Source: a virus (lineage: Duplodnaviria; Caudoviricetes). Taken from it: a DNA stretch of 39,908 nt. The translations under genes and the position numbers were made by a program. Below are positions 1 through 39,908 of the stretch, in pieces. The notes beneath the pieces are model-generated. The model saw only the letters and a list, made by a program, of their open reading frames with translations. It was not told the origin of the DNA and did not search any database. Where the stretch lies: IMG/VR virus record IMGVR_UViG_3300042898_000321, positions 1-39,908 of that record. The stretch is one strand, 5' to 3'. Positions within the stretch are counted from its first letter, which is position 1; the number at the start of each line of letters is the position of its first letter.

Positions 1-326
1 TTTGTCTTGATGTAGACGTACTTGGCCTCGCCAGCGGCAATCGTGATGATGGTACTGGTGCCGCCAAAAGTCGTTACCGTGAAGCTGTTGGCACCCACGT
101 TGCGAATCAAGGCGTCGTTGCCAACCGAGGTCTGGTTGGCCGGGGGCATGTACAGGGACAGGCCTGCGGAGGACGCTGTGACGTCCATGATCCGAGCGGC
201 GTAGTCGTCCGTGGCGTTGCCGTTGATCGGCCACTGAAGCTGGGTGTTTGCCGCAAGCGTGACAGAGCGGTAAGAAACGTCCGTTGGCTGGATCACGTTT
301 CCGGTGAAGGGGCTGTTGTAACTCAT
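1..326 (-). CDS. Partial virion structural (tail) protein, runs off the window edge
   Basis: ATG at 326 after AAGGA SD; open frame MSYNSPFTGNVIQPTDVSYRSVTLAANTQLQWPING... to the window start; Thr/Ala/Gly-rich composition. Confidence 0.75.
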   Translation of the reverse strand, partial: MSYNSPFTGNVIQPTDVSYRSVTLAANTQLQWPINGNATDDYAARIMDVTASSAGLSLYMPPANQTSVGNDALIRNVGANSFTVTTFGGTSTIITIAAGEAKYVYIKT

Positions 327-335
327 GATTGATCC

Positions 336-971
336 TTAGCTGTCTACCGCCACGGCCTGTCGGTCGGCCACGCGAAGTTTGTCTTCTGCCACCAAAATGT
401 CCATGGACTGCTGGTACATGGCCTGCCACAACGGCACCCGCTCATCATTCTTGAGAAACGGCATGGCCTGAAGCAGCGTGCCGTACAACAGCGCCTGAGG
501 GGCATAGATGGTGAACCAGTTGGTCTGGTTGGACGAGTCCAGCGGCTGAAGGCGCTCGTAATAGAGCACCTCAAAGACGTAGTCGTCGTTGGGTGTTGGG
601 GCGACCATCCAGTGGGTGTAGTCGTAGTCGCAGTAAAACTTGGGGATGCCGTTGGCTGCTGGGTCGGGCCAATACTCGCGCAGGTACTCGTACTTGCGCA
701 GCAACACCGGGTAACGCTTTCCAGCCACGGTGATGTTCATGGACACCGTCTTGTGCCAGCGTGCGGGTTTGTCGATCACGTTGGCGTTCAGGGTCATGGT
801 GCTGCTCTGCACAGTCAAGTTGCCAAGGAACTTGATCTGGGAAGCAATGATCTGCTCCGCCAGCATGATGAACAGCGGGATCTTTTCGAGGGTGGCCGTG
901 TCGGTGCGCTCCAGATAGGACTGGACGTTCTCGACCAAGCTGTCATAAGTCATCACACTTGCAGTCGTCAT
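336..971 (-). CDS. Putative head-tail adaptor / tail tubular protein
   Basis: 211 aa; N-terminal TYDSL..V.SYL.R.D helix, P.FY...W.VAPTP and LLYGTL..A.PFL patterns typical of podophage adaptors; structural context. Confidence 0.6.
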   Translation of the reverse strand: MTTASVMTYDSLVENVQSYLERTDTATLEKIPLFIMLAEQIIASQIKFLGNLTVQSSTMTLNANVIDKPARWHKTVSMNITVAGKRYPVLLRKYEYLREYWPDPAANGIPKFYCDYDYTHWMVAPTPNDDYVFEVLYYERLQPLDSSNQTNWFTIYAPQALLYGTLLQAMPFLKNDERVPLWQAMYQQSMDILVAEDKLRVADRQAVAVDS

Positions 972-998
972 TCCAGATACCTTTCTTTTACAGCTTGA

Positions 999-1027
999 AT
1001 TTTAAGTCCCAGCCGGTTTTTTGTCAC
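999..1027 (-). promoter_or_regulatory. Putative sigma70 promoter GTGACA-17-TAAAAT
   Basis: In the AT-rich gap between lysozyme and adaptor genes; exact 17-bp spacer. Confidence 0.55.
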
Positions 1028-1058
1028 TTTTGCACAACGCCTTGGGCCATTTTCTCAC

Positions 1059-1574
1059 TTAACTCAGAAACAGCGCAATTTCGGCCTCCCGACGCTTGAC
1101 CAGCCCGGGAAGAACTTTGCCTCCGCCCTTGGTCCAAGCCCGGAACGCCTCGGCTGCGCCACCCCAGTCACCCCGGTTGGCCTTCATGCGGATGGTGCTG
1201 CGTTGTAGGTTGCCAAGGCCGAAGTTGAAACTTATAGAGACAAGAGCGTCAAAAGCGCCTTGACGCCCAACCACGCAGGGAACAAGACGAAGAACACCCC
1301 GTTCAAAAGTTCCGACATCAACTCGGAATAGTTCGTCGATCTCTTCTTTCGTCCAGACACGGTTGTCCTCCGGTTTCAGTGGGAACTCACTGCGGATCAT
1401 GGGGATGTCCTCTTTGGTCTTGCCCGGTGGCCGGACCATGGGAAGCCTGATCTGCTCTTGGTACAGGACATGGCCGTAGCCAATCGTCCAGATGTGTGCA
1501 GGGCAAAGGTAGGGCCGAGAGCGTTTGCCCTCGAACCGGTGCATCAGGTCTTCGCCTGCCCTGCTCAGTTTCAC
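1059..1574 (-). CDS. Endolysin, GH24 phage lysozyme
   Basis: Catalytic FEG-x7-C-x5-TIGYGH (E-x8-C-x5-T), FDALVS..FN.G and GLVKRR.AE motifs. Confidence 0.93.
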   Translation of the reverse strand: MKLSRAGEDLMHRFEGKRSRPYLCPAHIWTIGYGHVLYQEQIRLPMVRPPGKTKEDIPMIRSEFPLKPEDNRVWTKEEIDELFRVDVGTFERGVLRLVPCVVGRQGAFDALVSISFNFGLGNLQRSTIRMKANRGDWGGAAEAFRAWTKGGGKVLPGLVKRREAEIALFLS

Positions 1575-2077
1575 TTCTTGCTCCAGCCGCGAGAGCCGAA
1601 CCAGAAACCGATGATGCCGCCCAGCATTGCCATCTCGTCAGCGCTGAAGATCAGGTCGGCGTACTTGATGACGTCATCAATGTTGGTGATTAGGCCGGGG
1701 TGGTTCCACAGATACCAAGCCATGAAGGCGTTGATCAGAACCAGCTCCAGCACGAAGATGTAGGTCACCGTGGGGCGCACAGTGCCCACGTAGTTGGAAA
1801 CCCATGTGGAGGCCTTCTCAAGCACCTTGGCGTCGTGCTCAAGAGCTGCCTCGGTCATCCGGGCATCGGTCTCCATCTGGACCTGATCGGTGCGGACCTC
1901 TTCGATTTTCAGTTGGGCGGCAAAACCCTGCGCAGCCATAGCCAGCTCACGTTCGTTTTGGAGCGCCGCCAGCCGAAGCTCGTGCGCTTGGTCGGCCTTG
2001 TTCTGGAAGAATTCCAGAAGTTTTGGGAGACCGGAGATCAGCAAACCCCCAAGAGTTGAAAACAGTGAAAGCATCAA
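1571..2077 (-). CDS. Putative holin (3-TM holin-like)
   Basis: N-terminal hydrophobic helix, coiled coil, VRP.VTY-TM and TM ending IIGFWFGSR; overlaps the lysozyme start. Confidence 0.6.
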   Translation of the reverse strand: MMLSLFSTLGGLLISGLPKLLEFFQNKADQAHELRLAALQNERELAMAAQGFAAQLKIEEVRTDQVQMETDARMTEAALEHDAKVLEKASTWVSNYVGTVRPTVTYIFVLELVLINAFMAWYLWNHPGLITNIDDVIKYADLIFSADEMAMLGGIIGFWFGSRGWSKK

Positions 2078-2691
2078 TGACCCCTTTTAACAAGCATGTT
2101 TGCTGCAATGTCCAGCATGGAGTGGACGTGCTCCATGTTCTGCGGCTGCTCTACCCAGCCAGCCGTAATCTGCCCAATGAACCTGCTGCGATCTGGCGGT
2201 ATGCTGATACGGCAGGTGAACGAAACGCCCTGCGCAATATACCAAATGCCCAACTCCGACTGCGCCCTCAGATATGGACTGCACGGCGTCTCACCCGCCA
2301 TCAACTTCACCACGTCGTTGTTGTTTGCTACGTTCGTTGTGAACAGGCCAACATCCAAACCTTCCATCTCCTTACTGCGCCCGTCCTTGGTGTACAGGCG
2401 GTACAAGACCCGTGTGCCAAAAATTGGGTTGACCTTGAAGATGGCAACAAACTTGGCGTCGGTCTGTTTGAACAAAACACTTGCCGCATCGTCAACCCGA
2501 TCTTCGTGGATCACGGGCATCTTCTTGTTCTCTTGGTATGCACCAATCAGCACCGTCTGGTTCTGCCAGACAAAGTACCCGGCAAACGCAACCAGACCCA
2601 TGACGAGGATGGCGACCAGCTTAAAGGGTGAATCGACATAGGCCAGCACCTTGTCCAGCACGCCGAGGGCTTTATCGCCAGAATCCGCCAT
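2074..2691 (-). CDS. Single-TM membrane protein with periplasmic domain; possible T4 T-like holin or lysis regulator
   Basis: Amphipathic N-terminal helix, one TM, ~160-aa soluble domain with two Cys; located in the lysis cassette. Confidence 0.45.
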   Translation of the reverse strand: MADSGDKALGVLDKVLAYVDSPFKLVAILVMGLVAFAGYFVWQNQTVLIGAYQENKKMPVIHEDRVDDAASVLFKQTDAKFVAIFKVNPIFGTRVLYRLYTKDGRSKEMEGLDVGLFTTNVANNNDVVKLMAGETPCSPYLRAQSELGIWYIAQGVSFTCRISIPPDRSRFIGQITAGWVEQPQNMEHVHSMLDIAANMLVKRGH

Positions 2692-2779
2692 TCAAACTCC
2701 AGATCAACACTTTGGCGCACCACACCGCCATCCCAACAAGAAGGGCTGCTGCAATGAATGCTACGGCCCAGTCTCTCAT
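2672..2779 (-). CDS. 35-aa single-TM peptide (not in ORF track)
   Basis: MRDWAVAFIAAALLVGMAVWCAKVLIWSLNGGFWR; starts 2 nt after the upstream stop and fills the gap. Confidence 0.55.
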   Translation of the reverse strand: MRDWAVAFIAAALLVGMAVWCAKVLIWSLNGGFWR

Positions 2780-2781
2780 GA

Positions 2782-2982
2782 TCAGATGCCGAAGATCTTC
2801 TTGATGAACTCAGCCGCGACACCGGGGCCAAGCAACACGGCGGCAATCACTCCGTAAAGAAGGTACTCGATCTTGGTCATGCGCTTCTCGCCAGCGTCAA
2901 GAGAGTCGTTGATCTTCTCGTAGCGCTGGGCGCAAACAGCTTCGTGAACAGACATTCTTGTCTCCATCGACTCCTCCGCCAT
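2782..2982 (-). CDS. Small coiled-coil + TM protein (XhlA/holin-like)
   Basis: HEAVCAQRY...RMTKIE followed by a C-terminal TM; TGATG coupling with the upstream gene. Confidence 0.6.
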   Translation of the reverse strand: MAEESMETRMSVHEAVCAQRYEKINDSLDAGEKRMTKIEYLLYGVIAAVLLGPGVAAEFIKKIFGI

Positions 2983-3149
2983 CACTCACCCTCTTTCCCA
3001 GCTTCTGGTTCTTGAGGGGTCAATTGAGCATCGGCCTGAGTTTTGATTTTCATCGCCACGGGGTAGGCCCCTGATTTTGTCGGCAGCTCACTGAGGCCAG
3101 CAAGGATCAGGTTGATTTCATCAATGGTGAGGTGTTGCAAAACAATCAT
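2982..3149 (-). CDS. 55-aa hypothetical protein (not in ORF track)
   Basis: GGAG SD; MIVLQHLTIDEINLILAGLSELPTKSGAYPVAMKIKTQADAQL...; stop overlaps the next ATG. Confidence 0.7.
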   Translation of the reverse strand: MIVLQHLTIDEINLILAGLSELPTKSGAYPVAMKIKTQADAQLTPQEPEAGKEGE

Positions 3150-3164
3150 GGCTTCTCCGAATTT

Positions 3165-3770
3165 TTATGGCACTGCTGGTGTGGTGGTGTTTGTGGTGGT
3201 CACGGTATCCGTGCTGGTCACCACAGTTGGAGTAGCCGTATTGTCAGTAATACTGCCACCAGCAAGGCGACCACTGTTGCCAGAGTTTGACCCACTGTTT
3301 GCTCCTATCGAGTAAGAACCTGCACCGATTACACCATTGCCACCGATGGTTGTCACGTTGGCTGCGGGTGCTTGAATCTTGGATGCGATGCCCACGAAGG
3401 CATTGTTGGTGCTGATGCCCAGAGCAGTCGCGTTGTCAGACTGACGCATACCCAAGGATGTCTGTTTGTTGACCGTGTAAACCTGACCGATGGTTGGCAG
3501 CAACAGTCCAGTCCACTGCAAGGCGTGATCTGCCCATGACTTGGGAGCGTTGATCTGAGTGTTCTGCTGACCGCCACCCATCTGAAGAGACATGACCGCA
3601 GCGACCTTGGCAGTGGTGTCACCCTGTCGAGCAATGTCGGCCAGCGCTTGGAAACGTGCTGTTTGGGCCGCTGCTTGAGCTTTGTGGGCATCAGCGTAGG
3701 CAGCGTATTCAGAGTTGGTCGCGCAGCCGGTCAGGGCCAAAGCGCAGAGGATGATGGCGATCAGTTTCAT
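3165..3770 (-). CDS. Lipoprotein
   Basis: Signal peptide with lipobox MKLIAIILCALALTG-C; AGGAG SD. Confidence 0.8.
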   Translation of the reverse strand: MKLIAIILCALALTGCATNSEYAAYADAHKAQAAAQTARFQALADIARQGDTTAKVAAVMSLQMGGGQQNTQINAPKSWADHALQWTGLLLPTIGQVYTVNKQTSLGMRQSDNATALGISTNNAFVGIASKIQAPAANVTTIGGNGVIGAGSYSIGANSGSNSGNSGRLAGGSITDNTATPTVVTSTDTVTTTNTTTPAVP

Positions 3771-4015
3771 GGTTGCTCCTGTTGGTATTCCGAAGTGCTT
3801 TCATGCCATTTGCCTTTTGGGCAAGCAGTGGCTTTAAGGGAGGCCTTAAACTCAACAACGCAATTGCAAGCGCCACACTTCCTCTGGGAAATCAAAGGTA
3901 GTGATTGGATGTGTTCACACTCGCCGCATATCTGTAACCGCTCTTTTCGCACGGGAGCAGAGACAAAAAACACCAAGTGTTCTTTTGGAAAAGAATTTGA
4001 TTGAACTACTCTCAT
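3767..4015 (-). CDS. Small Cys-rich (metal-binding) hypothetical protein
   Basis: RL.IC..C, C..C.C and CP.GKW pattern. Confidence 0.65.
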   Translation of the reverse strand: MRVVQSNSFPKEHLVFFVSAPVRKERLQICGECEHIQSLPLISQRKCGACNCVVEFKASLKATACPKGKWHESTSEYQQEQP

Positions 4016-4018
4016 GCG

Positions 4019-4414
4019 TTACTCCGGGTAAACGGGGATCATAAAAGGAGTGCAGCTCCAGTCCAGCTTTTGCTCATCCCAAACACACTCTACATAGTCC
4101 GTTGGCATTGGCACGGGGGCCTCCCACAGGTATGAAAAGCTGTTTAGGGTCCAAGATGGGTATGGTTTCGGGGGGATAAAACCAATGCCATCCCAAGTAA
4201 ATCCGCCTCCCGCAAAGTTTTTGCGGAATGCCTTGGATTGATCTGGGTCGGGGGTGCTAGTGTTTGGCGTGTAGTAAACCCCGCCGCGTGTGTTGTAGCT
4301 GGTTTGAACCCAAGTAGCCGGGTCTCCCCATTTTCCGGTGTTGACTTCTTCTTGCTCAATGACCAGCACTTGCTGGACGACGTTGTTTTCGTCGATTTGT
4401 GCAAAATGGCTCAT
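4019..4414 (-). CDS. Tail-fibre-associated protein (assembly/chaperone-like)
   Basis: MSHFAQID..N.V..V, W.QTSYN, FRKNFAG, PPKPYPSW and WEAPVPMP motifs; ATGA-coupled to the Gly-rich adhesin. Confidence 0.6.
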   Translation of the reverse strand: MSHFAQIDENNVVQQVLVIEQEEVNTGKWGDPATWVQTSYNTRGGVYYTPNTSTPDPDQSKAFRKNFAGGGFTWDGIGFIPPKPYPSWTLNSFSYLWEAPVPMPTDYVECVWDEQKLDWSCTPFMIPVYPE

Positions 4415-5403
4415 GCTGTAAATGTCCCAGATGAATTGAAGGTATGGTATGTATATCCGCCAGAGGAGGTAATGGTGCCCCCCGTGCCCCGCTGCGCACC
4501 GGGATAGCGGATAACAACAATACCTGATCCACCTGAAGCAGCGGCAGTGTTTGGTGCGGATCTCCCGCCACCCGCTCCACGGTTTGCCGCTCCGTTGGTT
4601 GGGTTTTGCAACTGCTGGTTACAGCCAGAGTCAAAATACCGGAAACCTCCGTTGCCCCCGATACCAGAACCGCCAGCTCCAACAGAAGCCGCCCCGTCCA
4701 CACACCAATACGGGCAGTGAGCTGAACCACCGCCCCCACCGGCATAGACAACACCATTTAGCCATGTCAAACCAGAGCCGCCAGTGCCGCCGTTTGCGTA
4801 GTATTGGCTGGCGCTACCGGAACCACCCGCACTGCCCGCGCCACCGCCACCGCCTGTTCCCTCATTCGCTAGGCCCCCACCAGCGGTCGCCGATGCGTAA
4901 TTTCCGCCACTATTGCCAGTGCCCACACCGCCGCTGGCATACGAGGACCCACTGGGGTATGCAGAGCGCCACGCCCCGGAACCAGAACCACCTCCCGTGG
5001 TTGGACTAATAGGGTCAGGCCCAACGCCCTGCCCGTTACCTGCTCCACCATTGGTTCCATTGAAAGAGGATGGTGCAGTTGCGGCCCCAACCGTCACCGT
5101 ATACGCAGTTCCCGGTGCCATGTTTCCAGTTGTTGCCGCATAGCCCCCCGCCCCGCCAGCACCTCCACTAGCAGAAGCACCGCCGCCAACAACTAAATAT
5201 TCAATCGCGTAGGTGTTCGACTTCCCGTACAGAGAACTCATGCTCCACGAGGTGCCGCTGGTTGTGCTGACGCCCGCCAAAGTGCGGACGTTGGTCTGGT
5301 TCATTGAAATAGTCGCGGTCAGGCTCAGGCCAAGTTCTTGCGCAACACTGACTGGGCTTGATGTGCCCCCCATGTTCAGGGGGCCGCTTGCTGGCATTAC
5401 CAT
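4411..5403 (-). CDS. Glycine-rich receptor-binding adhesin (gp38-like architecture)
   Basis: N-terminal MPASG...VRTLAG..SG...MS.LYGKS attachment module followed by poly-Gly repeats and SG.V.IRY. Confidence 0.65.
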   Translation of the reverse strand: MVMPASGPLNMGGTSSPVSVAQELGLSLTATISMNQTNVRTLAGVSTTSGTSWSMSSLYGKSNTYAIEYLVVGGGASASGGAGGAGGYAATTGNMAPGTAYTVTVGAATAPSSFNGTNGGAGNGQGVGPDPISPTTGGGSGSGAWRSAYPSGSSYASGGVGTGNSGGNYASATAGGGLANEGTGGGGGAGSAGGSGSASQYYANGGTGGSGLTWLNGVVYAGGGGGSAHCPYWCVDGAASVGAGGSGIGGNGGFRYFDSGCNQQLQNPTNGAANRGAGGGRSAPNTAAASGGSGIVVIRYPGAQRGTGGTITSSGGYTYHTFNSSGTFTA

Positions 5404-5412
5404 GCTTGCTCC

Positions 5413-6024
5413 TTATGGGGTGCCGTAGGCGGTGATGTTGTCTGCGGAGATCAGAGCGCCTGTGCTGCTGAACGATGCGATCACGGTGGCACCGTACTTG
5501 ATCACGAGCTTACCGCTTTCCTCCACGATTGTGAAGTTGGTTGTTGTCAGGCTTGTGACGGAGCCGCCCAGCGTGATGTTTCCAGTCGATGTCACCGTGC
5601 CAGAGAGGGTAAGTCCGTTGGCCGATCCAGTGCCAGAAACCGAAGAAACAGACCCGCCGCCAGTGCCTGCGCCGATGGCTGTGCGGAAGTCTGCAGCACT
5701 CAGGGATGAGACGGTGTTGTCGGCGTTGAAGCGCGGGAATGTCACTGCGCTCGGGTTGCTGATCGTGAAGAGGTTGCCGCCCAGCGTGGTTGCACCGAAG
5801 TTGGTCCGTGCCGCTGATGCAGTTGTCGCGCCAGAGCCGCCATTCGCCACTGGAGTGATGTTGGCAGCAAGCAGCTTGACAGCGCCAGCCGAGTTCTTGA
5901 AGTACAGCTTCTCGTCGACTGTGTTGATTGCAAGCTCACCAGCAGCAAGATTGCCAGCGATTGGAACCGCAGCAGCCGTCGAGCTGCTGTAAAGCTGAAT
6001 TGGGGTGAATCCTGTCTGTGCCAT
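5413..6024 (-). CDS. Tail fibre / tail-associated protein
   Basis: P..L..GELAINT.D.KLY N-terminal module, V.NGG.GAT repeat, C-terminal ADNITAY. Confidence 0.65.
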   Translation of the reverse strand: MAQTGFTPIQLYSSSTAAAVPIAGNLAAGELAINTVDEKLYFKNSAGAVKLLAANITPVANGGSGATTASAARTNFGATTLGGNLFTISNPSAVTFPRFNADNTVSSLSAADFRTAIGAGTGGGSVSSVSGTGSANGLTLSGTVTSTGNITLGGSVTSLTTTNFTIVEESGKLVIKYGATVIASFSSTGALISADNITAYGTP

Positions 6025-6026
6025 GA

Positions 6027-9000
6027 TTATCCTTTTGCCTCAAGGGCGGCTATGCGGGCTTCGAGCGCAACAACACGTTCCGCCAACTTTACAGCAGCAA
6101 CAAGGGCTGCGTTGCCGTATGCGACAGACAAGAACCCATCAGCGTCAGTCTGCACGGTCTCGCCCAGCAGCTTCTGCCAGTCTTGCGCAGACACACCGGC
6201 CTGACGCTCTTCCGAATCGGTGCGGGTGTATGAGCCGTGCTTGACCTTCGCCAGACGATCAACAAAGTCTTCCGCAACAGGCTCCCAGTCTTTCTTGAGC
6301 CGCTCATCCGAGTAGGCCGTGACGTTGCCTGCCATCGTAAGATTGCCCGACATATCCATCTGAAAGCGGTTTGCAGAAGCAGACCAGCCGCCAAAGCGAA
6401 TTACGTTGTCTGAATCCAAACCAAAGTTGATAGCAAAAGCACCCGAACGGTGAAACGCCATGATTGCGCCGTTACCTCCGGTTGAGTATGCTTGAGGCCC
6501 AGTGGATGATGCGCTTGCAGTATTTCCGTTACCGGTAAATAGTTGTGTTGCCGTCCACGTATAGCTGCCCCCTACAGCATTGCTGATGCTATTTGTGTTC
6601 GATGCGTTTGATGCTGTAGCTGCGTTGCCAGAACATGAGGTGGAGGACCCGCTGATGTTCATCGCTTGACCGCTGATGAATGTGGCAACCGCTGCGGCAG
6701 TGCCTGAACGCAGATAAGCATCCCCAGCTTTCACCATCACAGCCGTAACGCCAGAAGCCTGCGAGTTATCGGTGGAGTTGAAATAGTTGTTGAAGATGTA
6801 GCCGTTTGCGTCACGCGCCACAATTGTGTTGGCCGCGCCCGCCGTAGCCGAGGCTGTTGTTGCCGAGTTCGGGATGCTAGTCAGGCCAGCGCCAGAGCCG
6901 GTGAACTGAGTTGTCGCGGTGATGGTGGTGCCGCGAACCGTTGCTGCCGTTGTAGCGCCAACAGTAGCCCCGTTGATGGTGCCGCCAGTGATCGCAACAG
7001 AGCTTGCCGCCTGAGTCGACATTGTCCCCAGACCCGAGATGTCGGTGTTCGGGATCGTCGATGAGGCAGTCATCGTGCTTGTGCCGTTACCCTTGACGTA
7101 GCCAGTCAGGGTCGTTGCACCTGTTCCGCCGTTTGCCGGGACAAGAGTGCCACCAAGGGTCAGGGTGCCGGACACAGTGATCGGGCCACCGCTCAAGGTC
7201 AGGCCTGTCGTGCCGCCAGATCCGCTGACGCTGGTCACCGTGCCGCCAGCGGCAGGGGTGGCGTTGATGGTGATGCCTCCAGCAGAGTTTGTGATCGAGA
7301 CGTTGGTGCCTGCTGTCAGGTTTGCCAGCGAGTAACCTGTGCCGTTACCGATTGCAAGCTGACCGTTCGACGGTGTTGCAGTCAAACCGGTTCCACCGTA
7401 GGCAACGCCAATCGCTGTAGCGTTCCATGCTCCAGACGTCAGGGTTCCAACGGCGGTGATGCCGGTGTAAGAGCCGCTGATACGGCCCGTAGGCAGTGTT
7501 CCGGAGGTGATGTTGGCTGCGTTGGTAGTGTCGGTCGTCGCAGAGGCTGCAAGGCCTGATACAGCGCCAGCAGCGATGGCAATCGAGGTGTTGGTGACCG
7601 ATGTCACTCGACCGTAGGTATCGACAGCGAACACTGGAACTTGCGATGCGGAGCCGTAGGTCGCAGCAGAGACGCCGGAGGTAGCCAAGGCCACCGTCAC
7701 CGCAGCAGAGCCGTCATAGCTTGTTCCAGTCAACCCTGTGCCGATGGTCAGGGCATTCGGGTTGGCCGCAGTGATGGTTGCAGACCCACCCAGAGAGATG
7801 GACGAGCCATTGACGGTGAAGGCGCTGTTTTGCAGTTGCGCGTTGGTCACAGCACCAGATGTGATCTGGTTGGCGTTGATGGCAATCGCTGTGTTGCTGG
7901 CGCTGGTCACCTGACCCTGCGCGTTGATCGCAAGCGTCGGGGTGCTCGACGCTGTGCCGTAGCTGGCTGCAGTCACACCAGTGTTGGTGATGCTGAACTG
8001 CGTTCCCGCAAGCGTCAGGCCAGTCCCGGCGCTGTAGATCTGCGCAGAGCTGATTTGAGCGAACGAGATGTTGGTCGTGCCAAAAACAATGACGCCAGTC
8101 GTGTTACAGGTGTAGGTCTCGCCTGAGCCTGTTGCGCCTTGCTGCACAAAAACGGTAGAGCCTTCGCTCAAGCCCGCTGCGCTGTTAATGACGTAGGTGT
8201 CCGCATCGGATGCACGGGTCAAGATCCAGTTGGTCGATCCAGAACCCACGTTTGTGACCACATAGATGCCGTTCTGCGTCTGGTTGGTCTGCTGATACAC
8301 CAGCACACGGTCGGCCACGCTGACGGTCACGCCGTCGATCACCAGAGCGGCTTGAGTGCCTGCATTGGTCAATGTTGCGCCCACACCGGCAGTGCCGTTG
8401 TTGTACGTCGCGTTCAGGTTGATTGGCGACTCGACGCGAACCGGCTGGTGGAAGTGAATGCCGCTTGCTGCAAGCGTGTCCACATAAGACTTGTTGACAA
8501 TGTCGGTGGCATTGACTGGCGTAGTACTGATCGTTCCGGTGGTGGTTGTTACCGAGGTGAACGTGCCTGCTGCGGCGGTTGATGCGCCGATGGCCGTTCC
8601 GTTGATCGACCCGCCAGTCACGGCCACGTTGTTGGCGTTCTGGGTGGACATGGTGCCCAGACCAGATACCTGAGTGTTTGCAATCGCAATGTTGGACTCA
8701 GACAGCGCAGTGAGCTGGCCTCTTGAGTTGACTGTTGCGCTCAGGGTTTTGCTGGCACCGCCAAAAGCCCCTGCCGTCACTCCAGTGTCGGTGATGGCAA
8801 TGGTGACCGGCGCAGAACCGTTGTAACTGGTGCCACTCAAACCGCCGTCGATGGTCAGTGCATTGGGGGCTGCTGCAGTTATCGTTGCCGATGCGCCCAA
8901 CGCGATTGAAGTCCCGTTGACGGTCACAGCGCTGTTTGCCAACTGAGCGTTGCTCACAGTGCCGGACAGATCGCTGGTTGGAACGGTCGGGCTGGCCGTC

Positions 9001-9872
9001 ATGTTGGATGTGCCATTCCCTTTGACGTAGCCTGTCAAAGAGTTTGCGCCAGTGCCGCCATTCGTGACGTTGAGCGTTCCGCCCAAAATAATTGCACCCC
9101 CGGTGGCTGCTGTGGGCGTCAGGCCCGTTGCGCCACCAGCAAAGGATGTCACGCCACCAACCAAGGAGAACTGGCTCCAAGCGCCAGAAGCGAAACCATC
9201 GAATGTCTGGGTGTCGCTGTTGAACCGGAACTGGCCTTCAGAGCCAATTGGCTGTTGCGCACTGGTGCCGACGGGTAGGGTCACCGAGCCAGTGCCGGGG
9301 AGAACCACGTTGTCAACGATGGAAATTGTGGGGTTGCCACTACCGTTGCCGTCGGCCACGGAGATCTGGTTGGTGGTGCCCACAATTTGACGGCCAGCAA
9401 TGGTGGTGCCGCCGACAATCGCAAGCATGCCCGTGCCACTCATGTTGGCGATTGCAGCAGCGATGCCGGTTAACTGAAACGTGGGGTTGCCACCTGTTCC
9501 GTCGCCGTTGGACACGCTGATGCCAGCGCCAGACGTTGCCAGAGTGCGGGCAACAACCGTGGTCGAGCTGTTCTTGACAACGATGCCCGCGCCAGCCGCT
9601 TCAAGGCTTCCGGAAGCCCCGTTGAGCGAGATCCGGTAGAACGATGTGGCACCACCATCAGTCAGGCCCAAGCCCGTCCCTGTGGACAGGTATCGGCTGT
9701 TTGGCAGCGTCAGCTCTTGATTTTGGGTCAAGAACGTCTGGTTCTGCGAGGGGCTTGCCGAGATGGCCGCAGTCGTGGTCTTGTACGTCCCGCCGTTTTG
9801 AACGATGGGGACAAGCTCCGTGCCGGTAATGGGGCCTGCGTCTGGCAGTTGAGTGATGGTTTGATTTGCCAT
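6027..9872 (-). CDS. Long tail fibre with C-terminal intramolecular chaperone (peptidase S74-like)
   Basis: 1281 aa, Gly/Thr/Ser/Ala-rich with internal repeats; AY|SDERLKKD autocleavage motif, G.SAQD and terminal coiled coil. Confidence 0.88.
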   Translation of the reverse strand: MANQTITQLPDAGPITGTELVPIVQNGGTYKTTTAAISASPSQNQTFLTQNQELTLPNSRYLSTGTGLGLTDGGATSFYRISLNGASGSLEAAGAGIVVKNSSTTVVARTLATSGAGISVSNGDGTGGNPTFQLTGIAAAIANMSGTGMLAIVGGTTIAGRQIVGTTNQISVADGNGSGNPTISIVDNVVLPGTGSVTLPVGTSAQQPIGSEGQFRFNSDTQTFDGFASGAWSQFSLVGGVTSFAGGATGLTPTAATGGAIILGGTLNVTNGGTGANSLTGYVKGNGTSNMTASPTVPTSDLSGTVSNAQLANSAVTVNGTSIALGASATITAAAPNALTIDGGLSGTSYNGSAPVTIAITDTGVTAGAFGGASKTLSATVNSRGQLTALSESNIAIANTQVSGLGTMSTQNANNVAVTGGSINGTAIGASTAAAGTFTSVTTTTGTISTTPVNATDIVNKSYVDTLAASGIHFHQPVRVESPINLNATYNNGTAGVGATLTNAGTQAALVIDGVTVSVADRVLVYQQTNQTQNGIYVVTNVGSGSTNWILTRASDADTYVINSAAGLSEGSTVFVQQGATGSGETYTCNTTGVIVFGTTNISFAQISSAQIYSAGTGLTLAGTQFSITNTGVTAASYGTASSTPTLAINAQGQVTSASNTAIAINANQITSGAVTNAQLQNSAFTVNGSSISLGGSATITAANPNALTIGTGLTGTSYDGSAAVTVALATSGVSAATYGSASQVPVFAVDTYGRVTSVTNTSIAIAAGAVSGLAASATTDTTNAANITSGTLPTGRISGSYTGITAVGTLTSGAWNATAIGVAYGGTGLTATPSNGQLAIGNGTGYSLANLTAGTNVSITNSAGGITINATPAAGGTVTSVSGSGGTTGLTLSGGPITVSGTLTLGGTLVPANGGTGATTLTGYVKGNGTSTMTASSTIPNTDISGLGTMSTQAASSVAITGGTINGATVGATTAATVRGTTITATTQFTGSGAGLTSIPNSATTASATAGAANTIVARDANGYIFNNYFNSTDNSQASGVTAVMVKAGDAYLRSGTAAAVATFISGQAMNISGSSTSCSGNAATASNASNTNSISNAVGGSYTWTATQLFTGNGNTASASSTGPQAYSTGGNGAIMAFHRSGAFAINFGLDSDNVIRFGGWSASANRFQMDMSGNLTMAGNVTAYSDERLKKDWEPVAEDFVDRLAKVKHGSYTRTDSEERQAGVSAQDWQKLLGETVQTDADGFLSVAYGNAALVAAVKLAERVVALEARIAALEAKG

Positions 9873-10213
9873 TATGGTGTCACCGATATTCCGTCAAGGT
9901 TGCCATTGTTCTCGGGCGTCTGGGTATTTCCCTCGGTCGAGATCGTGTAATTGCCCTGATTGTCCGTCACAAGGTTGTTCGGGTCTACGGCCACCGACAC
10001 ATCAGGACGTGGAAATCTGAGGTTGATGCGCTCAGTCTTGCGTGCGGGCAGACGATAGGGATCTTTTTGGTCTGCGCAGCCCTGCTGGCAAACGCGCAGA
10101 CCCGGGAAGTTCGGGTCGGGCATCTGCTCGTCCATGGCACGCTTCATCCTGCATCTGTCGCAGATGAAAATCGCCAGAGACTGGTTGCCTAAGGTGTCAA
10201 GGAACATGCCCAT
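9872..10213 (-). CDS. Conserved phage morphogenesis-region protein with Cys motifs
   Basis: ICDRC...GLRVC..C.D..DP...PRPD; translationally coupled to the tail fibre. Confidence 0.65.
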   Translation of the reverse strand: MGMFLDTLGNQSLAIFICDRCRMKRAMDEQMPDPNFPGLRVCQQGCADQKDPYRLPARKTERINLRFPRPDVSVAVDPNNLVTDNQGNYTISTEGNTQTPENNGNLDGISVTP

Positions 10214-10216
10214 GGA

Positions 10217-11287
10217 TCACCTCGTGTAGACGCCAATGTTCGGAGCAAAGTAAATTGGGCTGCGGTCGCGTTCTTCGGCCTCGGCCAAGGCCAAGGTCTT
10301 CTCAGACTGCGCCTCAAGGTACTGAATCCGGGCCATATCGACCTGCGGAAGCTCCATAGCCATCTGGTGGGCCAGCATGTTGACCACGGCCAGATACCAG
10401 CGCTGTGGGATCTGCAATTCATCCGTCAGATCGCCCACATCCATCACCTGCTTGCTGTACCAGACCGTCATTTGGACGAACGGGTCGCTTGGAGTGGGCC
10501 AAAGGTAGATTTCAGGGTTCGGAACCGTGCGGTTGAACCAAAACTGGTACGGCTGGTTGGCCGTGAAGTTTTTGTTGGGCAGGTTCGTGTAGTCGTCGCG
10601 GTTCAGGCGGCTCATTGTGATCTCGCGGGAGTTGTTTCCCACGTAAAACTCACGCAAAGCCAGCGTTGCACCACCAGAAACACGCACTCGGTAGTATTGG
10701 ACGCTCTGACCGGGGTCAATGTCGGTCCAGATCCACTGTTTGTCGGTCACCACCACGGCTCCGAGGCTCGTCAGGGTGTTCCAAGTGACGTTGTCGGTCG
10801 AATATTCGAGCGTCAGGGTCCAAGTTGCACTGCCGCCACCAGCAACAAAAGGCATAAGGCCAATCGAGCCAGCATAAACCGGGTTGTCAGTGCCAAAATT
10901 GATCGAAATGTTGCCATTGGCGGAGCTTTGCTGGCAGTAGGTGTTGATGTCATTGTCACCAACCAAGGCGACATTGCCCCCAGCGCTCGTTGTGTAGCTG
11001 CCGGTGGGGCGTGTCATGGTCCTGTACAGGGCGTTCAGGACGTCGTTGGAGCCTTCTGGCAGGGTGTAGATGTACTTCTCAGGGGTAAGGCCCACAACCT
11101 GCTTCTCGATGGCCCAATACTGGATGCCAATGTTGATCAGGTTGCTCATCACGAAGCCCAAGGACTCCCGGGCGCTCAAGAGCTGCTCAGAAGTCAGCTC
11201 TTCGGCCAGCTTCCCGCAGCGGCGGGCACCGTGGTCGATGAGCGTCTGAACCGAATAAATCTGCCCGTAAGCGTCCGAATAAGCCAT
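10217..11287 (-). CDS. Putative neck/adaptor protein with inserted beta-sandwich (discoidin-like) domain
   Basis: N- and C-terminal adaptor-like segments (LWPTP, IPQRWY.A...LA) flank a LEYSTDN.TW...YYRVR segment. Confidence 0.55.
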   Translation of the reverse strand: MAYSDAYGQIYSVQTLIDHGARRCGKLAEELTSEQLLSARESLGFVMSNLINIGIQYWAIEKQVVGLTPEKYIYTLPEGSNDVLNALYRTMTRPTGSYTTSAGGNVALVGDNDINTYCQQSSANGNISINFGTDNPVYAGSIGLMPFVAGGGSATWTLTLEYSTDNVTWNTLTSLGAVVVTDKQWIWTDIDPGQSVQYYRVRVSGGATLALREFYVGNNSREITMSRLNRDDYTNLPNKNFTANQPYQFWFNRTVPNPEIYLWPTPSDPFVQMTVWYSKQVMDVGDLTDELQIPQRWYLAVVNMLAHQMAMELPQVDMARIQYLEAQSEKTLALAEAEERDRSPIYFAPNIGVYTR

Positions 11288-11296
11288 GATGATCCT

Positions 11297-11806
11297 TTAC
11301 CAGCCGGGGCAGTTCCAGCGCTGCATCGAAGCACGCGACCGACTGCCCTTTTCACTCTTTTCTGCCACAGGCCCCATTCTCGCGCAAAAAGCATCACGGC
11401 GAGGGCCTCCTTGGGGCTGTGGAGCCTTCAAATTGGAGCCGGTCTCACGGTTGTACTTGGCGCGACCTTTGGCTGTCAAACCGGCCCCCTTGTCGGCTGG
11501 CAGTTTCTCGCCGCGACCAATCGCAAGGCTTGGCCCACCGTCCTTCATTTTGGCTGTTCTGGCGGCTTGCTTGAAGGCTTTAGCCGTTGGCGCACCTTCG
11601 CTGCCAGCTCTGCGCATTTTCTCGCCAGAGCCTTCAGCGATTCGCTCACGCTTTGCATGAATGTTGGCATACAGACCACCTTCTTTTAGCTTTTTTTCGG
11701 CTTTGACAAACTCTTTGCCGACCTTCTGAGGCACACCACCAAAGCCGCCCTTAGTGTGGGCGGCGGCTTGCATCAAACGCTTTTGAGATGGTGATTTGCT
11801 TGGCAT
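11297..11806 (-). CDS. Basic modular virion-region protein (three short modules joined by xKxGG)
   Basis: Modules MPSKS..., LYANIHAKRERI... and GLTAKGRAKYNRETGSNLKAP...FCARM...WNC, separated by LKEGG and MKDGG. Confidence 0.7.
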   Translation of the reverse strand: MPSKSPSQKRLMQAAAHTKGGFGGVPQKVGKEFVKAEKKLKEGGLYANIHAKRERIAEGSGEKMRRAGSEGAPTAKAFKQAARTAKMKDGGPSLAIGRGEKLPADKGAGLTAKGRAKYNRETGSNLKAPQPQGGPRRDAFCARMGPVAEKSEKGSRSRASMQRWNCPGW

Positions 11807-11807
11807 A

Positions 11808-12587
11808 TCAAGGGCCGTTTTTGATCAAGATGATGTTGAAGTACGAACTCACTGCGTTATTCGCGGCGGCTCCAATTGCGCTTGCGCCCACACAGTTCTT
11901 TTCTGGAATTATGTAAGGCTGATCAAACGAAAACACAGCGGCGTTGTTGTTTACTGCGGCAACCGCACCAACACGCAGGATGTTGTCTGTGCCGTGTTGC
12001 TTTAAAAAGGTGGTGACAGAAGTCGAGCCGGTGGCTTGACCAGCAGAAATTGAACCCGTTGTCATGTAGCCTGTGAAGCCTGCTGGAACACAGTAATGAC
12101 CAGTCGTGCGCTGGTTGTAACCAATTGCAATGATGTCGTACAAAACTGCTGGGACACCCGATGTCACCGTGCCAGTGCCAGCATTGATGTTGCCTGCGTT
12201 TGCACCGCCAGAGCCAACTGTGGCGACATAGAAACTGTTCACGTACAGGTACGAATTTGTTGTGTTGACTGCTGTTTGACCGTTCAATATTACGGTCTCG
12301 CTCACCACAGCAAAGTTGCCGTCAACGCCTTCAATAAAAACGGTTCGCGCACCAGTGCCAGCAGAAGCATCGTCGGCGCTAGATGAGCTGATTTTCAAAA
12401 CAGATGCAACGGTTGGGTGCGGAATAAGACCGCCATCAGGCCAAATTGTTTCTTCAGAAGTGTCCACATCTGGGTTGTATCCAAACACAATGACCGTGCT
12501 GTGGCCCTGAATTTGACCGCGAGAGACCTGCAACTCGAACGGTTCATATGCGCCTTGGCGCGAAATAGATGAAATTACGGTTGCCAT
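11808..12587 (-). CDS. Putative virion structural protein
   Basis: Beta-rich, FGYNPDVD...ETIW and SSSADD..GTGARTV.I.G.D motifs; ATG start after GGAG. Confidence 0.65.
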   Translation of the reverse strand: MATVISSISRQGAYEPFELQVSRGQIQGHSTVIVFGYNPDVDTSEETIWPDGGLIPHPTVASVLKISSSSADDASAGTGARTVFIEGVDGNFAVVSETVILNGQTAVNTTNSYLYVNSFYVATVGSGGANAGNINAGTGTVTSGVPAVLYDIIAIGYNQRTTGHYCVPAGFTGYMTTGSISAGQATGSTSVTTFLKQHGTDNILRVGAVAAVNNNAAVFSFDQPYIIPEKNCVGASAIGAAANNAVSSYFNIILIKNGP

Positions 12588-12602
12588 GCGGCTCTCCAAA
12601 AT

Positions 12603-12633
12603 AAATTAAAAGTGGGGGCCGAAGCCCCCACTT
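12603..12633 (-). terminator. Rho-independent terminator
   Basis: AAGTGGGGGC-TTCG-GCCCCCACTT stem followed by TTAATTTATTT on the minus strand, just after the stop at 12638. Confidence 0.8.
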
Positions 12634-12637
12634 AGGT

Positions 12638-13636
12638 TCAGCACTTCACTGATCCGCCACGCTTTTTAGCAGGCTCGACCGTTACAGACTTTTCAGTCTC
12701 GGTCACCGAGCCAGCCTTGGGCTTGTCGTCCATGCCCACCAAACGCTTTGCACCACGGAACAATTTGCCCGGGATGTCGCGGATGGTTTTTGCCATGTCC
12801 ATGTCTTCCTTCGACGGGCCGATGCTCTCGTTGTAAGCCTTTTCCAAGGCTTTCTGAGAGGCACCGCCACCAGCCAACTTGCGACCATACTTCTCATTGG
12901 TCATGGCTTTCGCCTGACGCATGGCAGTGGCGTTCTCAGCCTTGAAGTTGGCTTGCAACTTCTTCTCGGCTGGGGTTACGCTACCGCCCTTTTTGAAGGT
13001 GCCAGATTGGCGGTCGTTGGAGACTGGTTGTGACGCAGGCTTCTTTGGATATGCCACGGCATGGCCGCTGTTGTTAACAGCTCCCCCCGTGGCGTAGTGC
13101 TTTTTTGTGGCACCGCCTTTTTTGTAGCCGCCAGCGTTGCCCAGCTTCACTTCGCCAGTAGGCGCGGAGTTGTGGTCAACCTTGGCTGTGTGCATCATCG
13201 TCTTGCCCTTTTCGGACTTGATGATGCCGCCAGCCTTGTAGCCGCCTTGGCCGTTCACCACGCCACCAGTGGCATAGTTCCCGGGCTTTGGAGACTTGGC
13301 TACACCGCCAGTTTTCAGGCCTGCGTGGCCCTTGCTGGCAGGCTTGGCAGCGTGAGCTTCCAAGGCGTCCATTGCACCACCCTTAGCCATCATGGGACGA
13401 GCCATTGCTGACTTGCCCATCATGGCTTTGCGGCGGTCCATCATCGAAGGCTTGCCGGGACGAGCTGCAGGAGCCATACCACCACGAGCGCCGGGGGCCG
13501 GAGCTTGTGACAGTGCGCCCATGACGCCGCCGTTCATCATCTTCTTGGGAGAAGAGACGGAACCGCCTTTTTTCAGCTTGAGTTCGACTGAAGGCTCAGT
13601 GGTCTCCATCTTCACCATTGGTTTGAATTGACCCAT
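12638..13636 (-). CDS. Lys/Gly/Met-rich low-complexity protein with ~10 [LMYF]-[AK]-x-GG repeats; putative internal capsid protein
   Basis: LKKGG, MMNGG, MAKGG, LKTGG, YATGG x2, YKAGG, YKKGG, FKKGG, LAGGG, KKRGG; AAGGAG SD; downstream of capsid genes. Confidence 0.75.
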   Translation of the reverse strand: MGQFKPMVKMETTEPSVELKLKKGGSVSSPKKMMNGGVMGALSQAPAPGARGGMAPAARPGKPSMMDRRKAMMGKSAMARPMMAKGGAMDALEAHAAKPASKGHAGLKTGGVAKSPKPGNYATGGVVNGQGGYKAGGIIKSEKGKTMMHTAKVDHNSAPTGEVKLGNAGGYKKGGATKKHYATGGAVNNSGHAVAYPKKPASQPVSNDRQSGTFKKGGSVTPAEKKLQANFKAENATAMRQAKAMTNEKYGRKLAGGGASQKALEKAYNESIGPSKEDMDMAKTIRDIPGKLFRGAKRLVGMDDKPKAGSVTETEKSVTVEPAKKRGGSVKC

Positions 13637-13647
13637 GATGTGCTCCT

Positions 13648-14097
13648 TCAGACTTTCTGAGCATACACAACCGTCAGGCGATAAACGCCTTGGGTCGTGC
13701 TGATCGTGCCGTTTGGATCAGCCGTGATGACAACAGAGGTGTTCGCGCCAACATCAGCCATCGCGGCTGTTTGAGCAGCAGTGAAGGCCAAAGCGATACG
13801 ACCACCAGCGATGGCGTCAGTGGCAGACAGGTACTGAGTTCCAGCGGCAGCAGTGCCGATGGTCACAGGGACTGTTGTCGCAGTTCCAGCGCCAGCCACA
13901 GCCACCACAGTGCCGTCAACAATGAGGTTGATGATCTGCGAGGATGCGGGAATGGTGATGGTTGCGCTTGTAGCGGTGCCAGCGGCGATGGTTGTCACAG
14001 TGGTGGTCTGTGTCATGACGACGAAGCCGCCATCCACAGTGTCAGTCAATGTGCCAGAGCCTGCACGCAGGGTAGAACCAAAATAGGTTTGTGCCAT
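13648..14097 (-). CDS. Putative capsid decoration protein
   Basis: Thr/Ala/Val-rich beta protein directly after the major capsid gene; AAGGAG SD. Confidence 0.6.
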   Translation of the reverse strand: MAQTYFGSTLRAGSGTLTDTVDGGFVVMTQTTTVTTIAAGTATSATITIPASSQIINLIVDGTVVAVAGAGTATTVPVTIGTAAAGTQYLSATDAIAGGRIALAFTAAQTAAMADVGANTSVVITADPNGTISTTQGVYRLTVVYAQKV

Positions 14098-14119
14098 TGT
14101 CTTTTCTCCTTGTAGCGCA

Positions 14120-14134
14120 GGGGCCGAAGCCCCC
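14120..14134 (-). other. cUUCGg hairpin without U-tract between capsid and decoration genes
   Basis: GGGGC-TTCG-GCCCC, same core as at ~12615 and ~34455. Confidence 0.6.
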
Positions 14135-14142
14135 GCTTAGAT

Positions 14143-15060
14143 TTAGACGCCGGGAGTGCCGTACATTGCGCGTGGGTCAGTGAAGCCCACGTCGTAACGC
14201 TCGGTAGCCTTGTAGCGCATGGAGTCGGTTTCGAAATCGCCTTCCATGGTCTTTTCCAGCTTGCGACGCATCATCAGCTTCATGCCTTCTGGAGCATCGG
14301 TCTGCACCCAGAATGCCGACGGGTTGGTCAAACGCGAGATAACAGCGGCACCTTCGTCCAGCAAGCCGATGGACTTGACGGGGTTGATGTCGTTGTTTGC
14401 GTTGCCAGCACGCAGAACGCTCTTCAGCAGAACTTCAGCTTGGAACACGTTGCCGGGGGCAACCACCAATTGGCGGGGCACCAAACGGATACGCTTGCCG
14501 TTGTTGTCCACAGCCTGACGGATCTGGATCAACATCTGCTCCAGAGAAGTCTGGGACAGGTTGGCGGCGGTCGCCAGCAAGTTGCTGAAAGTACCGTTCA
14601 CGATGGGGTGGGAAGCGCTGTTCAAAGCAACACCGTCACCACCAGCGTACTGACCGCCAGTGAAGGCGTTGTTCAGGACGTTGGCAGACAGAGTCTCTTT
14701 GGTCTCGATCAGGGACTGAGCGAGGTGACGAGCGTACACCTGACCGATACGGATGTGGTCGCCGTCTTCAACCAAAACCTTGGTCAAAGCGAAGGCCAAG
14801 CCGTACACGTCATAGACGTAACGCTTCAGGAACAACACACCACCTTGTTGATACGTCACAGGCGTGCCATCGGCCATCTGCGGAGCAGCGCCGAAGCCGT
14901 ACAGGACGGGCTCTTCGTGGTAGTTGCGTGGGATGCCTTCTTGTTCGCGGAAAACGCGAGACCATTCATCGGCACGTTGATCGTAGACACCGTCGAAGCA
15001 CTCGTTCAGAATGGGTTCGACAATGCTACGAAAGTCGGTACTGCGCATTGGAGCGGCCAT
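14143..15060 (-). CDS. Major capsid protein (HK97 fold, Mu gpT-like family)
   Basis: 305 aa; GFG.AP...G..V.Y, IT/LT...EDG, DG.AL.S.SHP, P..LVV.P, F.TD..RYKA.ERY..G.TDPR...G motifs; position after scaffold; strong codon bias. Confidence 0.85.
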   Translation of the reverse strand: MAAPMRSTDFRSIVEPILNECFDGVYDQRADEWSRVFREQEGIPRNYHEEPVLYGFGAAPQMADGTPVTYQQGGVLFLKRYVYDVYGLAFALTKVLVEDGDHIRIGQVYARHLAQSLIETKETLSANVLNNAFTGGQYAGGDGVALNSASHPIVNGTFSNLLATAANLSQTSLEQMLIQIRQAVDNNGKRIRLVPRQLVVAPGNVFQAEVLLKSVLRAGNANNDINPVKSIGLLDEGAAVISRLTNPSAFWVQTDAPEGMKLMMRRKLEKTMEGDFETDSMRYKATERYDVGFTDPRAMYGTPGV

Positions 15061-15074
15061 GGTTCACTCCCTCC

Positions 15075-15650
15075 TTAGATTGCTGTTCCGGCAGCACCAG
15101 CGAATTGGAATTCGGCGATGGTTGCACGGACAATAGTGAAAGAATCACCCCAGTCGTTACCGGGGTACGGAGCGAGGTTCACGATACGCATCTGAGCGCT
15201 GTTGCCTGCGCCAACCAGTGTGGTCGACAGAGTGCATTGCGACAGACCAGTGGTCGTGGAACCAGCGGTGGTGTTGCTCAAATCGGCTTCGTCGCCAATA
15301 GAGGTTTGGGCCAAAGAGCCGTCAGCCTGAATTTCATACACGATGTTGGGATCGGCATAGAAGTAGGCGATGCACGAGCCAGTCTGGTAAGCCGTAGAGG
15401 CAGGCCAGTTGTTGGACACGCGATGACGACCAGTGGTGTCAGTGAACTCGACGCCAGCGAATGCGCCAACGAAGGCGTCTCCAGCGGCAGCGGGTTGAAT
15501 GACGCCGCCAGTCACATACTTGACTGGTTGGCCTTTGAGGATTGCCGAGCCGTAGCCCGAGGTGATACCGTCAGCCAGCGCCGTGGCGCGATCCAGACCG
15601 GAGGGGTGGAACGCAGGGCGCAAGCCGAACGGAGCGTTTGTTGCAGACAT
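15075..15650 (-). CDS. Capsid-associated (cement/decoration) protein
   Basis: NAPFGLRP...G.FAGVEFTD..G...DP.IVYEIQAD; directly upstream of the capsid gene. Confidence 0.65.
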   Translation of the reverse strand: MSATNAPFGLRPAFHPSGLDRATALADGITSGYGSAILKGQPVKYVTGGVIQPAAAGDAFVGAFAGVEFTDTTGRHRVSNNWPASTAYQTGSCIAYFYADPNIVYEIQADGSLAQTSIGDEADLSNTTAGSTTTGLSQCTLSTTLVGAGNSAQMRIVNLAPYPGNDWGDSFTIVRATIAEFQFAGAAGTAI

Positions 15651-15667
15651 AGTCTAGCTCCTTAAAA

Positions 15668-16210
15668 TTAGCCCTCGAAAACGGGGGCACGGTTGGGTTG
15701 CTGTTGATCGAATCTGTCCATACCCGCTTCCATCTGCACCAACTTGCGACCAGAGCTGTCTTTTGCACCTGCGCTTTCCGCTTGAGAGAGGATACGCTCC
15801 ACCTCGTCGCGGGGGGCTTCATAGTGCATCTGCGCCATAACGTCTTGGTAGACATCCATGGGCAGTTTGAATAACAGCATCTCGTTGCACGAAATGTGCC
15901 CAACATGCTCACCAGCCTTGACTCGAAAACTGTCGAACCCGGGTATCTCATCTGCCGTCACAGGTACATAGCCGAGTCGCATTCTCTTGTCGATGGTGTC
16001 GTAAGCGTTGGTTGTAGAAAGCCAGCACAAGTGCCATCCCGGGATTTGGGGTGTCTTGGGCAGAGCCGATTGCGTCCACTCGTCGCTCCACATCTTTCGA
16101 CGTTCCTGCGCACTCATGAACTTTTCCTCAGGCGGTCGACGGCTTGCGTCCTCGCTTGCGCGATCATTGCGGCCACCGGCCTGAAGAGATTTTTTGAGAC
16201 GAGAATCCAT
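15668..16210 (-). CDS. Conserved head-module hypothetical protein
   Basis: W...ALP..P.IPGWH.CW.......R.RLGY.PV and MLL.KLP; between scaffold and capsid genes. Confidence 0.7.
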   Translation of the reverse strand: MDSRLKKSLQAGGRNDRASEDASRRPPEEKFMSAQERRKMWSDEWTQSALPKTPQIPGWHLCWLSTTNAYDTIDKRMRLGYVPVTADEIPGFDSFRVKAGEHVGHISCNEMLLFKLPMDVYQDVMAQMHYEAPRDEVERILSQAESAGAKDSSGRKLVQMEAGMDRFDQQQPNRAPVFEG

Positions 16211-16212
16211 TT

Positions 16213-17199
16213 TTAACTCCTGTAACCTTGTGATTGACGAGCTTCGGCTGCGTAACGCTTGATCATCTTGTTGCGCTTTTCTGAGTCATCCCAGAAACCC
16301 GCATCCTTCATCGCCCGAACTTGTTCGGGAGACAAAGTGAAGGTGTTTTTACCACCTGCCCTTGAGGCTGATTCACGTCCAGAGCCAGTCACGATACCCC
16401 TTGGTTTACTCCGTTGATTTGGATTCTCATCGGTGCTTGCATTGTATCGGTGTGATACGTACCTTTGCAAGCGATTGTCAAGCTCGGTCCAATACTCGGG
16501 CGAGTTGGGGTCCCAGCCCTCTTGGGTCAGGGTCTCGTCAACCTGCTTGGCGATCCGGCTGTCCAGATCCTTGCCGTCAGGGTTGAACCACGAGTTGCGC
16601 TCCATCCAATCGCTGGCGTTGCGCTGCAGGCGGGGATCAGGGATGCTGGACTCCTGCCGTGGCTGGGTGGCGCTCTTCTTGAGGTTGCGCAGAGACTCAG
16701 CCTGTTGGCGGGCCTCCATCCACATCTCCTGAGCCTTTGCCATGGCGTTGCCGTCACGAGACTCAGCGGCCTCCGACAGCTTCATCTTGGCGTAGTTGAT
16801 GCGCAGCTCGGAGTCCTCAATGGCCTTGTCGATGCGGGCCAAGTCAGCGGAGTGCGTCTTGCGCTCCACCACGGACAGTCGCTGGATCAGGTCTTGGTTC
16901 TGGCGCTCCAGCATTTGGAGTTTCAGTTCCTTCTCGACGTTGGTCTGACGCACCAGTTGCTTCTTGGTGCGACGGCGGTCGCGCTTGGCGGCACGCAGTG
17001 CTTCGGAGTCATCGGGGTGGTCGGCATCGCCATCCGCCTCACCGCCCTCGGCCATCTTTGGCTCGTTGCGGTCGTCGTCGTTGTCGTTGTCATCCTGATC
17101 CGCTTGGGGGTTCGGGATGCTGTCAGGAAGGTCAACGGTTGCTGAACCGTCTACCGCTTCCTTGACTTCAATTTGTTCGTCTTGTGCTTGTTCAGCCAT
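16213..17199 (-). CDS. Putative scaffolding protein
   Basis: Acidic N-terminus, long coiled coil, W..RNSWF, C-terminal LSPEQV..K..G; canonical position. Confidence 0.7.
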   Translation of the reverse strand: MAEQAQDEQIEVKEAVDGSATVDLPDSIPNPQADQDDNDNDDDRNEPKMAEGGEADGDADHPDDSEALRAAKRDRRRTKKQLVRQTNVEKELKLQMLERQNQDLIQRLSVVERKTHSADLARIDKAIEDSELRINYAKMKLSEAAESRDGNAMAKAQEMWMEARQQAESLRNLKKSATQPRQESSIPDPRLQRNASDWMERNSWFNPDGKDLDSRIAKQVDETLTQEGWDPNSPEYWTELDNRLQRYVSHRYNASTDENPNQRSKPRGIVTGSGRESASRAGGKNTFTLSPEQVRAMKDAGFWDDSEKRNKMIKRYAAEARQSQGYRS

Positions 17200-17207
17200 G
17201 ATTCACC

Positions 17208-17648
17208 TCAAATAAAAGAACGCATCTCAAGGGGACTGCATGTCACCTTGGCGATGGCTTCGTGGTCATTCAAGATCATGAAGAGGGCAGGGTCTTCGAG
17301 GTGGTCCTCTCCCGGCACTTTCACTTCCCAGCGATCTCCGCCCCACTTTGGGACACGGATGTAGTCGCCAGCAACAACCCATGAGCCTTCAGGCCAGTCT
17401 TGCATGGTGTCGCGGCTCTTGAATGCAATTGGCCCAACCTCGATGACTTTCGCCACCATGTTGTTCCACTTCTCTGCATCTTTGGTCTCTTCAACCAAGA
17501 TGATTCCAGACCCAGTCATTTTCTTTTTGGTGCGGCGTAGTTGCACGAGGATTCGCCCACCGAGAGGTTTTGCGCCGGGATCTACGCTCGGAAATGCCCA
17601 AGCAATGTCAGCGTCGGTAAACGCTTCCGGTTCATTCATCATTGTCAT
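17208..17648 (-). CDS. groES: Co-chaperonin GroES-like protein
   Basis: KPLGGRILV, T.SGIIL mobile loop, AKVIEVGP, GDY..VPKWGG, ILNDHE.IA. Confidence 0.85.
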   Translation of the reverse strand: MTMMNEPEAFTDADIAWAFPSVDPGAKPLGGRILVQLRRTKKKMTGSGIILVEETKDAEKWNNMVAKVIEVGPIAFKSRDTMQDWPEGSWVVAGDYIRVPKWGGDRWEVKVPGEDHLEDPALFMILNDHEAIAKVTCSPLEMRSFI

Positions 17649-17820
17649 TGTCTTCCTTCAGAAGATTGTTCAAGATTTGCAGAGACTCCCCGAGTCCTGC
17701 GTAATGACCAGTCATTCGCTGATAGGTCTCCCATGTCGCAGCATTTCCAGCCGCTAGGGACAGGCTTATTTCAGCCTTTCGAGACTCTATCGCGCCGATG
17801 AGGTCGGAGATGGTTTTCAT
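17632..17820 (-). CDS. Small helical head-module protein
   Basis: L..G.A..WE.YQR..G...GL; coupled to neighbours between portal and GroES. Confidence 0.7.
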   Translation of the reverse strand: MKTISDLIGAIESRKAEISLSLAAGNAATWETYQRMTGHYAGLGESLQILNNLLKEDNDNDE

Positions 17821-17969
17821 TTTTTCTTCTGGCTCAGTGCGCCTCCTTTGGGTTGTGCAGGCTTGGCGTTGCCGCCCTGCGACTTCAGGGATGTGCCGTC
17901 GAGCTTCTCGCCAGCAGCGATGCGCTTGTGCATGGGCACGGCTTCATTGTGATAAGGGTTGGTTGCCAT
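17817..17969 (-). CDS. 50-aa basic protein (not in ORF track)
   Basis: GGAG SD; MATNPYHNEAVPMHKRIAAGEKLDGTSLKSQGGNAKPAQPKGGALSQKKK; ATGA overlap with the next gene. Confidence 0.65.
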   Translation of the reverse strand: MATNPYHNEAVPMHKRIAAGEKLDGTSLKSQGGNAKPAQPKGGALSQKKK

Positions 17970-17970
17970 T

Positions 17971-20493
17971 TCAGACTCCTAGGTTGCGTTGTGCCTCTTG
18001 CTGGAGGCGGATTGCAGTTTCAAACTGCTCTGTTTGCAATATCTGATCCTTCTGGGTCAGACGTGCAGTCTCGATGCGCTCTTTCGTGAGGTTGTCCACG
18101 GAGTTGAGCGCGATGTCCATTTGCTCTTTGCGGTCGAATTCGGCGGCTTCCTGTTGGAGCTGCTGGCCCTTGAGTTGCAACTCGCCAGCGTCCTTCTTGG
18201 CGCGGCGCTCTGTCTCGGCCATGGAGGTCTCGCGCAGGACCATGGCTTCGGGTGGAAGCTGGGGCTTGGGTGCGAGTTGCTGCATGGACTGCAGGAGCTG
18301 CTGGATCAGCGGGACGATCTGGGAGAAGGCCTTCTCGCTGTCCATCTTGACGTGCTGAGACGCAATGGCGAACACCTTGTCGATCTCGGCTGTCAGTTGC
18401 TTGTTCTCGTACTCCTCTTCGGTCAGAGGCTTGTCGCCACGGGCCTTGGAGACGTAGCCGTTCATGCGGTTCAAGTACCACATGACCATGTGCTGCTTGA
18501 TGTGCTCCAAGCTGCGTGGCAGGTAGAACGAGGCCATGATCGGGTTCGAGCCGAAGATCGGGTTCAGGGCAAAGTCCAGATGGCTCTGGATGTGCGCCAG
18601 ATGATCCTGCTGGATGTACGCGAAGGCGTTCTGGCCCAAGGCCATAGCGACGTTCTCGTCCGCTGGTGTGCGCTCCTCGGGGGCTGGGGTGTCCTTGAGC
18701 AACTCGTTGATGGCCGGGATCTTGAGCTGCTTGAGGAGGCGCTGCTCCACCGCTTGGCGGTTGTACAGGTCAGGTGCCTTGTCGGCCCGGGCCAGCACAG
18801 CCTGCATTTGGGCCATGCGCTGGGTCTCGGAGAAGATGTGGGGGTCAGAGACTGGCACCACGTCAGTGTTGCGGCGGAAGTCTTCGGACTCGATCTCCAG
18901 CTCCTCGACGATCTCGCCCTTGCGCTGGTCGTCCAAGTACCAGCGGTTCAAGCGGCCAAGAATCTTCAGCACCCGGGCCTGCGAGTCGTGCAGGCGGGAG
19001 TGGATGGCCGAGAACACGGCAGCGCCCTGCTCGATCAGAGCTTGAGTCGTGCCCACAGGGGTGTTGGCGTTGACGTCGGCAATCTTCTCCTCGGCGGTGG
19101 TGACCACGCCCCGGGCGGCTTTGTCGAGGTAGCCCACCAGCTCAAACAGCACCTGCGAGGGTGGGTTGAACGGCATGGGCATGGCGATCTTGCGGATGTC
19201 GTCCACGCCGGGTGCGCCCTCGATCTCCACGATCTGGGTGACGTCGACCTGCTGGCTCTGGCCGCTGATCTTGGCCCCCTTGAGCTTGAGCATGGTGGCG
19301 GCGTTGTTGATGTGTGCGCTGTCCAACAGAGCGCGGATGCCGCCAGTCAGGGCCGCAGACAAGCCGCCGATCAGGTGGGGCAGGCCAATGGCATAGGCAC
19401 CGCGCCATGGGATGAACTTGAACTCCACAACCCAGTCCAGCTTGGTCATGGTGTCGTCGCCGTCTTCCCAGTTGCGGTACAGGCCGATAACCTCGTGCTC
19501 CAAGTCGTCGATCATCATGATGTACGGGGCCATCTCGCCCTTGGACTCGCCGTCCTCGTCCAGCTCCAAGTGGCAGTAGACGTGGTAGACCGTGCGCTCA
19601 CCGTCCTCGTTGTCCTGATACTTGCGGCCTTCGATCTTGTCGTTGGCCTTCTCCGCTGCAGTCTGGTCCGGCTGCATGGTCGCCCGGATGACGTCGATGT
19701 CACGGTACAGGCCCGTGCGGATGCGGCGTTTGAACTCCCACTCCGTGATGACATGGACCTCGGTCGCACGCTGGGCGGTGTAGAAGTTGGTGGCCGAGAA
19801 CGGAACAATCACCCGGTCGATGGGCAGGAACTCAGCGCAGGGGCGCTTCTTCTGCTCGTCGTACCAGAGCTTCATGTACTGGGAGCCGCCCAGCGGGAGC
19901 TGGGTCAGGAGCTGCTCCTGCTCGTCGCGGAACTCCTCGATCTGCTCGGTGAGCTGCCAGTTCATGTAGTCGCGCTTGCGCTCGGCTCTGGCTGTCTTGT
20001 CCTCGTCGACCTTGCCCAAGATCTTGGTCTTGACCGGGCCGTCAGGCGGGAACATCTCTTTGATGGCGCGGGAGGCAAAGTCAACGCAGGCCTCGGCCAT
20101 GACGGGGTGAACCACCTTGGACGCGCCGGAGAAGGTTGCGCCACCGGGGGCGTCCTTGCCCAGACCGGTGCGCTTGAGGCCCTCCTCGTACTGCTTGTCG
20201 CGCTCCTCGCGGGCCTGCTTGTCCTTCTCGATCAGGTCGATGTACCGCAGGGCGATGCTGCCCAGCTCACCCGGGTCGATGACTTCGGCCAAGTTCTGGT
20301 AGAACTCGCCGTCTTCCATCGGGCCTTCGGTGTCCATGGACACCACCACAGAGCCGTCAGGCAGCTCCTCAAGCTCGGTGGATTCGTCAGGCAGCTCGAA
20401 CTCCATCTCGTCGTCTTGGGTCTCTTCTGGCTGGTCTGGAACGCCGGGGACGAAGCGTCCGTACTCGGGTTCGATTGGGAACTCTGTAGCCAT
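17971..20493 (-). CDS. Portal protein
   Basis: 840 aa; GAS.VVHP.MAEA..F..RA.KE.FP..GPVKT, LPLGGS...K and PVGTT.AL.E motifs; C-terminal Gln-rich barrel; position upstream of scaffold and capsid. Confidence 0.85.
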   Translation of the reverse strand: MATEFPIEPEYGRFVPGVPDQPEETQDDEMEFELPDESTELEELPDGSVVVSMDTEGPMEDGEFYQNLAEVIDPGELGSIALRYIDLIEKDKQAREERDKQYEEGLKRTGLGKDAPGGATFSGASKVVHPVMAEACVDFASRAIKEMFPPDGPVKTKILGKVDEDKTARAERKRDYMNWQLTEQIEEFRDEQEQLLTQLPLGGSQYMKLWYDEQKKRPCAEFLPIDRVIVPFSATNFYTAQRATEVHVITEWEFKRRIRTGLYRDIDVIRATMQPDQTAAEKANDKIEGRKYQDNEDGERTVYHVYCHLELDEDGESKGEMAPYIMMIDDLEHEVIGLYRNWEDGDDTMTKLDWVVEFKFIPWRGAYAIGLPHLIGGLSAALTGGIRALLDSAHINNAATMLKLKGAKISGQSQQVDVTQIVEIEGAPGVDDIRKIAMPMPFNPPSQVLFELVGYLDKAARGVVTTAEEKIADVNANTPVGTTQALIEQGAAVFSAIHSRLHDSQARVLKILGRLNRWYLDDQRKGEIVEELEIESEDFRRNTDVVPVSDPHIFSETQRMAQMQAVLARADKAPDLYNRQAVEQRLLKQLKIPAINELLKDTPAPEERTPADENVAMALGQNAFAYIQQDHLAHIQSHLDFALNPIFGSNPIMASFYLPRSLEHIKQHMVMWYLNRMNGYVSKARGDKPLTEEEYENKQLTAEIDKVFAIASQHVKMDSEKAFSQIVPLIQQLLQSMQQLAPKPQLPPEAMVLRETSMAETERRAKKDAGELQLKGQQLQQEAAEFDRKEQMDIALNSVDNLTKERIETARLTQKDQILQTEQFETAIRLQQEAQRNLGV

Positions 20494-20496
20494 GAA

Positions 20497-22413
20497 TCAA
20501 TTCCTCTGCATCAGTTCCAGAAGCATAGCATCTGGGTTTTCGGTGAAATGTACCGGATTTTGAACCTGTTGTTCATTATTCTCGTCAAACATTTGAGAGC
20601 CGATTGTCGCCGCTCCTGAGCCTGCGGCCAAGCCCTCTGGCCCCATGCCAGTCTTGCTGTACAGGGGCAGGCCTTTGGCCTTGACCTCCTCGCGCAATTG
20701 CGGGGTGATGTCGAAGGAGTGGAACCTGCCGTAGTTCTCAAACTCTTCTCTGTTTGAGAAATCAGCAAAGTGTTTGTTGCGTAGAGCTTGGCGGTCTGGT
20801 GAACTCATCTGCTGCCATTGATCAGGTGTAACCCCGGTGTCTAGGTACAGATCTTCTATTGACCAAGCGCGAGTAATCGGTTTTTTCAGTTCAATCTCCC
20901 CGACCGAGGAGCCGTAGGGTTTGCCGAAGTTGTTCAAGTAGTCGGGCAGGATCTTGTCGTAGAAGCCCTTCATGCCCTCGCCGCCGACTTGGAGGTCAAC
21001 GCCATTAAGTTGCTTGTAACTTCCAGCGTAAGGCTGCGCAATCAACTTTTCTGCCGCCTCTTTGCCAATGTAATCGGCAAGATTTTCTGGCGTCACATCA
21101 TCGGCCATCTTGTCAAAATTGCTGCTGTTTTTTTGTTTTGCATACAAGCGGCCTTTTTCTGGGTTCCACTCAATTGCGTCAATCTGCTTGCTGAGGTCAT
21201 ACCGCTTGGCTTGCTCTGCACCCGGGGTGATGGCGATGCTGTCGTAGCCGTTCTCTGCTGCGTAATCCAGCACGCGCTTCATTGCCAGCTCGTGCCAGTT
21301 CTTCTTGAATGGGGCGTCGGGGACTGCTCCGGCTGTTGTCTTTTCACTCAAAACATATTGAGCGGCTGCATCCATTGAGTCAAAACGCGACTTAGGAATT
21401 TGAAAAACTTGATCTGGTGTTTTTAGATACCAGAATAAATCAGCGTTGTCTAATCCAAATTCAGATTGCGCTTGCTCTTTGCTGTATGGCGACAAATCCT
21501 CAGGCTTATATTTGTTGCTGTACCCGCCCTTACGCCCAGCCTGATGCCAGTCAGACTGGATCTCGTCAACCAGCAGAACCTTCTTGGGCTTGCCTTGTGC
21601 CGGTGCCAACTTCAACTGACTGCGCATATTTTCAGGGTACTGAAACATGGCAGCATGCGCCTCCTGAATTGTCGGGAATACCTCAGACTTGTTGCCCGAG
21701 CGAGTGTTAACCACGGCATACCCCTTTGATGGCACTTGGAAGTCCTGCACACGGATGTGGGCCAGCAGGTTGGGGTCTTCGCGGTAGTGGCTGCTGGTGT
21801 AGTTCGTTGCGCCAGCAGGCTCCTTGGCCTTGAGTTCTTGGTAACGAGCCATCCTCTCTGGGGTGGCCTTCCCCTCAGTGCGGCGCAAGTCAGCCTCGTA
21901 CAGCATCAGCTCGTCCTGCTCCATCTTGGTCAGGCCGCGCTTTGGCAGCTTCAGCAGGATCTCGCGGTAGTTCTCGCCGCCCGGGGTCTTGTACTGCTCG
22001 TACTGCGTTGTGGGCAGCTCCCTGAACATCTTTTCGAGTCTGGCCTTCTCCTGCTTGTTGAGATCAAACCAGTCAACGCCGTACTCCTCTTGGGCCTTGG
22101 CCTCCAAGAAGTCTTCGTAGTCAGGCGATTCGCTGCTCAAGACCTTCTCTTGCACCTTGGGCGGGGCTTTATCCTCAAAGATCTTCTGCACCTCGGCCTT
22201 GGTCATCTTGGGCTTGTCTTTCAAGGCCTTCTCGATGCCACGCTCACGCAGCTCGGTGGGTTTTGCACCCTTCTTGACCAGCTCACCCAAGAACTCGTTG
22301 CCCAAGCCTTTGCCACGGGGCAGCTCATCCAAGACCATGTCAGCCTTGGAGAAGAACGGAGCGGCCTTCTTGGCCCCTTTTGCGGCCACGCCGACTAGAT
22401 CGAGTACACCCAT
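20497..22413 (-). CDS. Polyvalent-type putative injected protein, possibly divergent GNAT fold
   Basis: Conserved-looking blocks PGGENYRE.LL, SH....N.LAH.R, LL.DEIQSDWHQ, PDAPF..W, MKR....A...GYD.IA and GM..FYDK, separated by AT-richer inserts. Confidence 0.55.
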   Translation of the reverse strand: MGVLDLVGVAAKGAKKAAPFFSKADMVLDELPRGKGLGNEFLGELVKKGAKPTELRERGIEKALKDKPKMTKAEVQKIFEDKAPPKVQEKVLSSESPDYEDFLEAKAQEEYGVDWFDLNKQEKARLEKMFRELPTTQYEQYKTPGGENYREILLKLPKRGLTKMEQDELMLYEADLRRTEGKATPERMARYQELKAKEPAGATNYTSSHYREDPNLLAHIRVQDFQVPSKGYAVVNTRSGNKSEVFPTIQEAHAAMFQYPENMRSQLKLAPAQGKPKKVLLVDEIQSDWHQAGRKGGYSNKYKPEDLSPYSKEQAQSEFGLDNADLFWYLKTPDQVFQIPKSRFDSMDAAAQYVLSEKTTAGAVPDAPFKKNWHELAMKRVLDYAAENGYDSIAITPGAEQAKRYDLSKQIDAIEWNPEKGRLYAKQKNSSNFDKMADDVTPENLADYIGKEAAEKLIAQPYAGSYKQLNGVDLQVGGEGMKGFYDKILPDYLNNFGKPYGSSVGEIELKKPITRAWSIEDLYLDTGVTPDQWQQMSSPDRQALRNKHFADFSNREEFENYGRFHSFDITPQLREEVKAKGLPLYSKTGMGPEGLAAGSGAATIGSQMFDENNEQQVQNPVHFTENPDAMLLELMQRN

Positions 22414-25400
22414 TACAGTTTCCTTTCTTCGAGGATCAGATCGTCGGCGGTGATCTCACCACCTGCAGCTTTGCGCACAGAGCCACCCTCGTTGAAGCCG
22501 CGCACCTTGCGCAACTGGGTGTAGTACTTGTACATATCGTCGAGGTAGGCCTCATCAACCACCTGATGCGGGAACACCTTCTGAATGGTGCCGGTGAAGT
22601 CCTGTGGGCGGTACTTCTCGCGGACAAATGCCGTCACATCAGGGAAGCTGATCGAGAACGGGGACAGCTCGGGCGCACGACCCAAAGCAGTGCCCGGGAT
22701 GTCGTGGCTGTAGGTCTGGTGCGCAGAGTCAGGAATCAACTCAGCACCGGGCTTCATGCGACCAGCAGACAGGCCGGTGAGGTTGATCTCCATGTCCCTC
22801 AACTCAGGCTCAGTCATGGCGTACTCGATTGACTTGGCGTTTGGCAGATCAAGGGGCTTGGTGACCTTCTCTGTCTTCATGCGGTTGTTGAACCACTTGC
22901 GCAGCTTCGGGTCTTCCTTCATTGCCTGCAGGGCTTCCTCTGGGCTTGCAATACCGGGCCAGTTCTCGAACGTCACCCGCTCTTTGGTTGTTGGGTCAAC
23001 GTAGCCTTTGGACACGACTTTGTCGAAGGCGTTCATCTTGTCTTTGTTGAGCTTGGAATAGTCAATCGCCCTGATGCTTGCGTCAGCCATGTGCTGCGCG
23101 AAGTTGTTGGACATTTGACCCATCGCCAAGTGGTACGCAGTCACCATGTCGGTGTCATACAACTGGGCAAGCTCGGTGACCTTCTTCTGAAACAACTCTG
23201 CAGGGCCAATGTTTGATGCCCAGAACGCACGGGTCTCTTCCGGGTCGGACAGACGGCCACGGCCAAACAAAGCACCGCCCTCTGATGTCGTGCCAATCGG
23301 GATGCCATCAACGCTCTCCAAAAGCATGTCAGAGATGGTCTGGTCACCCGGCAAAGCGATGTTGACCTCACCAATCTTGGCCTCGTAGGGCTTCATCTCT
23401 GGCAGGTCTTTGATTGGCGTAACCTTGTAGTCCAGCTTCTTGAGTCGGTCAAACTCTCTTTTTGAGCGTCCAGCAAGGTTCGTAGTGTCCTTGAGTAAAG
23501 GGGAACGAACGAACTCACCAGCCTGTTGCTTGCCAACGCGCTCTGCAGCCTCGAAGATGTCCTTGGTGGTTGGTCGGACACGAGGAACGCTCAAAGGCAC
23601 AGCGGCCTCCTTTGCGCCCTTTGCCGCTCCCTTAGCGCCCATCTTTGCCAGAGCACCACCACCAGACATCTGTACGGCACCACCGTCGGCCTTGGTGATG
23701 TCCGGATCTTCGATGTCATATGTGCCACGGTTGCCGATGGCCGACTTGATCTTGTTCGGCTCGAACATGATGATCTCCTGCTCCCCGCCACGGTTGCCGT
23801 AGGGGTCTGCATGGATGATGCTGTCGTAGCCTTCCTTCTTCAGCTCCTCAATCGTCTTGGGGGCGATCAGGTCAGGGAACTCACTGCTACCGTCTGCGAA
23901 AACATCTCGCGCCCATTCGATTGACAGCTTGTCGTCAAGCATCAGCGGAGATCTGGCCTGCACATGAACAGGCATGACGTTGGTGCCTTCCCTAAACTCC
24001 TGTGTGCGACTGCTGATGTTGTGAGCGGCAGGCTGCTTCGTCGCATCAGGTGTCAGCCAGATTGCTGGTCCGCTCATCGTGGGGTCATCACCACCCGGCT
24101 TGAACTGCTTGAAGTCCTTAGGGGTTGCGTGATACAAACGCTCCCTGATCCTGCTGTTGCCAAGGAACTTCTGCAGGTTCTCTTCCCGCTCTGCCGCAGG
24201 CAGCACATCCTGCGTGCCCTTCACGGGCTTTGCAGCAGCCTTGGCGGTCTTTGACAGCTTGCCAACCAGTCCGCCACCAGCCATCTCAACATCGCCAACG
24301 ATGGCTTTCTGCGGGATCTCGAACTCGCTCCAGTCATCAGGGCCGCGCTCCATGCGAACACGGTATCCCGGCTCGTATGGCGACCTCATTGCCTTGCCCG
24401 TCTCAGGGTCAATGATTGGCTTCCCCATGCCCGGGCCAAACTCAGGATGGTCCTCGCGCATCACCTGATTGCCAACACGAGTGCGGTTCAGGATTGTGTA
24501 GGGCGGCTTGTTCTTTCCTGCGCTGTCTTTGGTGAAGACTCGCTGGCCCTTGTCGTATTGATAGTCGAAGCCTCCCATCATCTTTTGGGCTTCCATAGCG
24601 CCAGCACGGACCCTGTCACCCAAGTTGGTGTGGACGTCTTGCAGGGTGGTCAGATCTTTGCCAGCGGTTACGGGGGCTTTCATCCCGGCTGACTCTGCAG
24701 CTTTGCCAACTGTGCTTGCCAGCTTCTTGACCAGACCACCACCAGCCAGCTCAAGCTGCATGACGTCTGGGTTGTCGGAGAAGTGGACAGGGCCACCATC
24801 GGCGTACTCGCGGGGAGGCTTGACGATCAGGTCTTCCTGCGGCACGTCATAGCTTGTGGGTGGCGGGTACTGCAGGCGCTGCTGGGGCGTCATCATCTGG
24901 CGGTCTTGCACGGCCCGGGCCTCGGCCTCGCCAGCCAAGCGCTTGTAGTAAGTCATGGCGGCAGTCTCTTGGAGAGCACGCTCAACCTTGTCGCTGGTTA
25001 TTGGGTTTGCCTTGCGCTCGTTGACGTACTGCACATACGCAGCCTTGGCCTCATCCTCGGGGTACTTGTTGACCCTCTGAAAATCCTCAAACGAGGCTGG
25101 CTTGTAGGCCTCTTCACGCAGTTGCTTGAGGATCTCAAAAGCCTCTGGGTTCTGGAAGGCAAACGTAGGGCTACCGCCCGGACCCATGCCTTCAAGCGTC
25201 TGTACGGCATGCTGCATCTCGTGCAAGGCAGTTGACGTGGGGTTCTTGCTCATCAGCCCACGGTTGTACATATCCATCTCCATGTGCCCCGGGTAGCCTC
25301 CGCTCTTGGGCAAAACGCTCAAGGAGCCCATGGCCCCCTGAGATGCCCCCTCGTTGCCACCCATGGTGATGTTCAGGTTGCGCAGCTCAGGGTAGGCCTC

Positions 25401-26405
25401 ATACAGCTCGGGGTGGTCGAAGGCGTACTGGGCGTCAATGCCCTGCGTGCGGGCGTTCTTGCTGCGGCCTGAGATCTCCTCCTTCAAGGCGTCGATGTCG
25501 CTCCTGACGCCCTTCTTGGCTTCGGTCAAGGCCTTGGGGAACAGATCCTTCTGGGGCGTCGGCTTGATGCTCTCCTTCAACTCGCCGACCCGTCCTTTGA
25601 GGGCTGCGACTCGGTCTTGCTGCTCATCAGGCAGGACCAGCTTGGCTGCGCGGTCGTCGATCTCTTGGCGCAGGATGCCGTCAGCCCCACGGAAGGTGCC
25701 AGTGGCCTGCCAGACCTCCTCAGGGGTGTAGCCAGACTTCTCCATGCCAACAGCCATGTCAGCCTTGGCTTTGTTCCATGTCTTGGCCTTGGGGCCGACA
25801 AAAACACCGGCTTGAGAGTTCAGGGTGCGAGGGGCGGCTAGGTTCAGTGCGCCCTGCCTTGCCCCCTGCTGGGCTGCTCTGCCTGCCTGCCGTGTGGCTG
25901 GGCCAATCACGTTCTGCAGCATCATGGCCTGAGGAATGATGGGAGGGATCTTGTAGTCGCTCTCAAGGCTCTGCAGGAAGTTGCCCACGTCCTCAGCGTA
26001 CTCATAGGCCTTTGGTTGGTTGGGCTTGTAGATGTTCTCAGCGATGTACTCCTCAGCCGCCTTGCCGCCCTTGGTGATGGCCGTGGGCAGGGACTTGGCC
26101 GCTTGGTACATCCCGGAGCCGATCAGTCGGCCAGTCTGTATGCCACCGGCAATCTTCTCCAGCGGGGACATGGCTTCATCAGATTGACGCTTAAGGTCGG
26201 CCTGACGCGCAGATATGCGCTGGCTCAGGGCGCGATTTTCCATGGTTGGGACGGACAGGTCATAGTCTTCGAGCTTGGGCAGCTCCATCGCTCGGTCGTC
26301 GGAGAAGATCTGAGCAAGCTGCTCCTTGGCGGTGGGCTTGCGTTGGCCGCGCTTTCCTGCTTGAGGATAGATGCCGAAGGCGGCTTGCTCGGAGGGTTTG
26401 GGCAT
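22413..26405 (-). CDS. Large polyvalent protein: LPD23-like/HExxH metallopeptidase, SH3-like, ADP-ribosyltransferase-like and unknown C-terminal domains
   Basis: TGTFRGADG..R.EIDD and LHEMQHAVQ.LEG; YHAT...F, WLT, V.PV.V...P, GYD.II and EQE...F.P..IKS..GN.GTYD. Confidence 0.75.
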   Translation of the reverse strand: MPKPSEQAAFGIYPQAGKRGQRKPTAKEQLAQIFSDDRAMELPKLEDYDLSVPTMENRALSQRISARQADLKRQSDEAMSPLEKIAGGIQTGRLIGSGMYQAAKSLPTAITKGGKAAEEYIAENIYKPNQPKAYEYAEDVGNFLQSLESDYKIPPIIPQAMMLQNVIGPATRQAGRAAQQGARQGALNLAAPRTLNSQAGVFVGPKAKTWNKAKADMAVGMEKSGYTPEEVWQATGTFRGADGILRQEIDDRAAKLVLPDEQQDRVAALKGRVGELKESIKPTPQKDLFPKALTEAKKGVRSDIDALKEEISGRSKNARTQGIDAQYAFDHPELYEAYPELRNLNITMGGNEGASQGAMGSLSVLPKSGGYPGHMEMDMYNRGLMSKNPTSTALHEMQHAVQTLEGMGPGGSPTFAFQNPEAFEILKQLREEAYKPASFEDFQRVNKYPEDEAKAAYVQYVNERKANPITSDKVERALQETAAMTYYKRLAGEAEARAVQDRQMMTPQQRLQYPPPTSYDVPQEDLIVKPPREYADGGPVHFSDNPDVMQLELAGGGLVKKLASTVGKAAESAGMKAPVTAGKDLTTLQDVHTNLGDRVRAGAMEAQKMMGGFDYQYDKGQRVFTKDSAGKNKPPYTILNRTRVGNQVMREDHPEFGPGMGKPIIDPETGKAMRSPYEPGYRVRMERGPDDWSEFEIPQKAIVGDVEMAGGGLVGKLSKTAKAAAKPVKGTQDVLPAAEREENLQKFLGNSRIRERLYHATPKDFKQFKPGGDDPTMSGPAIWLTPDATKQPAAHNISSRTQEFREGTNVMPVHVQARSPLMLDDKLSIEWARDVFADGSSEFPDLIAPKTIEELKKEGYDSIIHADPYGNRGGEQEIIMFEPNKIKSAIGNRGTYDIEDPDITKADGGAVQMSGGGALAKMGAKGAAKGAKEAAVPLSVPRVRPTTKDIFEAAERVGKQQAGEFVRSPLLKDTTNLAGRSKREFDRLKKLDYKVTPIKDLPEMKPYEAKIGEVNIALPGDQTISDMLLESVDGIPIGTTSEGGALFGRGRLSDPEETRAFWASNIGPAELFQKKVTELAQLYDTDMVTAYHLAMGQMSNNFAQHMADASIRAIDYSKLNKDKMNAFDKVVSKGYVDPTTKERVTFENWPGIASPEEALQAMKEDPKLRKWFNNRMKTEKVTKPLDLPNAKSIEYAMTEPELRDMEINLTGLSAGRMKPGAELIPDSAHQTYSHDIPGTALGRAPELSPFSISFPDVTAFVREKYRPQDFTGTIQKVFPHQVVDEAYLDDMYKYYTQLRKVRGFNEGGSVRKAAGGEITADDLILEERKL

Positions 26406-26435
26406 GTTCGAGCCTTAGAAGGTAGATTTGCCCTG

Positions 26436-26464
26436 ATTATGCCTTCGGGGGGTGGTCAAGTCCA
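26436..26464 (-). promoter_or_regulatory. Putative sigma70 promoter TGGACT-17-CATAAT for the polyvalent protein gene
   Basis: In the 130-nt gap between terL and the 1330-aa gene. Confidence 0.4.
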
Positions 26465-26535
26465 CTCCAAGGCCCGGGCAGGTCTTGCAGCGCTTTACCC
26501 CTTGGCAAACCCCCAGCACCTCGCAGCGGGTCAGC

Positions 26536-27975
26536 TTAGGCGGCGTAGGGGTTCTCGCGCTTGCGGTGCTCCCAGCCTGCGTCGATGACATCATCGGCAT
26601 CGTAGTCTTCCGGTGGTGGCGGGTCAATGTTCAGCCAGCCAGCGTCGCGCAGGTAGCGCAGGGCTTGGCTCATGGCGTCGCAGAAGTCGTCGTGGGTCGT
26701 CTCCGGGAAGGAACAGATCTGGCTGACCATGCCCTCGGCCCAGTCCCTGACGTATCCCTTACGGTTGCTGCTCTCGGGTATCCACACCCGGCCAGCCCGG
26801 ATGATGTTCGCCACGATGGACAGCCGCTGGACCTTGTCGGCCCGCCCGGGGTTGTAGGCACGCACGAAGACGTGGGCACGCTGCAGGTCTTGGATCAGGG
26901 AGATGCCCGAAGCCTTCTCCTCCACCAGCACCAGATCGACCCGGCGTGCGTCCTTGCCCTCGCCGTAGACCGACTCGTACTCCTCCAGCACCTTGTCCTT
27001 CATGTCAGGGTACTGTAAGCGGTCCTGCCAAGCGTCCATGACCAGCACGCACATACCGCCGTCCTGAGGCTTGAACACCCCGAAGCTGATACAGGCAGTG
27101 GGGTCGTTCTGGGCCTTCTCGGTGAAGGCGCAGTCGTAGCTCTGCAGGATGAACTCCAGCTTGGGCAGCGGCTTGGCTGCAGGCCAGAGCTTGAACCAGT
27201 CCCGCTTGACGATGCCACCCTCCTCGGGGTCAAGGATCTCGGCATAGATCTCCTGCTGCCCGAGCTTGGTGCCCTCGTACTGCAGGATCTGTTTGCGGAA
27301 GTTGTCCGACAAGTTGTCGATGTTGGCATAGGTCGAGGCGGTCGTCAGGTGGACATCATCCCCTTCCCGGCCCACCAGCTCGACGATCAGGTCCTTGGGG
27401 CGCGGGGTGGTGGTGCAGATGAGGCGGGTCTTCCAGTCGGCGTCCACCTTTAGGCGCATGCCGAACATGATCTGGTCCCAAGCCTCCTGCAGGTAGTCCC
27501 ATGCGGCCAGCTCGTCACACCAACCCCCATGGAACTGTGGACCCCGGAAGCGCTCAGGCTCAGATGCGGGTATACCCTTAATCAGTGAGCCGTTGACCAG
27601 CTTCAGCTCGTGCATCTGCTTGTTGTAGTCAGCGATCAGGATCTTGGGGATGACGGCCAGCAGCCCGGAGTCACCCTCAAAGCAGGTGGCCCGGACGTCG
27701 GCGCTCGTTGGGGCGGAGACCAGCCAGCGTGTGCCGGGATGCTCCCATGCCCACCACCAGATCTGTTCGGCAGCGGTGCGGGTCTTCCCGGCTCCACGGC
27801 CAGCCAGCAGCAGCCAGATCGACCACCACGAGCCATGGGGCAGCACTTGATGGTTGTGCGCCTCTGTGAGCCACTTAGCCCGCTTGGCGAAGGCCATCTT
27901 GTGGGTGTCAGGGGCGACGCTCAGGGCCTGCAGGACTTCAGGGTCTTGCAGGGTGTCCAGCAGATCACTGCTCAT
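26536..27975 (-). CDS. terL: Terminase large subunit
   Basis: Walker A AGRGAGKT, Walker B GWCDE, TTTP coupling motif, nuclease residues SYD.A, E.KASG and HDD..DA. Confidence 0.95.
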   Translation of the reverse strand: MSSDLLDTLQDPEVLQALSVAPDTHKMAFAKRAKWLTEAHNHQVLPHGSWWSIWLLLAGRGAGKTRTAAEQIWWWAWEHPGTRWLVSAPTSADVRATCFEGDSGLLAVIPKILIADYNKQMHELKLVNGSLIKGIPASEPERFRGPQFHGGWCDELAAWDYLQEAWDQIMFGMRLKVDADWKTRLICTTTPRPKDLIVELVGREGDDVHLTTASTYANIDNLSDNFRKQILQYEGTKLGQQEIYAEILDPEEGGIVKRDWFKLWPAAKPLPKLEFILQSYDCAFTEKAQNDPTACISFGVFKPQDGGMCVLVMDAWQDRLQYPDMKDKVLEEYESVYGEGKDARRVDLVLVEEKASGISLIQDLQRAHVFVRAYNPGRADKVQRLSIVANIIRAGRVWIPESSNRKGYVRDWAEGMVSQICSFPETTHDDFCDAMSQALRYLRDAGWLNIDPPPPEDYDADDVIDAGWEHRKRENPYAA

Positions 27976-28606
27976 TGACGGTCTGACGCTTGAGTTCGAG
28001 GTTCTTCACGGCTGCGGCCAAGATGGTCATGGCGTCGTTCTGGATCTCCAACGGGTTCTCTGCGTCACCAGCAAGGATCTGGCGGTCGCCGTACTTCTTG
28101 GGCTTGAGCTTCATAGCCGTCCACTTGCGGGCGTCAATGCGGTTCTTCTGCCACTGGAGGAAGGCACCGTCCAGCTTGTGCTCGATCAACTCACCCGTGC
28201 GCTTGTCGGTCACGGCAATGATCTCGGGCTGCTCGTCAGCGATGGCGATGATCTCGTCGGCCAAAGTGTCGGCTTGGTCCTCTCTGGCGCGGGTGTAGTG
28301 GTTACAAAAGTCAGGGTCTGCTTGCAACCATCGGTAAATCGTCACCCTCTCCGGCATGTCTTCATCCCGGCATATCTCCCTTAGGCTTTCTCCCTCTGCT
28401 ATGCGGATACAGATGATGTCTGCCAACTGCTGGCTGAAGATTGTCGGTCTTCCCATCTTTTTTCCTTTTGCGGCGAAGCCTTCGGGTTTACCCTTAGTGG
28501 CTGCATCTTCGAGGATTTGAGCGATGGAAGGCATCGGGGGTGTGTCTACCCCTTCGATGGATGTTTCGGGGGCTTGTGCGCCCGATTTGGTGCTTTTGCG
28601 TGGCAT
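27965..28606 (-). CDS. terS: Terminase small subunit (Sf6-like HTH)
   Basis: GRPT.FS...AD.IC..IA.GESLR.IC....MP...T..RWL and RIDARKW...KL.PKKYGD; overlaps terL. Confidence 0.9.
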   Translation of the reverse strand: MPRKSTKSGAQAPETSIEGVDTPPMPSIAQILEDAATKGKPEGFAAKGKKMGRPTIFSQQLADIICIRIAEGESLREICRDEDMPERVTIYRWLQADPDFCNHYTRAREDQADTLADEIIAIADEQPEIIAVTDKRTGELIEHKLDGAFLQWQKNRIDARKWTAMKLKPKKYGDRQILAGDAENPLEIQNDAMTILAAAVKNLELKRQTVNEQ

Positions 28607-28669
28607 CTCGTACTTTCAGAGACATATGGATGCCCGAAGTTTACCCTGTTGTTCAAGTAAGGGGCAAAC

Positions 28670-28742
28670 TGGTTGCGGAATACCGAATCGAACGGTACGC
28701 GATCAGGCTTATGAAACCTGCCGGTGCCCAGCACCTTCCGCG
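28670..28742 (-). tRNA. Atypical tRNA-Met(CAT), initiator-like
   Basis: C1:A72 mismatch, acceptor GCGGAA/TTCCGC, anticodon arm CAGGT-TTCATAA-GCCTG read with shared T, T arm TACCG-TTCGATT-CGGTA, encoded ACCA; D arm only GTGC-TGG-GCAC. Confidence 0.7.
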
Positions 28743-28750
28743 ATAAATGT

Positions 28751-28835
28751 TGTTGGTGGCCGGTGCTGAACCCGGCATGACGGGGGTGTATCCCGACTAT
28801 ACGAACCCGCGCATCAGCCTGCGCATTCACCAACA
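28751..28835 (-). ncRNA. tRNA-like cloverleaf RNA with potential loop-loop pseudoknot
   Basis: TGTTGGTG/CACCAACA closing stem; GCGC-AGGCTGAT-GCGC; GGGT..GTAT/ATAC-ACCC; GCCGG-GTTCAGCA-CCGGC. Confidence 0.6.
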
Positions 28836-28915
28836 CGGCTGGGGACTGGCGAGGGAGTTGAACCCTCTCTCGTTGATCAGACGGGACTCCTGTAGGCATC
28901 CAATCCCCATGCGTG
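28834..28915 (-). ncRNA. Long stem capped by a degenerate tRNA-like body
   Basis: CACG-CA-TGGGGATTGG / CCAGTCCCCA-GC-CGTG encloses CGT-CTGATCA-ACG and a T arm GAGGG-TTCAACT-CCCTC. Confidence 0.5.
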
Positions 28916-28948
28916 ATGGTCCCCGTCTTTCCGGGGCGTCCTGTCATT

Positions 28949-29149
28949 CTAATCCTCGTCGTCCGGGTACTCGTCCTTGTCGGCGCGGTCCTCGTCGGTC
29001 TCGATGTTGTTGAGTGACGCCTCGTACTGGCGCTGGAGCTTGCGGCGGTGTTCCTCAATCTCCAACTGCTTGGGGGTCAAGGCCTTGAACTGCTTGAGCA
29101 GCTCGGCCTCCACCTCGTCGAACATGCTGCCCATGGTTTGGTTTGTCAT
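28949..29149 (-). CDS. Hypothetical acidic protein (66 aa)
   Basis: GAGGTG SD before MTNQTMGSMFDEVEAELL...; the longer ORF-track start overlaps the upstream gene. Confidence 0.65.
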   Translation of the reverse strand: MTNQTMGSMFDEVEAELLKQFKALTPKQLEIEEHRRKLQRQYEASLNNIETDEDRADKDEYPDDED

Positions 29150-29159
29150 CGCGTTCACC

Positions 29160-29468
29160 TCAGAAGTTGTAATCGTAGAACTTGGTGGGATGGTCGCGCA
29201 GGTCAAACTTGCGGCCATGCTTGTCTTTCCAGCCCTGCTTGCCCAGACGGATGCGGACCACTGGGTTCTCGGCATTGCTCTTGATGTCCCACCGCTGCTC
29301 GTGCTGGTTTGCGCAGTGGCCTGCAAAGCCGCCAACCTTCCAATCAGGGACCCAACTTGGGTCGAGCACTGCATCCATCTCGCGGATCTCAATGGTCTTG
29401 TTGCTGATGCGCTTGACCACCTCGTAGGGGTTGACGTCAGAGTAGCCGTAGTGGTTTGCGTATTCCAT
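29160..29468 (-). CDS. Hypothetical protein
   Basis: 102 aa directly downstream of a repeated promoter/leader; phage-like codon usage. Confidence 0.75.
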   Translation of the reverse strand: MEYANHYGYSDVNPYEVVKRISNKTIEIREMDAVLDPSWVPDWKVGGFAGHCANQHEQRWDIKSNAENPVVRIRLGKQGWKDKHGRKFDLRDHPTKFYDYNF

Positions 29469-29474
29469 GGTGTG

Positions 29475-29537
29475 TCTTTCAGTTACACAGCTCGTTTTGC
29501 TGTAGGGTTATTAGAACACAAAATTCAATTACCTCAA
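29475..29537 (-). promoter_or_regulatory. Repeated promoter/operator/leader, copy 1
   Basis: 30-bp identity with 35024-35053; operator variant TAGAA-N7-TTCAA at 29512-29528. Confidence 0.7.
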
Positions 29538-29555
29538 ATACCCGCATTTGAGGTA
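29530..29555. terminator. 10-bp perfect inverted repeat, possible terminator
   Basis: TACCTCAAAT-ACCCGC-ATTTGAGGTA just after the stop at 29562; U-tract is weak. Confidence 0.4.
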
Positions 29556-29561
29556 GGGTGA

Positions 29562-30164
29562 TCAAACTGCCTTTGGACGCTGGATGACAGTCTGCTTGAC
29601 GCCATCACGCACACCGTGCTCTTTGACAGTAGCCATCACTTTGACAACGTGGCCTTTGCCGGGGATGGCTTCAGATCTGCCCTTGTAGATGACCACGTTC
29701 TGGTCTGCGTCTTCGCAGATGTGAATATAGGTTGTGCCATACATGCCTTCGAGCACCACGACGTGGACCACGGTCAGCTCAAGGGTAACCTTCTTGCCCA
29801 CAGCACCGATATGAGCACGCTTGGCGTCCAAAGCAGCCTTCTCGCTGGCCCACTCAGCCTTCTTGGCTGCACGGGCGTCGATACCCTTCAGGATGGCCTC
29901 GCACTGCTTTGGGGTGAGCTTGCCGTAGGCGTCGAGGGCGTGGGCCATAGAACCCATGAATCCTTCTTTGTAGGACTCGTTGCCATTGTTGTCGTAGTCG
30001 CGGCCAGCGTCGGCGGCGTCAAGGATCTCGTGGGCGCGAGGAGTGTTAGCAAGCCAAGTCTTGCGTGCGTTGGCAATGATGATGCGCTTGGTGGCCGCAG
30101 CGTATGCGTCTGGGTGCTCGATTGGGTTTGAGCGGAACGTGCGGTTTTGAGTAGTTGCTGTCAT
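29562..30164 (-). CDS. Hypothetical protein with C-terminal OB-fold-like domain
   Basis: G.LT.KQ motif and HIGAVG.KV...TV...G.Y...D...NV.IYK...G..V...ATVK.H....G.KQT...RP. Confidence 0.7.
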   Translation of the reverse strand: MTATTQNRTFRSNPIEHPDAYAAATKRIIIANARKTWLANTPRAHEILDAADAGRDYDNNGNESYKEGFMGSMAHALDAYGKLTPKQCEAILKGIDARAAKKAEWASEKAALDAKRAHIGAVGKKVTLELTVVHVVVLEGMYGTTYIHICEDADQNVVIYKGRSEAIPGKGHVVKVMATVKEHGVRDGVKQTVIQRPKAV

Positions 30165-30169
30165 GTCTG

Positions 30170-30232
30170 TCTTTCAATTACCCAGCTCGATTGCTGTAAG
30201 TGTATTTGAACAGAAAATTCAAGAGTGTGCAA
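30170..30232 (-). promoter_or_regulatory. Repeated promoter/operator/leader, copy 2
   Basis: TTGCAC-17-TCAAAT with TTGAA-N7-TTCAA at 30206-30222 and CAGC-AATCGA-GCTG leader hairpin. Confidence 0.7.
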
Positions 30233-30261
30233 TACCCCCACAATTTGCTTGGCTTTTATGT

Positions 30262-30432
30262 TCAATCACAGTGCTTGTCCCTCTCCCGGGCGGGAAGGAT
30301 GGATGGGCCGACCTCCAGCCTCTCCCCCTTGAGCATCCTCAGCAACTCGGCGGTGGTCAGGCGCGGGTGGCGCTCGATCTGGGTCAGCACGTAGGCATAG
30401 CCGTCGTTGAACCCCTTGATGTACTCGCTCAT
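30262..30432 (-). CDS. Hypothetical protein (56 aa)
   Basis: MSEYIKGFNDGYAYVL...; fits the tight gene packing. Confidence 0.55.
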   Translation of the reverse strand: MSEYIKGFNDGYAYVLTQIERHPRLTTAELLRMLKGERLEVGPSILPARERDKHCD

Positions 30433-30443
30433 CTTGGTCTCGC

Positions 30444-30743
30444 TCAATCTCCACTCCCTCGCAGCATCTCTGCCCTGCAGTCGTTCCAACCCTGCACGTA
30501 GTCGGCGGTCTCGCCTTCACTGGTTGTGAGGACATCAGGGACGCTTGGCCGCGCCATTGCATTGACTGCCTTGTCCACACTGGACTGCACCTGCATCTGC
30601 CTGCCGTCAATGACGCCACGCTCGTACTCGGTCATGTACTGAGCCATGTGCTCCCGATGCCCCTTCAGGGCTGCTTTTACGGCCTTCCAGCGCATATCGG
30701 CCTCACGTTCTATGCGGTTGAACTCTTCGTCTTCTGGCGTCAT
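30444..30743 (-). CDS. Hypothetical protein (99 aa)
   Basis: GGAG SD, MTPEDEEFNRIE..., ends with the phage-typical Y..GWNDCRAEML; ATGA coupling. Confidence 0.7.
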   Translation of the reverse strand: MTPEDEEFNRIEREADMRWKAVKAALKGHREHMAQYMTEYERGVIDGRQMQVQSSVDKAVNAMARPSVPDVLTTSEGETADYVQGWNDCRAEMLRGSGD

Positions 30744-30892
30744 GGCTTCTCCAATACGATGCGCTCCAGCACTTCCATTGAGCGCTGAATGTCCTCCACC
30801 AGATAGTCTGGCAGTCTGCTTTGCTGACTGAACGCCCACGACTCCAGCGCGGACAACAGCTTGATGGCTGCAAGGGCTTCTTCTTTGGTCAT
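30740..30892 (-). CDS. Hypothetical protein (50 aa)
   Basis: MTKEEALAAIKLLSALESW...; ATGA overlaps at both ends. Confidence 0.7.
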   Translation of the reverse strand: MTKEEALAAIKLLSALESWAFSQQSRLPDYLVEDIQRSMEVLERIVLEKP

Positions 30893-31119
30893 GCCTTCCC
30901 CCTTGCTCGGATGGCTTCTTGGAAATGCCACGGCGCTGCATGTAAAAGAGCCAGATGAAGCATTGCCTCACGCTCATCAGCACGGACAAGGGCAACGAGC
31001 CGTTCAATCCGTTCGAGTCGCTGGCTACCCATTGTGCTGATTGTTTCTTTCCCAAGAATTCCAGTGATGTGCTGAAACTCAATGCCAGCCTCACGGGCCA
31101 TGTCTATCGTGTCTCTCAT
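30889..31119 (-). CDS. Hypothetical protein
   Basis: I.MAREAG...ALVRADEREA...AIRARG pattern; ATGA overlaps. Confidence 0.7.
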   Translation of the reverse strand: MRDTIDMAREAGIEFQHITGILGKETISTMGSQRLERIERLVALVRADEREAMLHLALLHAAPWHFQEAIRARGKA

Positions 31120-32459
31120 GTGTTCTTCTCCTTGAGTTTGGCTTCGATGGCTTGGGCAATATCAATCCGGTGTTGTGCCCATGAGACTGTGTAATCAAGG
31201 CTTCGCCATGCTTGGTCAATCTCTTCATCCGTCAGCCCTACCCATTGCCGCTGTGCTGATGGGGTGGTGTAGAGGGGTTTCCATTCGTGCTCTGATGTAA
31301 ATTCAAAATCGTAGGCATCGCCCCTGTCCAACCAAAATGACTGAAGGCGACCTCGTTGATACATCGCCCACGCCACAGGCTCCTGCACAGGTGCTGCGGT
31401 TTTGAGTCGGTCTATTGCAAGATACGGGTTGTCACCCCACTTGCACCCAATGGCATCATGCAAATCTAAGCAGACCTGAGCCATCGCATAGGCTTGCGCT
31501 ACGTTAATCGGCTCTTGCTGTGCTGGCTGTGCTGCGGGTTGGGTGGTAACAATCCAGTTCGCCAGTTCAATGCACTCTCGGGCTGTGACGTTTGGGTTTC
31601 TGGCCGTCCGCATCGTCTGCCCCGCATACCGCTTAACGCGCTGCACGATCTCAGGCTCCTGCACAGTCTGCACTGGTGCTGCGGGTTGGGAATGTTCCAT
31701 TGCGCGATGGATGCGCCGCAACTGCTTGTCAAGCGCGGGGTATTCATTGAGGAAATCTGAGCCACCTTCCCAAGCATCCAGCAGTGGGCCAATCAATGGC
31801 ATGACAGCTTCGCTCTGTGCGGTACGCAAAAGTTCGCGCTCTTGTTGCACAGGTGCTGGTTGTGCTGGTGGGGTGGTATAAAAATGCTCTGCAAGCTCAC
31901 GGGCCTTATGCTTGGTAACGCCTTCGCGGACAAGGTTTGCCGTGACCATCTCCACCCATGATGCGGGTGGGGTGGTTGTGGTTTTCGGTGTAGCCATCAG
32001 CTTGTTGCCGACCCATTCGACAAGGCCGACTTCAAACGCCACAGGCTCCTGCACAGGTGCTGCATCACGCATAGCCACATCAAACTTCAGTGCGTCTATG
32101 AAGTTTTCCGGCACAGGCTCATAGTCCAGCCCCAACTCTCTGGCGTTCTCTGCCTTCTTGTCGAGGGCTTGCTCCACTGCGCGACCAGCATCGTAGCCAT
32201 ACTTCCAGCCCATCTCCACCAGATCGAGTTGGTCTTCGCTGTAATGCTCGGTGCGGGGAACGCCATGCTCCAGCACGTTGCCACTCTTCCACTGCTCAAA
32301 GGTTTTGTAGATCATTGTGTTTTCCTGCACAGGTGCTGCGGCTTGCAACGCCATTCCCCCAATAGTCCCGATCAAACGCTTGATCTCGTCCACCAATGCT
32401 TTTGTTGTATTAGGGTCAACCGGGACAACTGCTCCCGGCATCAGCCATTCTTCTTTCAT
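31116..32459 (-). CDS. Mosaic accessory protein built of modules joined by AAPVQEPVA / YTTPP linkers
   Basis: Repeated APVQ(E)P linkers; ends QWVGLTDEEI...AIEAKLKEKNT. Confidence 0.75.
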   Translation of the reverse strand: MKEEWLMPGAVVPVDPNTTKALVDEIKRLIGTIGGMALQAAAPVQENTMIYKTFEQWKSGNVLEHGVPRTEHYSEDQLDLVEMGWKYGYDAGRAVEQALDKKAENARELGLDYEPVPENFIDALKFDVAMRDAAPVQEPVAFEVGLVEWVGNKLMATPKTTTTPPASWVEMVTANLVREGVTKHKARELAEHFYTTPPAQPAPVQQERELLRTAQSEAVMPLIGPLLDAWEGGSDFLNEYPALDKQLRRIHRAMEHSQPAAPVQTVQEPEIVQRVKRYAGQTMRTARNPNVTARECIELANWIVTTQPAAQPAQQEPINVAQAYAMAQVCLDLHDAIGCKWGDNPYLAIDRLKTAAPVQEPVAWAMYQRGRLQSFWLDRGDAYDFEFTSEHEWKPLYTTPSAQRQWVGLTDEEIDQAWRSLDYTVSWAQHRIDIAQAIEAKLKEKNT

Positions 32460-33169
32460 GTGTTCTTCTCCTTGATTGCATAGTCGTGAAATATTGCTCC
32501 CTTGCTTGCGTCACCCACCTTGCAGGACTTTACCCAGACGTTTTTGCCGGTTTTGAGCCTCCTCAGGTGGCCTCTACGGTCGTGCAGGCGGGGTGATGCG
32601 TGTGTGCCCCCCTTGCCCTCTGATCGAGGCTTGGCTGGCTCAATCCAGACCGTTGTCCAGTCGTAGGTTGGCAATTTCCCTTGCTGAATCTTGCGGCGAT
32701 TGGTGAATGTGTCGCGCACCGACGGGGTGTATGCCTCCATGCGGCGATCCATTGCGCTATACCAAGCTCCAAGCTGCGCCAGCATTAATTCAGCAAGTTC
32801 TTTGTCTACCGGCTCATCTTCGTTTACAGAACCATAACGAATTTCGTCACCTTCAATGAAGTAAAACATTGCAGGAATAGGGCGCAAGCGTGTTCCAGAG
32901 GGGCCTTTCCACATGGACACAGAAATACCCTCATCTGGGTCTTCTCCCGCCACCAGCATCAAAACCTCGTAGCTTGGGTGGTGGCTGGTTTTTCCCTGCC
33001 ACGCAACAAAACATTTGCCAAAAGGCGGTCTATGCGTCATCACCGGATCAAGATTGGCTTTTTGCTTATCCCCAACTGCACCAGTCATGTCAAACCATTT
33101 CATGTCAACAATATCGACTCCAGCGTCAGCCATCAGCTTCATGGACGAACGAACAAGTTGTGTGGTCAT
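32456..33169 (-). CDS. Hypothetical protein with SPR.H.RRGH.R motif
   Basis: AGGAG SD before MTTQLVRSS; basic C-terminal motif THASPRLHDRRGHLRR...VWV. Confidence 0.75.
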   Translation of the reverse strand: MTTQLVRSSMKLMADAGVDIVDMKWFDMTGAVGDKQKANLDPVMTHRPPFGKCFVAWQGKTSHHPSYEVLMLVAGEDPDEGISVSMWKGPSGTRLRPIPAMFYFIEGDEIRYGSVNEDEPVDKELAELMLAQLGAWYSAMDRRMEAYTPSVRDTFTNRRKIQQGKLPTYDWTTVWIEPAKPRSEGKGGTHASPRLHDRRGHLRRLKTGKNVWVKSCKVGDASKGAIFHDYAIKEKNT

Positions 33170-33276
33170 AAACAACTCCTCAAGGTCAACAGGCCCAGCA
33201 TCAGCACAATGAAGGCCACCAAGGCCCACACCAACTGCCTGTCCGCAGGGGTGGGCTTGTCTTCGTCTTCGTTCAT
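33166..33276 (-). CDS. 36-aa membrane peptide (not in ORF track)
   Basis: MNEDEDKPTPADRQLVWALVAFIVLMLGLLTLRSCL; GGAG SD; ATGA overlaps at both ends. Confidence 0.65.
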   Translation of the reverse strand: MNEDEDKPTPADRQLVWALVAFIVLMLGLLTLRSCL

Positions 33277-33461
33277 GATTGCTTCTCCTCGCCCCACACA
33301 CGACTGGCATACGCCAACAACTCGCGCATAACTTTTGGCTCAATTGCCACTCGAATATTTTCGTGGTGATTCACGGCCAACCAAATTTGATACCCGTCGT
33401 AGCTGGCGTATACGCCGTCGCCAAGGTATGTATTGCTGTCTTCGTTCATGATTGCTTCTCC
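33265..33461. repeat. 24-bp direct repeat GTCTTCGTTCATGATTGCTTCTCC at 33265-33288 and 33438-33461
   Basis: Exact match; each copy holds SD plus ATGA stop/start. Confidence 0.9.
33273..33449 (-). CDS. Hypothetical protein (58 aa) flanked by 24-bp direct repeats
   Basis: MNEDSNTYLGDGVYASYDGYQIWL...; GGAG SD. Confidence 0.7.
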   Translation of the reverse strand: MNEDSNTYLGDGVYASYDGYQIWLAVNHHENIRVAIEPKVMRELLAYASRVWGEEKQS

Positions 33462-33652
33462 GTAAACCCGCGCCACTTTTTCTTTTGCATCCCGGGTCGC
33501 TTGTTTGCCAATCCGGGCTTTTGCGCTGTGTCACACCACCACTTCCCGTCCCATAAGCTGTACCCCATGTACCCGTACAGATTTGTCTCGTACACACCGA
33601 CATGGACGGGTTTGATGTTCACTGGAAACCAGCGTGTCATCTTCTTGCTCAT
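33446..33652 (-). CDS. Hypothetical protein (68 aa)
   Basis: T.WFP...KPVHVGVYE...YS.WDG..W...WRG pattern. Confidence 0.7.
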   Translation of the reverse strand: MSKKMTRWFPVNIKPVHVGVYETNLYGYMGYSLWDGKWWCDTAQKPGLANKRPGMQKKKWRGFTEKQS

Positions 33653-33741
33653 TTGATAATCCTCATAAACGCGCCGCAACGGGCGCATTTGTAAATGAGT
33701 TGGCCATGAACGGGCTCCCAGCGGTGCTGGCAGTCCGTCAT
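33649..33741 (-). CDS. 30-aa zinc-finger-like microprotein (not in ORF track)
   Basis: MTDCQHRWEPVHGQLIYKCARCGAFMRIIK; abuts the upstream stop and overlaps the downstream start. Confidence 0.55.
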   Translation of the reverse strand: MTDCQHRWEPVHGQLIYKCARCGAFMRIIK

Positions 33742-34146
33742 TTACTGCCCCTTGACCAAGGCAATCACCTTGGGGTCAGCGTTGGACAAAAACTGCTGGG
33801 CATAGGCTTGGCGTGCGTTCACACGGTACGTGGAGGCCAGCATTTTCTCGATCTCCATGTTGCGGTCCCGGTTCTCACGAGCTGCCTTGACGTCGATCAC
33901 ATCAGCGACCCATTTATATTTGATGTCTGAGTTTGGCTCGATCTCAAGGTCGTCATCAACAGTCATGACCTCGGCAATCTTTAGACCGTTGTGATTTCCT
34001 GATGGCACCACCACCAAGTCACCAACCTCCAGCGCAAGGTGGGTCACGTAGGTGTAGGTGCTGCTCATGCTGCCGTTTTCGCTTTGGAAGGCCACGGTGC
34101 ATGTTTTGGCGTCTTCACGCAAGATGGCTGCAATGTTCTTGTCCAT
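33742..34146 (-). CDS. Hypothetical protein with SH3-like N-terminus
   Basis: AAGGAG SD; V.F......YTY.....L.VGD.VVVP. Confidence 0.75.
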   Translation of the reverse strand: MDKNIAAILREDAKTCTVAFQSENGSMSSTYTYVTHLALEVGDLVVVPSGNHNGLKIAEVMTVDDDLEIEPNSDIKYKWVADVIDVKAARENRDRNMEIEKMLASTYRVNARQAYAQQFLSNADPKVIALVKGQ

Positions 34147-34156
34147 GGTGTTCTCC

Positions 34157-34438
34157 TTAGGCTGTAAATTCGATGGCTTGCAACTTGGAGATCCGGGCAT
34201 TGATCTCGGTCAGGGTCTTTTGGTAGTCGGCCATGACTTTTTGCTTGTGCTTCTCCAGCGCGGCAATCTTCTGTGCGCGTGGGTCGTAGTTGTCAGGGAC
34301 GTCGATCTCGATCTCTTGCTCACCGACATAGGAGCGGTGCTCGTCGTCTTCCAGCTTGCACGAGAAGACTTGAAACTGGCCCTCTGTTTCCCATGACCAT
34401 TGGCAAAAATGAATGTGAACGGTGGTTTTGACTTTCAT
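34157..34438 (-). CDS. Hypothetical protein
   Basis: AAGGAG SD; C-terminal coiled coil ending I.KLQAIE. Confidence 0.75.
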   Translation of the reverse strand: MKVKTTVHIHFCQWSWETEGQFQVFSCKLEDDEHRSYVGEQEIEIDVPDNYDPRAQKIAALEKHKQKVMADYQKTLTEINARISKLQAIEFTA

Positions 34439-34473
34439 GGTGCTCTCCTTGATGGGGCCGAAGCCCCGTGGGT

Positions 34474-34707
34474 TTAAATTGCTCGGGCCATCTTGATGTG
34501 GATGACGCGCTGCACGACCTTGTGGCGTGAGGTGCCTGCCTTGACTTCGGCCACCGTGTCAAAGCCACGGACGCCACAGCCCTTATCGTCTTCAAAGTCC
34601 CAGCCTTCTTCGAGGGTGACGATGATGCTGTTGCCGATGTCTCGCTCGTCGTCAATGTGAGCGATCCAGTGGCGCGAAGCCAGCAGGTTGTCGAGTGTTT
34701 TGCTCAT
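34474..34707 (-). CDS. Hypothetical protein
   Basis: GGAGG SD before MSKTLDNLL. Confidence 0.7.
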   Translation of the reverse strand: MSKTLDNLLASRHWIAHIDDERDIGNSIIVTLEEGWDFEDDKGCGVRGFDTVAEVKAGTSRHKVVQRVIHIKMARAI

Positions 34708-34719
34708 GCTGACCTCCAA

Positions 34720-35013
34720 TTAACGTGAGGTGGTCTTGACAGAGAACACAGCAGTGATGCTGGTGTTGTCGATGATGATGTCCTCTGGAATGTTGAGGAC
34801 CTTCTGGATGTTTTTCCAGTCAACAACCTTGCGGTTGGCCTCGACCACTGTGGCCTTGAAGAGGTTGCCCTCGACAACCTTGTCGCCACCGGCAGTGGCT
34901 GCATCTTTGATGGCGTCCTTGATGGCGTCAGCTTCTTTGGTCAGCTCTGCGATTTGAGCCAACAGAAAACCCAAGCGGTCGACTTGGGTCAGAGCGATGT
35001 CGTTTGCGTTCAT
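34720..35013 (-). CDS. Hypothetical protein (coiled-coil N-terminus)
   Basis: AGGA SD before MNANDIALTQVDRLG.L.AQIA.L; first gene after promoter copy 3. Confidence 0.75.
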   Translation of the reverse strand: MNANDIALTQVDRLGFLLAQIAELTKEADAIKDAIKDAATAGGDKVVEGNLFKATVVEANRKVVDWKNIQKVLNIPEDIIIDNTSITAVFSVKTTSR

Positions 35014-35023
35014 GATCAGGTTC

Positions 35024-35086
35024 CTTTCAGTTACACAGCTCGTTTTGCTGTAGAAGTATTTGAACACAAAATTCAAGGTTCACAAC
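35024..35086 (-). promoter_or_regulatory. Repeated promoter/operator/leader, copy 3
   Basis: TTGAA-N7-TTCAA at 35060-35076; ACAGC-AAAACGA-GCTGT leader hairpin. Confidence 0.7.
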
Positions 35087-35105
35087 ACCCTTTTGAAAAT
35101 ATTTT

Positions 35106-35381
35106 CTAGGTGGTTTCCCTAATACGCTGGATGGTGACGTTCAGCGCCTTCATCTCATCCATCTTCCGAACATGCCATGCGCGTTTTTGCCCGTGGATTC
35201 CAAGAAGGCTTCCCCTATGACAGTCAGCGCAAAGTGGCATTGAAGTAAACCACTGCCCCTGATTGATCTCGTGGCACTCGCTGGGGCCAGAGGCACCGCA
35301 CACAACGCAATCCATTTCCTTAAGCAGAGCAACATGTCTGCGCTCTGCCGCCGTCATGTTTGGTTTATTTTTACTCTGCAT
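35106..35381 (-). CDS. Small HNH-like zinc-binding nuclease (Ref/DUF968-like)
   Basis: C..CG......HE and PLC..CH.G..GIH. Confidence 0.7.
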   Translation of the reverse strand: MQSKNKPNMTAAERRHVALLKEMDCVVCGASGPSECHEINQGQWFTSMPLCADCHRGSLLGIHGQKRAWHVRKMDEMKALNVTIQRIRETT

Positions 35382-35889
35382 TTAAATGCCTCCAAGTCTT
35401 TCTGTTGATTATTCTTTTTGCGTTGGTTGGACTTAAACCGTATTGCTGAACAGCCTGTTTTGGACTCAAGCCGAGCTTTCTTATTGAGAGAACAATTTCG
35501 TTGCTCAATTTGACGTTGTTAGCCCTCTCTCCGACTTGCCATGTGCCGTGCAGTTTTTTATCTTGATGGTTGCCAGATCTTGTATCCCATCGAAGGTTGT
35601 CAACATTGCAGTTCAATCGGTTGCCGTCGTTATGACAGGCTTCTAACCCATCGGGCCTTACGCCTTTGAAAGCCTCAAGAACAACCTTGTGCAGAAAAAT
35701 TTGTTTTCTTTTTCCGGGGCTAGTCAGGTTAACAACGTAATAACCTCGACTCCCAAGTATTGGATTAACAATCGTTCCCCCCATCCATCTTTTGTTTCTG
35801 CTGTTCTGGCGTGCAAAAGATCTGACTTTGCCATCGGAACTGACCTCATAAAACTTTTCAAAACCCAAAACAGGTTTCCAAATTTCCAT
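35371..35889 (-). CDS. NUMOD4-HNH homing endonuclease
   Basis: EIWKPV.GFE..YEVS..G.VRS; H..V..AF, ACH.DGN..N....NLRW.T...N; AT-richer than its flanks. Confidence 0.9.
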   Translation of the reverse strand: MEIWKPVLGFEKFYEVSSDGKVRSFARQNSRNKRWMGGTIVNPILGSRGYYVVNLTSPGKRKQIFLHKVVLEAFKGVRPDGLEACHNDGNRLNCNVDNLRWDTRSGNHQDKKLHGTWQVGERANNVKLSNEIVLSIRKLGLSPKQAVQQYGLSPTNAKRIINRKTWRHLNAE

Positions 35890-35921
35890 GTTGAACCTCA
35901 CATGATGCGAACCAAGAAGAG

Positions 35922-35971
35922 TGTGGCAGGCAGTGGTTCAATCTGCTTTTCCCCCGCTAAAGGTAGCCACA
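35922..35971 (-). ncRNA. Three-way-junction RNA leader A (C4-like antisense element)
   Basis: TGTGGC-TA-[CCTT TAGC GGGG]-GAAAA-[GCAG ATTGAACCA CTGC]-CT-GCCACA; loop complementary to GGTTCAA at the SD of the HNH gene. Confidence 0.7.
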
Positions 35972-35978
35972 TCAAATT

Positions 35979-36326
35979 CTACAGCGTGGCCTTCTCGACG
36001 TGGCGGTTGCTGGCCTCCTGAGACCGCCAGACCTCGATTCGGGCTTGGGCGGCTATCAGCATCCACCGAAGGCGTTCGCGCTTCTCCACGGCCTGTCTGA
36101 GGGCCTCAAGATGGTCCTTGTACCGCTTGCTGGCGTAGGCCTCGCGCTCTTGCATGGCGGCGGTCTTGTAGTCGCCTTCGGTCTCAGCCGCACGCATCTG
36201 CTCGGCCTTGATCGTCTTGCGCATCTCTTCCATGTAGATCTTGTTGGCCTCGGCCTGCGCGTACTCGCCGGACTGAGCAATCATGTAGTCGACTGCGGCT
36301 TGGGGGTCAATAAGTTTGTCGCTCAT
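35979..36326 (-). CDS. Hypothetical helical protein
   Basis: YAQA.A...Y.EE.RK..KA...QEREAYA...Y and IEVWRS..AS.R. Confidence 0.75.
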   Translation of the reverse strand: MSDKLIDPQAAVDYMIAQSGEYAQAEANKIYMEEMRKTIKAEQMRAAETEGDYKTAAMQEREAYASKRYKDHLEALRQAVEKRERLRWMLIAAQARIEVWRSQEASNRHVEKATL

Positions 36327-36505
36327 TTGGATGCCTGCGCTTTACTGTAGACAGTGAATTGACGGGACTTCTGCATGTGGGTGTTGCGCTTGGCAGCGAC
36401 CGATGCTTTGAACTCCTTGGTGGAGGTCACCTCGCTGGGCTCTTCCCGCCAATTAAAGGCGTTGCCGTAGCTCTTGACAATTTTTGTTCCGGGCCAGTAA
36501 ATCAT
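36323..36505 (-). CDS. Hypothetical protein (60 aa)
   Basis: ATGA overlaps at both ends; WPGT.I.KS.GNAF.W. Confidence 0.65.
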   Translation of the reverse strand: MIYWPGTKIVKSYGNAFNWREEPSEVTSTKEFKASVAAKRNTHMQKSRQFTVYSKAQASK

Positions 36506-36966
36506 GCTGCCATCCTTCTCATTTTTCGTTGGTCAAATTCTTTGTTGACTATGTCAACGGCCTTTTCCATGTCCTTGACGGTAATGACTTCCATTTGGGC
36601 GTCATGCAACTCCATTACGAGATTCAGATGGCTCATCTCATGAGCCTTGAGAATGAAGCGGCCAGTCTTAGCGCCACGCGATCCAACCTCATGCAAGGCA
36701 TCAAGCCCTTGCTGAACAACATCCCCGTAGTCCTCACCGAAACCCAATCGGTACAGAGCCTCGACGACGTTGACCATGTTGATCAAAATGTCCATGTCAG
36801 CACGCATGGCTCGACCCTTTGTCACGACCTCCATGGCTGCGTGGTTTTTGATCTTCAGGTCGATCAGGTAGCTATCGTGCTCCTTGACTGGCTTGAGGCT
36901 CTCCAGCACGTATGCCAAGGGGTTGATCAGCACGCCCTTGGGGCGGTACTTGCTGCGCTTTTTCAT
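36502..36966 (-). CDS. Hypothetical protein (154 aa)
   Basis: GGAGGT SD before MKKRSKYRPKGV; ATGA overlap with rusA. Confidence 0.75.
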   Translation of the reverse strand: MKKRSKYRPKGVLINPLAYVLESLKPVKEHDSYLIDLKIKNHAAMEVVTKGRAMRADMDILINMVNVVEALYRLGFGEDYGDVVQQGLDALHEVGSRGAKTGRFILKAHEMSHLNLVMELHDAQMEVITVKDMEKAVDIVNKEFDQRKMRRMAA

Positions 36967-37313
36967 GCGACCTCCACGATCATCTTCCCGGGCTTTGACC
37001 CGTACTCTCGGTAGATCGTCACGGGCTGAAACTGTCGGTCGTTGATGCCTAGAGCGTCGGCCATGCCGTCCAGCCCAGCCTTGGCTGCAGCAAGGCAGTT
37101 GTCGGTGTCTCTCAAGCGCTTGTCGGGCATCACAAAAGTGATGGTCAGGGCCAAGTTCTGGTCGGTTGGCTTCCAGTCCTTGAGCTGGCCCTTGGTCAAC
37201 CAAGCGCTGTTGTCACGGTACAGCGTCTTGGCCTTGTGCGTCACCGTCCAGTGCGTGCCCTTGGACCTGTTGGGGAACAGGCAGGCTGGAGGAAAGTCAA
37301 GTTCGATCTTCAT
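36963..37313 (-). CDS. rusA: RusA-like Holliday junction resolvase
   Basis: PD.R.RDTDN...A.K..LDG.ADALGIND..F catalytic pattern. Confidence 0.8.
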   Translation of the reverse strand: MKIELDFPPACLFPNRSKGTHWTVTHKAKTLYRDNSAWLTKGQLKDWKPTDQNLALTITFVMPDKRLRDTDNCLAAAKAGLDGMADALGINDRQFQPVTIYREYGSKPGKMIVEVA

Positions 37314-37588
37314 GACTTTATGCGACCTCTGATGGCTTCAGCGGCGTTTTTCAGGGCTGTGCATGTCTCACCCTCATCCTCTTGCGCGGCAAGCTCTGCA
37401 ACGAGATCTGCGCAGGCCTCGTTGGTGATCTTGATGGCCTGCTTGGTGGTCTGGACGGCCACCTGCATGATCTCGGCCTTGCCCAGCGCCAGCGCCTCAT
37501 CGAACTCGGCTTGGGTGAACATGGTGACGTGACCACCACCAGACAGAATTTGTCGAGCCAGTTGGCTCATCTCTTTTTTCTCAGACAT
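37310..37588 (-). CDS. Hypothetical protein
   Basis: GGAG SD; ends EACA........AAEAIR.R. Confidence 0.7.
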   Translation of the reverse strand: MSEKKEMSQLARQILSGGGHVTMFTQAEFDEALALGKAEIMQVAVQTTKQAIKITNEACADLVAELAAQEDEGETCTALKNAAEAIRGRIKS

Positions 37589-37862
37589 TTGCTTTCTCCT
37601 TGTTCATGCGGTTTCGTAAATCAGCGAGGGCTTCTGGCCCCCGTCTCTTAGTGATGTCATCGCAGACTTGCAGCCACCATGATCTGGCGGCTACGGACCC
37701 GACTTCGCCAGTCTTGGTCTTGTGCCGCAAGATCCACTCCCGGGCTTCGCAGTTTTTCAGATGCTCTAAGGTCTCCGGAGACCCAAAGGGATCGTCGTAT
37801 AACGGACGAGGAGACGTAGCCTCCCTCACGGACGGCGTCGAGGTTTTTCTTGGCTTCTTCAT
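37581..37862 (-). CDS. Hypothetical protein
   Basis: CEAREW...I.KRRG..A...L...M; overlaps both neighbours; true start uncertain. Confidence 0.55.
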   Translation of the reverse strand: MKKPRKTSTPSVREATSPRPLYDDPFGSPETLEHLKNCEAREWILRHKTKTGEVGSVAARSWWLQVCDDITKRRGPEALADLRNRMNKEKANV

Positions 37863-37869
37863 ACGTCAT
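37657..37869 (-). CDS. Possible overlapping small protein MTYEEAKKNLDAVREG...
   Basis: GGGG SD-like sequence and a helical phage-like N-terminus ending W.SGDL; nested in another frame of 37581-37862. Confidence 0.4.
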   Translation of the reverse strand: MTYEEAKKNLDAVREGGYVSSSVIRRSLWVSGDLRASEKLRSPGVDLAAQDQDWRSRVRSRQIMVAASLR

Positions 37870-38275
37870 CTGACCCCCGGGCAATGTTGGCCTTGATGTC
37901 CCGCTTCAGCTCGGCCAACTTGGCAAGAGCCTCAGACTTCAGCATCTCGGTGCGGGCCTTCTCGTACTGGGTCGGCTGGCGCTCGATTCGCAGGACAGGC
38001 TTGGTAGGGATGGCGGGGCCATCGTTGCAGGTCTTGCGGAAGGCAATGGCCGAAGGCGGCATGTTGGCCGGGAGGTGGCCCAAGGCGTACTCCAAGGTGG
38101 GCTTGTAGGTCAGGAACTTGCCCAGCTCTTTCTGCCACACCGAGCGCACCAGCTCGGGGTCAACCTGCTCCCAGTGACGGGTGAAGCTGGCCCCATAGAC
38201 GGCGCTCATGTAGCCAAAGATGTAGTCCAGCCCCTCGCTGGGTTCACAGAAGTCAGTTTCCAAGTAATTTGACAT
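37859..38275 (-). CDS. Replication protein P-like (helicase loader) protein
   Basis: IF..M..VYG..F...W...W..EL....AL..L....PP....F...C; directly after the initiator gene; GGAG SD. Confidence 0.55.
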   Translation of the reverse strand: MSNYLETDFCEPSEGLDYIFGYMSAVYGASFTRHWEQVDPELVRSVWQKELGKFLTYKPTLEYALGHLPANMPPSAIAFRKTCNDGPAIPTKPVLRIERQPTQYEKARTEMLKSEALAKLAELKRDIKANIARGSDDV

Positions 38276-38969
38276 TGTTGCCACTCCCTAAAAGTCCACG
38301 AGTCAGGCCGCTGATGACCTTTGCGTTGCGATCCCCTTGGGTCTCGAAGGAACCCCGGGCCTGTTGCTTCTGTGGCTTTGGCTCGTAGACGTCTTGCCAA
38401 GAATTGACGATTGACTGCTCCAAGGCCTTCTGGACGTCGTGACCCTCTTGGCGGAACTTGTCCAGCTTCTTGATGACCAGTTGTGCGGCAAAAGATGTCA
38501 TGGGCTTTTTGATGCCCTTGCGCATGGCCTCGAACTCTCGCCAAGTCTCCAGAGGGAGCCAGTCGGGCAGATCCACAGAAGTCTTGGCTACCTCTTTAGA
38601 AGAAGGTTCATTTACAGGTTTACCTTCCTGTTTACTAGCCAGATTCTGACCCACCCCTCGGTCAGATTCTGACTGACCCTCGGCCAGATTCTGACCCACC
38701 CCCTCAAGATTCAGGTGGTACTGGTTTGGCAGTGAAACACCTTCAATGGCCTTGTGGATGATGCGCAGGTAACCCGCCTCCTCCAAGGCCGCAATGTGAC
38801 CCTTGAGGGTCGACAGACCCATCGAGCACTCTTCTGCCAGCAGCTTGTGGGACGGGTTGCATTGGCCTGTGTGGCTGTTGCAGTGGTTTGCCAGCATCAG
38901 CAGAACCAGCTTCTGGCCTGCGTTCGCGGTCTTCTGGCCTATGGCCCATGTCATCGCTTGGAAGCTCAT
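38253..38969 (-). CDS. Replication initiator (lambda O-like, N-terminal winged HTH)
   Basis: KLVLL.LAN.......C.PS...LA.EC.M..ST....I..LE..GY.; contains iterons; C-terminal LP.WL...W..F...RK; GGAGGT SD. Confidence 0.8.
   Translation of the reverse strand: MSFQAMTWAIGQKTANAGQKLVLLMLANHCNSHTGQCNPSHKLLAEECSMGLSTLKGHIAALEEAGYLRIIHKAIEGVSLPNQYHLNLEGVGQNLAEGQSESDRGVGQNLASKQEGKPVNEPSSKEVAKTSVDLPDWLPLETWREFEAMRKGIKKPMTSFAAQLVIKKLDKFRQEGHDVQKALEQSIVNSWQDVYEPKPQKQQARGSFETQGDRNAKVISGLTRGLLGSGNNVKLLGN
38638..38715. repeat. Iterons of the putative replication origin
   Basis: CAGATTCTGAC cores with AGATT at 38641, 38664, 38686 and a partial copy at 38707 (21-23 bp period), next to an AT-richer tract at ~38590-38636. 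Confidence 0.8.
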
Positions 38970-39385
38970 ACCTCCACCCCCGGAAAACCTAGCCAACATT
39001 CATTTGCTGCAACAACACCAACTGCGTAAAGAGCTTTTTGGGTGTGGATCGTTGGCTCTTCTTTGCTAGATAAAAATCCAGCCATGAGCCAATAAAGATC
39101 ATCCATGCCCCCCGGCATTCCGCTTATGTCAGCACGAGCCAACAGGTCGTGAATTTTCTTGTCGAAGTCATGTCGTGCAGAGTGGCAGCTCTCGCAAAGG
39201 ACCGCAAGTTGATCGTCGTCGTATTCCCAAGGCTCTCGGCCCTGAACATAGTGCTTGTGATGGACGTGAAGTGTCTTCTCTTGTGCGCCGCAACACACAC
39301 AAGCCCACTCCTGAGTCTGCAAAACCTCTAACCGCCTCTTTTGCCAACGAGGGTCGCGCAATTTTTGAGAATAGCTTGTAGCCAT
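38966..39385 (-). CDS. HNH endonuclease-like protein
   Basis: Y...L.DPRWQK.R, C..CG, L.VHH..Y, LC..CH...H. Confidence 0.85.
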   Translation of the reverse strand: MATSYSQKLRDPRWQKRRLEVLQTQEWACVCCGAQEKTLHVHHKHYVQGREPWEYDDDQLAVLCESCHSARHDFDKKIHDLLARADISGMPGGMDDLYWLMAGFLSSKEEPTIHTQKALYAVGVVAANECWLGFPGVEV

Positions 39386-39410
39386 GGTCCCACCTTTTCG
39401 AAAACCACCT

Positions 39411-39485
39411 TGAAAGAAACCAACGGCAGGCGAGGTGGGTACGCTCTTCGGCGGGGTAGCTACTCCCCACCTATCCGGGTTTCAA
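39411..39485 (-). ncRNA. Three-way-junction RNA leader B (C4-like antisense element)
   Basis: GAAACCCGG-ATA-[GGTGGGG AGTAGCTA CCCCGCC]-GAAGA-[GCG TACCCACCT CGC]-CTG-CCG..GGTTTC; loop complementary to the AGGTGGG SD. Confidence 0.7.
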
Positions 39486-39488
39486 AAA

Positions 39489-39518
39489 ATCATATCACCC
39501 AAAAAGATCTGGGCGCAA
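39489..39518 (-). promoter_or_regulatory. Putative promoter TTGCGC-18-TATGAT (extended -10)
   Basis: TGn-TATGAT immediately upstream of leader B. Confidence 0.55.
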
Positions 39519-39695
39519 GTCCTTGCGTGTTACCAGACCTTGCGTGGCGTCCTCAATCGCCCGGGCCAGCACAGGGCTTGGCTTGACCTTCTTGGCGATC
39601 AGCTTGGACATCCACTCAGCAGTGATCCCAAGATGTCGTGCCATCTCAATCTTCGCGCCACGAGGCTCTTCGGAAAAGTACTGTTGCAGGTTCAT
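39495..39695 (-). CDS. Cro/YdaS-like HTH regulator
   Basis: A..LGIT...MS......PS...A.AIE.AT.G.VTR.DLRPD.F. Confidence 0.85.
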   Translation of the reverse strand: MNLQQYFSEEPRGAKIEMARHLGITAEWMSKLIAKKVKPSPVLARAIEDATQGLVTRKDLRPDLFG

Positions 39696-39702
39696 GCCGA
39701 GG

Positions 39703-39785
39703 ATTGTACTTTGAATTGACAATTCAACAAGACCCCACAAAATACTCCAGTATTCTTGTACACGAAGTTCAAGTTGTGGTGTAAT
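39703..39785. promoter_or_regulatory. Divergent promoter region with two operators
   Basis: Leftward -10 TACAAT at 39703-39708; TTGAA-N7-TTCAA at 39711-39727; TTGTA-N7-TTCAA at 39756-39772; rightward TGTAAT. Confidence 0.65.
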
Positions 39786-39823
39786 GCAGCTACGCCATGT
39801 GGCGTGTCACTCGAAAGCAAATC

Positions 39824-39908
39824 ATGAAAGACAAGCACTTCAGCCGGTGTACCCCGTACACCACCAAGACCGGTCTGCAGATCGGCATCGCCTACACCCA
39901 ACCCCTGC
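39824..39908 (+). CDS. Partial hypothetical protein, first gene of the divergent operon
   Basis: MKDKHFSRCTPYTTKTGLQIGIAYTQPL..., after a GAAAG SD like that of the repeated leaders. Confidence 0.55.
   Translation, partial: MKDKHFSRCTPYTTKTGLQIGIAYTQPL

Follow-up and report, generated by a model that had tools for sequence, protein, structure and literature searches.

Several viruses, among them T4, SPN3US, adenovirus and ASFV, encode an identifiable protease that reads the residues before the cut when virion proteins are processed. In T4 (capsid-targeting sequence/gp21) and SPN3US (gp245), a single code is common to the scaffold, the internal basic proteins and the cargo that is ejected. The consensus of adenain is (M/L/I)xGG↓X, where arrows here and below mark cuts.

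In phage T5, the maturation cut of pb2 was mapped by mass spectrometry to a position after R1127 (PMC10038345). Lambda gpH is converted to gpH* and gpHC, with cleavage site and enzyme stated to be unknown in a 2025 paper (PMC12617516). An AxGG motif is not named in the available parts of either paper. For crAss001 gp45 (cargo protein C1), portal-bound density begins at residue 425; the authors read the protein as a single chain that spans head and tail, and the string "cleav" is absent from the available part of their text (PMC10172136).

Polyvalent proteins are proposed to be packaged and injected, and MPTase autoproteolysis has been proposed for them (Iyer, Burroughs, Anand, de Souza and Aravind 2017, PMC5512222); in the accessible main text of that paper, "linker", "glycine" and "diglycine" have no occurrences. 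A 1330-aa protein encoded in the window analyzed here (the whole 39,908-nucleotide stretch of a Caudoviricetes record, IMGVR_UViG_3300042898_000321) resembles these proteins. It joins at least two such domains (ART-PolyVal, LPD23 and HExxH) in one chain, is encoded between terL and portal in a portal-terminase phage, and has relatives with mosaic architectures. It differs from the polyvalent proteins as they appear in that account in a joint motif, leaders and tails that are independent of the MPTase. Its position makes packaging of the protein in the phage head likely. We lean toward a chain that is joined at a selected motif, likely packaged in the head, and likely cut before Ala/Lys by a protease acting in trans, not by its own HExxH domain.

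Modules and motif sites

Pfam and PHROGs searches bear out the gene context given in an earlier note on this DNA and place the genes in the order terL, 1330-aa gene, 638-aa gene, portal (Table 1). The modules named there fared unevenly. LPD23 and the previously claimed ART domain both score above Pfam cut-offs, and the claimed HExxH string is present as HEMQH, with EAEAR downstream. The claimed SH3-like part is fold-compatible but not proven, because its barrel (aa 614-705) matches SH3/KOW/Tudor folds at VIA Z 5.2-6.4 only; it found no usable match in ESM Atlas. The 370-aa domain within aa 914-1304 is the most frequent module among relatives and has a weak YTH/PUA-like resemblance. One fold match carries the annotation "Structural protein".

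Table 1. Positions of the features discussed, in window numbering
Feature	Position	Strand	Source
terL, terminase large subunit (flank)	26536-27975	-	Pfam/PHROGs
Modular (polyvalent) cargo protein of 1330 aa, flanked by terL and portal	22413..26405	-	
Predicted piece 1, aa 2-534, 58.8 kDa: N-terminal region, LPD23, HExxH module	24804..26402	-	
LPD23 domain, aa 201-256	25638..25805	-	Pfam PF18838, E 1e-11
HEMQH zincin-type motif, aa 395; module is accessory cargo	25209..25223	-	
Site 1, Y-ADGG (YADGG), aa 534; predicted cut Y↓A	24792-24806	-	
19-aa connector with NPDxMxxEL element at its end	24747..24803	-	
Site 2, L-AGGG (LAGGG), aa 553; predicted cut L↓A, then basic amphipathic leader	24735-24749	-	
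Predicted piece aa 554-708: leader and small SH3/KOW/Tudor-like barrel	24282..24746	-	
Site 3, M-AGGG (MAGGG), aa 708; predicted cut M↓A	24270-24284	-	
Predicted piece aa 709-905: leader and ART-PolyVal ADP-ribosyltransferase domain	23691..24281	-	
ART-PolyVal domain, aa 757-895	23721-24137	-	Pfam PF18760, E 2.6e-12
Site 4, KADGG, aa 905; predicted K↓ADGG; tandem with site 5 (pair 23655..23693)	23679-23693	-	
Site 5, MSGGG, aa 913; predicted M↓SGGG	23655-23669	-	
Predicted piece aa 914-1304: leader and uncharacterised 370-aa domain	22494..23666	-	
Site 6, FNEGG, aa 1304; predicted F↓NEGG; tandem with site 7 (pair 22458..22496)	22482-22496	-	
Site 7, KAAGG, aa 1312; predicted K↓AAGG	22458-22472	-	
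C-terminal tag ending DDLILEERKL (EERxL type)	22416..22469	-	
Stand-alone cargo module of 638 aa that starts with a natural leader	20497..22413	-	
NPD tag closing 638-aa gene	20500-20553	-	
Portal protein (flank)	17971-20493	-	Pfam/PHROGs
M-AEGG site, predicted M↓AEGG, in putative scaffold gene 16213-17199	17035..17055	-	
332-aa basic low-complexity protein, head module, 11 motif copies	12638..13636	-	
169-aa basic protein (DUF6321), 2 motif copies	11297..11806	-	

All seven motifs lie where the earlier note had placed them. The 7-residue pattern occurs at 7 sites in the 1330-aa protein against 0.25 expected (p=0.002, the floor of 500 shuffles), and its first 533 residues (N-terminal region, LPD23, HExxH) hold no site. 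A look-alike, FKPGG at aa 768, falls within the ART domain.

We find that the motif is selected at the protein level. Its consensus is [KMYLFR]-[AK]-x-G-G-x-[VI], and 120 related terL-portal proteins carry 233 sites against 16.8 expected from shuffles; single-Gly variants show no enrichment. It is present in 82 of 86 loci. It is characteristic of cargo, of ejection-type proteins and of small basic proteins in the head module, but not of terminase, portal or capsid. Beyond the 1330-aa gene it occurs in the two basic proteins and in the gene called a scaffold from its position (Table 1). There are 305 copies in 38 homologues of the 332-aa protein; among homologues of the putative scaffold, 24 of 71 have a site. 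No motif was found among 109 terL homologues and one among 92 portal homologues; terS, terL and GroES have none, while cargo and basic proteins are dense. Cultured carriers include DSL-LC04, whose terL-portal protein has 3 sites, Pag-Yong1 and Caulobacter phage RW (gp66). The head genes of RW hold no strong site, and the capsid protein had no matching solved structure. A literature search that reached few subscription papers returned no description of the motif, nor did the available parts of PMC11937500, PMC11937520, PMC10713586, PMC12014285 and a phi24B preprint.

Module exchange, leaders and tails

Swappable modules make up the 1330-aa protein, and the motif lies at the points of exchange. 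The claim that domains shuffle at the motif holds in the related terL-portal proteins: of 288 internal sites, 237 have a homology breakpoint no more than 20 aa away, compared with 186/716 other GG and 740/4473 random positions. The association is kept after thinning to 26 lineages (48/90 vs 11) or 11 lineages (18/38 vs 3). In the reverse count, only 271 of 837 breakpoints have a motif within 20 aa. The 120 proteins comprise 49 module families in 84 architectures, and 40 of the 49 module representatives have no Pfam match. The 638-aa module, free-standing here, is fused after LAGGG in two relatives (L080 and L094).

A DNA recombination hot-spot, internal translation restarts or generic glycine linkers are very unlikely to have produced the motif as a side effect. 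In favor of such an origin, Met is among the commonest first residues, and GG pairs outside the motif also show a slight excess near breakpoints (26% vs 17%); but Y, F, K and L occupy the same position as Met, and motif GG lie at breakpoints three times as often as other GG. Internal starts at the motif Mets were rejected on SD-like sequences (5/118 vs 58/120 true starts), and a DNA-level hot-spot on the GG codons, which differ synonymously among 289 sites (11 hexamers).

The units share one plan: leader, domain, motif, short tail, in that order. The three internal leaders, which follow 3 of the 7 sites, are basic and amphipathic as the earlier note described (within the protein, their hydrophobic moments rank at the 98th, 95th and 81st percentile; 89th for the N-terminus of the 638-aa protein), and their claimed likeness to natural N-termini is borne out by homology to stand-alone gene starts. 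The idea of the same leader on every piece is not supported: only 73 of 353 distinct sites, about a fifth, are followed by one, and others precede conserved C-terminal tags. Stand-alone genes, too, have such leaders and tails at their true termini. An EERxL-type tag closes 27 of 120 terL-portal proteins, and the NPDxMxxEL element occurs in the 19-aa connector and as the C-terminus of the 638-aa gene.

Position of a cut and search for a protease

Several observations suggest that the motif is likely a cut site, with the cut just before Ala. Among 22 matches between internal leaders and natural starts, about half of them from neighboring loci (L061-L076) and probably not independent, 10 place the natural Met opposite the residue before Ala, and the GG is missing in all 10. 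In 8 more the Met lies 1-2 residues upstream of that residue; 3 starts align with the first Gly and none with the last. Only 1 of 120 proteins begins M[AK]xGG. As a check of domain boundaries, AlphaFold agrees: confident folds stop at M708 and F1304, the residues before Ala or Asn, and low-confidence stretches start at A709 and N1305. The low pLDDT of the ART region is uninformative, because alignment A3 had almost no depth there. Unlike in T4, SPN3US, adenovirus and ASFV, the conserved residues of this phage follow the predicted cut, and no protease was found among the scanned window genes. Speaking against a cut, the position preceding it holds an unusual variety of residues (K 89, M 68, Y 67, L 30, F 24, R 10; n=306).

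The earlier note had placed the cut after GG, which would suit a protease of the adenain/ASFV type (clan CE) or bacteriocin type. LAGG-G, MAGG-G and MSGG-G do fit the adenain consensus, and the three starts at the first Gly point the same way. We nevertheless regard this position as unlikely, because no natural start, used as a proxy, aligns with the last Gly, conservation runs on to the V/I two residues past GG, the T5 cut lies four residues earlier, before AEGG, and no such protease is among the scanned genes.

A serious rival, though one we hold to be clearly less probable than cutting, is that the motif is an uncut loading or docking tag or a hinge, with hydrophobic-[AK]-x-GG-x-V binding the inner face of the prohead or the portal, many copies giving avidity and the chain being ejected whole. 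In 54 of 107 proteins only 10-30 aa separate the last site from the C-terminus, as suits a binding tag no less than a cut site. Also in its favor are the many copies in the 332-aa basic protein and its homologues and the failure to find a protease in the scanned window genes. In crAss001, moreover, the segment of gp45 from AFGG binds the portal wing within what its authors see as one chain, and N4 vRNAP goes unprocessed into the particle (PMC5512222). Against an uncut tag, the GG disappears in just those cases (10/10) in which the leader already forms a free N-terminus, almost no protein begins with the motif, the NPD tag ending the 638-aa gene has no GG before it, and the real T5 cut falls on the motif.

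The self-cleavage by the HExxH metallopeptidase proposed in the earlier note is very unlikely. In its favor are HEMQH with the downstream EAEAR and the autoproteolysis that Iyer et al. proposed for MPTases. However, only 6 of 86 loci have the module and 33 have any HExxH/HExxxH string, against 82 with the motif, which is also in genes elsewhere in the genome; the MPTase does not co-occur with the sites. With so narrow a distribution, the HExxH domain is cargo and not the dedicated protease.

No protease, clan CE included, was found in the 28 window proteins scanned; the contig is incomplete, and small early genes lay outside the scan. Two conserved, uncharacterised genes were considered and rejected. 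The product of 15668-16210, as a maturation protease, gave a model of pLDDT 73 with no Foldseek match at E<=0.001, a best VIA Z of 3.9 and only unnamed viral clusters in ESM Atlas; its H60/C62/C108 are lost in HTVC023P, CRP-901, Pag-Yong1 and DSL-LC04, and its LQAGG start fits the motif poorly. The cysteines of the product of 9872-10213 are not kept in distant relatives.

If the chain is cut, a protease acting in trans, possibly host-encoded, would do so just before the Ala/Lys of each motif, at maturation or on entry. Fusion of cargo genes would turn a downstream start Met-Ala-Asp... into Met-Ala-Asp-Gly-Gly; with both glycines in place, a protease reading post-cut residues could restore the original free N-terminus of the module. 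The short C-terminal tails (NPDxMxxEL, DDLxxEERxL) may dock the chain on the prohead and later be removed; the leaders, basic and amphipathic, may steer each freed module outward during ejection.

A shared code in T5, lambda and crAss001?

The sequence at the mapped T5 cut is R↓AEGG, so this cut (X↓AxGG) matches the motif of the 1330-aa protein. It is one of three [AK]xGG in the 1219 aa of pb2; for the other two (aa 139 and 180), the available part of PMC10038345 makes no mention of cutting. R-A-x-G-G is invariant in 6/6 T5-family proteins with identity down to 34%, unlike an upstream F-V-P, a reading of the site rejected on the same 6 sequences. A paper title from 1973 speaks of a host role in the T5 tail cut. 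The tape-measure cut of JBD30 is its authors' prediction only and was left out of the comparison.

In lambda gpH, F733-ATGG heads a segment that aligns with ejection-region proteins of relatives of this phage. AxGG...GEYV segments in such proteins of RW and MW202545 align with the C-terminal part of gpH and match tape-measure PHROGs (E 1e-8 and 2e-5); a structure search with the MW202545 protein gave one weak row only (E 1.2). The tape-measure homology spans this ejection-protein segment and not the joints of the 1330-aa protein, where AxGG opens no GE-containing tape-measure C-terminal segment. On the reading of a cut before Ala, gpH would be cut at F733↓A734, yielding a 120-residue, 12.5-kDa fragment compared with the reported ~14 kDa. 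T5 and lambda differ in that a tail protein is cut once, where the head-cargo chain of the present phage has as many as seven joints.

Residue 425 of crAss001 gp45 is the Ala of N-AFGG. This protein (Pfam crAss_CARG1) is likewise virion cargo punctuated by X-AxGG, with predicted cuts before A207, A261, A330, A425 and A560 and a portal-bound segment that opens at the Ala of one such site; it differs in belonging to an unrelated phage order, in being read as uncut by its authors, and in having no effector enzymes.

We tentatively raise the possibility, with rather less confidence than the cut itself, that tailed phages, from the siphophage tape measures of T5 and lambda to crassvirus cargo and the podovirus-like cargo chains seen here, have in common a single proteolytic code, X↓[AK]-x-G-G, that has so far gone unrecognised. 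Its reader may be host-encoded, and any module bolted onto an injected chain could be freed with its native N-terminus. The lambda gpH cleavage, an old open question (PMC12617516), would become directly testable. The motif would also provide a rule for dividing many unannotated proteins into units. If true, cutting at the joints would account for the way in which an abundant phage group exchanges injected cargo while packaging stays intact.

A family-wide motif between terL and portal

The 1330-aa protein is one of the polyvalent proteins described by Iyer et al. All seven motifs that an earlier note had read in it are present at the positions given there, against 0.25 expected. Pfam confirms the proposed ART-like module as ART-PolyVal and also finds LPD23, and the proposed HExxH module carries HEMQH at aa 395. 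Modeled with AlphaFold from 35 alignment rows, aa 530-1330 show two confident domains, at about aa 609-707 and 935-1304, and the low-confidence stretches following them start at A709 and N1305, respectively. The first domain had been called SH3-like; its model resembles SH3/KOW/Tudor barrels (Z ≤6.4). The second has 16 matches at E ≤0.001 to uncharacterised viral proteins and a weak likeness to YTH domains (Z 6.0, rmsd 3.5, 124 aligned). The weak YTH/PUA-like resemblance in the fold of the commonest cargo module is a hint of modified-base recognition. A look-alike, FKPGG at aa 768, falls within the ART domain, and a loose motif pattern therefore over-calls.

Relatives were taken from IMG/VR as the best 80 of 599 portal matches and the best 80 of 275 terL matches, giving 159 sequences including the window, 102 of them with both genes. 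Their 136 intervening proteins of at least 200 aa were reduced to 120 below 90% identity. Among these, [FYM][AK]xGG occurs 233 times (16.8 in shuffles) and in 96 proteins. It has a single copy among 92 portals, 15 in 71 putative scaffolds, and none in 80 terS, 109 terL, 72 GroES, 48 capsid, and 31 adaptor proteins. Enrichment requires both glycines, the consensus reaches V/I at the second residue past GG, and codons vary synonymously at the motif. The feature is real and family-wide. Our literature search, limited to papers to hand, found no published description of it.

The window is a phage contig of 39.9 kb and spans the entire assembly. Its minus strand carries terS, terL, the 1330-aa and 638-aa genes, portal, GroES, and a putative scaffold, together with two unknown genes, major capsid protein, adaptor, tail fibre, and lysis genes. 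The contig is without the nozzle and ejection genes present in complete relatives. By capsid protein, the nearest cultured relatives are Caulobacter phages RW, RLK, KcrB, and GB2A (75%), followed by CRP-901/902, DSL-LC04, HTVC023P/027P, and Pag-Yong1/MinM2 (38-43%).

Features of the window and of related loci
Sequence	Position	Strand	Feature
Window	31116-32459	-	447-aa early gene; short segments separated by repeated APVQEPVA-like linkers, a second punctuation pattern unrelated to the motif; no match in Pfam and PHROG searches
Window	22494-23666	-	Commonest cargo module (37 segments)
Window	17632-17820	-	Conserved 62-aa gene right after portal, also in distant relatives
Window	17208-17648	-	GroES-like gene right after portal, also in distant relatives
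Window	15668-16210	-	Core head-module gene, kept out to HTVC023P and Pag-Yong1
Window	14143-15060	-	Capsid protein; motif-like YQQGGVL at aa 70 with Gln at key position, probably unrelated
Window	12638-13636		Basic gene; 305 [FYM][AK]xGG in 38 homologues
Window	11297-11806		31 [FYM][AK]xGG in 39 homologues
RW (L159)	32117-34919		Large terminase annotated as two genes, methyltransferase gene in between
MW202545 (L160)	12438-13382		Beta-ketoacyl synthase gene between nozzle and ejection genes
MW202545 (L160)	13535-13816		Small acidic gene between nozzle and ejection genes, acyl carrier protein-like by eye; with the synthase, possibly acylation of ejection proteins
Lambda (L165)	aa 733-737, 778-782		FATGG and YATGG in gene H product, cleaved C-terminal part

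Modules, leaders, and tails

Domain shuffling at the motif, anticipated in the earlier note, is borne out: 237 of 288 motifs lie at breakpoints, versus 186 of 716 other GG pairs. Likewise, a homology breakpoint lies within 20 aa of 217 of 276 internal sites (67 by chance). This association persists after thinning to 26 and to 11 lineages; the converse is weaker, with only 271 of 837 breakpoints near a motif. When the proteins are cut in silico at the motifs, 299 segments result, which group into 49 families and make up 84 architectures; nine of the 49 family representatives have a Pfam match. The 638-aa module, its own gene in the window, is fused behind LAGGG in two relatives' loci (L080 and L094).

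The proposal of a single shared leader accounts for part of the system. A basic leader follows 73 of 353 distinct sites, while the others have an NPD tail (35), an EERxL tail (18), a second motif (25), or something else (202). The last site lies 10-30 aa before the C-terminus in 54 of 107 proteins, and a GG-plus-NPDxMxxEL connector occurs in 242 proteins of a 50%-identity library. The NPD element also forms the C-terminus of the 638-aa gene product with no GG before it; with the site classes, this makes leader, tail, and joint three separable elements.

Comparison cases and candidate enzymes

Adenain, ASFV, and T4 systems are comparison cases for the motif. T5 pb2 is cut after R1127 (PMC10038345). 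The AEGG that follows this arginine is one of three [AK]xGG in 1219 aa, and the cut sequence is invariant in six T5-family proteins. For lambda gpH, the cut site is given as not known (PMC12617516). FATGG and YATGG are candidate marks of it: a cut between F733 and A734 would give 12.5 kDa, and about 14 kDa is reported. In RW and MW202545 ejection-region proteins, a segment opening with AxGG aligns to gpH and matches tape-measure families; Pag-Yong1 and crAss001 segments had no match in a PHROG search, and MAFFT placed the T5 row wrongly. Portal-bound density of crAss001 gp45 begins at residue 425, the Ala of AFGG, but its authors treat gp45 as a continuous chain, nowhere mentioning cleavage (PMC10172136). 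That the motif is a loading tag left uncut is a serious alternative, less probable than cleavage in trans.

Self-cleavage by the HExxH module, also proposed earlier, is very improbable: of 86 loci, 82 contain the motif and 6 the module, so the module is cargo. No protease was identified among the window genes scanned. Two conserved unknown genes were tried as candidates, and both failed. The model of the core head-module gene product combines a confident small beta domain with a long helix and has no match to known folds.

Register of the probable cut

Using residues after GG alone, 22 of 120 natural N-termini match internal leaders (nulls 2/60 and 1/60), although about half of these matches belong to neighbouring loci and are unlikely to be independent of each other. 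In 10 matches, the start Met aligns to the residue that precedes Ala; it lies one or two positions further upstream in 8, on Ala in 1, and on the first Gly in 3. It never falls on the last Gly (0/22), and cutting after GG, as first suggested, is unlikely. GG is replaced in all 10 natural starts whose Met aligns to the pre-Ala residue, and in one relative's locus (L061) a natural start aligns without gaps to an internal joint within the same protein. Motif Mets as translation restarts were rejected.

With modest confidence, we favor cleavage in trans as the likeliest mechanism. A protease would cut the chain ahead of the motif's Ala/Lys, and each module would thereby regain its own N-terminus.

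Follow-up and report, generated by a model that had tools for sequence, protein, structure and literature searches.

The window analysed here, a virus record of 39,908 nucleotides from a freshwater phage, carries on its minus strand two structured RNA leaders, A and B, both with phage genes downstream. The first gene behind each leader encodes a protein assigned to the HNH nuclease class by Pfam and PHROG. The two proteins are not significantly similar to each other (best E 1.1), in agreement with a sequence-only reading of this DNA that had regarded them as mutually unrelated; its coordinates for both elements, their boxes and their target sites all proved exact when located by script. The genes concerned are as follows.

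35371-35889, minus: NUMOD4 + HNH_3 endonuclease gene, 172 aa; with leader A it forms an optional insertion
38253-38969, minus: HTH_36, O-like replication initiation gene downstream of leader B (Pfam; phrog_678, E 1e-35)
38966-39385, minus: CxxC-type HNH gene, 139 aa; ATGA overlap of its stop with the replication gene's start
39495-39695, minus: Cro-like (YdaS family) gene directly upstream of leader B; synteny anchor

The two loci differ in genomic standing. Leader A and its rare HNH insertion occur together in 1 of 80 relatives. Leaders orthologous to B directly precede a replication-type gene in 42 of 45 cases, with the nuclease absent, and a search for homologues of the B-side HNH protein returned a single distant locus that lacks a leader. 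Judged from sequence, leader B is part of the replication operon, and the earlier proposal that it heads coupled replication genes is supported. The companion proposal that the leaders restrain toxic nucleases fits A, but not the B slot, where a replication-type gene is the norm. Integrase and alpA genes are not adjacent to either leader in the window.

Architecture of the two leaders

Each leader begins just after a −10-like box, as had been noted from the sequence, and the same arrangement is enriched across the homologues (86/156 versus 3/156). A consensus promoter scan listed neither promoter, and no terminator-like site was listed at the 3′ end of either leader. The elements of leader A are:

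35976-35981, minus: −10-like box; overlaps the upstream gene's stop codon
35922-35971, minus: leader A, int-alpA-like three-way junction (P1, P2, P3); RF02996 32.3 bits, E 0.00059; stem covariation
35966-35970 with 35923-35927, minus: P1 stem, located by script
35952-35963, minus: P2
35956-35959, minus: P2 loop, 4 nt, self-complementary only in a 2-nt GC core; kissing predicted to be weak
35947-35951, minus: junction
35943-35946 with 35930-35933, minus: P3 stem
35934-35942, minus: P3 address loop
35909-35914, minus: site 1, predicted pseudoknot partner or decoy; duplex −8.1 kcal/mol; family register
35896-35899, minus: SD-like GAGG of the gene; 2-nt overlap with site 2
35891-35897, minus: site 2, between SD and AUG; duplex −9.3 kcal/mol
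35887-35889, minus: AUG of the gene behind leader A

Leader B belongs to a long-P2 subtype:

39489-39497, minus: extended −10-like box TG-n-TATGAT (TATGAT 39489-39494, TG-n 39495-39497)
39416-39483, minus: leader B, int-alpA-like three-way junction; RF02996 20.1 bits, E 0.84
39474-39483 with 39416-39427, minus: P1 stem, interrupted
39465-39471 with 39450-39456, minus: P2 stem
39457-39464, minus: P2 loop, two 5′ purines followed by a 6-nt palindrome; predicted kissing loop
39433-39441, minus: P3 address loop
39405-39410, minus: site 1; duplex −9.7 kcal/mol
39389-39395, minus: site 2, the SD-like sequence itself; duplex −13.1 kcal/mol
39383-39385, minus: AUG of the gene behind leader B

The cro-like gene ends at the TGA within the extended box of leader B. 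A mini-frame (AUG-UGA) at 35898-35903 recurs in L123, the closest relative of leader A, and is absent from three further homologues (L024, L038, L107).

Single-sequence folding singled out the family fold for neither leader, and leader A alone folds no better than shuffled sequences (z −0.09). The minimum-energy structure of leader B is an alternative in which the P3 loop pairs with a third target copy inside its own P2 strand (39466-39472), at −27.3 kcal/mol versus −23.4 kcal/mol for the family fold.

Kinship with the int-alpA motif

Rfam covariance models align both leaders along the full length of int-alpA (RF02996; model positions 1-71), with the UA, GAARAG and CU junctions in place, and list no other family for either at E ≤ 10. 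This search gave no match to C4, c4-2, c4-a1b1 or isrK. As a positive control, the P4 CI region returned C4 (RF01695) at 74.9 bits (E 1.6e-13) and no int-alpA match. The sequence-only reading had brought up C4 and c4-2 for comparison, but the scaffold is already catalogued as int-alpA; the view in that reading of A and B as homologous structured leaders is borne out by their match to the same model.

The scores of both leaders lie below the gathering cut-off of 35.8 bits. Homologues that carry the P2 of A (L024, L038 and L107) exceed it at 38.8-40.6 bits, as does one with the P2 of B (L113; 37 bits), whereas the closest relative of A reaches 29 bits; 28 of 50 homologue-bearing records pass. 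Stem covariation is seen in 138 sequences. The three-way junction and its junction letters are common to int-alpA and both leaders; in the Rfam consensus the P2 loop reads ACGU, and AAGG lies downstream of a CCUU loop. The printed model shows no loop-to-target pairing and stops before site 2, and the P2 of leader B is longer than that of the model. On this comparison, A and B resemble divergent forms of a catalogued int-alpA-like RNA family, and because both match one Rfam model and the match of loop to two sites holds family-wide, their likeness goes beyond chance. Members of the family occur in numerous phage contigs, and cultured phages from several genera also carry it, Enterobacter and Pseudomonas phages among them.

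Rfam types RF02996 as "Gene; sRNA". The motif reportedly originates from the Weinberg 2017 survey. Our search found no published function for int-alpA/RF02996; the Weinberg 2017 supplement lay outside that search and might already discuss the loop complementarity. The main text of PMC5737381 does not name int-alpA.

Two complementarity signals across the family

We assembled 187 homologues with a pattern built from elements A and B, so that other subfamilies are under-sampled. Among their 136 distinct P3 loops, 76 find a second downstream site of at least 5 nt, versus 3.4% of non-cognate pairs (0 of 10,000 permutations), which upholds the covariation of loop and tandem targets claimed earlier. 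The two-site match persists among loops without anti-SD words (38/60) and among mutually 5-mer-disjoint loops (19/40), and two sites of at least 5 nt occur in the 55 nt upstream for 1 of 136 loop types. Pattern matches rejected by the stem filter (48) lacked the signal; a pattern scan of a genome collection, in which 7 of 118 matches passed that filter and most were chance matches, served as a negative control. Covariation was seen again in a synteny-selected set (15 loop types, 0 of 20,000 permutations), and in L124, which encodes a homologue of the A-side HNH protein, the P3 loop and both targets are altered together.

The two sites are not interchangeable. Pairing is flush with the 3′ end of the P3 loop at site 1 in 109 of 126 cases and at site 2 in 41 of 126 (uncorrected for lineage), which runs counter to the earlier picture of tandem sites as equivalent, antisense-style copies; G makes up 4% of the linker. 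The distance from the end of site 2 to the start codon is 5-11 nt in 108 of 140 cases; in many members it lies just 5′ of the SD or partly over it, and in B and many long-P2 members it is the SD-like sequence itself. Site 1 is in pseudoknot register, and site 2 covers the ribosome-binding region. The SD overlap proposed for both leaders holds in that both second sites lie within this region, but in A it amounts to only 2 nt of GAGG. Site 1 is the more stable partner in 75 of 126 cases and site 2 in 43; contrary to this trend, site 2 is the stronger in both A and B.

Cognate pairing outdoes cross pairing for all 18 co-resident leaders (9 pairs), and both loops differ in 9/9 pairs. The proposed orthogonality stands to this extent, over nine pairs and with two 5-nt matches to loop A downstream of B; selection for it is not claimed, because with so many loop types such differences are often expected by chance.

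The P2 loop carries a second signal, self-complementarity, which the sequence-only reading had overlooked. A palindrome of at least 4 nt is present in 39 of 54 distinct P2 loops, versus 14.5±3.1 in shuffles, and the palindromic loops use 13 of the 16 possible 4-mer cores; P3 loops are depleted in palindromes (11/136 versus 21.5 expected). All 45 orthologous leaders in the B slot bear one of four palindromic cores, GATC among them. Of the 15 loop types without a 4-nt palindrome, 11 have a CG or GC core, GACG included, leaving 4 of 54 types with neither. Of the 39 palindromic loop types, 36 carry the palindrome off-centre, 33 of them with a 3′ shift. Computed self-duplexes amount to −10.9 kcal/mol for the P2 loop of B, one flanking base included, and to about 0 to −2 kcal/mol for that of A. 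P2 loops show no pairing signal with the downstream sequence (3.11 versus 3.22 nt upstream).

This varying palindrome sets the leaders apart from C4, whose P2 loop is a UUCG-type tetraloop. In the available part of PMC5874298, GACG is a two-base-pair kissing loop of retroviruses, and RNA homodimers are mediated by a palindrome with flanking unpaired purines (HIV-1 DIS) or by a GACG tetraloop (MuLV). The analogy extends to the P2 loop only, with no homology claimed, and the retroviral role is genome packaging.

Candidate modes of action

The reading we favour, tentatively and at a little less than an even chance, is a brake on translation that senses RNA concentration, with copies of the RNA pairing through the self-complementary P2 loop. 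In a lone transcript, the P3 loop would fold onto site 1, a decoy, as an H-type-like pseudoknot, leaving site 2 and the ribosome-binding region free, and translation would be on. At higher transcript levels, kissing between P2 loops would place a second P3 loop on site 2, or both P3 loops would swap to the partner's site 2, and initiation would be blocked by the occupied site. Longer P2 palindromes tend to accompany a site 1 more stable than site 2 (rho 0.31, uncorrected for lineage), as the swap model predicts. The lowest-energy fold of B, which differs from the family fold, counts against the dimer model; kissing may be negligible in A, since its P2 core is only 2 nt, and because site 2 is stronger in A and B, a lone RNA could also repress itself.

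A two-state switch in cis, in which the P3 loop of a single transcript alternates between site 1 (on) and site 2 (off), would fit all the two-site evidence. Its state would be determined by folding kinetics or by binding of a protein or ligand to the conserved junction, with the P2 palindrome serving something else; it would also accord with the little kissing potential in A, the stronger site 2 in both leaders and the recurrence of the junction letters and of a P1 G-A mismatch variant, which the search pattern partly imposes. We hold it rather unlikely, as it gives no reason for a P2 loop that varies among 13 cores yet stays self-complementary, and a 4-nt palindromic core is unable to pair within a single hairpin loop. 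Antisense action in trans, in the manner of C4, CI or IsrK, seems improbable to us. Here a short form, freed by termination or processing and perhaps P2-linked as a dimer, would accumulate and bind the tandem sites of incoming or read-through mRNA, with immunity-like specificity. The tight spacing of the sites (9-15 nt in 133/158), as two linked loops would need, and a U-rich linker (46% U) speak for such a form; the differing registers, the near-absence of upstream targets and the lack of C4 or isrK matches in a search that finds both in P4 speak against it. Release by intrinsic termination is not general, as only 27 of 126 cases have at least 5 U among the 8 nt that follow P1.

P1 and P7 C4 RNAs derive their specificity from covarying loop and target. 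C4 and P4 CI are phage three-way-junction RNAs whose single-stranded parts pair with targets and silence downstream genes; CI RNA pairs with seqA and seqC (available parts of PMC4825925 and PMC8198154 for the class, and of PMC4825925 for the pairing). P4 CI has targets both upstream and downstream and acts by termination, whereas both targets of A and B lie downstream. IsrK of Gifsy-1 (RF01394) offers a leader that is itself the regulator, the short form acting on its own long transcript of the same sequence (available part of PMC4825925), but it activates translation, has a clear terminator and shows no sequence or model match to A or B.

Two further explanations carry little weight. Loop pairing beside the SD might open or present the ribosome site, with dimerisation or site 1 competing; the repZ/repBA pseudoknots of IncI/IncB plasmids are the model for such activation. 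The position of site 2 in many members, adjoining the SD on its 5′ side or overlapping part of it, and the many downstream genes that encode replication proteins, suit this idea, which we consider very improbable because site 2 is SD-like sequence in B and many long-P2 members and lies between SD and AUG in A, where pairing should block the ribosome. Least credible, and barely so, is an element acting as DNA, its palindromes being protein-binding or methylation sites or single-stranded hairpins in replication or homing. Neighbouring replication and nuclease genes and the common 4-bp palindromes of the B slot, GATC included, would suit it, but the leaders start at a fixed distance behind the −10 box, the targets track the start codon, off-centre palindromes break DNA dyad symmetry and the cores number 13.

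Control of nuclease translation by RNA structure, as proposed here, has a parallel in T4-type homing endonucleases (I-TevI, segB, mobE), whose RBS-sequestering hairpins are simple and relieved by promoter choice; an address loop, tandem sites and a self-complementary loop are not described in the available part of PMC2988022. Under the favoured dimer brake, leader B, acting through the coupled HNH gene, would limit the replication initiator, and leader A a homing-type nuclease, as phage copy number rises. Such a device would provide protein-free negative feedback from a leader of 60-100 nt whose specificity loops can be exchanged, placed where the phage takes a central decision, the dosage of the replication initiator. 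It would also offer a ready-made set of parts for orthogonal control of translation. If the two-site pairing alone is true, it would still give the family a function close in spirit to C4/CI control.

It is possible, though we put it somewhat short of even, that leaders of the int-alpA type form a widespread class of phage riboregulator whose two address codes are independent and evolvable, P2 for dimerisation with its own kind and P3 for a decoy-to-RBS toggle. This gives a catalogued orphan RNA motif a concrete, cheaply testable mechanism. If it is true, an mRNA would sense its own concentration without a protein or a separate antisense gene, and phages would use this to control replication copy number, a control that homing endonucleases would have borrowed.

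An int-alpA-like leader family

The early and replication arm of the phage, on the minus strand at 33500–39908, comprises a cro-like gene, an HNH gene, an O-like initiator, a RusA-like gene and a second HNH gene. The window, a virus record of 39,908 bases, is best matched by sequencing runs that are lake-water metagenomes. It carries two leaders, whose elements the sequence-only reading had placed exactly, as a script located them:

35922–35971, minus strand: leader A, ahead of a NUMOD4 + HNH_3 endonuclease gene (35371–35889)
39416–39483, minus strand: leader B, ahead of a CxxC-type HNH gene (38966–39385)

Each is a three-way junction of stems P1, P2 and P3. That reading had pointed to C4 and c4-2 for comparison; an Rfam search revealed no family reaching its gathering score anywhere in the window, and the sole match at E≤10 within 35500–39908 was int-alpA (RF02996), at both A (32.3 bits) and B (20.1 bits; cut-off 35.8). 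No third int-alpA-like copy was found in the window. Relatives with A's or B's P2 stem exceed this cut-off, and the control, phage P4, matches C4, isrK and c4-a1b1 but not int-alpA. Together these results argue for calling A and B int-alpA-like, and the C4 identity was rejected. Their standing as a divergent form of this catalogued orphan motif, and as a structured leader, is real and well supported. A literature search on int-alpA and RF02996, largely confined to sources outside subscription journals, found no functional study, and the main text of PMC5737381 does not name alpA.

Homologues were drawn from three pattern scans of viral contigs, one of genomes, HNH loci and the window, giving at least 438 non-redundant pattern matches. 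Among the matches listed, a filter on stems and loop length left 187 (85/114, 28/108 and 64/95 in the viral scans, 7/118 in the genome scan, one from the HNH loci and two from the window). P1 base pairs lying outside the search pattern covary across 138 sequences among the matches listed, the first such pair being kept in 130 with 56 double changes. Also among the matches listed, a -10-like hexamer ends 6–14 nt before the core in 86/156 members, against 3/156 at a control position 30–38 nt before it; this spacing would put P1 at the 5′ end, which speaks for an RNA leader. In each predicted promoter the preceding gene's stop codon does double duty (35979–35981 and 39495–39497, minus strand), TAG lying inside A's predicted -10 box and TGA forming the TG-n extension of B's.

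Paired targets of the P3 loop

Downstream of the leader lie two stretches complementary to the P3 loop, site 1 and site 2, the latter at the ribosome-binding region. Taking one member per distinct P3 loop and 55 nt downstream, we found a second stretch complementary to the loop, 5 nt or longer, for 76/136 loops among the matches listed, compared with 3.4% of non-cognate pairings and 1/136 upstream; the observed score was equalled in 0/10,000 permutations. Loops without anti-SD words retained a second site in 38/60 cases among the matches listed, so Shine-Dalgarno complementarity does not account for the signal. It persisted in 19/40 loops after thinning to dissimilar ones and was absent from 48 chance pattern matches. 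In L124, a locus whose HNH protein is 69% identical to that downstream of A, P2 is kept while the P3 loop and both targets have changed in concert, bearing out the earlier claim that loop and tandem targets covary; five more distant homologues of this protein lack a leader.

Among the matches listed, the two sites lie 9–15 nt apart in 133/158 members, and site 2 ends 5–11 nt before the start codon in 108/140. Pairing is flush to the 3′ end of the P3 loop at site 1 in 109/126 and at site 2 in 41/126 of those listed, and given this difference in register the sites are not interchangeable. The linker leading to site 1 is poor in G, and by established pseudoknot anatomy the site 1 geometry would be that of an H-type pseudoknot. 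An AUG-UGA start-stop at 35898–35903 (minus strand) overlaps A's SD; among close A-type leaders examined, it recurs in one locus only (L123).

The P2 loop and probable control of translation

Palindromes of at least 4 nt occur in 39/54 distinct P2 loops among the matches listed, using 13/16 possible cores and placed 3′ of centre in 33/39 types, with extra bases 5′; shuffled loops gave 14.5±3.1, reaching the observed count in 0/2000 trials. P3 loops, by contrast, are depleted of palindromes. A CG or GC core marks 11/15 remaining P2 types among the matches listed, including GACG, a loop that in murine leukaemia virus kisses through two base pairs (PMC5874298). Since a 4-nt palindromic core cannot pair inside one hairpin loop, the simplest reading would be pairing between two RNA copies. 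The P2 loop of B has a strong 6-nt palindrome, that of A a 2-nt core only.

That translation is controlled through pairing of a loop close to the ribosome-binding site is highly probable. How it does so is more tentative. The leading candidate, at somewhat below even chances, is a brake set by P2 kissing: on a single transcript the P3 loop would be parked on site 1 and translation would proceed, whereas at higher RNA concentration the P2 loops would kiss, bringing a P3 loop to site 2 and blocking initiation. The longer the P2 palindrome, the stronger site 1 tends to be relative to site 2 (rho 0.31, not corrected for lineage), which favours a swap. Counting against this mechanism, the stronger site in both A and B is that at the ribosome-binding region; A, with its short P2 core, would have barely any kissing capacity; and in B a third copy of the target, within P2, takes part in a competing fold. 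That copy (39466–39472, minus strand, P2 5′ strand) drives B's minimum-energy fold, and it may be incidental because P2 stems vary freely among relatives. Rivals to the kissing swap are a switch operating in cis alone, an antisense RNA that is released and acts in trans, a pseudoknot acting as an activator, and a site working at the DNA level.

Genomic settings of the leaders

By BLASTP, neither HNH protein is related to the other, as had been claimed. Among 50 records searched for leaders, seven held two matches and an eighth a match off the known locus; in these eight and the window, both loops differ in 9/9 co-resident pairs, and cognate pairing is stronger than cross pairing for 18/18 leaders. 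Loop A finds two 5-nt matches downstream of B (-5.4 kcal/mol, against -9.3 kcal/mol at its own site 2). These data are consistent with the proposed orthogonality and do not demonstrate selection for it.

When 80 relatives of A's upstream gene were compared, only one had both leader and HNH gene (L575, found by inspection outside the search pattern), and in 44 the next gene is adjacent, so A belongs to a mobile cassette. Leaders of the A type also stand ahead of endonuclease VII and HNH-AP2 genes. Pfam assignments of 130 downstream proteins among the matches listed, on N-terminal parts only, gave 25 DUF1376, 17 HNH, 22 other and 66 without a match. In L126 (about 1350–1500), a truncated piece similar to the beginning of window ORF 35106–35381 precedes a homologue of A's HNH gene, suggesting that nucleases of this family use the gene of that ORF as an insertion target.

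A different RNA occupies B's slot in 5/73 relatives of the cro-like gene directly upstream of B, behind a similar -10 box:

L504, L505, about 1415–1535: alternative RNA
L507, 207–327: alternative RNA
L548, L549, about 1418–1530: alternative RNA

It is attenuator-like: an extended stretch is complementary to one farther downstream, after which comes a run of 8–9 U; three tested had no Rfam match at E≤1. Many more distant cro relatives (L544, L547, L550–L555, L558–L567) lack a leader, the next gene lying less than about 20 nt from cro, which makes the leader an optional part of the replication operon.

Leaders were present in 45 of the 73 relatives, 27–31 nt past the cro-like anchor. All 45 have a palindromic P2 core, of four kinds, and their P2 and P3 loop types combine in mixed fashion. 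Two precede HNH-like ORFs and one is cut off; the other 42 run directly into an ORF with a DUF1376-like start, and the three of these proteins that were tested matched families annotated in PHROG as 'primosomal protein'. In the window, the HNH gene is joined to the initiator gene through an ATGA overlap. Given the predominance of DUF1376-like ORFs, B is a replication-operon leader that gained an HNH gene, coupled to the initiator.
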